DNA of 54,149 nt from Oligoflexales bacterium (GTDB lineage Bacteria > Bdellovibrionota_B > Oligoflexia > Oligoflexales > Bog-1112). This document shows positions 1 to 54,149 of the stretch, piece after piece (position 1 is the stretch's first letter; the number at the start of each line of letters is the position of its first letter). The position numbers were made by a program, and so were the translations under genes. The stretch is from the NCBI GenBank assembly GCA_045106415.1, contig JBGCEP010000078.1:1-54149 (forward strand), written 5' to 3'. The notes under the pieces are model-generated. The model was not told where the DNA came from. It worked only from the letters and a program-made list of their open reading frames with translations, and did not search any database.

Positions 1-1
1 C

Positions 2-154
2 CTCACTGCGGCCAGGTCACGTATCATGGATACCGACTTTGCAGAAGCCACAGCTCAAATGACGCAGAATTCTATTTTGCAGCAAGCAGGGGTCTCTATT
101 CTTTCTCAAGCAAATCAACTTCCCGCTATGGCGATGCAGCTTTTACAAGGCTAA
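2..154 (+). CDS. fliC: Flagellin, C-terminal fragment (gene starts upstream of window)
   Basis: Manual translation [50 protein letters not shown] matches the conserved flagellin C-terminal D0 region; TAA at 152-154. Confidence 0.95.
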
Positions 155-357
155 TGTAGACGTTTATCTTTTAGGCGGCCTATATTTTTATTGAGTTATA
201 CCAATCACAGAAAATAATTGAGGATTCTTTGAATCCACATCATGAAGCTGAATGAGATCAAATCATAAATACAAGCTTTAGACTTCCTAGGTAGCTACTG
301 GTATGAGAGAGAGCCCTGGATCAAGATCAAGCTACAAACCCTGCGCCATCTGCAATA

Positions 358-483
358 ATACCAATTACGTAAATTAAACATAGTTTTATGAGGTCAGTCG
401 TCTTTGCTTCTTCTAAATGAAAACCCCTGTATCTCCTTCTTAACTCCAATTCAAACTCTATGTTTAATTTACGTAATTGGTAT
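358..483. mobile_element. MITE-like element with perfect 26-bp terminal inverted repeats
   Basis: ATACCAATTACGTAAATTAAACATAG (358-383) is the exact reverse complement of 458-483; 74-bp non-coding interior. Confidence 0.65.
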
Positions 484-700
484 AAGGAAAATCTTTAAAA
501 AACATGACAGAAATAGTTCTTTATGATGAAAGAACAATTTGTACATAAGTATAAAGATTTGTCGAGCTGATTTAAAAATTATTCAAAGTATCGATTTAAT
601 TTGAATTTTTGACACGATAAGTTTGCTTCAAATCAGCCCCTAAAATTTTAGTTTTTTGTCGAACCAAACTCTAGAGGGCTACCTTCCTGATTTCAATAAC

Positions 701-718
701 GATTTATGCAACAACGCC
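701..718 (-). mobile_element. Isolated IS903-like terminal inverted repeat
   Basis: Reverse complement GGCGTTGTTGCATAAATC differs at 2 of 18 positions from the IS903 end as I recall it (GGCTTTGTTGAATAAATC); no partner end or transposase seen. Confidence 0.5.
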
Positions 719-901
719 CTATATTGTTCTCCTATCTTGAATCCTGATCATGGATGGTTTTAAAGTGTGTATTACGATATTATCTAGAGGTATTTTTATA
801 TTTTATAAACCGTAGTAAAAGGTTACGAAATAATAAGTTTTAAGCTTGAAGATTTTGTGAAAAATCTATCTGAATAAAGGTGAGAAAACTTATTATTTCA
901 T

Positions 902-1936
902 TTGTTTTTTAAAAAGAAAAGGGTCCTTGTGGAAAATTTTCAGCGGAACATAATGATAGCCATTTTAAGTGTTTCTCTTGCTTTTTTTCTCATTATTTCT
1001 ATTGAGATATATGCTAAATTTATAGCTTATATGATTCCATGTATAAATTCAGGAGAAGAATTTATACATGAGTATAATCGAGATGGCTTAAGAACATCAT
1101 ATGAAATTGATGCAGAGAGAGATAATAAAAAACGGATACTTTTCCTTGGTAATTCAATCACATTAGGGCTTGGTGTTGATGTTGCAGGTACGTTTGTTAA
1201 AAAATTAGATGAATTTTTTCCATCTGTAGAGATAATTAACGCTGGTTTTGACGGTGGGAATTTTCATATGTTATCGAATGCTTATCGTAAAAAATTATTT
1301 CGCTATAAACCGGACTATATTATTTGGATTCCAAGTATCGGGGATCTTGTTGAGTATGAATATGAAAAATTTGATTTAACAGATATTGAAATACCTCTTC
1401 CAGAATCATATAAACAACAAATACGCGAAGAGCAAAAAGAACTAGAATTATGGCCTCATCAAACTCTCTGGCTTTTAAAAGGTGTACATAAATTTTTGCG
1501 AAGTATAAAGACTAATCCTGTTTTTCCAGATCAATATACATCTGCACCTGATCTTTGGTATACAGACAATACAAATAGAAGAATAAGTTTATCTAATTTA
1601 AGAGGTCTTGAATTTCTTTTGTCAGATATTTTAAAGATATCAGATCCGTTTTCTCGTTTTTTTATTGTGACTGTACCCTCCCGACATCTATCGTACACAT
1701 ATTCCCCAGGGAAAAGAAATGTTTTTAAATCTTTAAAATATATGGCTAATAAAATGCAAAAAGTTGAATATTACAATCTTGTAGGACCCATCTCTTCTGT
1801 TATGAAAAAATCTCCTCAAAGATTCTATCAAGATTTTGTGCATTTTAATGAACAAGGACATGAAATTGTTTTTCAACAACTCTTAAGAATTATAGAACTA
1901 ATTAATGATCAAAATCATAAAATAAAAGGATCATAA
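902..1936 (+). CDS. Membrane-anchored SGNH/GDSL hydrolase-family protein (probable AlgJ/PatB-like O-acyltransferase partner)
   Basis: N-terminal TM helix; block I FLGNSIT, block II NAGFDG, block V DFVHFN (DxxH); adjacent to MBOAT gene. Start codon uncertain. Confidence 0.8.
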   Translation: MFFKKKRVLVENFQRNIMIAILSVSLAFFLIISIEIYAKFIAYMIPCINSGEEFIHEYNRDGLRTSYEIDAERDNKKRILFLGNSITLGLGVDVAGTFVKKLDEFFPSVEIINAGFDGGNFHMLSNAYRKKLFRYKPDYIIWIPSIGDLVEYEYEKFDLTDIEIPLPESYKQQIREEQKELELWPHQTLWLLKGVHKFLRSIKTNPVFPDQYTSAPDLWYTDNTNRRISLSNLRGLEFLLSDILKISDPFSRFFIVTVPSRHLSYTYSPGKRNVFKSLKYMANKMQKVEYYNLVGPISSVMKKSPQRFYQDFVHFNEQGHEIVFQQLLRIIELINDQNHKIKGS

Positions 1937-1938
1937 TT

Positions 1939-3366
1939 ATGCTTTTTTACGATTGTAAATTTTTGTTATTCTTTTTTATAATTTTTATTATTTACTGGTT
2001 TTTAAAAAATAATACTTCACGTAAAGTTTTACTCCTTTTTTCTAGTTATTATTTTTATACATCTTGGAATAAAGAGCTTCTTGTTCTTATCATTCTGTCG
2101 ACTATTATAGATTTTAGTGTTGGTCTAGTTGTCGCGAAAGAAAAAAACATCAAGATGAAGAAAAAATATTTATGTTTAAGCATTTGTTCTAATCTAGGCA
2201 TACTTGCTTATTTTAAATATGCTAATTTTTTTATAGATAATATATATAAATCTTTGCATCAAATTTTTCCAAATTTAGTGATACCTCAACTTGACGTTAT
2301 TCTTCCTATAGGAATATCTTTTTATACCTTTCAAACTATGAGTTATACTATTGATGTTTTTAAAGATCGTCGTAAACCGTGCAGAAGTCTCTTGGATTTT
2401 TCTTTGTATGTTTCTTTTTTCCCACAGTTGATTGCAGGCCCTATTGTGCGGAGTGAAGAATTTCTAGAGCAAATGCAAAATAAGATTAAATTCCGCCTAG
2501 ATTATGTTGGTGTAGGGTTAACTATTTTTCTTTTTGGTTTAATTAAGAAAATTATATCTGATTATCTTGCTACATCACATATAGATATTGTTTTTAATGG
2601 TGTAGATAAATTTTCAGCTGTAGATATATGGTTTGCTGTTTATGGCTACGCATTACAAATTTATATGGATTTTTCAGGTTATTCTGACATGGCTATAGGC
2701 GCAGCGTTGTGTTTAGGGTTCTATCTACCTAAAAATTTTAATTATCCATACCGCGCAAAAAGCATTAGTGAGTTTTGGCAACGATGGCATATTACGTTAT
2801 CCAGTTGGCTTAGAGATTATTTATATATTCCTTTAGGTGGAAAACAAAAACCCCAATGGAAGACTGTGCGAAATTTAATATTGACTATGCTGTTAGGTGG
2901 ATTGTGGCACGGTGCAGCGTGGACATTTGTTTTTTGGGGATTTTTTCATGGATTATGTTTGGTTTTTTTTCATACATGGGTACGTATTTCACCATTTAAA
3001 ATCCCAAAATATTTGTCAATATTATTAACATTTCATGTTGTTTGTATTGGTTGGGTTTTTTTTCGATCGACGTCCATGTCTAGTGCTTGGCTGCTCATTC
3101 AAATGTTACTAGATCCGAGTAAGTATAATGAGCCTGTACTTATCCATTACTCTATTGTAAATTTTATATTATTCCTTTATTTTTTACATTTTGTTTTTGA
3201 TAAGTCTCTTCTTTTGAAGAAGGTGAATTTATTTTATAATGAAGATTATCATAAGAGAACTATTTTTAAATATGTGCTTCATTTTGGTGGAATACTAGCT
3301 TTTATAGTGCTTTTATCTTTGTTCACAAGAAACCTCCATACGCCATTTATATATTTCCAATTCTAG
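1939..3366 (+). CDS. MBOAT family O-acyltransferase (AlgI/PatA/DltB-like)
   Basis: LPIGISFYTFQ, FPQLIAGPI, DFSGYSDMAIG, EFWQRWHITLSSWLRDYLYIPLGG, LWHGA (catalytic His); multiple TM segments. Confidence 0.93.
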   Translation: MLFYDCKFLLFFFIIFIIYWFLKNNTSRKVLLLFSSYYFYTSWNKELLVLIILSTIIDFSVGLVVAKEKNIKMKKKYLCLSICSNLGILAYFKYANFFIDNIYKSLHQIFPNLVIPQLDVILPIGISFYTFQTMSYTIDVFKDRRKPCRSLLDFSLYVSFFPQLIAGPIVRSEEFLEQMQNKIKFRLDYVGVGLTIFLFGLIKKIISDYLATSHIDIVFNGVDKFSAVDIWFAVYGYALQIYMDFSGYSDMAIGAALCLGFYLPKNFNYPYRAKSISEFWQRWHITLSSWLRDYLYIPLGGKQKPQWKTVRNLILTMLLGGLWHGAAWTFVFWGFFHGLCLVFFHTWVRISPFKIPKYLSILLTFHVVCIGWVFFRSTSMSSAWLLIQMLLDPSKYNEPVLIHYSIVNFILFLYFLHFVFDKSLLLKKVNLFYNEDYHKRTIFKYVLHFGGILAFIVLLSLFTRNLHTPFIYFQF

Positions 3367-4332
3367 GGCGTGTCCTCATAAGAGCTATAGCTCAATCTAA
3401 ATGAGAATGCAGGCAAGGTAGACCATTGATTTCAAGTTCCTAGCAAGCTTTTTCAATTCTTGTTGCTATAGGCCTAAAATGCTTTGGTCTTAAAAAATAT
3501 TTTCTACTAAGTGTCTTAATTTATAGAGACGCTTGTCAAAACTAGGGCTTGATTCAGCGTTGTTCTTACGCTGTGGGATAACAGCAGTGGTGTCTTGATG
3601 GCGAGCTATGTCCCATATCTCTTTATATTTATAACCTTTGTCCGCAATAAAAAATTCAAGCAGAGGCACAATTTTAGTCAATTTTTCTGCAGTTTTTGGA
3701 TCATGGACTTCACCCTAGTGATGTCAAAAGAATCTGGATTTCCATGCGTATCGGTGACCATATGAATTTTAGTTGTGAATCCCCCCTGAACTTTCTAATT
3801 GCTTTTTCTTCTCCAGGTCGAGCTCGACTCGAACGCTGATGAGATCGAACATAACTTCCATCTCCGAAAGTTCAATCCGTATCAATTTCGCCTCTAGATA
3901 GCAATGAAATTTTCCTGAGGTCTTTTTTTAGTTTATCTATTAAAGCCGTTAAATGGCTGTTTGCCATGGACAAAGGTCTTTCGGTGTTTCCCTCTATGGT
4001 GCGACAGTTCTTAGTTTCCAAAGAATAGCTTCCATGACAGTTTTGCTGTCTTTTGTATTTTGGTAACCCCTTTTTTCTTATACTGAGGATAAGAACCCTT
4101 CTTCTGAAAAAACTTCTTGTAAGCTGTCCCAAGATTTTTAATAGCCTGCTGAGGAGAGTGCTTATTAACCTCAAGCACCCAAGGATATTGCTCCCTTTTA
4201 ATAGCATTGAGCTCTTTGCGTAAGCCCTTTGATTGAAATGTATCTAAAATTTGAAGCCACACTTCATCAGATAGTAATGTTCTCGCTATACATGTCTCAC
4301 ATCACAGTACAAAATACATTGACGATAACTTT
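3366..4332 (-). pseudogene. Degraded IS5-family (IS427-group-like) element with fragmented transposase
   Basis: Minus-strand fragments IARTLLSDEVWLQILDTFQSKG (from 4289, probable ATG>ATA), KTVMEAILWKLRTVAP*RETPKDLCPWQTA, GDGSYVRSHQ, ADKGY, AVIPQRKN, LYKLRHLVENIF with stops and frameshifts; terminal GGGCGTGTCCTCA at 3366 next to CTAG; the other end is degenerate, so that boundary is approximate. Confidence 0.8.
4063..4230 (-). pseudogene. tnpB: Internal fragment of IS200/IS605-family tnpB embedded in the IS5 remnant
   Basis: LRKELNAIKREQYPWVLEVNKHSPQQAIKNLGTAYKKFFQKKGSYPQYKKKG is typical of the TnpB N-terminal region; no RuvC or zinc-finger part present. Confidence 0.75.
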
Positions 4333-4529
4333 AACTAAAATAGATTTTTTAGAAAGTTACGATCTTATGATGGCACGGCTTAGTCTGTTACTGCCAGTTG
4401 TGACTTTTTGATCGGAAGAATTTTCTTCGTGAAAAAATTCTGACAGTTTTGCGCCAGACTCTTGACGATGAATGGCAAAAGGTGCCTAAGTAGGTGGTGG
4501 CGATGGCTTTGTTGTCGGTGTTTTAATGT

Positions 4530-4545
4530 TGGCATGGTGTTTGCT
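4530..4545 (+). promoter_or_regulatory. sigma54 (RpoN) -24/-12 promoter of the flg operon
   Basis: TGGCAT-GGTGT-TTGCT with GG-N10-GC spacing, ~25 bp upstream of the flgF ATG. Confidence 0.8.
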
Positions 4546-4569
4546 TAATAGGGGGTGGAGGTTGTCAAT

Positions 4570-5358
4570 ATGCTTAAAACAATCTATACCCCTCTTTCAG
4601 GGAGTGTGGCGCAAGAAAAAGTAATGGACATTATCGCAAATAACCTTGCGAATACGTCTACTGTTGGGTTTAAACAGGAGAGTGTAACTTTTAAGCAGCT
4701 TCTTCCTGAACCGTATAAAAATTATAAAAATCCACTTCCGCCTGCGAATTATAAAGTCCCTTTTGAAAAAATCATGCACTTGCACGGTAATGATGTTGAT
4801 TATGTCGGTGTTTCAGGGGTCTATCGAGATCAGACTCAAGGACCTGCTATTGAAACCAAAAGTGATTTTGATTTGCTCATAGATGGCCCGGGTTATTTTC
4901 AAGTGCAGACACCAGATGGAGAACGACTTACTCGAAACGGTTCTTTTACAGTGAATGATTCTGGAGTCTTGTCAGATCAATTGGGGCATCCTGTTTTAGG
5001 TGAGCAGGGTCTTATTTATTTGAGAGGAAAGAATATGGAGGTGAATCATCTTGGTGAAATTTATCAAGATGGACAAATGGTTGATCGTTTAAAAACACTG
5101 GAAGTTTCTGATGAAAGAAATTTAGAAAGAGTTGGCTATAACCTTTATTTTCATGGCGGGGAAGAAGAAGGACTAACGAAAGCATCTCATATGAATGTGC
5201 GTCAAGGTTATGTTGAGGGTTCGAATGTGAATGTTATGCAAAATTTAACAAACATGATTGTGGCTCACAGATCGTATGAAGCGTATCAAAAAACTATTCA
5301 AAATTACGACAAAATGATGGAAAAAAGCTCAAATAGCCTAGGGGAGGTTAGAGGATGA
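4570..5358 (+). CDS. flgF: Flagellar basal-body rod protein FlgF
   Basis: IANNLANTSTVGFK, LTRNGSF, QGYVEGSNVN motifs; first of two rod paralogues; ATG 4570 preceded by GGAGGT. Confidence 0.88.
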   Translation: MLKTIYTPLSGSVAQEKVMDIIANNLANTSTVGFKQESVTFKQLLPEPYKNYKNPLPPANYKVPFEKIMHLHGNDVDYVGVSGVYRDQTQGPAIETKSDFDLLIDGPGYFQVQTPDGERLTRNGSFTVNDSGVLSDQLGHPVLGEQGLIYLRGKNMEVNHLGEIYQDGQMVDRLKTLEVSDERNLERVGYNLYFHGGEEEGLTKASHMNVRQGYVEGSNVNVMQNLTNMIVAHRSYEAYQKTIQNYDKMMEKSSNSLGEVRG

Positions 5359-6134
5359 TTCGTTCGTTACACACAGCTGCGACTGGTATGGAAGCTCAAC
5401 AGCTTAATATTGACACCATTGCCAACAACTTGGCCAACGTTAATACAACGGCTTTTAAGCGTTCTAGGGCTAATTTCCATGACCTTCTTTACCAAACATT
5501 AAGAGCCCCGGGACAGAGCGCAACAACAGGAACTGTTGTTCCTAGCGGTATACAGATTGGTGCGGGAACAAAGCTTTCTTCTGTTGATAAGTTATTTAAA
5601 GAAGGTTCAATCCTTGAAACCGGTAATGAGTTGGACTTTATGATTGAGGGGAAAGGTTTTTTTAGAATTCAAAAAGATGACGGTACCCTCGCTTACACAA
5701 GAGATGGGCACTTTAGTAAAGATAGAAATGGCCGGTTGGTGACCTCTGATGGCTTTCCTCTTGTTCCAGAGGTAACGATACCCCCTGGTGCTCAAAATTT
5801 TCATGTTGGTTATGATGGAACAGTGACTGTGAAAATGGCAGGTGAATCACAAGAGATAGGTCAAGTGATGGTTGCAGATTTTATTAATCCATCTGGTCTT
5901 GTGTCGTTAGGTGGTAATTATTATGCGCCGTCTCGTTCAAGTGGAGATGCTATTGTTGGGGTTCCAAATCAAAATGGGATAGGAAGAATTGGGCAAGCTC
6001 AACTGGAGAGCTCAAATATTGATATCGTTGAAGAAATGGTTAATATGATTAGTGGTCAAAGAGCCTATGAGATTAATGCGAAAGTTATTCAAACAGGTGA
6101 CCAAATGTTGCAGGCGACAACAAATGTGCGTTAA
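5355..6134 (+). CDS. flgG: Flagellar distal rod protein FlgG
   Basis: MIRSLHTAATGMEAQQ, ANNLANVNT, FHDLLYQ, GIQIGAG, YTRDG, LESSN, QRAYE. Confidence 0.96.
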   Translation: MIRSLHTAATGMEAQQLNIDTIANNLANVNTTAFKRSRANFHDLLYQTLRAPGQSATTGTVVPSGIQIGAGTKLSSVDKLFKEGSILETGNELDFMIEGKGFFRIQKDDGTLAYTRDGHFSKDRNGRLVTSDGFPLVPEVTIPPGAQNFHVGYDGTVTVKMAGESQEIGQVMVADFINPSGLVSLGGNYYAPSRSSGDAIVGVPNQNGIGRIGQAQLESSNIDIVEEMVNMISGQRAYEINAKVIQTGDQMLQATTNVR

Positions 6135-7062
6135 ATTATTGCTACTATCTTCTTTGTTTTTTGTGATGGGGTGGCATGATCCGCAGCTTGCAGATCATGT
6201 TCGTATTCCAGTCTCTTTGACTTTGAAAAACCATATAAAAATTGACCGTCCTATTGTGTATTTATCGGATATTGCTCTGTGCAAAAGCTATGATGAAGTT
6301 TGTGATGAAAGCTATGGCATAGAAATTTCACGATTAAAACATCCAGATGATAGGGTGAGAATTTCTTTGAGGGATATAGAAAAAATTCTTAATATTGAAT
6401 GGCCGCAAGCTATTGTTGAATTTTCTGGGAATGCAATGACTGTTTCTGTGTCGGGGGTAGGAGTCATACCAGAGAAAAAAGATCTTATAGTTCTTTTAAA
6501 CAAACATCTTCCTCGATCAGAAAAGTCTCAATTTCATGTTGAATATATCAACGCAACTAAAAAAATATGGAAAAATGATTCTTTTAACATAACGCTGGAA
6601 TCAGGTTGGTGGGAGCATTATGTGCTGAGCCCTAGAAATCTGATTCTACAAACATCTTCTAAGCAAAAATTTTCTATCCGAGTTCGTTTGAAAAAAAAAT
6701 GCCTTTCTTTTATGACTAAAGAAAATATGAAAAACGGTGATGAAGTTCACCCGCATCAATTTAAGAAAGAATGGGTTCGGTGCGAAACAGATCTTGTTCA
6801 AGAATTTCCTAAGAAGGTTGTTCTTAAAAATACCCTTATGCAAGGTAGATCATTAAAATATAGACATCTTATTTCTTTGTATGCGCTTAAAAGGGGAGAT
6901 AGAAAAAAGGTCACTTTTCAAATGGGATCTTTAACACTTGAATCTTTTTTAATCGCTCAAGAAAAAGGAAGCCCTGGTGAGACAATTCGTTTTAAAAATA
7001 TGAAAACACGAAAAACTGTATATGGAAAAATTCTTTCTGATGGTCATGTGGAGATATTATGA
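6124..7062 (+). CDS. flgA: P-ring assembly chaperone FlgA
   Basis: Signal peptide; IVYLSDIA; C-terminal LKRGD..V / GSPGETIRFKNMKTRKTVYGKI; lies between flgG and flgH. ATG 6124 chosen over the ORF-track start. Confidence 0.8.
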   Translation: MCVKLLLLSSLFFVMGWHDPQLADHVRIPVSLTLKNHIKIDRPIVYLSDIALCKSYDEVCDESYGIEISRLKHPDDRVRISLRDIEKILNIEWPQAIVEFSGNAMTVSVSGVGVIPEKKDLIVLLNKHLPRSEKSQFHVEYINATKKIWKNDSFNITLESGWWEHYVLSPRNLILQTSSKQKFSIRVRLKKKCLSFMTKENMKNGDEVHPHQFKKEWVRCETDLVQEFPKKVVLKNTLMQGRSLKYRHLISLYALKRGDRKKVTFQMGSLTLESFLIAQEKGSPGETIRFKNMKTRKTVYGKILSDGHVEIL

Positions 7063-8063
7063 AGTGGTTTTTATTGATTTGGATCACAGCTGGATGTGTA
7101 AGTTCACAGGGTGTGAGAACTGTAACGTATCGAGATCCAAATCTCCTTATTAAAGGAATGCCAAAGGTTCCTGAAGTTTCATTGCAGAGTGGAATTGCTA
7201 AAGACGATGATGCTGAAATTTATGTAAAAACATCAGACGTTATGATTAAAGAAAATCACTCTGAAAATAGAGGTGGAAGCCTTTATCAGCCGAAAGATAG
7301 AAGACATGACTGGTTTAGAGATCAAGCTCCTTATCAGGTGGGTGATTCCATTGTTATTCGTATTGATCAAAATAGAGCGCGAAACTTAAAGGCTGAACAA
7401 CCTGGAGACAATGAAAAAAATGAAGATAAAAAAGAAGAAAGTCTTGAAGATGAATTGTTAAAAAATTTTCCGTCTTTAGCGCCAGAACCTGACTCTGGAC
7501 TTTCTGTTATTCGAAGTTTCCGTGCTCAAATTGTGTCTATAAAACCTAATGGAGATGCCGTTGTTGTTGCTCGTCGTAGCTCTAAAGCAAATAAGGATGA
7601 TAGGGAATATTCTGTGAGAAGTCTTGTTTCTGCAAGGATTTTGCAAGAAGAGGATGAAATCACAACAAAGCATTTAAATGATGTGGATTTTTATGAAAAC
7701 GATGGCTCTCAAGTGCTTAAGAGTCATTCTTCTGATTGGCAAGATGAGTACACATTACGTATGAGTGGATTTAATGAATCGCAATCTAAATATGCTGCTG
7801 AGCTTGAAAGCCAAAGAAAAGACTTAGATAGCGTGCGAGAAAAACTTAGAGAGCGCTTAGAGTCTTTTGGAAAAGAAAGGCGTCAAATAGCTAAAGAAAG
7901 AGACGATTTATTAGGCGATAAAAGAAAGTTTGCTGAACAAATTCAAAAATTAGAATCTGAATTGACGCAGAAAAAACAGTCTATTACAGACTTAAAGTCA
8001 CAAATAAGAGAGTTGGATGAAGCTCGTCCAGGAGAGGAGCAAGATGCAGAAGATGGTGAATAG
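7059..8063 (+). CDS. flgH: Divergent L-ring protein FlgH with C-terminal coiled-coil extension
   Basis: Lipobox TAGC; GGSLY..WFRD..YQVGDSIVIRI and AQIVSIKPNGDAVV resemble FlgH motifs; position flgA-flgH-flgI. Confidence 0.72.
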   Translation: MKWFLLIWITAGCVSSQGVRTVTYRDPNLLIKGMPKVPEVSLQSGIAKDDDAEIYVKTSDVMIKENHSENRGGSLYQPKDRRHDWFRDQAPYQVGDSIVIRIDQNRARNLKAEQPGDNEKNEDKKEESLEDELLKNFPSLAPEPDSGLSVIRSFRAQIVSIKPNGDAVVVARRSSKANKDDREYSVRSLVSARILQEEDEITTKHLNDVDFYENDGSQVLKSHSSDWQDEYTLRMSGFNESQSKYAAELESQRKDLDSVREKLRERLESFGKERRQIAKERDDLLGDKRKFAEQIQKLESELTQKKQSITDLKSQIRELDEARPGEEQDAEDGE

Positions 8064-9054
8064 AATTTTTTTTGTCGCATGTCTGAGTGCGTTGAGCTCT
8101 GTTGTTGCTATTGGCCAGAAGGTAAGAATTAAAGATTTAGCGCGTTTAAAAGGTGTTAGAGAAAATAGGCTAACCGGTTATGGCTTGGTTGTTGGTTTGC
8201 AAGGAACCGGAGATAGTGCGGCGTCTTTGCTGGGCCAAAAAACAATGCAGCGTTTTTTAAAAAGATTTGGCGTGAGCACTGGCCCTGAAGATATTGTTGC
8301 AGGTTCTTATTCCGTGGTTTTAGTAACAACGGAATTAACTCCGTATGCTCGGATTGGTGACAAGTTAAAAGTGAATCTTTCAACCCAAGGAGATACCTCA
8401 AGTTTAGCTGGAGGTACTTTACTAAGTACGCCTTTATTAGCGGCAAACGGTGAAACATACGCAATAGCTCACGGCCAGGTTTCAGTGGGGCAAGCTGATG
8501 GCGTTGGGTCTAGGATTTTAACGGTTGCTTCGATTCCTGAAGGTGGGATTGTCGAAAAAGAGCATCTGCCTGATCTTCTAAAAGAAAAAAAATTAGAATT
8601 TTCTTTGAAGGACCCTGATTTTTCAACAAATCATGCGATGACAAAAGCTATTAATCTTCATTTTAAAGGGTTTTATGCAAGATCTCTTGATATTCGTGGT
8701 GTTGAAGTTTTAGTGCCAGAACATTTTCAAGATGACCCTATTCACTTTCTGTCTCGGTTGGAAAAAATTCAAGTGGACGTTGATCAAAAAGCAATTGTAA
8801 TTATCAATGAGCGAACGGGTACTGTTGTGATGGGGCATCAAGTTAAAATAGATCCAATAGTGATTTCTCATGGGGACTTGTCGCTTAAAATAGGTGAGGA
8901 CCCTTCGGTGGGAATAGGAAAAATTGATGGCAGTGATGTTGCAACGCTTATGGATGGCTTGAATGCTTTTGGAGCAAGGTCGGTTGATCTTGTGAGTATT
9001 TTGCAAGCGATTGATGCGGCTGGAGCTCTGCGTGGTGAACTCAAGTTAATTTAA
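8044..9054 (+). CDS. flgI: Flagellar P-ring protein FlgI
   Basis: RIKDL, GVRENRLTGYGLVVGLQGTGD, SLAGGTLLSTPL, INERTGTVV, SILQAIDAAGAL. Confidence 0.96.
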   Translation: MQKMVNRIFFVACLSALSSVVAIGQKVRIKDLARLKGVRENRLTGYGLVVGLQGTGDSAASLLGQKTMQRFLKRFGVSTGPEDIVAGSYSVVLVTTELTPYARIGDKLKVNLSTQGDTSSLAGGTLLSTPLLAANGETYAIAHGQVSVGQADGVGSRILTVASIPEGGIVEKEHLPDLLKEKKLEFSLKDPDFSTNHAMTKAINLHFKGFYARSLDIRGVEVLVPEHFQDDPIHFLSRLEKIQVDVDQKAIVIINERTGTVVMGHQVKIDPIVISHGDLSLKIGEDPSVGIGKIDGSDVATLMDGLNAFGARSVDLVSILQAIDAAGALRGELKLI

Positions 9055-9064
9055 GGAGGGGTAG

Positions 9065-9394
9065 GTGGAAATTACCCAGTTAGGTTCTCTTCAGCGTGAA
9101 CAAAAAATACAAAAACAACGTTCTGAGTTGCATGAAAAAACAGCGGAAATCGAGAAGGTCTCAGAGGAGTTTGCCTCTATATTTATGGAGCTAGTTGTTG
9201 ATGCTATGAGGTCAACAGTACCGGAATCAGGACTGATAGATGGCGGGAATGCTGAAGAAATTTACCGTTCTCTTCTTGATTCGGAATATTCAAAGCAGCT
9301 TGTGACAGGCCCTGGCAAGAAACTTGCAGAAGATCTTAAGAAACAACTTTTAGCAAGACAGGGCGGCACGCAATACGGATTGCGTGAAACCTAG
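9065..9394 (+). CDS. flgJ: Short FlgJ (rod-binding domain only)
   Basis: EEFASIF..AMRSTVP..GG..EEIYRSLLDSEY; no muramidase domain. Confidence 0.87.
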   Translation: MEITQLGSLQREQKIQKQRSELHEKTAEIEKVSEEFASIFMELVVDAMRSTVPESGLIDGGNAEEIYRSLLDSEYSKQLVTGPGKKLAEDLKKQLLARQGGTQYGLRET

Positions 9395-9437
9395 GTATCG
9401 TAGACAATGATTTGTAGAGAGATTAAAGGAGGTTCTT

Positions 9438-9782
9438 ATGAGCTTAGATCGAATTTCATCAACAAAGACGCAGGGTGGTGAAGCTCTTCGTGATGTTCAG
9501 TCTTCTCGCGCCAAAGAACAAGACAAAAGAGGAGTTGGAGCGACCGATTCCACTGCGCAAGGTGTTGGGGTTCAATTGTCAAATGGAGCTAGAGAGCTTC
9601 AGGCTGCTCATCAAAAGGCTTATGACATAGCGATGGCAACGCCTGATGTTAGAGAATATAAAATAGCTTCTTTAAAAGAAAAAATTAAAAATGGAACCTA
9701 TAAAGTCGATGCTGGAAAAGTTGCGGATGGTATGCTTCGAGAGGCTATTAAAGATAAAATAGCAGCGGAGTTTGGCGGATGA
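9438..9782 (+). CDS. flgM: Anti-sigma28 factor FlgM
   Basis: VQLS, PDVREYKIASLKEKIKNGTYKVDAGKVAD. Confidence 0.92.
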   Translation: MSLDRISSTKTQGGEALRDVQSSRAKEQDKRGVGATDSTAQGVGVQLSNGARELQAAHQKAYDIAMATPDVREYKIASLKEKIKNGTYKVDAGKVADGMLREAIKDKIAAEFGG

Positions 9783-10336
9783 AAACAGAGCAAGCGGTGA
9801 AGAGTCTTTTGAAAATGCAGAAAAATTTAGAGAGCGCATTTAAACAGTGTCATGAGTTGTCTGCTGTGATGAAACAAGAGCACCGTGCGATTTCTGTTCA
9901 TAATCTTAATGAAGTGGAGGCTCTTGTTTCTCAAAAAGAGTCTTCTGCTGATGCTTTGCAAACAGTTGTTCAAGATCTTTTAGCGGATTTGCTTGCTTTA
10001 GGTGAAGATGCTTTGCCGGAAAGGTTTGAGCTTTCGTTAGGGTTGAAAATTTTTGAGCATATAGAAGCAGCTCTGTTTGATGATGATTTGCAGTCTAAGA
10101 CAGCGCGTTATCTTCTGCGAGAATGCCGTAAAGACTTAGAGCAGGTACTAGAAGTAGCAGATCGTTTGCGTTTTGATATACATCAAAATATGGTGGTTTT
10201 AGAGCGTATGATGGACCATCATCAAGAAAGTTACCGGTTTTGGCAAACAATCGCTGCAGAAGAAGGATCTCAATATGGAGATCGTGGTGAGAAGCAATCG
10301 AGTGGTCATTGTTCACAACTTGTTGTGAAAGTATAA
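9779..10336 (+). CDS. flgN: Flagellar export chaperone FlgN
   Basis: Helical protein with QEHRAI..LVSQKE and a C-terminal YGDRG motif, between flgM and flgK. Confidence 0.75.
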   Translation: MKTEQAVKSLLKMQKNLESAFKQCHELSAVMKQEHRAISVHNLNEVEALVSQKESSADALQTVVQDLLADLLALGEDALPERFELSLGLKIFEHIEAALFDDDLQSKTARYLLRECRKDLEQVLEVADRLRFDIHQNMVVLERMMDHHQESYRFWQTIAAEEGSQYGDRGEKQSSGHCSQLVVKV

Positions 10337-10339
10337 ATT

Positions 10340-11761
10340 ATGGGCGGTCTTTTCCATACATTGGGCCTTGGATCAGAGTCTTTATATGCAAATCGACAGG
10401 GTGTCGATACAGCGTCTCATAATATTGCAAATGCTCAAACAGAGGGTTATTCCCGGCAAAGGTTGATGCTTGAAACTCGAGAAGCGACCTGGCAACGAGG
10501 AAATTTAATTGGGAATGGTGTATTTGTTCGTGACGTAGAAAGATCTCATAACAAGTATATTGAGGCTCAACTGAATCGAGCTAAAAGCCAATTCGGAGCC
10601 AGTGAAGAACGTAATTCTATGTTAAAAAATGTTGAGTCTGTTTTTAGTCCTGAATTGAATGCGTCTGTGAGTGATGAGTTAACAGCTTTTTTTGGTGCTG
10701 TTCAGGTATTAACAACATATCCAGATGATTTAAATACAAGAACTCAGTTACAAGAGCTTGCTCAAAATGTCACGTCATCTTTTCGTAGAGTAAATAGTGA
10801 ATTGGTTGGGCTTCAAAAAAACATAGATGATAAAGTCATGCATATGACGACTGAAATGACGCAACTCACCAAACAAATTGCTTCTTATAATATTCAGATA
10901 AAGCAGCTTGAAGTCGGAGAGGCTACCCAGGCAAACGATCTTAGAGATCAAAGAGATATGGCTATTCGTTTGTTGAGTGAAAAAGTCGATATTCATTACT
11001 ATGAAGATCAAAATGGGATGGTTACGATTCGAGGTCCAAAAGAGATCACTATTGTTGACCGAGGCCATGCGTCAAAATTTTCAGTGACGAAAAGTGAAAA
11101 GCATCATCCTTGGGCAGATGTGGTGATTATTCCTCCAGAGGGGACAAGGAGTCAAGCTGTTGGAGATGCGATTGAAGGGGGAAAACTTTCCGGGTTAATG
11201 GAGGTTCGTGATCAAGTGCTGGAGAAACTTGTTGAGCAAAACGATAAGCTTGCTTATACATTTTCAAATAAATTTAATGAAATTCACCGACAAGGTTTTG
11301 GTGTTGGTGATTATCGAGAAACTCAAGGCCGGGACTTTTTTGAGGGTGTTGGTGATGTTAAAGGCGCGGCGCGTGAAATACGCTTGAGTGATATTGTTCA
11401 GACATCTACAGATGCGATTTCGATAGCAAGTACGTCGGCTTCTTCTGGAGATAATGTTGTTGGTAATATGTTGTTACGGCTCAAGGATTCTGCTGTTTTA
11501 GAGGGGGATGCAACGTTTCAGTCTTATTATGCGAATATGATTGGGACACTGGGTATTCAGGCTGCTCGAGCTGAACATATGCTGGAAGCTGATAAGGTTC
11601 TCCAGGGAGATTTGCAATCTAGGCGTGAAGCTGTGTCAGGAGTTTCTCTTGATGAAGAGGCTGCAAATATGATTCGTTGGCAGACGTCGTTTACGGCTTC
11701 TTCAAAGGTGATTACAACTGTGGATGAAATGCTTGAAACAGTATTGCGCCTGAAAAGATAA
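10340..11761 (+). CDS. flgK: Hook-associated protein FlgK
   Basis: SHNIANAQTEGYSRQR, NDLRDQRD, VSGVSLDEEAANM. Confidence 0.96.
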   Translation: MGGLFHTLGLGSESLYANRQGVDTASHNIANAQTEGYSRQRLMLETREATWQRGNLIGNGVFVRDVERSHNKYIEAQLNRAKSQFGASEERNSMLKNVESVFSPELNASVSDELTAFFGAVQVLTTYPDDLNTRTQLQELAQNVTSSFRRVNSELVGLQKNIDDKVMHMTTEMTQLTKQIASYNIQIKQLEVGEATQANDLRDQRDMAIRLLSEKVDIHYYEDQNGMVTIRGPKEITIVDRGHASKFSVTKSEKHHPWADVVIIPPEGTRSQAVGDAIEGGKLSGLMEVRDQVLEKLVEQNDKLAYTFSNKFNEIHRQGFGVGDYRETQGRDFFEGVGDVKGAAREIRLSDIVQTSTDAISIASTSASSGDNVVGNMLLRLKDSAVLEGDATFQSYYANMIGTLGIQAARAEHMLEADKVLQGDLQSRREAVSGVSLDEEAANMIRWQTSFTASSKVITTVDEMLETVLRLKR

Positions 11762-11770
11762 GGGTAAAAG

Positions 11771-12670
11771 ATGAGAGTGTCTGAAAGAATGCGGTATGAT
11801 ACAGCGATTTCTCGAGTGGAGAAGTCGAAAGATCGAAACTTAAAATCTTTAGATGTCCTTTCTTCTCAAAAAAGAATTAATAAACTTCGTGATGATGCAG
11901 TGGGTGCGTCTCAAGCTATTCAGGTGAAAGATGCGATTGCTGAGCTAGAGAGCTTTGAAAAAAATATCGATTTCTCAAACGGTTTTCTGCAGACGACAGA
12001 ATCAGCTCTTTCTCAGATGTCTGATCGCTTAATCCGAGCACAAGAGCTTGCTATTGCTATGTCTAACGATAGCTATGGTCCAGAAGCAAGGCAAGCAACC
12101 TCGAGAGAATTGAATGAAATTACACAAGAAGTTGTGAGGTTAGGTAATGCGTCGTTTGGTGGGCGTTATGTTTTTTCAGGATTTCGATCATCAACCCCTC
12201 CTATCTCAGACGATGGGTCTTACATGGGCGACGATGGTGTTATTTATCTTCAGGTTGAAAATGGCGTGTTTCAAAAGATAAATCTTCCCGGTCGACAAGT
12301 CTTTCAAGTCGATGAGGACGAACAATCTCAAGGTCATGGTAATATGCTAGATATGCTTCAAGTTCTTAAAGAAGGTATGGAGCAGAATGATAAGCATTCT
12401 ATGTATACTGGAATTGAGGAAATGAAGTTTCACTTGAACCGGCTTACAAGTTTGCAGGCAAGTGTTGGTGCTGTTTCAAACGCTCTTGAAAGCGCTCAGA
12501 GACGTGTGGAGTTTGATAAAGAGGCAAAAACATCACGCCTTTCTGATTTGGAAGATGCAGATGTTTATGAAGCGACCTCTGAATTCAAGCGTACAGAGAG
12601 TGTGCTGCAGAGTACGCTTCTGGCGGCAAACAAATTGTTGCAGCCGTCGTTGTTGAATTTTTTGCAATGA
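11771..12670 (+). CDS. flgL: Hook-associated protein FlgL
   Basis: SSQKRINKLRDD, GRYVFSG, SLLNFL; follows flgK. Confidence 0.94.
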   Translation: MRVSERMRYDTAISRVEKSKDRNLKSLDVLSSQKRINKLRDDAVGASQAIQVKDAIAELESFEKNIDFSNGFLQTTESALSQMSDRLIRAQELAIAMSNDSYGPEARQATSRELNEITQEVVRLGNASFGGRYVFSGFRSSTPPISDDGSYMGDDGVIYLQVENGVFQKINLPGRQVFQVDEDEQSQGHGNMLDMLQVLKEGMEQNDKHSMYTGIEEMKFHLNRLTSLQASVGAVSNALESAQRRVEFDKEAKTSRLSDLEDADVYEATSEFKRTESVLQSTLLAANKLLQPSLLNFLQ

Positions 12671-12692
12671 TGGTCACGAGTAGGGGGGTCAT

Positions 12693-12992
12693 GTGCTAGT
12701 CCTGACACGGAAAGTTGGGGAAGGAATCGCGATCGGTGATGACGTGAGAGTTGTTGTCATGCAAGTTAAGGGTAAGCAAGTGCGTTTGGGTATAAAGGCA
12801 GATGCAGGCACTTCGGTGCATCGTGAAGAGGTGTACCAACGTATACAAGATGAGAATTTGGTTGCCTCAAAATTAAACCAAGACCATTTGTCATCAGCTT
12901 GTCATATTTTTGAAAAAAGCGCTGTGAATGATGTTGCGTCCGGGGTTTTGAGGACTCGTAAGAAGCTTTCGCGGCACTCGAAAGCAAGTTAG
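12693..12992 (+). CDS. csrA: Carbon storage regulator CsrA (C-terminally extended type)
   Basis: [16 protein letters not shown]...VHREEVY..IQDEN. Confidence 0.95.
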
Positions 12993-13074
12993 TTGTGAGT
13001 TGGCCTTGCTGGAATCATCCACAGCAGGTTAGAATAGAATGAGAACTAGGGTGTATTAGAAATGGGGGGCCGTC

Positions 13075-13611
13075 TTGCTAAAAGTCAAGACCACTCGATT
13101 TGGTGAGATTGAAGTCGAAGAAGCGTCGATGCTTGAACTCCCCCATGGGTTGGTTGGGTTTCCAGAGCTCAAGCGCTACATATTGCTGGACCACGAACAA
13201 GACTCGCCTTTTAAATGGCTGCAGTCTCTGGATGATGGTGCTATTGCATTTGTTTTGATGAACCCTTTGTTGTTTAAGCCTGACTATTCTGTTGAGGTCA
13301 CGGACGCAGAGGTGTCTGATCTTGATCTTGAAGATGAGGCTGATGCAGTGGTTTCTGTGATTATCACAATGCCGAATAACCCGCAGAATATGACTGCGAA
13401 TTTAAAGGCTCCTGTGGTTTTCAACCTTAAGAATAGACATGGTAAGCAAATCATCTTAAATGATGCGCGATATACGACTCGTCACAGTGTTCTTGAGGAA
13501 ATGAAGAAGCACAATATTGAGACAGAGCAGGCTCAACAAACTGTTGAGCAAGCTCGAGACTCTCATGAAAGCGCAGCATCTTCTGACGAAGACGCATCAC
13601 AAAGTGGATGA
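13075..13611 (+). CDS. fliW: Flagellar assembly factor FliW
   Basis: TTRFGEI, GLVGF, WLQS, TANLKAPVVFN, GKQIIL. Confidence 0.95.
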   Translation: MLKVKTTRFGEIEVEEASMLELPHGLVGFPELKRYILLDHEQDSPFKWLQSLDDGAIAFVLMNPLLFKPDYSVEVTDAEVSDLDLEDEADAVVSVIITMPNNPQNMTANLKAPVVFNLKNRHGKQIILNDARYTTRHSVLEEMKKHNIETEQAQQTVEQARDSHESAASSDEDASQSG

Positions 13612-14514
13612 TGCAGAGTCAGTAGGGCGCCCTGTCGCAGGATGTGGGCGGTAGCCCAGTTCGCATTCCAATGAAGTGAGATACAAGCGCTCTATAAGCC
13701 AGTAGGTTGCCTCTTTGCGGCATGTGTGGAATTTTTGAGTTCCGACTTGGCGTACGGGTACTAAACCGCGAACTGTTGAGCAAACAAAAGCTTCATCAAA
13801 TCGAGGAAGCTCGTCGCTGGATATAATTGTTTCATGAGCGCCTATTCCAGCATTCTCAAGAAGAGACAGGATTCTTCTGCGGGTAATCCCCTCAAGAATG
13901 CCTGAGTGCAAAGAGGGGGTCGCTATTTCGATTTGGTCTCCGTGGCGACCTATAAAGAAAATGTTTGCCGTGCTTGCCTCTGTGACTTCCTGAGCTCCGT
14001 TCACCCAAAGGACATCTTCAAATTTCTGCTGTTTTGCTTTTCTTACGGCGACACGACTGGCGACATAGTTTCCTGTCTTAGCGCTAGGCTGGCGTTTCGT
14101 GATCTCTGAGCTTACTTTTTGAAGGGCGATTCCTGTGCTGTAGATCTCAGGGGAAGTCGACAGCGCTGCGGCTGCGTAAATCATTCTTTGTGGGCAAAGC
14201 TTCTCATTGGCGTGTAGCTGAAGACCGAGTCCGCTAGTAACGACGAGCCTTATGGATGCTTTCGGTGCTTGGAGCTGTGATGCGATGGCTTCAAGCTCAA
14301 AAGCAAACTCTTCGTCTCGCCAAGGTATGTCGATCCCAAATCGTTCTGCAGATGAACGTAGCCTTGTAAGATGTTGAGGGATGTCGAGAACTTTTGAGCC
14401 AAAGGCCACAAATGTCTCGAAGATGTTTTCTCCAAATAAGAAGCCTCTGTCTAAAGCTGATATTTGGGCGTCATCCGCTTTTGTGATGACTCCATTGACT
14501 GAAACAATCGCCAT
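13597..14514 (-). CDS. Class IV PLP-dependent aminotransferase (IlvE/PabC-like)
   Basis: DRGFLFGENIFET, HLTRL, AKTGNY (PLP lysine), EASTANIF, ILEGITR, DEAFVCST. Confidence 0.88.
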   Translation of the reverse strand: MAIVSVNGVITKADDAQISALDRGFLFGENIFETFVAFGSKVLDIPQHLTRLRSSAERFGIDIPWRDEEFAFELEAIASQLQAPKASIRLVVTSGLGLQLHANEKLCPQRMIYAAAALSTSPEIYSTGIALQKVSSEITKRQPSAKTGNYVASRVAVRKAKQQKFEDVLWVNGAQEVTEASTANIFFIGRHGDQIEIATPSLHSGILEGITRRRILSLLENAGIGAHETIISSDELPRFDEAFVCSTVRGLVPVRQVGTQKFHTCRKEATYWLIERLYLTSLECELGYRPHPATGRPTDSASSTL

Positions 14515-14596
14515 TGAAACCTCTTGTCCTTGTCACAGAACTGTTGTAAGTTCACGCGTCTTATTGTCGCGTACAGACATTAGTGGAGGTTCTGTC

Positions 14597-15940
14597 GTGG
14601 AGTCAATCGAATCGAAAAAAGTTCATTTGGTATCCTTAGGTTGTGCTCGGAATCGTGTGGATTCTGAAGTGATGTTAGGCACGTTATTCGGTGAGGGCTG
14701 GGCTCATGAAGCTGAGCCAGAGAACGCTGACGTAATGATTGTGAATACTTGTGGTTTTATTCAGGCTGCTAAGGAAGAAAGTGTTGATACAATTCTTTCT
14801 CTTGCGGAGCATAAGAAGCAGAATCCAGACGCTCGACTGGTGGTCGCAGGCTGTTTGACGCAGCGTTACAAAAGTCAGCTTGTTCAAGCGATGCCGGAAG
14901 TTGATCTATTTGTAGGAACGGACGAGTTTCCTCGTCTTGCTGAGCTTTTAGATAAAAAACGTGCAAATTCTGATGAGAAGCTCTTTGCGAGAAGAACAAA
15001 GTATCTCTACGAAGATAATGCTCCTCGTATTAATACTTTGATGAAAGGTAGTGCGTGGGTCAAGGTTGCTGAAGGTTGTCAGCATAATTGTTCATTTTGT
15101 ATTATTCCGGCGATTCGAGGTCCCTTGCGTTCTCGAAAAGTTGAAAGTGTTGTTGCTGAGGTTAAAAACCTTGTCGACGATGGTGTTGTGGAAATTAATT
15201 TAATTGCTCAAGATCTTGCGGCTTACGGCAGAGAGCAAGGTCAAGATCTTCTTGTTCCGCTGCTTCGTGAGCTTGTAACAGTAGAGGGTTTGAAGTGGAT
15301 TCGTCTTCTTTACGTCTACCCAGAGCATATTTCGGATGAATTTCTTGAAGTGTTTGCCAGTGAAGAGAAGATTGTAAAATATCTTGATATCCCTGTTCAG
15401 CATGCGTCAAATCGCTTGCTTGAAAAGATGAATCGTGGCGTCACGCAAGAGCAAATTCGAACATCTATTGAAAAAGTGCGCAAGGCTGCCCCTGATACAG
15501 CGATTAGGACAACTGTGATGGCTGGCTTTCCAGGTGAAACAGACGCAGATTTTGAGCAGTTGCAAGCTTTTGTCCAGGATATGAAGTTTGACCATTTGGG
15601 TTGCTTTGCTTATTCAAAAGAAGAGGGAACGGTCGCTGGCCGTATGCAAGATCAAGTGGACCCTGAAGTTGCTCAAGAAAGAGCTGAGAAAATCATGGAC
15701 ATCCAACGAGAGATTTCTTCTGATAAATTAAAGCGTTGGGTTGGCACTGATCAGCAGGTTCTGATGAAAGGCCCTTCCGAGCAGAGTGAGCTACTATGGG
15801 AAGGACGTATGAGTTTTCAAGCCCCAGAGGTTGATGGTGTTGTCTTTATTAACGACGGTCACCCTCAGCCAGGAACAATCCAGACGGTTCGAATTACCGA
15901 AACTCACGATTATGATCTTGTTGGTCACATTATTGACTAA
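14597..15940 (+). CDS. rimO: Ribosomal protein S12 methylthiotransferase RimO
   Basis: SLGCARNRVDSE, NTCGFIQAAKEES, radical SAM CQHNCSFC, APEVDG, TRAM domain; GTG 14597 after GGAGGT. Confidence 0.95.
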   Translation: MESIESKKVHLVSLGCARNRVDSEVMLGTLFGEGWAHEAEPENADVMIVNTCGFIQAAKEESVDTILSLAEHKKQNPDARLVVAGCLTQRYKSQLVQAMPEVDLFVGTDEFPRLAELLDKKRANSDEKLFARRTKYLYEDNAPRINTLMKGSAWVKVAEGCQHNCSFCIIPAIRGPLRSRKVESVVAEVKNLVDDGVVEINLIAQDLAAYGREQGQDLLVPLLRELVTVEGLKWIRLLYVYPEHISDEFLEVFASEEKIVKYLDIPVQHASNRLLEKMNRGVTQEQIRTSIEKVRKAAPDTAIRTTVMAGFPGETDADFEQLQAFVQDMKFDHLGCFAYSKEEGTVAGRMQDQVDPEVAQERAEKIMDIQREISSDKLKRWVGTDQQVLMKGPSEQSELLWEGRMSFQAPEVDGVVFINDGHPQPGTIQTVRITETHDYDLVGHIID

Positions 15941-15950
15941 TGTTAGCGGG

Positions 15951-16340
15951 TTAGTTGTGCTCCCAGGTGAAATTGGCCGCTAAAAGAGCACCCCCTTGTT
16001 GTGAGGGGGTCACTCCAAAGTTTGCGTAAACGTTGTGTGAAGATGTTGATGCAATGTTTACGTCAAACATCGGTGAAAAAACAACGTAAGATCCTAAGGC
16101 GCTGCCAACAATAAATCCTAGTGAAGCTCCCTGAGCGATATAGTCAAGGCTGTTGGTTGAATTGTTTGACCCAATGCTTAAACCCATGATAGCAGCTCCC
16201 ATTGCAGCTCCAAATGCAGTAGAGTAGCCGGCTGTAATAAACAAATCCTGGAAACGCTGCTCCATATTCTGGCTGTGAGCCGGACTCGCGAGAGCTCCAA
16301 GAAGCGTGATGACCACAAATATTTTTTGAATTTTTGCCAT
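15951..16340 (-). CDS. Small exported/membrane protein with glycine-zipper helices
   Basis: Signal peptide (AHS-Q) plus two Gly/Ala-rich hydrophobic segments; GAGG RBS upstream. Confidence 0.7.
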   Translation of the reverse strand: MAKIQKIFVVITLLGALASPAHSQNMEQRFQDLFITAGYSTAFGAAMGAAIMGLSIGSNNSTNSLDYIAQGASLGFIVGSALGSYVVFSPMFDVNIASTSSHNVYANFGVTPSQQGGALLAANFTWEHN

Positions 16341-16704
16341 GAGACCCTCATATAGTAATGTGTGATTTCTCTAGTTTAACAAGAGTTTGTTAGATTCGTG
16401 TCTTTACTGTGTAAGAATGGTCTGTTTTTTAAGATTTTTGAATAAAAAAGAGGTTTTTAAGAGGTCGTAGATGTCTTTTGCCTTGTATGGATTTCGTCTG
16501 AAATAGAATTTCACCTACTGGGTTGTAGTCTTTTTTGATACAAAGTCATTGATTTTTCCAGCTAGAAAGGATATGAGATGCTGGCGGCTGGAACTTCTAT
16601 CTCCTGTCCAAACTCAAGATGCTGTCAGTACAACGATATGATAGCGCCGCCCCTGTTTTTCCAAAGCAGGTGCACAGTCAACCCTAATGAAGTGAGTAAA
16701 GCTC

Positions 16705-18006
16705 ATGGCTCAGGATGCCAATCCAAAGACAGTTCAGGAAGAGAAGACTCCCCAAGTCATCGATCTGAACGAAATCAAGCTCCGTCGTATATCTGATTTG
16801 ACTCAATTCGCACGAGATTTTGGTGTTGTTGGTGCAAGTGGTATGCGTAAACAAGAACTTATTTTCTCACTGCTTCAAGCTCAGTCTGAGCGTGGTGGTG
16901 TGATTTATGGTTCAGGAGTTTTAGAAACTCTCCCAGATGGTTTTGGATTTTTGAGAGCTCCAGATTATAACTATCTTCCGGGACCGGATGATATGTATGT
17001 CTCACCATCTCAGATTCGTCGTTTTAATCTAAGAACCGGTGATACTGTTGCGGGGCAAATTCGACCGCCTAAAGAAAGCGAACGTTACTTTGCTTTGCTG
17101 AAGGTGGAAAAAGTAAATAATGAGCCAGCTGATCAGGATATGGACAAGATTATTTTTGATAATCTGACTCCTCTTTATCCAATGGAAAAATTCAATCTTG
17201 AATTCAATCCTAAGATTTATGCGACTCGTATTATTGATATGCTTGTTCCAATTGGAAAAGGTCAACGATCTGTGATTGTGGCTCCTCCAAGAACAGGTAA
17301 GACAGTCTTGATTCAGCAAATTGCTGCTGCGATTGAACGCAATCACCCTGAAGTTGTTTTGATCGTTCTTCTTATTGACGAACGCCCAGAAGAGGTGACG
17401 GATATGGAGCGTTCAGTTAAAGGTGAAGTGATTAGTTCGACTTTTGATGAGCCTGCTCAGCGTCACGTTCAGGTTGCTGAAATGGTTATTGAAAAAGCGA
17501 AGCGCCTTGTTGAACACAAGCGTGATGTGGTGATTCTTTTAGATTCCATCACAAGACTTGCAAGAGCTTATAACTCAGTGGTTCCTCCGTCTGGAAAGAT
17601 CCTTTCAGGTGGTGTGGACTCAAATGCTCTTCATAAACCAAAGAGATTTTTTGGCGCAGCTAGAAACGTTGAAGAAGGTGGTTCTTTAACCATTATCTCA
17701 ACAGCGCTAGTTGATACGGGCTCTCGAATGGACGAAGTGATCTTCGAAGAATTTAAGGGTACGGGTAATATGGAGCTTCACCTTGACCGTAAAATGGTTG
17801 AGAAACGAGTTTTTCCTGCGGTTGATTTGAACAAGTCGGGAACTCGTAAAGAAGAATTATTACTGCCGAAAGATATTTTGAACCGTATGTGGATTTTAAG
17901 AAAACTATTGCAGCCGCTGAGTCCTGTCGATGCAATGGATTTTTTGTTAAACAAATTTGAAAAAGCCAAAACAAACTCAGAGTTTGTTGATTCAATGAAT
18001 GGCTAA
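16705..18006 (+). CDS. rho: Transcription termination factor Rho
   Basis: [54 protein letters not shown]. Confidence 0.99.
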
Positions 18007-18023
18007 TTTTTAAGGAGTCAATT

Positions 18024-18224
18024 ATGAAAGCAGATATTCATCCAGAATTTAACCTCGCTGAAGTAAAGTGTGCTTGTGGTAATGAGTACAAGGTTCATTC
18101 TGTGAAAAAAGAAATCAGTATTGAAATTTGTAGCAACTGTCACCCGTTCTACACTGGAAAGCAAAAACTTATTGATACAGCTGGTCGTATCGAGAAGTTC
18201 CAACGTAAGTACGGACGCAAGTAA
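18024..18224 (+). CDS. rpmE: 50S ribosomal protein L31 (Zn-binding form)
   Basis: [30 protein letters not shown]. Confidence 0.97.
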
Positions 18225-18240
18225 TTTCTTGTTGTACAAT

Positions 18241-18292
18241 ACTGTCGCTTGAGTGCCTTTTTTTAGGAGGCAGCTTGAGCGGCAGTTTTTTT
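18241..18292 (+). terminator. Probable intrinsic terminator/hairpin after rpmE
   Basis: ACTGTCGCTTGAGTGCCT pairs with AGGCAGCTTGAGCGGCAGT (G-U pairs, one bulge), followed by a T-run. Confidence 0.65.
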
Positions 18293-18318
18293 ATGCATTT
18301 TTTGATTTAAGGGAAAGC

Positions 18319-19383
18319 ATGTTTGATAAATTAGAAACAATTGAGCTTCGTTTTCAGGGTTTAGACGATGCGCTTTCCCAGCCGAATATGACCGGTGCGG
18401 AACTGACAAAATTGACAAAAGAGCGAGCTGAACTCGAACCTCTTGTGATTGCATATCGACGTTATCGGGATATGCAATCACAATTGATGGACTGTCAAGA
18501 GATGCTAGAGTCTGATGACGCTGAGATGAAAGACCTCGCAAAAGGTGAGGCTCTTGAGTTGGAGTCTGCGCTTAAGCAGCTTGAGTATGATGTCAAAATT
18601 ATGATGTTGCCTTCAGATCCTGCTGATAAAAGTGATGTTATCGTTGAGATCCGAGCGGGAACAGGCGGGGATGAGGCAGCTTTATTTGCAGGTGATCTTT
18701 TGCGTATGTATGGACGCTATGCAGAAAGACAGGGCTGGAAAGTTGAAGAGTTAAGTCGAAATGCTTTGGCGCTAGGCAACGGTGTGAAAGAAGTTGTCTT
18801 ATCCATTAAAGGTGCGCAGGTTTATAGTCGTTTGAAATTTGAAAGTGGTGCGCACCGTGTGCAGAGAGTTCCTCAAACGGAGTCTCAAGGTCGTATTCAC
18901 ACAAGTGCTTGTACGGTTGCTGTTCTTCCAGAGGTCGAAGATGTTGATATCGAAGTCAATCCAAGTGATTTGCGTATTGACACCTATCGATCGAGTGGTG
19001 CAGGAGGCCAGCACGTGAATACAACGGACTCCGCTGTGCGAGTGACGCACATTCCGACAGGGCTTGTTGCTGAATGCCAGGATGGCCGTTCACAGCATAA
19101 AAATAAAGAGAAAGCTTTGAAGGTTTTGCGTAGCCGACTGTATGAGCATGCTCGTATTGAAAGAGAAAGCGCTCTGCAGGCAGAGCGACGCAGTTTGGTG
19201 GGATCCGGAGATCGTAGCGAAAGGATTCGCACTTATAACTTTCCTCAAGGTAGAATGACAGACCATAGAATCCAACTCACTTTATATAAATTGGATGCTG
19301 TGATGGATGGTGACTTAGATGAAATTTTGGATGCGTTAGGTGCGCATCATACTGCTGAGTTGTTGAAGGAGACGCAAGTTTGA
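18319..19383 (+). CDS. prfA: Peptide chain release factor 1
   Basis: [24 protein letters not shown] (PxT), [21 protein letters not shown] 18319. Confidence 0.98.
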
Positions 19384-20261
19384 CAACTTGGAATGTTCAG
19401 ACCGTTATGACGTGGTCTATGAACTATTTAAAAGAACGAGGTTTTGAAAATCCTCGTTTGGATGTTGAGACTCTTTTGTCGTACGCGCTTCAGGTGAATC
19501 GTATTCAGCTTTATATCGCTTATGATCGCCCTATGTCGATTGAAGAGCGAGACTGTTTTCGGTCTTTATTGAAAGAAAGAGGGCAAGGAGTTCCAGTTGC
19601 CTACCTCGTTGGGTTGAGAGAATTTATGGGATTAGATTTTAGAGTAAGTCCTGAGGTTCTTATCCCTCGTCCTGATACAGAAACCCTTGTTGAACTTTTA
19701 CTTGAACGCGTGGAAGACAAAGAGATTAAGGTTCTGGATATTGGTGTGGGAAGTGGTTGTGTAGGGCTTTCTCTTCTCCACCTAAAACAGAAGTGGCAAT
19801 TGACTGGGTGGGATGTCAGCGCAGCGGCACTGAAAATTGCTACTGAGAATGCAGAAAAACATCAAGTCAGTGACCGAGTTACGTACCTTAATATGAGTGC
19901 ACTTGAGCGAGCGAATTGGGCTGCAGGTTCTTGGGATGTGATTGTGAGCAATCCTCCTTATATTGCAAATGATGAATTTCAAGATCTTTGTGATGATGTC
20001 CGGCAATACGAACCACATGAAGCTTTGTTTGCTGACAATGATGGGCTGAGGTTTTATCAAATATATGCCGATTGTGCTTTTGATGCGCTGCGTGACAATG
20101 GAATCTTAGCTGTTGAAATTGGTTGGAAACAAGCTGAACGTGTGCAAACCTTGCTAAAGAAGCAGGGCTGGAGCAAGATTGAAGTGATTCCTGATTTAGC
20201 TGGAAGAGATAGAGTCATTTGTGCAACCAAAGGGTTAGGCTTTCATGCAGAAAAATCATGA
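19380..20261 (+). CDS. prmC: Release factor glutamine methyltransferase
   Basis: [21 protein letters not shown]; follows prfA. Confidence 0.96.
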
Positions 20262-21339
20262 GATTTTATATTTAAAGCGTTTTGGGCTTTTTTTTCTTAG
20301 TGCCTTTTTCATTTGTTTTTTAATTTCTAATCTTTATCGCGCCGTACTGTTCCCTGTTGGATTCGGTTTTTTTCTCACGTATTTATTGATGCCGCTTGTT
20401 GAAAAGCTGGAACAAATTCGGCTTCCTCGAATGACGGTAGCTTTATGTGCAATGTCAGTCGCTGTGTTTAGTATGAGTCTCATTTTAACGCGTTTACTGC
20501 CTGTTATTTATTTAGAGCTTTCTCAGATTATTATTCTGGCTCCTTCGGCTTATCATACAGTTATTGAACAATGGATTCCTTCACTGCGAAACTTTGTGAT
20601 TGAGCTGGGGTTTATGGATGCAGCTGGTTTTGACGAGTGGTTTGCGACTTCAGGAGTGCCGGGGCGGATGACAGCGCAACTTGAAGGTGCAGCTGCAACA
20701 GTGTGGCGCGGAGCTCCCAAGATACTAACTTTGGTGATGCATATCATCTTAACGCCTGTTGTTGTCTTTTTTATGCTTCTTCATTATGAGCGTATTCTTA
20801 CGTTTTTTCGTATGGCTGTTCCTGTTGATTTGAAGCCAGGTGTTAGCCGTGTGATGGACGTTGTTCATCGCACTCTACAAGATGTCATTGGAAGCCACAT
20901 GACGATTGCCTCGATTGTTGCTGCTATGTATGTGGTTGGGTTTTCAGTGATTGGATTTAGCTCACCTGTCGCTATTGGCTTGATGGCTGGTGCCTGTCGT
21001 GTCGTACCTTATCTCGATATTTTTGTAGGTGGTGCTCTCTGTCTGTTGGTGATTTTATCGGATTTTTCAGGATGGTGGCAGCTTATAGAGGTTGTTATTG
21101 TGTTTGCTGTTGTGCAATCTATTGACGGAATGTTAGTGACGCCACGTGTTGTTGGAGGCAGATTTGGGCTCCATCCACTCGTTGTTATTGTGAGTGTTCT
21201 GTCATTTGGGAGTGTCTTCGGCTTTTGGGGGGTGTTGATGACGATTCCAACTGTGGCTATCTGTGTTGCGTTGGTTCGTGAGTTTTGGCCTCTCTATAAA
21301 ACATCGTCTCTCTATCGAGGGATCGGTGAGAATAGATGA
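20245..21339 (+). CDS. AI-2E family transporter (PerM-like)
   Basis: Multi-TM; YLLMPLV, VPYL, PRVVG..GLHP, FGFWGVLMTIP. Confidence 0.88.
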   Translation: MQKNHEILYLKRFGLFFLSAFFICFLISNLYRAVLFPVGFGFFLTYLLMPLVEKLEQIRLPRMTVALCAMSVAVFSMSLILTRLLPVIYLELSQIIILAPSAYHTVIEQWIPSLRNFVIELGFMDAAGFDEWFATSGVPGRMTAQLEGAAATVWRGAPKILTLVMHIILTPVVVFFMLLHYERILTFFRMAVPVDLKPGVSRVMDVVHRTLQDVIGSHMTIASIVAAMYVVGFSVIGFSSPVAIGLMAGACRVVPYLDIFVGGALCLLVILSDFSGWWQLIEVVIVFAVVQSIDGMLVTPRVVGGRFGLHPLVVIVSVLSFGSVFGFWGVLMTIPTVAICVALVREFWPLYKTSSLYRGIGENR

Positions 21340-21497
21340 AGTAAACATTTATATATGGTTAGCTTGCGTGAACCTAGTTGCAAACTGTTATGGAACGCGA
21401 TAACCTCAGCCAGAGTTATTACTGCGATTTTTGACCAAAGTCTTCGATCGTGTCGTGATAAAGATGACTGTGGCCTTAATAAAAGTTGGTGAGGGGC

Positions 21498-22271
21498 ATG
21501 TTTCAAAACAACACTCAAAGGCCGCCTGATATTGGTTCTATTCGCCATGTTGCTATCATCATGGATGGCAATGGTCGATGGGCAAAGCTTAGAGGGAAAC
21601 CGAGAGTTTGGGGTCATAAGTGCGGTGTTGAAAGTGTGCGTTCGGTCGTTGAAGGTGCAGGAGAGGCTGGTCTTGATCATCTTACGCTTTTTGCTTTTAG
21701 TGACGAAAACTGGCAGCGACCGGCTATTGAAGTTCAAGCGATCTTGGGGCTGCTCGATACTTATCTATTAAAAGAAGCTGAAAATTTGAGGCGTCATGGT
21801 GTGCGCTTGCAAGTGGTTGGAGATACCTCACGTCTTCCTGAAGCAACTCAAAAGCACCTCGCCCACACGATTGGTGATCTGCAGGGTGGTTCTGGTTTAA
21901 CTCTGAATGTTGCTGTTAGTTACGGAAGCCGTAGTGAAATGACGGATGCATGTCGTCGTATGGCTTTAGATGTTCAAAAAGGGGTGTTAAGCCCTGAACA
22001 AATAACAACTGAGATGATGTCGAAATATCTTTGGACTGCAAATATACCTGATCCAGACTTGCTTATCAGAACAAGTGGTGAGCAAAGGCTTTCGAACTTT
22101 TTGTTGTGGCAATCTGCGTATACAGAATTTTTATTTGTTGAGAAACACTGGCCCGATTTTCGAAAGAGCGATCTGTTTGATGCGTTGCTTGAGTTTCAGA
22201 GAAGAGATAGACGTTTTGGAAAAGTCAAAGAACTCTCCAAGAAAAATACAAGAGCGAGTTTAGAATGTTAA
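21498..22271 (+). CDS. uppS: Undecaprenyl diphosphate synthase
   Basis: HVAIIMDGNGRWA, FAFSDENWQRP, DLLIRTSGEQRLSNFLLWQ, RRFG. Confidence 0.97.
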   Translation: MFQNNTQRPPDIGSIRHVAIIMDGNGRWAKLRGKPRVWGHKCGVESVRSVVEGAGEAGLDHLTLFAFSDENWQRPAIEVQAILGLLDTYLLKEAENLRRHGVRLQVVGDTSRLPEATQKHLAHTIGDLQGGSGLTLNVAVSYGSRSEMTDACRRMALDVQKGVLSPEQITTEMMSKYLWTANIPDPDLLIRTSGEQRLSNFLLWQSAYTEFLFVEKHWPDFRKSDLFDALLEFQRRDRRFGKVKELSKKNTRASLEC

Positions 22272-23077
22272 AAACTCGGATTTGGACTGCGGTTATTTTG
22301 TTGCCGCTTATACTATCGATTTTAATAGCAGGTAGTGCTTTGCAGGCCGGAATCCTTATGGGGGTTGTTGTTGTGTTTGTGAGCTATGAGCTCGGACGTA
22401 TGCTAAGCCTACCTTTGGTCTTACAGACAGATGAATTGTGCGTTGCGACTTGTTTGTTTTCGATTGCTGGTGGATTTGGAGTGTTCGCGCTTGGTGCGAT
22501 TGAACACGGTATTGCATCGTTCTGGCTGCTTTGGGCTGTGTTGATGGCTGTGTGCTGCTTATGGCCTGGTGATGTCAGGCAAAAAGTAGCGCGTATGCTT
22601 ATTACAACCTTTTCAGGAGTTTACTGTGGTGGTGGTTGGTTAGCTATGTGGCATCTGTACATGCTCTACCCCCGTGCTAGTGGTCTGATTTTAATGATGA
22701 CTGTTGTTATTGTGACAGATTCTGCTGCTTACTTTGGTGGTACAAAATGGGGGCGACGAAAATTAGCGCCAACATTATCTCCAGGTAAAAGCTGGGAAGG
22801 TTTCTGGTGTGGTATTGTTGCTAGTGTTGTTGGAGCGGTTCTGTGTAATTTTGCTTACGGCGAGATGTTCGGATCGATGCACTTTATAGCTATGCTTGGT
22901 ATTTGCGGAGCGAGCGCTGGAGTTGTCGGAGATTTGATTGAATCTGCTCTTAAAAGATATGCGGGCGTGAAAGATGCGGGGAACTTACTGCCAGGCCATG
23001 GTGGTTTTTTAGACCGATGTGATGCGGCGATGTTTGCGGCTCCGGTATTTGTAGCGCTTCTACAAAACTTTTCCTGA
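22265..23077 (+). CDS. cdsA: Phosphatidate cytidylyltransferase
   Basis: DSAAYF, SPGKSWEG, GDLIESALKR..VKD.G.LLPGHGGFLDRCD. Confidence 0.95.
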   Translation: MLKTRIWTAVILLPLILSILIAGSALQAGILMGVVVVFVSYELGRMLSLPLVLQTDELCVATCLFSIAGGFGVFALGAIEHGIASFWLLWAVLMAVCCLWPGDVRQKVARMLITTFSGVYCGGGWLAMWHLYMLYPRASGLILMMTVVIVTDSAAYFGGTKWGRRKLAPTLSPGKSWEGFWCGIVASVVGAVLCNFAYGEMFGSMHFIAMLGICGASAGVVGDLIESALKRYAGVKDAGNLLPGHGGFLDRCDAAMFAAPVFVALLQNFS

Positions 23078-23092
23078 AATGAAGAGGTTGGT

Positions 23093-24709
23093 GTGGAGTG
23101 GATGAGTCATCCGGTAGTGGCTATGGCTGTTATGATCGGATTATTGGTAGCGGTGCATGAACTCGGTCACTTTATCGTAGGGCGCTTATGTGGAATTGGT
23201 GTTGAGACTTTTTCCATTGGTTTTGGGCCAGCGATTATAAAATTTAAACATCAATACACAGAATACCGACTTTCATGGCTTCCTTTGGGTGGTTATGTCC
23301 AATTTGCAGGTATGCTTCCAGGTGAGCCAGTACCCAAACACTTTGAGGGAAAGGACATGGCAAGCGCTTCCCCACTTGCTCAAGCAGCAACTCTTATTGC
23401 TGGGCCTTTTGCTAATGTGATCCTTACATTTTCAGTGTTTTGGTTTATGGGATTTCAAGGAGTCGAGCACCGTCCTTCTATTGTAGGCGAGGTTCGTCCT
23501 GGTTCTCCAGCTGATGTTGCAGGCCTGTTTTCTGGGGACCATCTCACAGCTATCGCAGGTCAAAAAGTTCATACTTGGGATGACCTTCAGAAAGCTGTGC
23601 GGGCTCATAAAAAGGGCAGTCTATCTGTTAGTTGGTTACGTGATGATGAGCTTATGCAGGCCGATATTGAACCAGAAATGACACCAGAAGGGTTGAAGTT
23701 ACTGGGGGTTTCTTATGGCTTTCTTCCTGCTGTTGTGACTGTTTTGCCGCAGAGTGTAGCACAGATGTCAGGTCTACAGACAGGTGCTGAGATTCAAGAG
23801 ATTCGTTGGAATGAAGGTTCTCGTGAAGTGACTCGTTGGTCTGATCTTGGGGTTGCTGTTTTTGAAATGTACCAGAAAAAAATTGTAGATTTTCAAGTTT
23901 TTACAAAACAAGGGCAGACATTTCAGCTTCAAGCATCCTTTCCGCAGGCGGTTGAAGAAGGTGTTCGAGGACGAGAGCGACTTCTACAGGTTCTTGGGTT
24001 GCAAGATAGTCAGCTGACGGTGGAAGAAATTGGTCAGCATAAAGAGCTCTTACAGAAAGACGTCTTGTTGGAGCTAGACGGCCACAGGGTTGAAGATTTA
24101 TTTGCTGTGCATAAGTTTTTGAGGAATCAAGAAAAGCAGGATATAGAAGCAAAGGTTCTACGTAAAGGGGAAGAGGTCCTCGTCCGGTTGCACTTAAAGC
24201 CATTGGATATTCAACTTCCTGAGGGTGTGAAAACTCTCTATGTTTTAGATGCCGTCTTTTATGGGGAGCTTCTTGAGCCTACAAAATATACAGAGCAGTA
24301 TCCAGCGTTTGCAGCGTTGGGTTACGCAGGGCAACGAACTTGGCAAACTGGAGTGACTCTGGTAGAGAGTCTCGTGGGTCTTGTCACAGGTCAGGTTCCT
24401 ATGCAGGCGCTAGGAGGGCCGATTTTAATAGCGAAGGTTGCAAGTGATTCTGCTCAAGCAGGACTCCAGGCTTTTTTACTTTCACTTGCTCTTATTAGTA
24501 TGAATTTGGCTGTTTTAAATATGCTACCTATACCTCTATTGGACGGTGGAAAACTGACAGTTGTATGTTTAGAGGTGTTAACAGGTGGCCCTTTGAGTGA
24601 TGAAGTTCAAGAAGGTATTCAAAGAGTGGGTTTTGCTTTGGTTGTCTCTTTGATGGTGTTGGCTTTTTATAATGATGTGAGTCGCTTTTGGGTGGCTTTG
24701 ATTCGCTAG
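23093..24709 (+). CDS. rseP: RIP metalloprotease RseP (M50, multi-PDZ)
   Basis: HELGH, FSIGFG, LPLGGYV, AGPFAN, PDZ-like region, NMLPIPLLDGG. Confidence 0.94.
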   Translation: MEWMSHPVVAMAVMIGLLVAVHELGHFIVGRLCGIGVETFSIGFGPAIIKFKHQYTEYRLSWLPLGGYVQFAGMLPGEPVPKHFEGKDMASASPLAQAATLIAGPFANVILTFSVFWFMGFQGVEHRPSIVGEVRPGSPADVAGLFSGDHLTAIAGQKVHTWDDLQKAVRAHKKGSLSVSWLRDDELMQADIEPEMTPEGLKLLGVSYGFLPAVVTVLPQSVAQMSGLQTGAEIQEIRWNEGSREVTRWSDLGVAVFEMYQKKIVDFQVFTKQGQTFQLQASFPQAVEEGVRGRERLLQVLGLQDSQLTVEEIGQHKELLQKDVLLELDGHRVEDLFAVHKFLRNQEKQDIEAKVLRKGEEVLVRLHLKPLDIQLPEGVKTLYVLDAVFYGELLEPTKYTEQYPAFAALGYAGQRTWQTGVTLVESLVGLVTGQVPMQALGGPILIAKVASDSAQAGLQAFLLSLALISMNLAVLNMLPIPLLDGGKLTVVCLEVLTGGPLSDEVQEGIQRVGFALVVSLMVLAFYNDVSRFWVALIR

Positions 24710-25330
24710 GTGAAGAAATTGGATCTTTTTGTTGATACAACCCTTTATGGGTACGGAATTGCTGGTGTGAAAAAAGGTGAGGTAGATCCTTGTTTTTTAG
24801 AGATTGACGTTGAAAAACGTGGATCTGGTGTTGGTGGCCAGCTGCAAAAAATTTTAAATGATCACGGTATTGTGTGGCGCGATGTTGAGCATATTTATAT
24901 TTCATCAGGCCCAGGTTCTTTTACAGGTATTAAAGTAGGGTTGTCTTGGGCGTATGGAGCGCAAAAAGGATGTGAGCATAAGCTGAAGCTTGCTCCGTAT
25001 TCTGGGCTGCAGATGGTGACTCAACAGAGCGCTGCTGATCAGTTGTTCATTCTTCCTTCCACTCGTTCGAGAGGTTTTGCAGCTCAGCAAGGCGTAGAGC
25101 CAAAGCCTATTGATTGTGAAACGTTTGAAGCAACGGGGCAAAAAATATCTATTATTGGGCAATGGCCTGAGTTTGAAGAGATGCACCCAGAGGCTATAGT
25201 TTTAGATAGGGAGACTGTTTTGTCTCAAAGCTTGAAAGCGGCAATTCAAAGCCGTGCAAGGATTTCAGTTGAGTCTAACCCTCAGGCGCGATACATGCGA
25301 CGATCTACTGCAGAGGAGAATTTAAAATGA
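24710..25330 (+). CDS. tsaB: t6A tRNA modification protein TsaB
   Basis: VDTT, GPGSFTGIKVG, C-terminal P.YMR.S.AE. Confidence 0.85.
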   Translation: MKKLDLFVDTTLYGYGIAGVKKGEVDPCFLEIDVEKRGSGVGGQLQKILNDHGIVWRDVEHIYISSGPGSFTGIKVGLSWAYGAQKGCEHKLKLAPYSGLQMVTQQSAADQLFILPSTRSRGFAAQQGVEPKPIDCETFEATGQKISIIGQWPEFEEMHPEAIVLDRETVLSQSLKAAIQSRARISVESNPQARYMRRSTAEENLK

Positions 25331-26184
25331 TGACAAAAAGAGTGGGCGGTGCGGTTTATATCCTTCCTAACCTTCTAACGACGGCAAATTTATTTTTTGG
25401 TTATTACTCAATTATCAAAGCTATCTCAGGAGACTTCGTTTGGGCCTCAGCCGCCATTTTTCTTGCTGCTGTTTTTGATATTCTAGATGGACGTGTGGCT
25501 CGACTAACACAAGGGACAAGTGAGTTTGGTGTTCAGTATGATTCGCTGTGTGATGTGATCTCCTTTGGTTTTGGTCCAGCTATTTTAATGCACCAGTATT
25601 CTTTGCAAAACATGGGAAGAATGGGGTGGGTAATCTGTTTTTTGTATTTAGCGGGTGGTGCCTTACGATTGGCTCGCTTTAATGTGCAAAGCTCAATTGG
25701 GAAAGCGAATGGCGATTTTACTGGTTTGCCGATTCCAATGGCAGCGTTGATCCCAGCAAGTTTTGTTGCGGCAATGGAAGAGCTTCGTCAGACTTCAGCT
25801 GGTGAAATTCCTCAGCATGTCCTAGACGCTCTTTTGAACCCAAATTTTATCCATTGGTTTTTAGTGGCAATGGGTGTTGCATTGCCGTGTTTGATGGTGA
25901 GTAATATTTCTTACCGTTCTCATAAAACGTTAAGGATTTCAGGGCTTGGTGCGTTTCGTTTGCTTGTGAGTATGGTGGCTTTATTAGGTCTTATTGCGTA
26001 CCAACCTGCTCTAGTTGGGTTTGTTTTACTTTTTTCTTATGGTTTAAGTGGTGTTGGAGAATGGGCTGTGGGTTGGAGAAAAGCAGCTGAAGAAGAGGAC
26101 ATCTTTCAATCACTCGAGGGTGGCGTCCGTATGGAGCCTGCTGAGTTATATCCAGACCCTCGTAATCAAGATGAACCTGAATAG
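25327..26184 (+). CDS. pssA: CDP-diacylglycerol--serine O-phosphatidyltransferase
   Basis: LPNLLT, DILDGRVAR..SEFGVQYDSLCD, LRLARFN, FTGLPIP. Confidence 0.93.
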   Translation: MMTKRVGGAVYILPNLLTTANLFFGYYSIIKAISGDFVWASAAIFLAAVFDILDGRVARLTQGTSEFGVQYDSLCDVISFGFGPAILMHQYSLQNMGRMGWVICFLYLAGGALRLARFNVQSSIGKANGDFTGLPIPMAALIPASFVAAMEELRQTSAGEIPQHVLDALLNPNFIHWFLVAMGVALPCLMVSNISYRSHKTLRISGLGAFRLLVSMVALLGLIAYQPALVGFVLLFSYGLSGVGEWAVGWRKAAEEEDIFQSLEGGVRMEPAELYPDPRNQDEPE

Positions 26185-26202
26185 TCTGAAGTCAGATTCG
26201 AG

Positions 26203-26228
26203 AGCCCTGATGTGAGGGCTTTCTTTTT
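26203..26228 (+). terminator. Intrinsic terminator after pssA
   Basis: AGCCCT-gatgtg-AGGGCT followed by TTCTTTTT. Confidence 0.65.
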
Positions 26229-26239
26229 ATGAAAAGAAA

Positions 26240-27241
26240 ATGATGACAATAAAAATAGCTATAGTTGGGGCAACAGGAGCTGTCGGGCGCCAAATGTTGT
26301 GTGAGCTTGAGCAGTTAGCTGTTTCTTTAGGCCGTAAAATTGAACTGGGGCTCTATGCTTCTGCAAGGTCTGTTGGGCAGTCTTTTTGTTTTCAAGAAAA
26401 ATCCCTTTTGGTTCGTGATTTGCAAAATGCAGATCAAGATGCTCCTTGGGATTATGTCTTGATGAGCGCTGGTAGTGAAGTTGCTATGAAAACGGCTTCT
26501 TTATTTTGCGATAAGGGCGCAATTGTTATTGATAACAGTAGAGCTTTTAGAGATACAGAAAAATTGATTGTGCCTGAGGTGAATGCTCAAAATCTCGCAA
26601 ATGTGGAGCCAGGGGATATCATTGCAAACCCGAATTGTTCAACGATTCAGCTTGTTGTGTGTCTTGCTCCTTTACAGCGCTTGTTTGGAATTAAATCTGT
26701 AAAGGTCGCAACCTACCAGGCTGTATCTGGAGCTGGAGAAAAAGGTCAAAAAGCCTTAAAGCAAGAGCTTGCAGGTGGGGATTTAAATTCTTGTTTCCCA
26801 GACCGGATTGCAGGAAATTTGATTCCTTTTATTGGAGGCATCGATGACGAAGGCCACTGCGAAGAAGAAATTAAAATGGTGCAAGAAACGCGTAAAATAT
26901 TGGATGTCGAGCATCTGGATGTTGAAGTTATGACTGTGCGTGTCCCTGTAGAAAATAGCCATTCTGAAGCTGTTTTTATAGAGTTAGAAAAAGAGGTGAC
27001 GCAAAGTGAGGTTTTGGCTGCGTTTCAAGCACAAGCTGGGTTGCGAGTTTGTGAAGAGATGATGCCTGCACCTTTGAATGTGTCGGGACGCGCTGATGTT
27101 TCTATAGCTCGAGTGAGATTGCCTTATCATCAAGTGAGGTCACGTTCTGTTCAGTTTTGGAATGTTGCTGATAATCTACGAAAAGGTGCTGCGACAAATG
27201 CAGTGCAAATTTTAAATGAGTTGCTTCAGTATAGAAAGTGA
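26240..27241 (+). CDS. asd: Aspartate-semialdehyde dehydrogenase
   Basis: GATGAVG, IDNS, ANPNCSTIQ, TYQAVSGAG, RVPV..SHSE, DNLRKGAATNAVQI. Confidence 0.96.
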   Translation: MMTIKIAIVGATGAVGRQMLCELEQLAVSLGRKIELGLYASARSVGQSFCFQEKSLLVRDLQNADQDAPWDYVLMSAGSEVAMKTASLFCDKGAIVIDNSRAFRDTEKLIVPEVNAQNLANVEPGDIIANPNCSTIQLVVCLAPLQRLFGIKSVKVATYQAVSGAGEKGQKALKQELAGGDLNSCFPDRIAGNLIPFIGGIDDEGHCEEEIKMVQETRKILDVEHLDVEVMTVRVPVENSHSEAVFIELEKEVTQSEVLAAFQAQAGLRVCEEMMPAPLNVSGRADVSIARVRLPYHQVRSRSVQFWNVADNLRKGAATNAVQILNELLQYRK

Positions 27242-27242
27242 G

Positions 27243-28034
27243 ATGAGAACTATGAAACTATTGCGATCTTTGCTCTGTGTTTTATGTGTGTACTCGCACA
27301 CGGTTTTTGCGGTTATCCGATTTGAAAAATCTGATCAAACGGTCCTTGAGTCTGAAAGATCACAACCTAAAATTCAGGGTGCACGAACAAGTTTTTCTGC
27401 ACTGAGACCTCAGCTTCAAGCGATGAAATGTTGGAATAAACTTTACCCTAAAACTGTAACAGGTGCGCAAATTCAAAGCGATTGGTTATTTACTCCGTGG
27501 ACGTCGTATGGCTTTAGCATGGGTTATAACAGTACACGAGGTCGGACAGCGCAATGGGCTCAGTCAGGTGCGCAGAATCGTGAAATCACTGAAGCATCAT
27601 GTGATGATCTTGAATTAACGGATGAGGAAAGTCAGTTTGTATTTCTACCGCTAAGTCTTCATGTGGGAGCTCGTTTTTCACCCTTTGAACAAAGGTTTGT
27701 TGGTGTTTCAGCGTGGCTGGGTTACGAAGAGGTTTATTATCAAGAAGTTCGCTCTCCTTTAGAAGATGAAAGTGAAGGAACTCCATCAATTAATACAGGC
27801 TGGAGTGGAGGCATGAAACTAGGAATGTCGGTTGATTTTTTGATTAATTTCTTAGACCAAAAATCACTTTATGCTTTGCATCATACGACAGATTTTCGTC
27901 GTATTTATTTTTCAGTCTTTAGTGAGTTTACAACAGATCTTGGGCAAGAGAGGCTCTTTTTAACAGCTCGTAAAAAATCTGCAGTCAATTTTGCTCGCCA
28001 AACCTATGGTGTGTCATTTGTTTTTGAAACATAG
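27243..28034 (+). CDS. Exported probable outer-membrane beta-barrel protein
   Basis: Signal peptide (VFA), alternating aromatic/Gly strands, C-terminal YGVSFVF. Confidence 0.6.
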   Translation: MRTMKLLRSLLCVLCVYSHTVFAVIRFEKSDQTVLESERSQPKIQGARTSFSALRPQLQAMKCWNKLYPKTVTGAQIQSDWLFTPWTSYGFSMGYNSTRGRTAQWAQSGAQNREITEASCDDLELTDEESQFVFLPLSLHVGARFSPFEQRFVGVSAWLGYEEVYYQEVRSPLEDESEGTPSINTGWSGGMKLGMSVDFLINFLDQKSLYALHHTTDFRRIYFSVFSEFTTDLGQERLFLTARKKSAVNFARQTYGVSFVFET

Positions 28035-28045
28035 GAAGTAGAAAA

Positions 28046-28843
28046 ATGTCTTCTTGGCGTTTAGATTTATCGTATATTGGTCATCACTATTCAGGATGGC
28101 AGAGCCAAAGTGACGGCAATGCGATCCAAGATCATATGCAAAAAGCTCTGAAAATTTTATTACGTGAAGACGTGAAGGTTCAAGGCGCTTCAAGAACAGA
28201 TACTGGGGTACATGCTCAGCAACAGGTTGCTGTGTTTCATACGCATAAGGATGTTGACCCTTATCGTATGCTTCCTAGTCTCAATGCCTTATTACCTGAT
28301 GGTGTCGCTGTTCGAAGTATTCGTGAGACTGAGATTGATTTTCACCCTGCGTTTCGTGCAAAAGCAAAGGTGTATCGCTACCGGTTGTGGAAAGGCCGCT
28401 GTCATGAGGCATTTTATCAACCATGGGTATGGTCTATGCCTTTTGAGGTTGATGTTGAAGGCCTGAAAAAAGAAGCGCAACACTGCGTGGGGCGTTATGA
28501 TTTTACGTCATTTTGCAATAGAGACTCGACGGCAAAGACTCGGACGAGGACGGTCTTAGATATCCATATAGAAGATTGTGGGCCGTTAGTGAACGTGTGG
28601 GTGCTTGGTGAAGGATTTTTGAAGCAAATGGTCCGGATTTTGGTAGGGACTCTTGTCGATCGCTGTCGAGGTCATCTCAAAACTGAGATTCCATATATCT
28701 TAGAGCAAAAGGATCGTCGTCAAGCAGGGGTCACAGCTCCTGCATGTGGGCTATCCTTAGTAGAATTGTACTATGATGATATTGCGACAATCGCAGATGT
28801 GATTGAGAGACAAAAACAAGGCCTCACTATGTCAGTTCCCTGA
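28046..28843 (+). CDS. truA: tRNA pseudouridine(38-40) synthase
   Basis: Y.GWQSQ, ASRTDTGVHA, YRY, DFTSF, GFLKQMVR, TAPACGL. Confidence 0.96.
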   Translation: MSSWRLDLSYIGHHYSGWQSQSDGNAIQDHMQKALKILLREDVKVQGASRTDTGVHAQQQVAVFHTHKDVDPYRMLPSLNALLPDGVAVRSIRETEIDFHPAFRAKAKVYRYRLWKGRCHEAFYQPWVWSMPFEVDVEGLKKEAQHCVGRYDFTSFCNRDSTAKTRTRTVLDIHIEDCGPLVNVWVLGEGFLKQMVRILVGTLVDRCRGHLKTEIPYILEQKDRRQAGVTAPACGLSLVELYYDDIATIADVIERQKQGLTMSVP

Positions 28844-28870
28844 TGTGACGAAGCCTAGCACATAGGGGTT

Positions 28871-30583
28871 GTGATGAAATTACGTAGGTTGTTTTTTTTG
28901 CTTTTATGTGTGGGTTGTCAAACAAACCCTCAATCGCCTAGTGACGCAAGCGAGCTAGACTCTTACTCCTCTCCATCTGAAATTTGGTCTCCAAGACAAA
29001 GAGCATCCGTAGCTGGGTATTCTTATCTTCTTGGTGAATATATGTCTCTTTATGGTCGTAGGGGAGCGGACCAGTTCTTACAGCGGGCGTATGATCTTGA
29101 GCCAAATGCGTTTTTAGGGCGTAAAGTTTTATTGGCAAGAGCGAGAGTACAGCCCACGGTGGACGTGCTGGCAAGTGCACGCAGGATGATCCTACTGTAT
29201 CCAAAAGACGCTGAATTAAGAATGATTTATGCTCGCCTTTTGTCATTGGTTAAAGATTGGGAAGAGGCTGAAAAACAAGGTCAAGAAGCAATGAGACTGC
29301 AGCCAGCGCTTTTGAGTCGAGCCCTGATGATTGAACTTTATGTGAAACAGAAAAAATATCAGTCTGCACTAAAAATTGCACGTAAGATCATTCAAACAGA
29401 GCCTAAGGAAAAGTCTGGGTGGCTTGTGTTGTCTCGTCTTTATTTTCTTACGGAGAATCCGAGCCGTGCGCTTAGAGCCACAACTCTAGGGCTGAAACAT
29501 CACCCTGACTCGTTAAAGCTTTCTTTAATGAAAGCTTGGTCCTTAGAAAAAACAGAAAAGTCTTTGCAGGCAGCCAAATTATTTGAGGCACTTTTTAAAA
29601 ATCATGCTGATGAACATCTTGTACCCACTCTGCTGGCTCTTTATAAAGATATTGGTAGTTTAGATGATGCTTTGGATGTTTTGACGAGGCTTTCTAAGAA
29701 ATTTAAGGGTCGCTACCCAGAAGTTGACCTTCAGAGAGTTTTTGTTTTTTGGGAGCTTAAAAACTATAAAAAAGCAGCCCAAACCTTGGATGAAATTTTA
29801 GCAAGAAAAAATCACGGCAGCCGTCTTCTTTATTTAGCTGCTTTAGGCCATGAAAAAATTGGTGATTTTCAGCAAGCTTTGATTCTTTTTGAAAAAATAG
29901 AAAAAGGGTCACGATTTTTTCCACATGGCCTTTATCGATCAGCCCTTCTTTATAAACAGAGAAAAAATTATGTGAAAGCTCTTCAGAAACTACAACAATT
30001 AAATCAAAGCTCTAGCGCACACTGGCAAGGTTTTGGTTTAGCTGCATCAATTTATGCTGAACAAGAACAATTGGATCAAGCCTTTGAAGTGATTGCCCAA
30101 GGTCTTCTGAAATTTCCTAAAAGCACTTCTCTCGCATTTCAGAAAGGTGTTTGGCAAGAACAAATGGGAGACGTTGAAGACTGCATTGAAACAATGGAAA
30201 ACATTATTGAATCTGAGCCGATGTATGCTCCTGCGTTGAATTATATTGGCTATTTATATGCAGAAAGAGGAGAGAATCTTGATAAAGCAGAGAGATATAT
30301 TCGTAGAGCTCTTGTTGTGCGGCCTATGGATGGTTATTACCTTGATTCTTTAGGCTGGGTTTTTTATCAACGGGAGCAATTCGTAGAAGCAGAAAAACTT
30401 TTTAGAAAAGCGTTAGAATATGAACCTGAGGAAGGTGTCATCATGGAGCATTTGGCTGACACATTACTTGCTCAGAAAAAAAGAACCTTAGCGAAAAAGT
30501 GGTATGAAAAATCATTAAAAGGAACCCTTGATGCATCTTCTCGTGAAAGAATTCAAGAAAAAATTTCTGATCTGCGTGATTAG
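28871..30583 (+). CDS. TPR-repeat lipoprotein
   Basis: Lipobox CVGC; many TPR-like repeats; ALNYIGYLYAE..LDKA..DSLGWV..EHLAD. Confidence 0.88.
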   Translation: MMKLRRLFFLLLCVGCQTNPQSPSDASELDSYSSPSEIWSPRQRASVAGYSYLLGEYMSLYGRRGADQFLQRAYDLEPNAFLGRKVLLARARVQPTVDVLASARRMILLYPKDAELRMIYARLLSLVKDWEEAEKQGQEAMRLQPALLSRALMIELYVKQKKYQSALKIARKIIQTEPKEKSGWLVLSRLYFLTENPSRALRATTLGLKHHPDSLKLSLMKAWSLEKTEKSLQAAKLFEALFKNHADEHLVPTLLALYKDIGSLDDALDVLTRLSKKFKGRYPEVDLQRVFVFWELKNYKKAAQTLDEILARKNHGSRLLYLAALGHEKIGDFQQALILFEKIEKGSRFFPHGLYRSALLYKQRKNYVKALQKLQQLNQSSSAHWQGFGLAASIYAEQEQLDQAFEVIAQGLLKFPKSTSLAFQKGVWQEQMGDVEDCIETMENIIESEPMYAPALNYIGYLYAERGENLDKAERYIRRALVVRPMDGYYLDSLGWVFYQREQFVEAEKLFRKALEYEPEEGVIMEHLADTLLAQKKRTLAKKWYEKSLKGTLDASSRERIQEKISDLRD

Positions 30584-31193
30584 TATTGTCATGTTCTCGT
30601 GTGCCTCATATGAAGCTAAGCTCATAGAACCTTTGCAAGAATCATTTGTTCCGTTCCCGGTAAGCTCTTGTCAATCAAATGAGGGAGGGATTCAATGGAG
30701 GCTTAGTGAGGGGAAAACTGAGGTAGAAGGACAAGCGGACTGGATCTCTGATCATGAGGGAGGATGGGTTTTTGAGGTTGTTGATCCTTGGGGACAAATT
30801 CATTTAAGTGTGAAACATTCTCAGCTGGAGCCTCTATCTATTACTCCAAAAACTGGATTTAAATCTCAAGTGAAAAAAGGTTTTTTTGTGATTAATGATC
30901 ACAAGATTCCCATAAAACCCAATGAAGTAGCGTGTTTTTTAGAAGGAACAATCCCTCAGACTTGGTTGATTCATATGTGGAAAACGCCAAAAGGATCATG
31001 GATCTATAAAGATGGATCCAGAAAAATAAAAATCTCGAAAAAAAAATGGGGCTGGAAAGTAAAAGTGAAATGGCCTGTGCTGTGGGGGCTATGGTCGCAA
31101 AAAATGATATGGAAGATAAAGCAAGACTCACAGTCGTTCTCAAAAATTAAAGTTCAAGATTATAAGTTCGAATGGAGGAATCTTGAAGACTAA
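30531..31193 (+). CDS. Putative LolB-like lipoprotein
   Basis: Lipobox MFSC; FEVVDPWGQIHLSV and IPIKPNEVACFLEGTIP echo LolB segments; follows the TPR gene as lolB does in beta/gamma-proteobacteria. Confidence 0.5.
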   Translation: MHLLVKEFKKKFLICVISIVMFSCASYEAKLIEPLQESFVPFPVSSCQSNEGGIQWRLSEGKTEVEGQADWISDHEGGWVFEVVDPWGQIHLSVKHSQLEPLSITPKTGFKSQVKKGFFVINDHKIPIKPNEVACFLEGTIPQTWLIHMWKTPKGSWIYKDGSRKIKISKKKWGWKVKVKWPVLWGLWSQKMIWKIKQDSQSFSKIKVQDYKFEWRNLED

Positions 31194-31638
31194 TTTGATG
31201 GATGGCTTGCTGGAAGAGCTTATCATTGATCAACAAAGTTTTGATTTAGTGGAAGCATACTGCCGACGTTGGAAAGTCCAACAGTTTGAAGGTCTTTTAG
31301 AAACTCGTGTTTTTGAAGAAGAAACCTTACTGGAAATACTTTCAAAGCGTTATCATATTCCTATATTTACCGGACGTGTTGAGTGCGATATTTCTAACTC
31401 GAGTGCAGACCAAGTTTTGTATATAGATGCTAGAAAACTTTACTGCTTTCCACTGGAAGAGGGTTCGAATGAAGTTTCGAAACTTTGGATTGCGAACCCT
31501 TATGCGGAAGGTATTCAAGATGTATGTCCTGAGGTACCAAGAGTGCTAGGGACTCGTTATGATATTGTGCAAGCAATTTGTGAATATTACCCTTTGGACA
31601 GACAGTGTCCAAACCTAGGAGGTGAATGTGCTTCTTAA
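31183..31638 (+). CDS. Stand-alone GspE/PilB N-terminal-like domain protein
   Basis: LLETRVFEEETLLEILSKRYHIP, ARKLYCFPL, LWIANPY, I.EYY pattern; no ATPase domain. Confidence 0.6.
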   Translation: MKTNLMDGLLEELIIDQQSFDLVEAYCRRWKVQQFEGLLETRVFEEETLLEILSKRYHIPIFTGRVECDISNSSADQVLYIDARKLYCFPLEEGSNEVSKLWIANPYAEGIQDVCPEVPRVLGTRYDIVQAICEYYPLDRQCPNLGGECAS

Positions 31639-32569
31639 TATACAAAATTTGGTGGCTGGTTTTCCTCAAGAGCAAGGTTTGTTGACAGTGGTTGACCATC
31701 TCAACTTATCGATACCTGAGAAAAAAACAGTAGGTTTAGTCGGTGAGTCAGGGTGTGGGAAAAGTGCAACATGCTTAGCTATTCTGAGGCTCTTAGAAGC
31801 AGAGGTTCGTGGAAAAATTTTATTTCAGAACAAGGAACTTACCTCGATGCCTGAAGACAGGTTGCGTGAGATTCGTGGGAATGAAATTAGTATGATTTTT
31901 CAAGAGCCGATGACAAGTTTGAATCCTGTTTTAACTATTGGTTTTCAAGTCGCAGAGGTTTTTCGGGTTCATCGAGTGATGTCAAAAAAAGAAGCTCATG
32001 ATCGAGCTGTAGACATGCTGCGAAAAGTGAAGATTCCTGAACCGGAAAAAAGAGCAAAAGAATACCCTCACCAACTCTCAGGGGGAATGCGACAAAGAGT
32101 TATGATTGCCATGGCGTTGGCCTGTGAACCCAAGCTTCTGATTGCCGATGAACCGACAACAGCTCTTGATGTTACTATTCAGGCTCAGATTCTAGATTTG
32201 ATTCTGGAGCTTCAAGATCAAATAGGAATGTCTGTTCTGCTTGTGACACATGATCTTGGAGTGGTTGGTGATGTTTGTGATGATATCGTTGTTATGTATG
32301 CCGGAAGAGAGGTGGAAAGCGGTCCAACTCAGGAAGTCTTTGATAACCCTCTTCATCCCTATACAAAAGGGCTGTTAGCTTCAGTGCCTCACCTTGGTCG
32401 AAAGAGTAATCGGTTGCCAACTATACCTGGTCAAGTCCCTTCTCCACAGGAATGGAACCAGGGGTGTCGCTTTGAGTCACGCTGTCATCAAGCAGAACAG
32501 AAATGTGCGCAGAAACCAGAGTGGACATTTCACGATCACCATAAAGTTGCATGTTGGGGAGTTAAATGA
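31622..32569 (+). CDS. oppD: Oligopeptide/dipeptide ABC transporter ATPase (OppD/DppD type)
   Basis: [44 protein letters not shown]-terminal Cys cluster. Confidence 0.92.
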
Positions 32570-33546
32570 GTACAGAAACAGTGCTTGATGTTCAAGGGGT
32601 AAAAACTCACTTCACAGCGAAGAAAAACTGGCTCGGTCAAGTGCAGTCAAAAGTTTATGCTGTGGATGGTGTAAGCTTTGAATTAAAAGAAGGTGAAACA
32701 CTTGGTCTTGTTGGTGAGTCTGGTTGTGGGAAATCGACATTAGGTCGAAGTCTTTTACAGTTAGTCCGCCCTACGGAAGGTAAAGTCTTTTTTAAAGGTC
32801 AAAACTTATGTGAAATGTCAGCTCAACAGTTGAGACCTTTAAGGCAAAACTTTCAAATGATTTTTCAAGATCCTTATTCATCATTAAACCCAAGAATGAC
32901 TATTGAAGAGATTCTTTTAGAGCCATATGTAATTCATGGTTTAGGAACCAGGAAAAACCTTCAACAAAAACTAAGAGACCTTCTTGATAAAGTCGGATTG
33001 CCTGAAAAAGCGCTTTCTCGCTATCCTCATGAGTTTTCAGGGGGGCAAAGACAAAGAGTTGGAATCGCAAGAGCTATTGCTTTAAATCCAGCTGTTATTG
33101 TTGCTGATGAACCTGTGAGTGCGCTGGATGTGTCAGTACAGTCTCAGATTTTAAATTTGATGAAAGACCTCAGAGAAGAACTTAAACTGGGTTATGTTTT
33201 TATTGCGCATGATCTTGCTGTCGTTGAATACATTAGTGATCGTGTTGCTGTAATGTACCTGGGAAAAATTGTAGAGATTGCATCGGCAGAGGATTTATAT
33301 AAAAGTCCTTTACATCCATATACGCAAGCTCTTATAGCTGCCATTCCACGAGTTGATCAGCCACATCGAGGGCGTAGAGAAGTTTTGCGTGGTGATGTTC
33401 CAAGCCCGATTCAGCCGCCAAGTGGTTGTCACTTTCATACAAGGTGCCCCAAAGCAACTGAGCTTTGTAAGGCGAAAAGACCTGAGCTGAAAAAACATTC
33501 GATGCAAGCGGATCATGCTGTTGCTTGTCATCATGTCGAAATTTAA
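32566..33546 (+). CDS. oppF: Oligopeptide/dipeptide ABC transporter ATPase (OppF/DppF type)
   Basis: [55 protein letters not shown]. Confidence 0.92.
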   Translation: MSTETVLDVQGVKTHFTAKKNWLGQVQSKVYAVDGVSFELKEGETLGLVGESGCGKSTLGRSLLQLVRPTEGKVFFKGQNLCEMSAQQLRPLRQNFQMIFQDPYSSLNPRMTIEEILLEPYVIHGLGTRKNLQQKLRDLLDKVGLPEKALSRYPHEFSGGQRQRVGIARAIALNPAVIVADEPVSALDVSVQSQILNLMKDLREELKLGYVFIAHDLAVVEYISDRVAVMYLGKIVEIASAEDLYKSPLHPYTQALIAAIPRVDQPHRGRREVLRGDVPSPIQPPSGCHFHTRCPKATELCKAKRPELKKHSMQADHAVACHHVEI

Positions 33547-33563
33547 TCAGAAAGGATGAACCT

Positions 33564-34616
33564 TTGAAATGTATTGTTCTCACAGGGGGAGGGACCGCAG
33601 GGCATGTGATGCCGCATATTGCTTGGCTTAAAGGATTAAGGGCTGAGGGGTGGGATGTTCGTTACGTCGGATCTTGCGGTATTGAAAAACAATTAATCTC
33701 TCAACAGAATGTTCCTTTTTACGAGATTCCTGTAGGTAAGTTACGGCGCTATTGGAGCCTTCAAAACTTTATTGACCCTTTTAAGGTGTTAGGTGGTTTT
33801 TTTTGGTCTCTTTTTTATCTTATGCGTCTTAAACCTGATGTTGTTTTAAGCAAAGGTGGGTTTGTAAGTGTCCCAGTTGCTTTAGCTGGTTGGTGTTTAA
33901 GAATACCTGTTGTTATCCATGAATCAGATGTTACTCCTGGTTTAGCGAATAAGATCTCACAACCCTTTGCTTCTCAGGTGCTTTATTCGTTTCCAGAGAC
34001 AGAAAAATATATTTCTTCAAAATCTCAGTGGCTTTTACCTCCTGTGCGCTCAGAACTTAAAGAAGGGTCCCGTGATCGAGGGTTGCAATGGCTTGGTTTT
34101 TCCAAAGATGCTCGGCCTATAGTTCTTGTTACTGGAGGTAGTCTAGGTGCGGCTCGTTTGAACCAAGCTGTGGTGGAGGAGCTCGAAGTTCTTTTAAAGT
34201 CATACCGTATCGTTCATCTCACAGGAGCTGGGAAGAATTTAGCTGAAGATAGAGAAGGTTATAAGTCTTTTGAATACTTAGGGCAAGAATTAGCTGATGT
34301 GATCGCAGCTGCGGATTTTGTCGTAGCTAGAGCTGGAGCAAACAGTATCTTTGAGTTTTTAGAACTAGAAAAACCAATGCTTTTAGTGCCGCTTGAAATT
34401 GGAAGTCGTGGTGACCAACTGCTTAATGCGCAATCGTTTGAAAAGCAAGGGTGGGCGAAAATTTTGAGAGAAAAAGACTTAAAAAATCAGCTGATCCCTG
34501 CCCTGCATTTATTGTCTGCTGAATCTTCTGTGATTATCGAGGCGCAAAAGAGCGGCAAGAAAACCCTAGAAACATCACCTAGTCTTATAAAGATTTTAAA
34601 AAATATTCATAAGTAA
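33564..34616 (+). CDS. murG: Lipid II synthase MurG
   Basis: TGGGTAGHV, GKLRRY, SKGGFVSVP, HESD.TPGLANK, GGSLGA, RAGAN, DQLLNA; TTG 33564 chosen as start. Confidence 0.94.
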   Translation: MKCIVLTGGGTAGHVMPHIAWLKGLRAEGWDVRYVGSCGIEKQLISQQNVPFYEIPVGKLRRYWSLQNFIDPFKVLGGFFWSLFYLMRLKPDVVLSKGGFVSVPVALAGWCLRIPVVIHESDVTPGLANKISQPFASQVLYSFPETEKYISSKSQWLLPPVRSELKEGSRDRGLQWLGFSKDARPIVLVTGGSLGAARLNQAVVEELEVLLKSYRIVHLTGAGKNLAEDREGYKSFEYLGQELADVIAAADFVVARAGANSIFEFLELEKPMLLVPLEIGSRGDQLLNAQSFEKQGWAKILREKDLKNQLIPALHLLSAESSVIIEAQKSGKKTLETSPSLIKILKNIHK

Positions 34617-35563
34617 AGATATGGTCTGTTAAAGATGATTCGATGAATCATGTCGATTTGTTTATGGCACTCTGGGGTGCTTTCTAAAAGAAAAGCCTTT
34701 AAAGAGTGAGGTGCAAACTTTCTTAAAATTTTTTTAGATCTTTTTTCAGAAATATCTCTGCTTAATTTTTGTAGTGTTTTTTCATAGAGACCTTGGAAGT
34801 CTGAGTCTTTGTGAAGGTCGAAGTAGTGTGCTTGAAAAGATTTAAATTCTTCATTTATAGCATTCCCCCATTCTTGTGAAAGATCTTTTTTTGTGAAGAA
34901 TTCTAAGCTTTGAAGACGTTCAAATATTTGTTCTCTTTGAAGTTGTGGCTTTTTTTTAAGAATTTCTTGGAGATCTTTTCTTATGTCTTGCATATAAAAA
35001 GAAGCTTTTTTACGTGAGGGTTTATGAAAGATTTTTCGCCAAAAATTTTCAGGAAAAGAAGGGTTGATAAAGCCAGATACCGCAGAAGATAAGTCTATAT
35101 AAGAATAGCCTGCAAACCCTTCTTTGATGCTTTGTGTACTGTGATTCGTATTCATATAGAATTCAACAAAATGCACAAGGTGAGTGTCAATGTGATCTAC
35201 CTTAGAATTTTCTCTCATTTCGCTAATAAGACCTTCAAGGTAGTGTAACCCTAGAAAGTCTGTAAGTTGTTCATAATTATGATCAGTGAGCATTTCTTGA
35301 ATATTAGTGTAAATTTTTCGAGAAGTGTCCATGCGGGCTTGTTGGAATTTCTCTATAGATAAAGACCAATAACTTATTGCAATAAGGAGCTCGCTGAGAC
35401 GTCCCCGGGATGTACTGGGCAGTTCTTTTTGATATTGATTGAGGATTTCATTATGAGCAGTTTGTCTGATTTCATTCTCATGAGAGCGATTTGGGGCAGG
35501 GTTGTTTTGACTATAGACACAGAGTGGAGTTAAGAAAAAATAGACTAAAAAGATTAAATGCAT
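34607..35563 (-). CDS. Hypothetical exported helical protein
   Basis: 318-aa ORF with signal peptide (VYS-Q); no recognised family; 3' end overlaps murG by 10 bp. Confidence 0.7.
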   Translation of the reverse strand: MHLIFLVYFFLTPLCVYSQNNPAPNRSHENEIRQTAHNEILNQYQKELPSTSRGRLSELLIAISYWSLSIEKFQQARMDTSRKIYTNIQEMLTDHNYEQLTDFLGLHYLEGLISEMRENSKVDHIDTHLVHFVEFYMNTNHSTQSIKEGFAGYSYIDLSSAVSGFINPSFPENFWRKIFHKPSRKKASFYMQDIRKDLQEILKKKPQLQREQIFERLQSLEFFTKKDLSQEWGNAINEEFKSFQAHYFDLHKDSDFQGLYEKTLQKLSRDISEKRSKKILRKFAPHSLKAFLLESTPECHKQIDMIHRIIFNRPYLYL

Positions 35564-35903
35564 AGAAACCCCAGTGTAGTTTTGTTGCTAGCTTATAGAG
35601 AGAGTTTTTAATTGAGTCAAGTTTTTTTGGAGTTTCTTTTTATTCTTCAGCTCTTAAGAATAAGGATTCTTTTAAATTTTTGATTTAAAAGAAAACTCAC
35701 TTCAGTATAGAGGATTCGAATGATTGATATAATCACAGCATTCTTTATTGTTAAGCTCCGAAAGTTAATTTTTGTGAGAGATATAGTGATTGTGTTGTTT
35801 TCTGATTGTGAATAGAGAAAATACGCAAAACTTTTTCTCCACTCAAGATCACATCAGGTTTTGAATTTAAGTCCAGTTTTATCAATGGATTTGTTTTGTA
35901 GAA

Positions 35904-36533
35904 TTAAATGCCAATTGAGACTTTGAATGCATAAGATTTAGGGCTTGTCTGAGCTGTTTTAACCTCAGCCGATACAGCAATAAAAGGAGGGAAGAGATGC
36001 CAGTAAAATCCAGCATCTTGTGTGAGCTCTCCCCATTGATGGTAGTCGTTAGTATCAGATACTTGGATGTGATGAGCGTACCCGAAATTTGCCCATAGAC
36101 TGATAGACCGATATCCCCAGCTAGCTAAGATTTGTGCTGTCGTTGTGTGAAGTGGGCCCTGTGTCGATACAAACATACGGCTGTGGGTAGTTCTAAGAGC
36201 GATGGCTGGAGTCATAAACTTTTCGTAGAGAGTATATTGGATATAGCCTGAATAACTTTTCTCTTCTTCAAAACTCGCAAGACCTAAACCTATATCAAGA
36301 GGCCAGAAAATACCTTTGGTTAGCCAGGCTCGAGTGACTGTTTGAGTTGAAATACTGCCGTCTTCCTCGGGGGTGCGAATCTGTTCAAAGCCACTTCCTA
36401 AGTTTACTCCTACCCCGTGTGAAGAAGCTCTTTCTGTTGGGCTAAACCGGTTTAAACTGCTTTGGTACGTCATCGTATTCCCAAATAAGGGAGCGCTCAG
36501 AAAAAAGAAGAGAAGTGTCGTTTTCAATTTCAT
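35904..36533 (-). CDS. Exported probable beta-barrel protein
   Basis: Start MKLKTTLLFFFLSAPLFG at 36533 with GAGG RBS; amphipathic strands; ends YAFKVSIGI. Confidence 0.6.
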   Translation of the reverse strand: MKLKTTLLFFFLSAPLFGNTMTYQSSLNRFSPTERASSHGVGVNLGSGFEQIRTPEEDGSISTQTVTRAWLTKGIFWPLDIGLGLASFEEEKSYSGYIQYTLYEKFMTPAIALRTTHSRMFVSTQGPLHTTTAQILASWGYRSISLWANFGYAHHIQVSDTNDYHQWGELTQDAGFYWHLFPPFIAVSAEVKTAQTSPKSYAFKVSIGI

Positions 36534-36851
36534 ATATGCCTCTATTTTGTGGTGTCGATATGTTTGCATTAAAATTTTACAGAGAATCTCTAAAAATACA
36601 GAAACCTTTTTTTGAATTGCAGATTTAGCATGAGAGACAGAGTCTGTCGTTGGTACCTCTTTTTCCTTTCCCATGCTTAGAGTTTCAGCAGGTTGTTAAC
36701 TTTGATATTGAGCCATTTTTATGAATATCATTGTAAACAATGATTTATTTTATCAGATTTATATAAATATTTGTGGAGGAGGTTGTGAGAAGATTCGTAG
36801 TTGTAGAATAATGAAATTTCTGCGTTCTACTGGAAATAGAAAAGATGTTAG

Positions 36852-36892
36852 AAAATTTAGTGAATACTTTTATGAAATATCCACTAAATTTT
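36852..36892. terminator. Inverted repeat downstream of the 36911 gene (probable terminator)
   Basis: AAAATTTAGTGAATA / TATCCACTAAATTTT, 14 of 15 complementary. Confidence 0.5.
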
Positions 36893-36910
36893 AAGAGATA
36901 GAGAATCTTT

Positions 36911-37432
36911 CTACATTTGTAATGAGCACCCCATATGGACTTCCCATGGGTCTTTTGGGGAGCGATTTATTGGATCTATTCTATGCTCGTATCTTGTTCC
37001 TAATCGTCCTTCTACAGAGACTTTCTCTGTAGCGTCAAATTGATATCCAATATAATAATTCATAAGTCCTGAGTATTCTAAAGCTTGATCAGAATGCTTT
37101 AATGCTGATAAACCAACTTGTTGGTTTACTGAAAGAGTAAGGTCTTTTAGTTGAATGCTGAATCGTGGTCCGTAAAGTACAGAAAAACTATGTGCTGTAG
37201 AGCTGAATTGTACTCCATAGTGTTTTCCTGCTTCTACTGAGAAGATGTGGTGAGAAGAAAATTCAGAAGAGTTAGGAATAAAGATTTCAAGACCTGCTGA
37301 GTTTTTAGGAGATGATTCGCTTTGACTCATAAATATCGAGTACTTGTTCTCACTCCTGTTTTCAGAAGCATAACTATTGCTCGTGTTAATGATAAGAGTG
37401 AGCATTAATAAAATCTTTGCTGTGTATAACAT
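36911..37432 (-). CDS. Small exported probable 8-stranded outer-membrane beta-barrel
   Basis: Signal peptide (SYA-S); strands such as YGVQF, LYGPRF, NYYIGYQF, VEGRLGTRY, WEVHMGCSL. Confidence 0.6.
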   Translation of the reverse strand: MLYTAKILLMLTLIINTSNSYASENRSENKYSIFMSQSESSPKNSAGLEIFIPNSSEFSSHHIFSVEAGKHYGVQFSSTAHSFSVLYGPRFSIQLKDLTLSVNQQVGLSALKHSDQALEYSGLMNYYIGYQFDATEKVSVEGRLGTRYEHRIDPINRSPKDPWEVHMGCSLQM

Positions 37433-37495
37433 AATTTAAAACCTTTAATGAATAGATAAGTGATGTTGTTAATTGTTTTTTGTTAAATGATACTC

Positions 37496-38146
37496 TTAGC
37501 TTTTTCGATCTTCATGATAAATACCGTATGCAGCTCCAACTACCACGCTTGCTCCGACAGCAATCCCTTCCGCCATCGTGCCAGCTCCAAGTCCGGCTAA
37601 GCCTCCCTGAAGAGTGCTTTGTCCAATTTTCTCACAGCTTTTTAACTTTTCTTTAAATTTATGGAGACCAAATGGATTGTGTACAATGAGAGGAAATTTT
37701 TCATCTATGATATAAGTGTGATAATCAGAGACTTCAAAATTAAAAAGTTCAACTTCTTTTATAATTTTTTGAATAGCGTGAACTTCAATAGTGCTGTCGA
37801 TGCCTTGAAGTTTTTCTTTTATATCTATATTTTCAATTGCAATCCATTCTAGCTGGCTTGATAAAAATAGCTGACCTTCACCAGTGATGAATTCATTCCC
37901 ATTGCTAAGGGTGATTTTATATGCATAATCAGCTTTTCTCTTCATGGTCTCTGAAATTCTTTTGTGTTCAAGATCAAGATTTTTTTGTTGCATTACACTA
38001 GTGACAAACTGATTGGGATAAATTCTGGATATTGCTTTTTTGTAGCCACAACAGATGATTTTTGTTTCTGACGTAAAACCACCTGGGAATTCTAACCCGA
38101 ACGCATTAGATGAAATAAATAGTAAGATATAACTGAAAATTTTCAT
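37496..38146 (-). CDS. Signal peptide + Hint (bacterial intein-like) domain + 59-aa glycine-zipper peptide
   Basis: GFTSETKI (block A with Cys1>Gly), YKITLSNGNEFIT (block B lacking His), LFNFEVSDYHTYII (block F), LIVHN (H156-N157), then a Gly/Ala-rich tail. Confidence 0.85.
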   Translation of the reverse strand: MKIFSYILLFISSNAFGLEFPGGFTSETKIICCGYKKAISRIYPNQFVTSVMQQKNLDLEHKRISETMKRKADYAYKITLSNGNEFITGEGQLFLSSQLEWIAIENIDIKEKLQGIDSTIEVHAIQKIIKEVELFNFEVSDYHTYIIDEKFPLIVHNPFGLHKFKEKLKSCEKIGQSTLQGGLAGLGAGTMAEGIAVGASVVVGAAYGIYHEDRKS

Positions 38147-38689
38147 AAATAACCCTAAAGAATTTTGATTTTATTTTTGAGTCTATAACTCATTGTGTAA
38201 TTCTTGTTAATTATGATTAACCGGTCAACAAAAACATTATTTTTCTTGTTAGTGTAATAAAAAACAGTGAATTAAATGAATGTTTATTTTAGCCTTAGAA
38301 AATATTGATTATTTATCTCTGCTTGAATCTTTAGAAATTCCCTTCTAGAGGAAGTACTCAGGTGGAAAAATATTCACGTTCAAATTATAAAATTTACACA
38401 AAAATATTGTCTGTTTTTTTCATATGAATGATCGTTGTATAGAAAAGAAAATTTACTTATCTAACATTATTAAGTTGCTCTGAATGCTCATATGCATTTT
38501 AATAAAATCTCCTGAGTAATCCCTCGTGTTTTTTTGTTTAAATAACAATCTGATAATACAAGTTTTATTGTGCTTCTGATAAAAAATCTCAATATATATA
38601 AATAATCATGTATAAATATAACTCATATGAAAAACAAATATCTTATTTAACTACTAAATATATGAATATACCTAAATTTTGGAGAGATT

Positions 38690-39838
38690 TTGAAAACACC
38701 AGCGCTGAAATCTAAGTATTTATTTTGTGGGCTACTTTTATCAACGCAAAGTAGTTTTGCCGCATTAAGAGATCTGCCTTATCACCCTCGTTTTATACCA
38801 ATTACAAGCTCGTCAGAGCGCCCTTTAGGATCAGGTTATACGCAAGGCTTAAAAGGAGCTGAAGAGTTTTGCAAACAAGGTGTTGTGCAACAAATTGGCG
38901 GTGGTGACCCATCTGTTATTACTGAATCTAATAATGTTTTGTCTCACACATATTTATATATGGACAATAAAACGAAAAAATCTACAACAGAAGTTAAAAG
39001 TAATACTGAGGTTAGTGACACACTAAAACTTGGGAAAGCGCTTTTAGATTCAAAAATGACATCTCAAAGCGATACACTCAGTACTGATTTGATTCTTTTT
39101 TCTTATTATTCACCTAAGCATGAAAGAATTGATTCACAGAAGTGTGAATTATCTAAAATAAAGAATTTTGCTTATAATGAAAAAAATTCTTTTTCATTCA
39201 TGTGTGATTTTTATGGTAATACGCAGAAGATATCACCTGTTATGATACCTGAACAAGCTCGGAGATTCTTATCCTCAACAGGAGTTCGAGTTATTAATGA
39301 ACATTATTATGGTCTCTCATACTTTTTATCTGCATCATTACGGTTTCAGTCTGAGTCTGACAAAATTAATTTCTCAAAAAAAATTAATGGAACTTTTCCA
39401 AAAGCAAATGGAGAAATGAATTTAGATATTGCACAGAACCATCAAACAAGTCATTTCAGCATTGATGTTAATCTTGATAAAAACTCGATGATTCCAGCGT
39501 TTAATGCATTAAAAAATATTGGGAAAAATCATTTGGTTGAAGAGATTGATGAACTTGAAGAAAAATTACTTTTACAAGCTCAAGAAGGCAATATACAGGG
39601 TACTATTAAAATGATGATCGCCTTGTCGAAGAGAATTGAGAATGTTCAACAAGAAATTTATGCCTTAGAACAAAATGGTGTAAAAATTTCTTTACCTGTG
39701 ATTGCTGCTGGATTGTCATATCATAATAATTGTACGAAAGAAATTCAAACAATTGAAAGATGTATTCAACTTTCATTTAATAAAGTCTTTGACCGACAAA
39801 CTGCAGCAGAGAAAAAACAAAAATCATCAAAGTGGTAA
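38690..39838 (+). CDS. Exported protein with putative MACPF/CDC-like fold
   Basis: Signal peptide (SFA); LGSGY; FLSSTGVRVINEHYYG keeps the G-x9-G spacing of the MACPF signature; Ser/Thr-rich alternating segments. Confidence 0.45.
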   Translation: MKTPALKSKYLFCGLLLSTQSSFAALRDLPYHPRFIPITSSSERPLGSGYTQGLKGAEEFCKQGVVQQIGGGDPSVITESNNVLSHTYLYMDNKTKKSTTEVKSNTEVSDTLKLGKALLDSKMTSQSDTLSTDLILFSYYSPKHERIDSQKCELSKIKNFAYNEKNSFSFMCDFYGNTQKISPVMIPEQARRFLSSTGVRVINEHYYGLSYFLSASLRFQSESDKINFSKKINGTFPKANGEMNLDIAQNHQTSHFSIDVNLDKNSMIPAFNALKNIGKNHLVEEIDELEEKLLLQAQEGNIQGTIKMMIALSKRIENVQQEIYALEQNGVKISLPVIAAGLSYHNNCTKEIQTIERCIQLSFNKVFDRQTAAEKKQKSSKW

Positions 39839-39847
39839 TTATGTATA

Positions 39848-39870
39848 AGAAGGGGCGAAGTCTCTTTTTT
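39848..39870 (+). terminator. Possible terminator after the MACPF-like gene
   Basis: AGGGGC-GAA-GTCTCT followed by a T-run. Confidence 0.45.
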
Positions 39871-39896
39871 AATACTTCTTAATCTGGAGTTCGAAA

Positions 39897-41192
39897 ATGT
39901 TAATAAGATTGTTGATCAGTATCTGCCTTTTTTCTTCGACAAACAGTTATTCTTTTGATCGAACGGTATCTTCGTCTTGGTTGAAGAATAAAATACATAT
40001 TGATGAATCTGATTCTCGTATTAGATCTGGTGCAATTATTGGTATTCGTGAATTTACAGATCCCTCTACGTTAAGTTTTGAGCTCGCGACACAAAGCCGC
40101 TTCGGGCATGTTGGAATTTTTATTTCAACTGAAGATATGATGGAAGCATATATTCAGGCTGTGACTCACCCTGATATTTACAAAGATTTTATAAAAGATT
40201 TAGTTGAAATGATACCAGATCAAAATAACCATGATGGTGGTTATTATGATTTTAAGAAGCAGATTGTAAACGGTAAGGCTGATGGATCTTTGTCTTTTTA
40301 TCTGAGTTTTTCAAATTTAATAGAGAGAGATTGCATTGAGTGGTTTTTGAAAAAAAATTTAAAAAATAACACCATTGAAGAAGTTAGAAAAATTGCTTCA
40401 GATATTTATAATAAAACAAGTCTTGTTCAAGAAAGAAATGAAGTAATTAAAGATTTTTTTGGTCATGATGTATCTCTTCCTTTTGATTATAAAGGTGGAG
40501 TCATTCTTGATATGTCTCCTTCAATAGATTTATTGGAGTGGGCCACTCCTCATTTTATTTCAGCTATTAATAATAATCTTCTTAGTGTTATTCAGCCAAA
40601 GAAAAATCTTTCGATTGAACAAGTTTCAAAAATTTTGATCTATCGACATATTATGCAGGATTTGAGAGTGAAATATAATTTCTCTCAATCTATTAAGGGT
40701 ATCAGCCAACAGAATTGCTCAGAATTTGTTCATAATGCTTTCTCTCTTATCGGGATTGACAATATTGGTGTAGAACAAAATATGAGTTCTTTAAATACAA
40801 AAGCTCTGGGTGGAAGTTTAAAAACGGCGTCTGTTCTGTCTGGGCAATATTCTTCAGAAAACAGAGTTATAACACCTAAAAGTGTCATGATGTCAGGCTA
40901 TTCTCACCCTAGTATGGAAGTGGTTCATGATTTAGATTTTCTTAATATTAAAGAACCTGTTTCTGATAGAACTCTCTATCGTGAATGGAAAGATACAGGT
41001 AAATTACATTGGAGCTATAAGGCGTTAAAAATAATGGGGTGTGGTTGGAGGCAACCGTCTGACTGCACTCAAAATATAGAAGAAGCAAATGATGGTGAGA
41101 GTTATAGTTCAAGCTCCATGATTGTTAGTGGGGCTATTGGTGCTGCGATTGTTGGTGTAAGCATTGCTTATCTGTCTAAGTTATTTATCTGA
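39897..41192 (+). CDS. Permuted papain-like amidase (YiiX/YaeF, C92-like) with large insertion and C-terminal TM segment
   Basis: IRSGAII..ATQSRFGHVGIF (His71), KYNF..QQNCSEFVHNAF (Cys274), VITPKSV; signal peptide; hydrophobic C-terminus. Confidence 0.8.
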   Translation: MLIRLLISICLFSSTNSYSFDRTVSSSWLKNKIHIDESDSRIRSGAIIGIREFTDPSTLSFELATQSRFGHVGIFISTEDMMEAYIQAVTHPDIYKDFIKDLVEMIPDQNNHDGGYYDFKKQIVNGKADGSLSFYLSFSNLIERDCIEWFLKKNLKNNTIEEVRKIASDIYNKTSLVQERNEVIKDFFGHDVSLPFDYKGGVILDMSPSIDLLEWATPHFISAINNNLLSVIQPKKNLSIEQVSKILIYRHIMQDLRVKYNFSQSIKGISQQNCSEFVHNAFSLIGIDNIGVEQNMSSLNTKALGGSLKTASVLSGQYSSENRVITPKSVMMSGYSHPSMEVVHDLDFLNIKEPVSDRTLYREWKDTGKLHWSYKALKIMGCGWRQPSDCTQNIEEANDGESYSSSSMIVSGAIGAAIVGVSIAYLSKLFI

Positions 41193-41214
41193 ATAGAGAT
41201 GTTAGAGGTTTGAT

Positions 41215-43035
41215 ATGAAACGAATCATTATTATGTTTCTTAGTTTTTATATGAATTGTCTTTTCGGAAATACCGTAAGTGATTGGAAAGATCATTTAAG
41301 AGAAGCTATTCAAAATGATAATGAGTTGGAGTTTTTTCAAGAAAATGATCTGACTTTACCAAGCGGTGTTGTAATTGTTCATAGCTGGAATGCAAGTCCT
41401 ATCAAAGAAGATGAGAGTACAGTCGGTCATCTTAGTCTTCAAATATCTGATCTTTATATTAGTGTTTGGCCAGAAGATTCTGACGACCCTTATTCACCTA
41501 TTCGCTTGTCTTCTTTCCACGAAGATTTTGAAGTTATGGGTACTAGCCAATATCTGATTTTACAGCTACAAGAAGATGAATATAACTTGGTGTATCAAGA
41601 AGCTGAAAACACCATGATGAATTTCATGGAAAATCAAGATGATTACGCATTTACAATTGGATCTTTTGAGATAAAAACACCTCATGGTGACCCAAAAAAC
41701 AGTGAATACATGACGGTTTCAGCGAGTCTTTCTTCCGGTGAGTCTGCTTTTAGTATTAGAAACAAGTCTAGCTTGCAACATATTGTAGATGCGGCTAAAG
41801 AGCAATTTGCAGAAAAATTAAATTTTAAAAAATATGTTGGAAGAGTAGCTGGTGGCTGTAGTGGATTTGCAGCTGGAGCAGCAGCTTGTGGAGTTGCTGA
41901 AAGCTTTGTGGGAGGAATAGGAAGTTTAATGTTAGGGTCTGCTGCTGCAGGTCCTATTGCATTAGCAGCAGTAATAGGTGGTGTTGCTATTGCAGGGATT
42001 GGAACAACTGCAGGTCATTTTATTGCAAAAGGTGTTACTTGTATTAGTAAACAAAATTTTGAATATCCTGTGGGAGAAGGTCATAGGCCACTTGAAGTTT
42101 GTTATCGAATGCCTACGTTTAATGAAAAGATTTCTGATGGTAGAAGAGCTGTTTGTTGTAAAACATCTGTCTATAGTGTCTTGAAGCAAAGTCAAGAACT
42201 TACAAAATATATTGACGCAACCGACAAAGAAAGCTGTTCTTTAAGGGCAGACCTTTATCTTAATCTTTATGGTTCAGTTACAGAATTAAGAGAAGCTCTG
42301 CAGAAATCTGATGATCCTGACAGAGTAATATCAGATTTTATTCGAGAAAGAGGAAATATTAGAACTAGAAACTCAAAAAGTGATGTTGTTCTTAATAAAA
42401 TTACGAGTTGTTTATCTAAAAATAATCAGAAAGATATTAAAGATATTATTAAAGAAGTGTTGGTGAGTCTTATTGCAGCGCAATCAGGTGATTTTAAGAA
42501 ATTTGAAAATATTTTAGATGATTTAGAGTTAAATAAAGGCAAGCTTTCTATTTTACTTGCAAATCCTTCAATCCTTCCTGGGAGTTCATTACAAAATTTA
42601 GGAGCTTCCTTATCTGAATCAACAAATTATGTCGCATCGAGTTTTGAAAAAGACTTAGGTGCGCCTGTAACGACTAAAATACAATTTAAAGAGTTGTTAG
42701 AAGATAAGTACTTAGGAATAAAAAAAATAAATGGACAAGTAAAAGTTATTGTTGATAGCAAGAAAAATTTAGATTGCTATGATTTTAGACTTATCCAAGT
42801 ATCAGCATCTGAAAATAAATATGCTTTATATAATGACACTTTGGGTCTTACCATACAAGCTGATAATCATAATGAATTATGTGTTCATAATCCTGACTTC
42901 TCAGAAGAAGAGAGCTTTTTGATTGTGCATAATTCTATAGATTCAAGGTCATTGTTACCGTTTAGTCATCCTAGTCATATTTTTGCAGAAAAAGAATGGA
43001 TCATTGAATCTTTTGAGCAGAGTGAAGGAAAATAA
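41215..43035 (+). CDS. Exported multidomain protein: putative permuted papain-like core, Gly/Ala-rich membrane segment, fascin-like C-terminus
   Basis: VGHLSLQI..YISVWP (His72), CCKTSVYSVL (Cys314/315), GxxxG-rich aa ~209-273, C-terminal KYLG..F.LI..YALY..EESF repeats. Confidence 0.5.
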   Translation: MKRIIIMFLSFYMNCLFGNTVSDWKDHLREAIQNDNELEFFQENDLTLPSGVVIVHSWNASPIKEDESTVGHLSLQISDLYISVWPEDSDDPYSPIRLSSFHEDFEVMGTSQYLILQLQEDEYNLVYQEAENTMMNFMENQDDYAFTIGSFEIKTPHGDPKNSEYMTVSASLSSGESAFSIRNKSSLQHIVDAAKEQFAEKLNFKKYVGRVAGGCSGFAAGAAACGVAESFVGGIGSLMLGSAAAGPIALAAVIGGVAIAGIGTTAGHFIAKGVTCISKQNFEYPVGEGHRPLEVCYRMPTFNEKISDGRRAVCCKTSVYSVLKQSQELTKYIDATDKESCSLRADLYLNLYGSVTELREALQKSDDPDRVISDFIRERGNIRTRNSKSDVVLNKITSCLSKNNQKDIKDIIKEVLVSLIAAQSGDFKKFENILDDLELNKGKLSILLANPSILPGSSLQNLGASLSESTNYVASSFEKDLGAPVTTKIQFKELLEDKYLGIKKINGQVKVIVDSKKNLDCYDFRLIQVSASENKYALYNDTLGLTIQADNHNELCVHNPDFSEEESFLIVHNSIDSRSLLPFSHPSHIFAEKEWIIESFEQSEGK

Positions 43036-43073
43036 TTTTAGATATAAACGTGGAGATGTGGATAAAGTTTTAA

Positions 43074-43114
43074 TAAAAAAGACTACCTGACATAATGATT
43101 TATAGGTAGGTTTT
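43074..43114. terminator. Possible terminator hairpin after the 41215 gene
   Basis: A-run-CTACCT ... AGGTAG-GTTTT. Confidence 0.4.
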
Positions 43115-43336
43115 ATATGTGGTTTTTGATGAAGATTATTGTGTTGAATGTTTTTTAGAGAAGAATTCCAGAACGATTTAATTAACTTAATGTAAATTAC
43201 GTGATGAGTAATAAGTTTTATTTAGATGAATATTCTAATTTTCAAAAGGTATTGTGGCGTATTATCCGTCCTCAAGGCAAATAATTTATAAAATATAACA
43301 TAGCAATCAAACGTAGATGATGAATGGAGAAAGAAT

Positions 43337-44659
43337 TTGAATATTTTTAATGGAACTATCGTTTCAGTAACGCTTGTTGCTTCAGCGATGTTAAGTGGAG
43401 GAACAGAGTTTAAAGCATGTTTAAAAACTGTCCATCAAAAATTTGTAACAGCAACGCAATGCGATGAACAATGGGTTGCTAGAGGGGCAGCAGATCAAGT
43501 CGGAGGTTGGGAAGTCTTTTTAATTTCAGTCGATGATAACGGTTTTGCAACGTTAAAATCTGAACATCAAAAATACCTTACAGCAACGGCTCATGATGAA
43601 AATTTTGTTGTCCGCGGTTCGGCTGACAAAGCTGATGCATGGGAGAAATTTAAATTTATTAAAAATGAAGATGATTCTTGCTCTTTTAAAACTGTTCATA
43701 ATAAATACATAACCGCAACGGCTCATGATGAGAATCTAGTTCTTCGAGGAAGCGCTACTGAAAACAATCAGTGGGAGAAGTTCTTTTTAGTGAATATAAT
43801 TAATATGGATTTCATGAGGGATAGTCATAGGAATTCAGAGTTTAATATTCCTATGTGTGACCTTGCTTACGCGAGTAATAATGCATATTCAATGAAGGGT
43901 TTTAAGGCTGAAAATGGTTTCCTTAATTATGATGTAGCTGCTAGGTCAAAGTCTAACAATATGTTGGCGGTGTTGTTTTTAAGTACAACAGATCATGTTG
44001 CGATTGTAAGTTTTCAAGGGACAAATAGCTGCACTTCTTTAGTGAATGACGCTAAAATAGGATGCCTGGGTAAAGAAGGTTTGAATAATGTTTTTAAACA
44101 AGCACGAAAAAACTTTGAAGAATTTAGAGATTTATTAAGAAATAAAGATGTCTATATTTGTGGACATTCGCTGGGAGGTATTGCAGCGCAGATAATAGCA
44201 GGTAAAAAAAATATTAAAGGAGCTGCCTTTAATACAATGGGCATTAGAAATCTAGATGTTTATTTTGATAATCGTCCTGAATTTTATATCCATAATACAG
44301 AATCATTTATCCATAATGGTTTAGGGAATACATACTTAGGGAAACTTGTTATTCATAGAGGAGTTTCTCATCGTATGTGCGATTTAATTTCAAAACACTT
44401 TAATAGTTCTTGCTCGCTTAATTTAGATAAATGCTCTTCTCATTTTAGACCTACCCTTGTAAGGCAAGTTGCAAATCATTGCGGTGGTTTTTTATATAGA
44501 GTGGTAAGAGAAAAGCACAACAAACTATGTGATGTCTTTGATGAAAAAAACGAAGCGATAGAACAATTTAAAAAAGGTCATGAAGACCAGGCTATTGAAC
44601 ACGCAATGAACTCTGTTGTTGCTGTTTTACATTTAATTAAATTTAGAGGTGTTAAATGA
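43337..44659 (+). CDS. Fascin-like beta-trefoil + class 3-like lipase (alpha/beta hydrolase)
   Basis: Three 44-aa repeats (LKTVHQKFVTA..WEVF, LKSEHQKYLTA..WEKF, FKTVHNKYITA..WEKF); VSFQGT, GHSLGG (Ser278), AAFN, HRM. Confidence 0.85.
   Translation: MNIFNGTIVSVTLVASAMLSGGTEFKACLKTVHQKFVTATQCDEQWVARGAADQVGGWEVFLISVDDNGFATLKSEHQKYLTATAHDENFVVRGSADKADAWEKFKFIKNEDDSCSFKTVHNKYITATAHDENLVLRGSATENNQWEKFFLVNIINMDFMRDSHRNSEFNIPMCDLAYASNNAYSMKGFKAENGFLNYDVAARSKSNNMLAVLFLSTTDHVAIVSFQGTNSCTSLVNDAKIGCLGKEGLNNVFKQARKNFEEFRDLLRNKDVYICGHSLGGIAAQIIAGKKNIKGAAFNTMGIRNLDVYFDNRPEFYIHNTESFIHNGLGNTYLGKLVIHRGVSHRMCDLISKHFNSSCSLNLDKCSSHFRPTLVRQVANHCGGFLYRVVREKHNKLCDVFDEKNEAIEQFKKGHEDQAIEHAMNSVVAVLHLIKFRGVK
43421..43790 (+). 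repeat. Three tandem 132-bp coding repeats (beta-trefoil lobes)
   Basis: Units start at 43421, 43553 and 43685; GCAACGGCTCATGATGA is shared by units 2 and 3. Confidence 0.85.
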
Positions 44660-45489
44660 AATTATTTTATTTTCTAATGAGTTTGAGTTTGTTTTCTTGT
44701 GGTACAGAAAATATGTCTAGTTTTCAAACAGAAGACTTAAGTATTTCTCTTTTGAGTTCGGTTTCGACGGATGATCGACTTGATCCATCATTTATAGTGT
44801 TAGATAGAAAAACATTGAACCTAAATGGACATTCTATTGATTTTGTTCATGTTCCTGGTGGGGTTGCTGAGCTCTATAAATGCGGTACGTTGAATACCAA
44901 TTTCGAGAGAAAGGTATTAAAAGAGCGGTTAGATTCTTACTGGATTTCCACGACAATGATGACCCAAGATATTTACAGAGCTGTTATGGGTCAAAATCCA
45001 TCAGTAAACCAAGAAGGACGTTATCCCATTCACAATATAGGATATGCTGACGCTGTTTCTTTTATCGGAAAATTAAACGATCAACTGAAAAAAAATGATA
45101 TTGAAATTGAAGTTTCTTTACCAAATGATTTTCAATGGATTCATGCTGTGAACGGTGGGCAGAGTACTAATTTTTATTGGGGTGATGATATTCGTGAAGG
45201 CTCTGAGTTTGAGTGGCTGGATTATGTTGGTGATCAATCTGAAAAAATGCATCCTGTCGCTCAAAAGAAACCTAATCCATATGGTCTTTACGATGGAGTT
45301 GGTCATTGTTCTGAGTTTGTGCAACCTTTGCTTCCTGCTCATAATATTGATGGGCGAGAATTATCTGCTGTTATAGGATTGCACTATTATGAAGACCTAG
45401 ATATGGCAGACTTTTTTAGATATACATCTCCAGCAGGAAGAGATCATGGCCCATGGTCAATGACGAGTTTTCGTTTGGTTTGTAAATAA
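44656..45489 (+). CDS. Lipoprotein with FGE-sulfatase/SUMF1 (CLec-fold) domain
   Basis: Lipobox LFSC; FVHVPGG, MTQDIYRAVMGQNPS, YPIHNI, SLPNDFQW, HPVAQKKPNPYGLYD..G..SE, SFRLV; ATGA overlap with the lipase stop. Confidence 0.88.
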   Translation: MKLFYFLMSLSLFSCGTENMSSFQTEDLSISLLSSVSTDDRLDPSFIVLDRKTLNLNGHSIDFVHVPGGVAELYKCGTLNTNFERKVLKERLDSYWISTTMMTQDIYRAVMGQNPSVNQEGRYPIHNIGYADAVSFIGKLNDQLKKNDIEIEVSLPNDFQWIHAVNGGQSTNFYWGDDIREGSEFEWLDYVGDQSEKMHPVAQKKPNPYGLYDGVGHCSEFVQPLLPAHNIDGRELSAVIGLHYYEDLDMADFFRYTSPAGRDHGPWSMTSFRLVCK

Positions 45490-45501
45490 AAATATATTGG
45501 C

Positions 45502-45530
45502 GTGACTCAATAGGAATCACACTTTACTCT
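45502..45530 (+). promoter_or_regulatory. Possible sigma70 promoter upstream of pabA/trpG
   Basis: GTGACT-17 bp-TACTCT, overlapped by the GTGACTC/GAATCAC dyad. Confidence 0.4.
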
Positions 45531-45687
45531 AGGCGCTGATTGAAGGGAGCTCTAAGAATGTGAATGCCTACCTTCATGGGATTTATAGAGCTCTGGAAAT
45601 CTGATGTCTTTTTATCAAAGCCAGCGACTATAGGTGCGGTTCTGCTTTCTGAGACAAGAGGGTTCGTGCTGCTAAAGGAGGTGCGCT

Positions 45688-46284
45688 ATGAAAATGTCAA
45701 TTATTCTTATTGATCACTATGACAGCTTTACAGCTAATCTTAGAGATTGGCTGAGCTGTGAGTTTCATGTGCAAACATATCAGTATGATCGAATGCCCTC
45801 AGCCTCTTGTTTGCCTTGTTCTCCTATTGTTTTATCTCCAGGGCGTAAAGATCCTCAATCAGCACCGCAAACCTGCGATCTTGTTTTTGAAAAACATCAA
45901 CAAGTTCCTTTGTTAGGGGTTTGTTTAGGTCATCAGATTTTAGGGCACTGTTTCGGGAGTCAAATTCAATGCTCTCGTAACCCAGTGCATGGAGAGGTCA
46001 AAAATTTTGAACAACAAGGAAAAGATCCGCTGTTCGAAGGTTTTGGCAAAGAGTTCTCAGGAGCTGCCTACCATTCTTTGGTGGTGGAAAATGTGCCGCA
46101 AGGCTGGGAACAGTTAGCGACGTGTGAGTATGGTGAGGTGCAAGCTATGCGGAGTCCTGGAGTTCTAGGAGCGTTCTCCTATGGTATTCAATTTCATCCA
46201 GAGTCATTTATGACCTTGGATGGAGAAAGAATTTTGCAAAACTGGAAAAAGATTGTCTTGCAATGGAAAGCAGCTCAGGCATAG
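45688..46284 (+). CDS. Glutamine amidotransferase, aminodeoxychorismate/anthranilate synthase component II (PabA/TrpG)
   Basis: IDHYDSFTANL, LSPG, LGVCLGHQ, PVHG, YHSL, GIQFHPES. Confidence 0.92.
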   Translation: MKMSIILIDHYDSFTANLRDWLSCEFHVQTYQYDRMPSASCLPCSPIVLSPGRKDPQSAPQTCDLVFEKHQQVPLLGVCLGHQILGHCFGSQIQCSRNPVHGEVKNFEQQGKDPLFEGFGKEFSGAAYHSLVVENVPQGWEQLATCEYGEVQAMRSPGVLGAFSYGIQFHPESFMTLDGERILQNWKKIVLQWKAAQA

Positions 46285-46357
46285 CAAAATTTTAAATAAT
46301 CAGTATGCTAACCTTCGAAGGCTCAGCATTGAGTCCAGAGTAACTAAGGAGATGACA

Positions 46358-47797
46358 GTGTCCGTACGTGTTCGAATCGCCCCTTCGCCGACCGGGGATC
46401 CCCATGTAGGGTTAGCTTATACAGCTTTGTTTAATTACGCCCTGGCTAAAAAGCATGGCGGAAAGTTGATACTTCGAATTGAGGATACGGATCAAGCAAG
46501 GTTTCGTTCTTCAAGCCAACAGCAGATTATGGAAAGCCTGAAATGGCTTGGTCTTGAGTGGGACGAAGGCCCAGATTGTGGCGGTGGTTATGGCCCTTAT
46601 CATCAGTCGGAACGTAAAGATATTCACAACGAACATGTGAATGTTTTGATGGCTTCTGGTCACGCTTATCGTTGTTTTTGCACTAAAGATCGGCTCGATG
46701 AAGTTAGAAAGTTGCAAAGGGAAAAGAAAGAAACCACCCGTTATGATGGTGTTTGTCGTCACCTTTCAGATGCAGATGTTGAAAAGAACCTTAGCGCTGA
46801 AATCCCATACGTTGTGCGTATGAAAGCTCCAAGTGAGGGTGTCACAACTTTTGAAGATGCCCTACGAGGGACGATTGAGATTGCAAATACACAAATGGAT
46901 GATCAAGTTCTGTTGAAATCAGATGGGTTTCCAACTTATCACCTTGCAAATGTGGTTGATGATCATTTAATGAAGATTACTCACGTGATTCGAGCTGAAG
47001 AATGGATTTCATCAACACCCAAGCATATCCAGCTGTATAAAATGTTTGGATGGGATATTCCTGTTTTTGCTCATTTGCCTTTATTGCGTAATAACGATCA
47101 ATCAAAAATATCTAAAAGAAAAAACCCAGTGTCTTTGAATTACTATCGCCGCAAAGGTGTTCTTCCTGAGGCGATGCTAAACTTCTTAGGTACGATGGGA
47201 TGGTCATTTGGAAATGATGTCGAGTTTTTTAGCTTGTCTGAAATGGTTGATAAGTTTCGTCTGGAAGATGTTCAGCCAGGGGGCCCTGTTTTTGATGTGG
47301 AAAAACTGCACTATTTTAATGCGCATTATTTACGAGAGCTTAGTCCTGAAGTTTTTGCAGATTGGCTCCGAGAGGAGTTTTTCTCCAAGCAAGCGCTGAT
47401 GAAACTGCATCCGCTCTTGGCTGAGAGAATAGAGGTTGGAGAAGACTTTATCGATAAGTCTCAGTTCTTTTTTAATGGCAAACTTTCTTATGATGGTGTG
47501 TCATTAATCCCTAAAGGTAGGGAAAAAGATGACGTCGTGAGAATGCTTACATCACTTGTGGAAAAATTAGATGAACTCTACGACTGGGATGTTGAGTCTT
47601 TACAGCGGGTTTTTGATGATCATCGTGCAGATTTAGGCTGGAAGCCAGGACAATATTTGATGCCGTTAAGACTTGTTGTGAGTGGACGAAAAGACTCTCC
47701 ACCTCTTGTTGAGATGATTGAAACTTTGGGTAGAGAAATGGTTCGTTTTCGATTGAGAGATGCAGCTCAATTCTTGAAAACCATGCGCCCTTCGTAA
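46358..47797 (+). CDS. gltX: Glutamate--tRNA ligase
   Basis: RIAPSPTGDPHVG, LRIEDTD, PTYHLANVVDDH, KISKR; start GTG 46358 or ATG 46352 after AAGGAG. Confidence 0.97.
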   Translation: MSVRVRIAPSPTGDPHVGLAYTALFNYALAKKHGGKLILRIEDTDQARFRSSSQQQIMESLKWLGLEWDEGPDCGGGYGPYHQSERKDIHNEHVNVLMASGHAYRCFCTKDRLDEVRKLQREKKETTRYDGVCRHLSDADVEKNLSAEIPYVVRMKAPSEGVTTFEDALRGTIEIANTQMDDQVLLKSDGFPTYHLANVVDDHLMKITHVIRAEEWISSTPKHIQLYKMFGWDIPVFAHLPLLRNNDQSKISKRKNPVSLNYYRRKGVLPEAMLNFLGTMGWSFGNDVEFFSLSEMVDKFRLEDVQPGGPVFDVEKLHYFNAHYLRELSPEVFADWLREEFFSKQALMKLHPLLAERIEVGEDFIDKSQFFFNGKLSYDGVSLIPKGREKDDVVRMLTSLVEKLDELYDWDVESLQRVFDDHRADLGWKPGQYLMPLRLVVSGRKDSPPLVEMIETLGREMVRFRLRDAAQFLKTMRPS

Positions 47798-47817
47798 GCT
47801 TTTATGGATATGGAGGC

Positions 47818-47859
47818 AAAAAAGAGGTTTTGACTCAATGCGTCAAAACCTCTTTTTTT
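47818..47859. terminator. Bidirectional intrinsic terminator between gltX and murA
   Basis: AAAAAAGAGGTTTTGAC / GTCAAAACCTCTTTTTT perfect 17-bp stem between convergent genes. Confidence 0.88.
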
Positions 47860-47881
47860 AGATATTTTGTAGTCGCTGGAT

Positions 47882-54149: not shown

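Follow-up and report, generated by a model that had tools for sequence, protein, structure and literature searches.

The gene at positions 37496-38146 (minus strand, stop codon included) of the window, by which we mean the whole 54,149-nucleotide stretch of DNA analysed here, encodes a 216-residue protein, shorter than any other known member of a group of toxin precursors in relatives of the predatory Bdellovibrio that had not been described before. It consists of a Sec-type signal peptide, a Hint domain and a cationic, glycine-zipper tail of 59 residues after Asn157. Judged from their sequences, the members of this group appear to be Sec-exported polymorphic toxins of PT-HINT type that form a class specific to their lineage and are built to cleave at the C-terminal end alone, because they share one architecture, variable toxin ends and immunity-type neighbours. 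We give an even chance to the reading that the present gene is a minimal and highly diverged member of the class, whose Hint domain would free a membrane-active tail.

Precursor layout and catalytic residues of the Hint domain

The open reading frame list and the sequence agree with the first-pass annotation on the extent of the gene and on its tail. The N-terminus (MKIFSYILLFISSNAFG, followed by LE) was read by eye as a Sec-type signal peptide, as that annotation had it: amino acids 1-17 (38096-38146; all gene features given here lie on the minus strand) comprise a basic residue, a hydrophobic core and an A-x-G site, with the likely signal-peptidase site after AFG, and amino acids 4-11 form a low-confidence helix in the AF2 model. 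The Hint/BIL domain of PT-HINT type occupies amino acids 23-157 (37676-38080), starting with Gly23-Phe24 and ending with His156-Asn157. The Pfam match suggested for it appeared where expected, with PT-HINT (PF07591) covering amino acids 37-157 (E 7.7e-5), yet its 23.4 bits fall below the 27.7-bit gathering threshold. The predicted fold itself was corroborated by structure. The AF2 model reaches a pLDDT of 87-98 over amino acids 21-160 and has the beta-fold of about 135-150 residues that marks Hint/BIL domains; its best Foldseek matches are BIL domains and mini-inteins (6y75, E 2e-10; 2lwy, TM 0.90, rmsd 1.5 A), and 64 PDB matches reach E <= 0.001, of which the 44 among the matches listed are without exception BIL domains or inteins. 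Additionally, a profile of 16 family members matched the C. thermocellum BIL domain 2lwy in the PDB with E 1.2e-31.

The residue pattern described in the first-pass annotation was recovered in both the phmmer and the MAFFT alignments. The Cys1 column is held by Gly23, and among 116 database matches in the phmmer alignment only the query and one further protein (P0079) have Gly there. Block B, whose Thr-x-x-His activates the N-terminal junction, is degenerate at amino acids 88-92 (TGEGQ, 37871-37885): with Gly91 and Gln92 the motif is lost, and its His is absent at either candidate place, position 91 in the phmmer alignment to the 116 matches or position 92 in the MAFFT family alignment. The block F histidine, His143 (F:13; 37718-37720), and the terminal His156-Asn157 (37676-37681) are kept. 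The intein review PMC4031507, which treats off-pathway C-terminal cleavage, gives roles for His F:13, His G:6 and Asn G:7, the first of these assisting Asn cyclisation; Asn157 is accordingly the predicted cyclising residue and Asn157-Pro158 the putative scissile bond.

The set His143, His156 and Asn157 fits C-terminal cleavage only, in line with the earlier proposal, and release of the tail at Asn157 is plausible. The features of a splicing intein are lacking, with Pro158 at the +1 position in place of Cys, Ser or Thr and with no N-extein save the signal peptide, and so is the combination of N-terminal Cys/Ser and block B Thr-x-x-His that characterises class 1 inteins and PT-HINT domains. The +1 Pro, against which the first-pass annotation had cautioned, is also found in two relatives, L014 (VHNPEGPY) and P0095.

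Relatives, paralogue and genomic neighbourhood

By sequence the protein is a singleton: a word-index search with all 216 residues returned only itself, and its top phmmer match over all databases had E 2.7e-8. A profile of three sequences found 8 matching proteins, and a search for related loci with an alignment of four sequences found 3 loci. The genome contains a paralogue of the gene, and about 18 relatives were identified; all these proteins have a signal peptide, a Gly-Phe start, the Hint domain, the His-Asn end and usually a hydrophobic segment. Almost all of the relatives come from one family, and related MAGs are titled Pseudobdellovibrionaceae. The paralogue, on contig 89 (BLASTP E 4e-8), has a signal peptide, GGF, Hint, HN, a hydrophobic segment and Ntox33 (E 1.1e-13), with a DUF4279 gene (E 3e-14) 3' of it; its AF2 model has a pLDDT of 91-98 in the Hint domain and a low 42-60 in the segment after HN.

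The first-pass annotation had asked whether the region after HN is hypervariable, and among the homologues it is. Behind the same Hint domain they bear Ntox33, Ntox37, Ntox28, the colicin E3-type domain that Pfam calls 'Cytotoxic', or a tail with no recognised domain, so that the PT-HINT layout of a C-terminal His-Asn before a variable toxin region is present at the level of the family; the cargo of the 216-residue copy itself contains no recognised toxin domain. Immunity-type genes lie 3' of two family members, DUF4279 beside the paralogue and CdiI_3 beside L019, and small signal-less ORFs lie 3' of most other relatives.

The position of the Hint domain goes together with the residue that begins it. 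In each of the 17 relatives whose N-terminus is complete, a similar signal lies 0-15 residues ahead of Gly-Phe, and position 1 is Gly in 17 of the 17 members whose Hint domain stands directly behind the signal peptide, whereas ten PT-HINT proteins of the same lineage with long N-terminal regions have no Gly there (Cys in nine, Ser in one). The one exception is L020, with Gly at position 1 despite an N-extension of 330 residues. Although identity between family and query is just 15-24%, no member departs from G23, F24, T28, W101 or H156, and at least 90% of members keep N157; because His156 and Asn157 are preserved across such divergence, the alignment argues for a working cleavage site in the family. 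Cleavage may not be universal, because the block F His is missing in L010, L012, P0118, L009 and L015, and P0079 ends in His-Asp. The PT-HINT threshold, applied to 16 Gly1 proteins, was passed by nine (L010, L009, L012, L011, L014, L023, L020, L019 and L026) together with P0118 and L031, and missed by PAR, L013, L025, P0119 and L015.

A maximal Kyte-Doolittle mean over 19 residues (KD19) of at least 1.5 occurs within the 70 residues that follow HN in 13 of 18 Gly1 members, a count that is partly circular as the search profile included the tails, compared with none of 105 canonical Hint C-termini among the database-wide phmmer matches. In the relatives this hydrophobic or Gly-rich segment precedes enzymatic toxins, and since it is common to the class in that position it may be a module for membrane entry or anchoring, and not a bacteriocin.

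The 216-residue copy lies in a low-GC island (34500-45000, not assigned to a strand; 31-37% GC, flanks 42-47%) which the composition profile and Pfam analysis of the ORFs delimit as a set of family-less genes, several with signal peptides. The island is bordered by murG on one side and on the other by a GATase gene, behind which lies a gene for a class-I Glu/Gln tRNA synthetase. No immunity-type gene adjoins the Hint gene and no small membrane ORF is evident beside it; the sole gene 3' of it, after a gap of 63 nt, is an orphan encoding a 173-residue signal-peptide protein that resembles a small outer-membrane beta-barrel (36911-37432). That protein has no Pfam or NCBIfam match, its ESM Atlas leads point to OMP_b-brl/OmpA_membrane clusters, and it was not found in the genomes of 20 relatives. 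The two downstream barrel-like genes are not paralogous (BLASTP E 8.3), and a tie between the 173-residue protein and the Hint gene is uncertain. A scan for promoters and terminators remained at chance level (13 found, 13.2 expected). The stretch occurs in two DNA runs, both from a single study and labelled as plant metagenome, one of which may be its source; among the sequencing runs with the stretch no RNA run is listed.

The 59-residue tail and its possible roles

In the mechanism we propose, the precursor would be exported and signal peptidase would strip everything N-terminal of the Hint domain, which would need no N-terminal nucleophile because that part is cleared for it; Cys1 is Gly and block B is degenerate, and what the domain still has is the equipment for Asn cyclisation alone (His143, His156, Asn157). 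The first-pass annotation had the Hint domain replacing a leader peptide, which we do not uphold because the leader's function falls to the Sec signal; it is the N-extein whose place the signal peptide takes. The domain would fold in the periplasm, where Asn157 would cyclise and break the bond to Pro158, freeing a peptide of 59 residues (6.0 kDa; computed mass 6035 Da, pI 9.0) whose cationic amphipathic and glycine-zipper helices would insert into a membrane, be it that of a competitor or prey cell or the producer's own. In relatives, the equivalent hydrophobic segment would carry a nuclease-type toxin behind it. Because the tail is here the whole cargo, the most likely effect of the peptide on its own would be to permeabilise or depolarise the membrane, like the glycine-zipper C-termini of TelE and EsxX.

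Two predicted helices make up the tail. Amino acids 160-180 (37607-37669) have a net charge of +3 and a hydrophobic moment of 0.42, reached by 3% of 5000 shuffles (p 0.03), and AF2 places a helix at 161-180 with a pLDDT of 55-67. Amino acids 181-210 (37517-37606), followed by HEDRKS, are Gly/Ala-rich with ten overlapping [GAS]xxx[GAS] motifs and a KD19 of 1.55, and are modelled as a helix at 189-206. A complex prediction with four copies of the tail, run without controls, gave no verdict (score 0.02, mark 0.32) and counts neither for nor against any reading. Searched in the ESM Atlas, the tail gave no usable feature match, and its structural rows were generic helix hairpins.

The main rival explanation, a serious possibility though one we incline against, holds that the gene encodes a periplasmic protein anchored in the membrane, or a remnant without a toxin, with the tail as a stop-transfer anchor in the inner membrane of the producer. 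The protein would then be either a polymorphic toxin stripped of the toxin domain or a Hint module serving some other, non-toxic purpose, and any cleavage would just shed the Hint domain and leave a harmless small membrane peptide. This would account for the hydrophobic segment as a module shared with relatives in which real toxins follow it, for the lack of an immunity gene beside the 216-residue copy and for the setting of the gene among orphans in a low-GC island; degenerate copies also occur among the relatives (L008 with an in-frame TAG, L038 truncated, L009 short, with nothing but a basic tail). Most relatives have positive charges on the C-terminal side of the segment, a pattern that fits N-out, C-in insertion, and in L015 the same Hint domain is fused to a complete, polytopic membrane enzyme of steroid-5-alpha-reductase type, which fits a true transmembrane role of the segment. 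However, frame, signal peptide and all invariant family residues, including His156-Asn157, are intact in the 216-residue protein despite its extreme divergence, and even the short form L009 retains a 178-residue signal-less ORF immediately 3', where relatives have their immunity genes. Furthermore, the tail does not look like the relatives' segment cut short, since a further cationic amphipathic helix of 20 residues is present and the flanking charge is reversed (+3 before, 0 after). Its KD19 is near the bottom of the range for an anchor, 12 other C-terminal candidates across the genome ranging from 1.51 to 2.77. If the anchor or remnant explanation were true, the gene would encode merely a lineage-specific membrane protein of little wider interest.

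The first-pass annotation had called the tail bacteriocin-like, a likeness which stands for composition, the tail being cationic with GxxxG repeats, but not for homology. That the tail might be a true homologue of class II bacteriocins or microcins, captured by a Hint domain, we consider improbable. Alone, it matches Bacteriocin_IIc (PF10439) over profile positions 22-57 of 59 with E 0.011, but the 16.2 bits stay below the cut-off of 27.1 and DUF6861 matches equally well (E 0.011). A word-index search with the tail in 5.8 billion proteins of 118-378 residues returned itself and no relatives. In class II bacteriocins, cutting of the leader falls to a dedicated C39 peptidase-ABC exporter; the present precursor has a Sec signal in place of a double-glycine leader, and no peptidase-ABC exporter is found among the genes of the window, the nearby ABC genes being of oligopeptide type only. 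Small, cationic, Gly-rich and membrane-active peptides freed from a precursor would be common to both cases, and the class II bacteriocin likeness of the tail is, as far as its sequence tells, compositional only.

A C-terminal sorting signal of the GlyGly-CTERM/rhombosortase or exosortase type, cut off as the Hint protein becomes fixed to the cell surface, was also considered for the tail. Its Gly-Gly motif, hydrophobic helix and short charged end resemble such a layout, and a few other proteins of the genome end in a Cys-Gly motif, a helix and a basic tail. Yet HEDRKS is not a basic cluster, whole toxin domains sit behind the segment in relatives, and NCBIfam gave no match to the 216-residue protein at E <= 1. 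The GlyGly-CTERM model (TIGR03501), run genome-wide at E <= 10, missed the tail, and the best rhombosortase candidate (TIGR03902) scored 57 bits against a cut-off of 84, a level at which 14 of 14 control genomes also match; with the tail missed and no rhombosortase above the cut-off this explanation was rejected as very improbable.

A bolder version of the toxin reading, which we think rather unlikely, would see in the Gly1-Hint proteins self-delivering mini-toxins of predatory or host-dependent Bdellovibrionota that are independent of any secretion system. The Hint domain would then act as a self-removing periplasmic leader and shield, and Asn cyclisation would bare a hydrophobic or glycine-zipper new N-terminus. 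In a target or prey cell, the segment would enter the inner membrane N-out, C-in and pull a small basic nuclease into the cytoplasm, the 216-residue protein being the bare entry module, a pore or depolariser. The same leader may also place ordinary membrane proteins, as the steroid-reductase fusion L015 might illustrate.

Comparison with known systems

Hint-processed polymorphic toxins are known from genome analysis, but little has been learned of how the toxin, once released, gets across the inner membrane of its target. The class described here pairs a natural, apparently C-cleavage-only Hint domain, whose N-terminal nucleophile would be missing because the signal peptide took the place of the N-extein, with a segment of hydrophobic or glycine-zipper type located exactly where cleavage is predicted to create a new N-terminus. 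A Cys-less Hint domain adjacent to a signal peptide and with a hydrophobic follower is not described in the openly accessible Hint/BIL literature covered here.

The closest parallels are the PT-HINT polymorphic toxins (PMC3482391; PF07591; 2lwy), with which the class shares the fold, the terminal His-Asn, the Hint domain directly before a variable C-terminal toxin and, in the relatives, the downstream immunity gene. The accessible text of PMC3482391 already describes HINT just ahead of the toxin in Sec/T2SS-exported polymorphic toxins, as well as a two-helix pore toxin, Tox-WTIP. In contrast to these, our class has an invariant Gly for Cys1, a degenerate block B, and a Hint domain that adjoins the signal peptide with no N-terminal filament or trafficking domain, along with the hydrophobic segment counted above. 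Class 1 MafB proteins of Neisseria, as presented in the available portion of PMC4287609, are likewise Gram-negative, with a Sec signal, an A-type BIL at the junction to a polymorphic toxic C-terminus and a downstream immunity gene (MafI); however, a conserved DUF1020 region of about 300 residues precedes their BIL, which the Gly1-Hint proteins lack, and a hydrophobic segment after the BIL is not described in that portion.

For the behaviour proposed for the 59-residue tail, the nearest models are EsxX (PMC12744356) and TelE (10.1101/2022.09.07.506920), in which, by the accessible parts of both sources, a short glycine-zipper module at the C-terminus of a T7SS LXG effector is the toxic part and depolarises membranes. 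Those Gram-positive effectors depend on T7SS and an LXG domain, are described there without Hint processing, and have membrane or soluble immunity partners encoded nearby, whereas none is evident beside the 216-residue copy; no sequence homology to the tail was detected. For the segment ahead of nuclease-type toxins in the relatives, the Agrobacterium T6SS DNase Tde1 may serve as a model by analogy: Tde1 needs its glycine zipper to get into target cells (PMC10240207), the GxxxG repeats beside the nuclease permeabilising the target cytoplasmic membrane and admitting the toxin. The zipper of Tde1 is N-terminal, its delivery is by T6SS, and it has neither a Hint domain nor homology to our proteins. 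At 216-340 residues, the class offers a compact system for testing Hint-triggered membrane entry, in which the 216-residue copy presents the membrane module with no enzymatic toxin attached.

Finally, engineered mini-inteins with Cys1 changed to Ala are used for tag removal by C-terminal cleavage. They resemble the present proteins in that a Hint domain lacking an N-terminal nucleophile frees what follows its terminal Asn, but they are laboratory mutants of splicing inteins, whereas the Gly1-Hint proteins would be a natural, lineage-wide version and could provide a natural template for traceless, self-cleaving export tags.

Hint fold and active-site residues

The query gene is an intact ORF on the minus strand (37496-38146) encoding 216 aa, which begin with a Sec-type signal, MKIFSYILLFISSNAFG, cut before LE as read by eye, run from PGGF to LIVHN and end in a 59-aa tail exactly as quoted in the first-pass annotation. 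Pfam analysis matched aa 37-157 to PT-HINT with an E-value of 7.7e-5 (23.4 bits against a cut-off of 27.7), and an NCBIfam scan gave no match. AlphaFold2, supplied with an alignment of 55 rows, gave a model with a mean pLDDT of 81, with 87-98 over aa 21-160 and two low-confidence helices in the tail (161-180 and 189-206, pLDDT 55-67). The top Foldseek matches of this model in the PDB were BIL domains and mini-inteins, including 6y75 (E 2e-10) and 2lwy (TM 0.90, rmsd 1.5 Å), and 2lwy was also matched by the profile of the Gly1 family, those proteins with Gly in the Hint Cys1 column (E 1.2e-31). Given these structural and profile matches, the predicted Hint fold, as proposed at first pass, is not in doubt. 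The query is a member of the Hint/BIL superfamily, within which the PT-HINT domains of polymorphic toxins are the best place for it, although two features usual in these are absent, namely the Cys1 nucleophile and a score above the Pfam threshold.

Residue positions were taken from two alignments, one by phmmer to 116 database hits and one of the family by MAFFT. In both, the Cys1 column is occupied by Gly23, the block B position, Gly91 by phmmer and Gln92 by MAFFT, carries no His, and His143 (F:13), His156 (G:6) and Asn157 (G:7) are kept. An intein review (PMC4031507) assigns activation of the N-terminal junction to Thr B:7 and His B:10 and cyclisation of Asn to His F:13, His G:6 and Asn G:7, and it allows for off-pathway C-terminal cleavage in the absence of the earlier steps. 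With Cys1 and the block B His lost and the latter three residues retained, the pattern fits a Hint domain confined to C-terminal cleavage, in agreement with the first-pass annotation. The +1 residue after Asn157 is Pro, which is rare and not unique, being present also in L014, another family member (VHNPEGPY), and in the database match P0095 (HNPAG). Bonds of the Asn-Pro type break when the side chain of Asn attacks its own carbonyl. A peptide-stability review lists Asn-Pro among hydrolysis-prone bonds (PMC10056213).

Across the MAFFT alignment, His at block B and His at block F appear to alternate: the block B His (NPDH) is present in L010, L012, P0118 and L009, whose F:13 residue is Glu or Asn; the reverse holds for the query, its paralogue, L013, L014, L023, L025 and L026, with Gln at block B and His at F:13; both His are present in L011 and L019.

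Relatives of the query and their C-termini

The query is a sequence singleton, a word-index search returning only itself, and its best phmmer match among 1.84 billion representatives was at 32% identity (E 2.7e-8). Its own genome encodes a 253-aa paralogue on contig 89 (L002:1441-2202, plus strand; BLASTP E 4e-8), consisting of a signal peptide, GGF-Hint, AHN, a hydrophobic stretch and Ntox33 (Pfam E 1.1e-13). A 132-aa DUF4279 protein follows 14 nt later on the same strand (L002:2217-2615; E 3e-14), and the pair resembles a complete toxin-immunity module in miniature. A metagenomic protein of 218 aa, P0079, shares the short architecture of the query, with a Gly-rich two-helix tail and a terminal His-Asp. 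A profile of these three sequences found matches in 10 of the 15 other genomes of the query's own family; none of the 25 genomes sampled from 15 further families in that order had one. In a wider set, 15 of 131 genomes had a match at E <= 1e-6; by family, matches came to 10/15 in f1, 3/22 in f15, 1/12 in f12 and 0 in the rest.

ORFs of the relatives were extracted and then Pfam-scanned. All 17 proteins with complete N-termini and a signal peptide near Hint carried Gly at position 1, with 0-15 residues between signal peptide and Gly-Phe (motifs GGF, EGF, KGF and AGF). Two further Gly1 proteins were interrupted by contig ends, and in one more, L020, a 330-aa N-terminal region precedes Gly1. In ten PT-HINT proteins of the lineage whose N-terminal regions are long, this position held Cys (9) or Ser (1); the toxins they bear are classical ones (Tox-HNH-EHHH, Ntox21, Colicin-DNase/WHH, Tox-ART-HYD1). 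Most simply, the signal peptide would have replaced the N-extein, and the N-terminal nucleophile, useless once a signal peptide stood in, would then have been lost. Among 16 aligned Gly1 proteins G23, F24, T28, W101 and H156 were invariant and N157 was kept in at least 90%; conservation of H156 and N157 at only 15-24% identity to the query argues that the C-terminal site probably still works in this family.

Hypervariability of the tail, which the first-pass annotation had named as a test of its proposal, was found at the family level: His-Asn is followed by Ntox33 (the paralogue and P0118), Ntox37 (L010), Ntox28 (L019), a ColE3-type 'Cytotoxic' domain (L025; 22.7 bits vs 22) or, in further Gly1 proteins, sequence that Pfam does not recognise. 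In L015 (L015:805-2175, minus strand, genome G008), the signal peptide and Gly1-Hint are fused in one frame to a steroid-5-alpha-reductase-type membrane enzyme; either an ordinary membrane protein may here carry a leader that removes itself, or the fusion may be an artefact. The enzyme part is full-length and of the 3-oxo-5-alpha-steroid 4-dehydrogenase type (Steroid_dh E 1.3e-55), and the block F His is absent from this protein. Most Gly1 genes are trailed by small signal-less ORFs, one of which encodes a CdiI_3 immunity protein (Pfam E 8e-19).

The closest described architecture is that of Neisseria MafB class 1, given as signal peptide, DUF1020, A-type BIL and variable C-terminus (PMC4287609). 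In the literature searched, supplements of Zhang et al. 2012 excluded, no description was found of a Gly1 Hint that adjoins the signal peptide and precedes a hydrophobic segment. The query's genome also holds two paralogous frames of ~790-865 aa (C1:35029-37386, plus; C33:28793-31387, minus) with a C-terminal Hint-like domain that starts with NGCF, Cys being kept, and has no terminal His-Asn and no cargo behind it. Both are hedgehog-like in arrangement, and one exceeds the PT-HINT cut-off (33.2 bits).

Hydrophobic segments and the tail of the query

Within 70 residues past His-Asn, 13 of 18 Gly1 proteins had a stretch whose Kyte-Doolittle mean over 19 residues (KD19) was >= 1.5, a count that is partly circular as the search profile itself contained tails. 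It often begins at +1 with the conserved FAFVIPIxTWVIGEG, or else is Gly/Ala-rich. Such a stretch occurred in none of 105 canonical Hint C-termini among database-wide hits, 1 of which reached 1.2. Since 4 of 9 large toxins with Cys1 from this lineage share it, 25-72 residues past His-Asn, the stretch is a mark of the lineage as much as of the Gly1 subclass. One large Cys1 PT-HINT toxin (L032, genome G066) has a long glycine-zipper-like region before Hint, at residues ~400-495.

Because basic residues come after the stretch in most relatives, an N-out, C-in orientation is predicted. This would suit a stop-transfer segment in the producer's own membrane, and it would also suit insertion into a target membrane after release, with the toxin carried inside, by analogy with the T6SS DNase Tde1, for which a report proposes that a glycine zipper brings the toxin into the target (PMC10240207). 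The AlphaFold2 model of the paralogue (segment pLDDT 42-60) favours neither model.

The query tail is unlike those of its relatives. Behind His-Asn-Pro lies a 20-residue amphipathic helix that carries a net charge of +3 and has a hydrophobic moment of 0.42 (shuffle p 0.03). A second helix follows, rich in Gly and Ala, in which 10 small-xxx-small motifs overlap and KD19 peaks at 1.55, and the end, HEDRKS, has net charge 0. There is no enzymatic domain behind the glycine-rich helix; Pfam matches of the tail alone to Bacteriocin_IIc and DUF6861 (each E 0.011) were far below threshold, and no relatives of the tail were present in a 5.8-billion-protein index. It is reasonable that the tail itself would be the toxin, by analogy with the polymorphic toxin EsxX (PMC12744356) and with TelE, whose short glycine-zipper, membrane-depolarising C-termini are described as the toxic part, and with Tox-WTIP, a two-helix pore toxin domain (PMC3482391).

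The tail was also tested as a sorting signal, and this failed. On contigs C17, C18 and C62 of the same genome, a few proteins with signal peptides have C-termini made up of a Cys-Gly motif, a hydrophobic helix and basic residues, resembling MYXO-CTERM-type sorting signals.

Genomic surroundings and competing readings

We regard it as an evenly balanced question whether the query is the source of a Hint-released membrane-active peptide. The first-pass observation holds, and the mechanism put forward with it is supported in part, by the residue pattern and the variable family tails. The reading of the query as a membrane anchor or a toxin-less remnant, somewhat doubtful in itself, is kept as a strong rival because of the lack of an adjacent immunity-type gene, the orphan genes around the query, degenerate copies of the class and the L015 fusion, which suggests that the segment behind Hint can serve as a plain transmembrane helix. 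The degenerate copies, both in genome G014, are L008 (C3), with an in-frame TAG right behind its FAFVIPVFT motif, and L038 (C2), a truncated frame of 145 aa.

Beside the query gene there is no immunity-type gene, and no small membrane ORF is evident nearby. The downstream neighbour, at 63 nt (36911-37432), encodes a signal-peptide protein that Atlas leads alone liken to a small outer-membrane barrel, and it was not found among 20 relatives' genomes. Both genes lie in a ~10-kb island of low GC (31-37%; 34500-45000) made up of orphan genes without family, and signal-peptide-like N-termini occur at 34607-35563, 35904-36674, 36911-37432, 38690-39838 and 39897-41192. The last of these encodes a 431-aa protein with a Gly/Ala-rich C-terminal helix and a faint match to the permuted papain YiiX (E 0.007). 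Elsewhere in the window, 4555-13611 is an ordinary flagellar cluster, in the order two FlgE/F/G-type rod genes, flgA, flgH, flgI, flgN, flgK, a flagellin-family gene and fliW.
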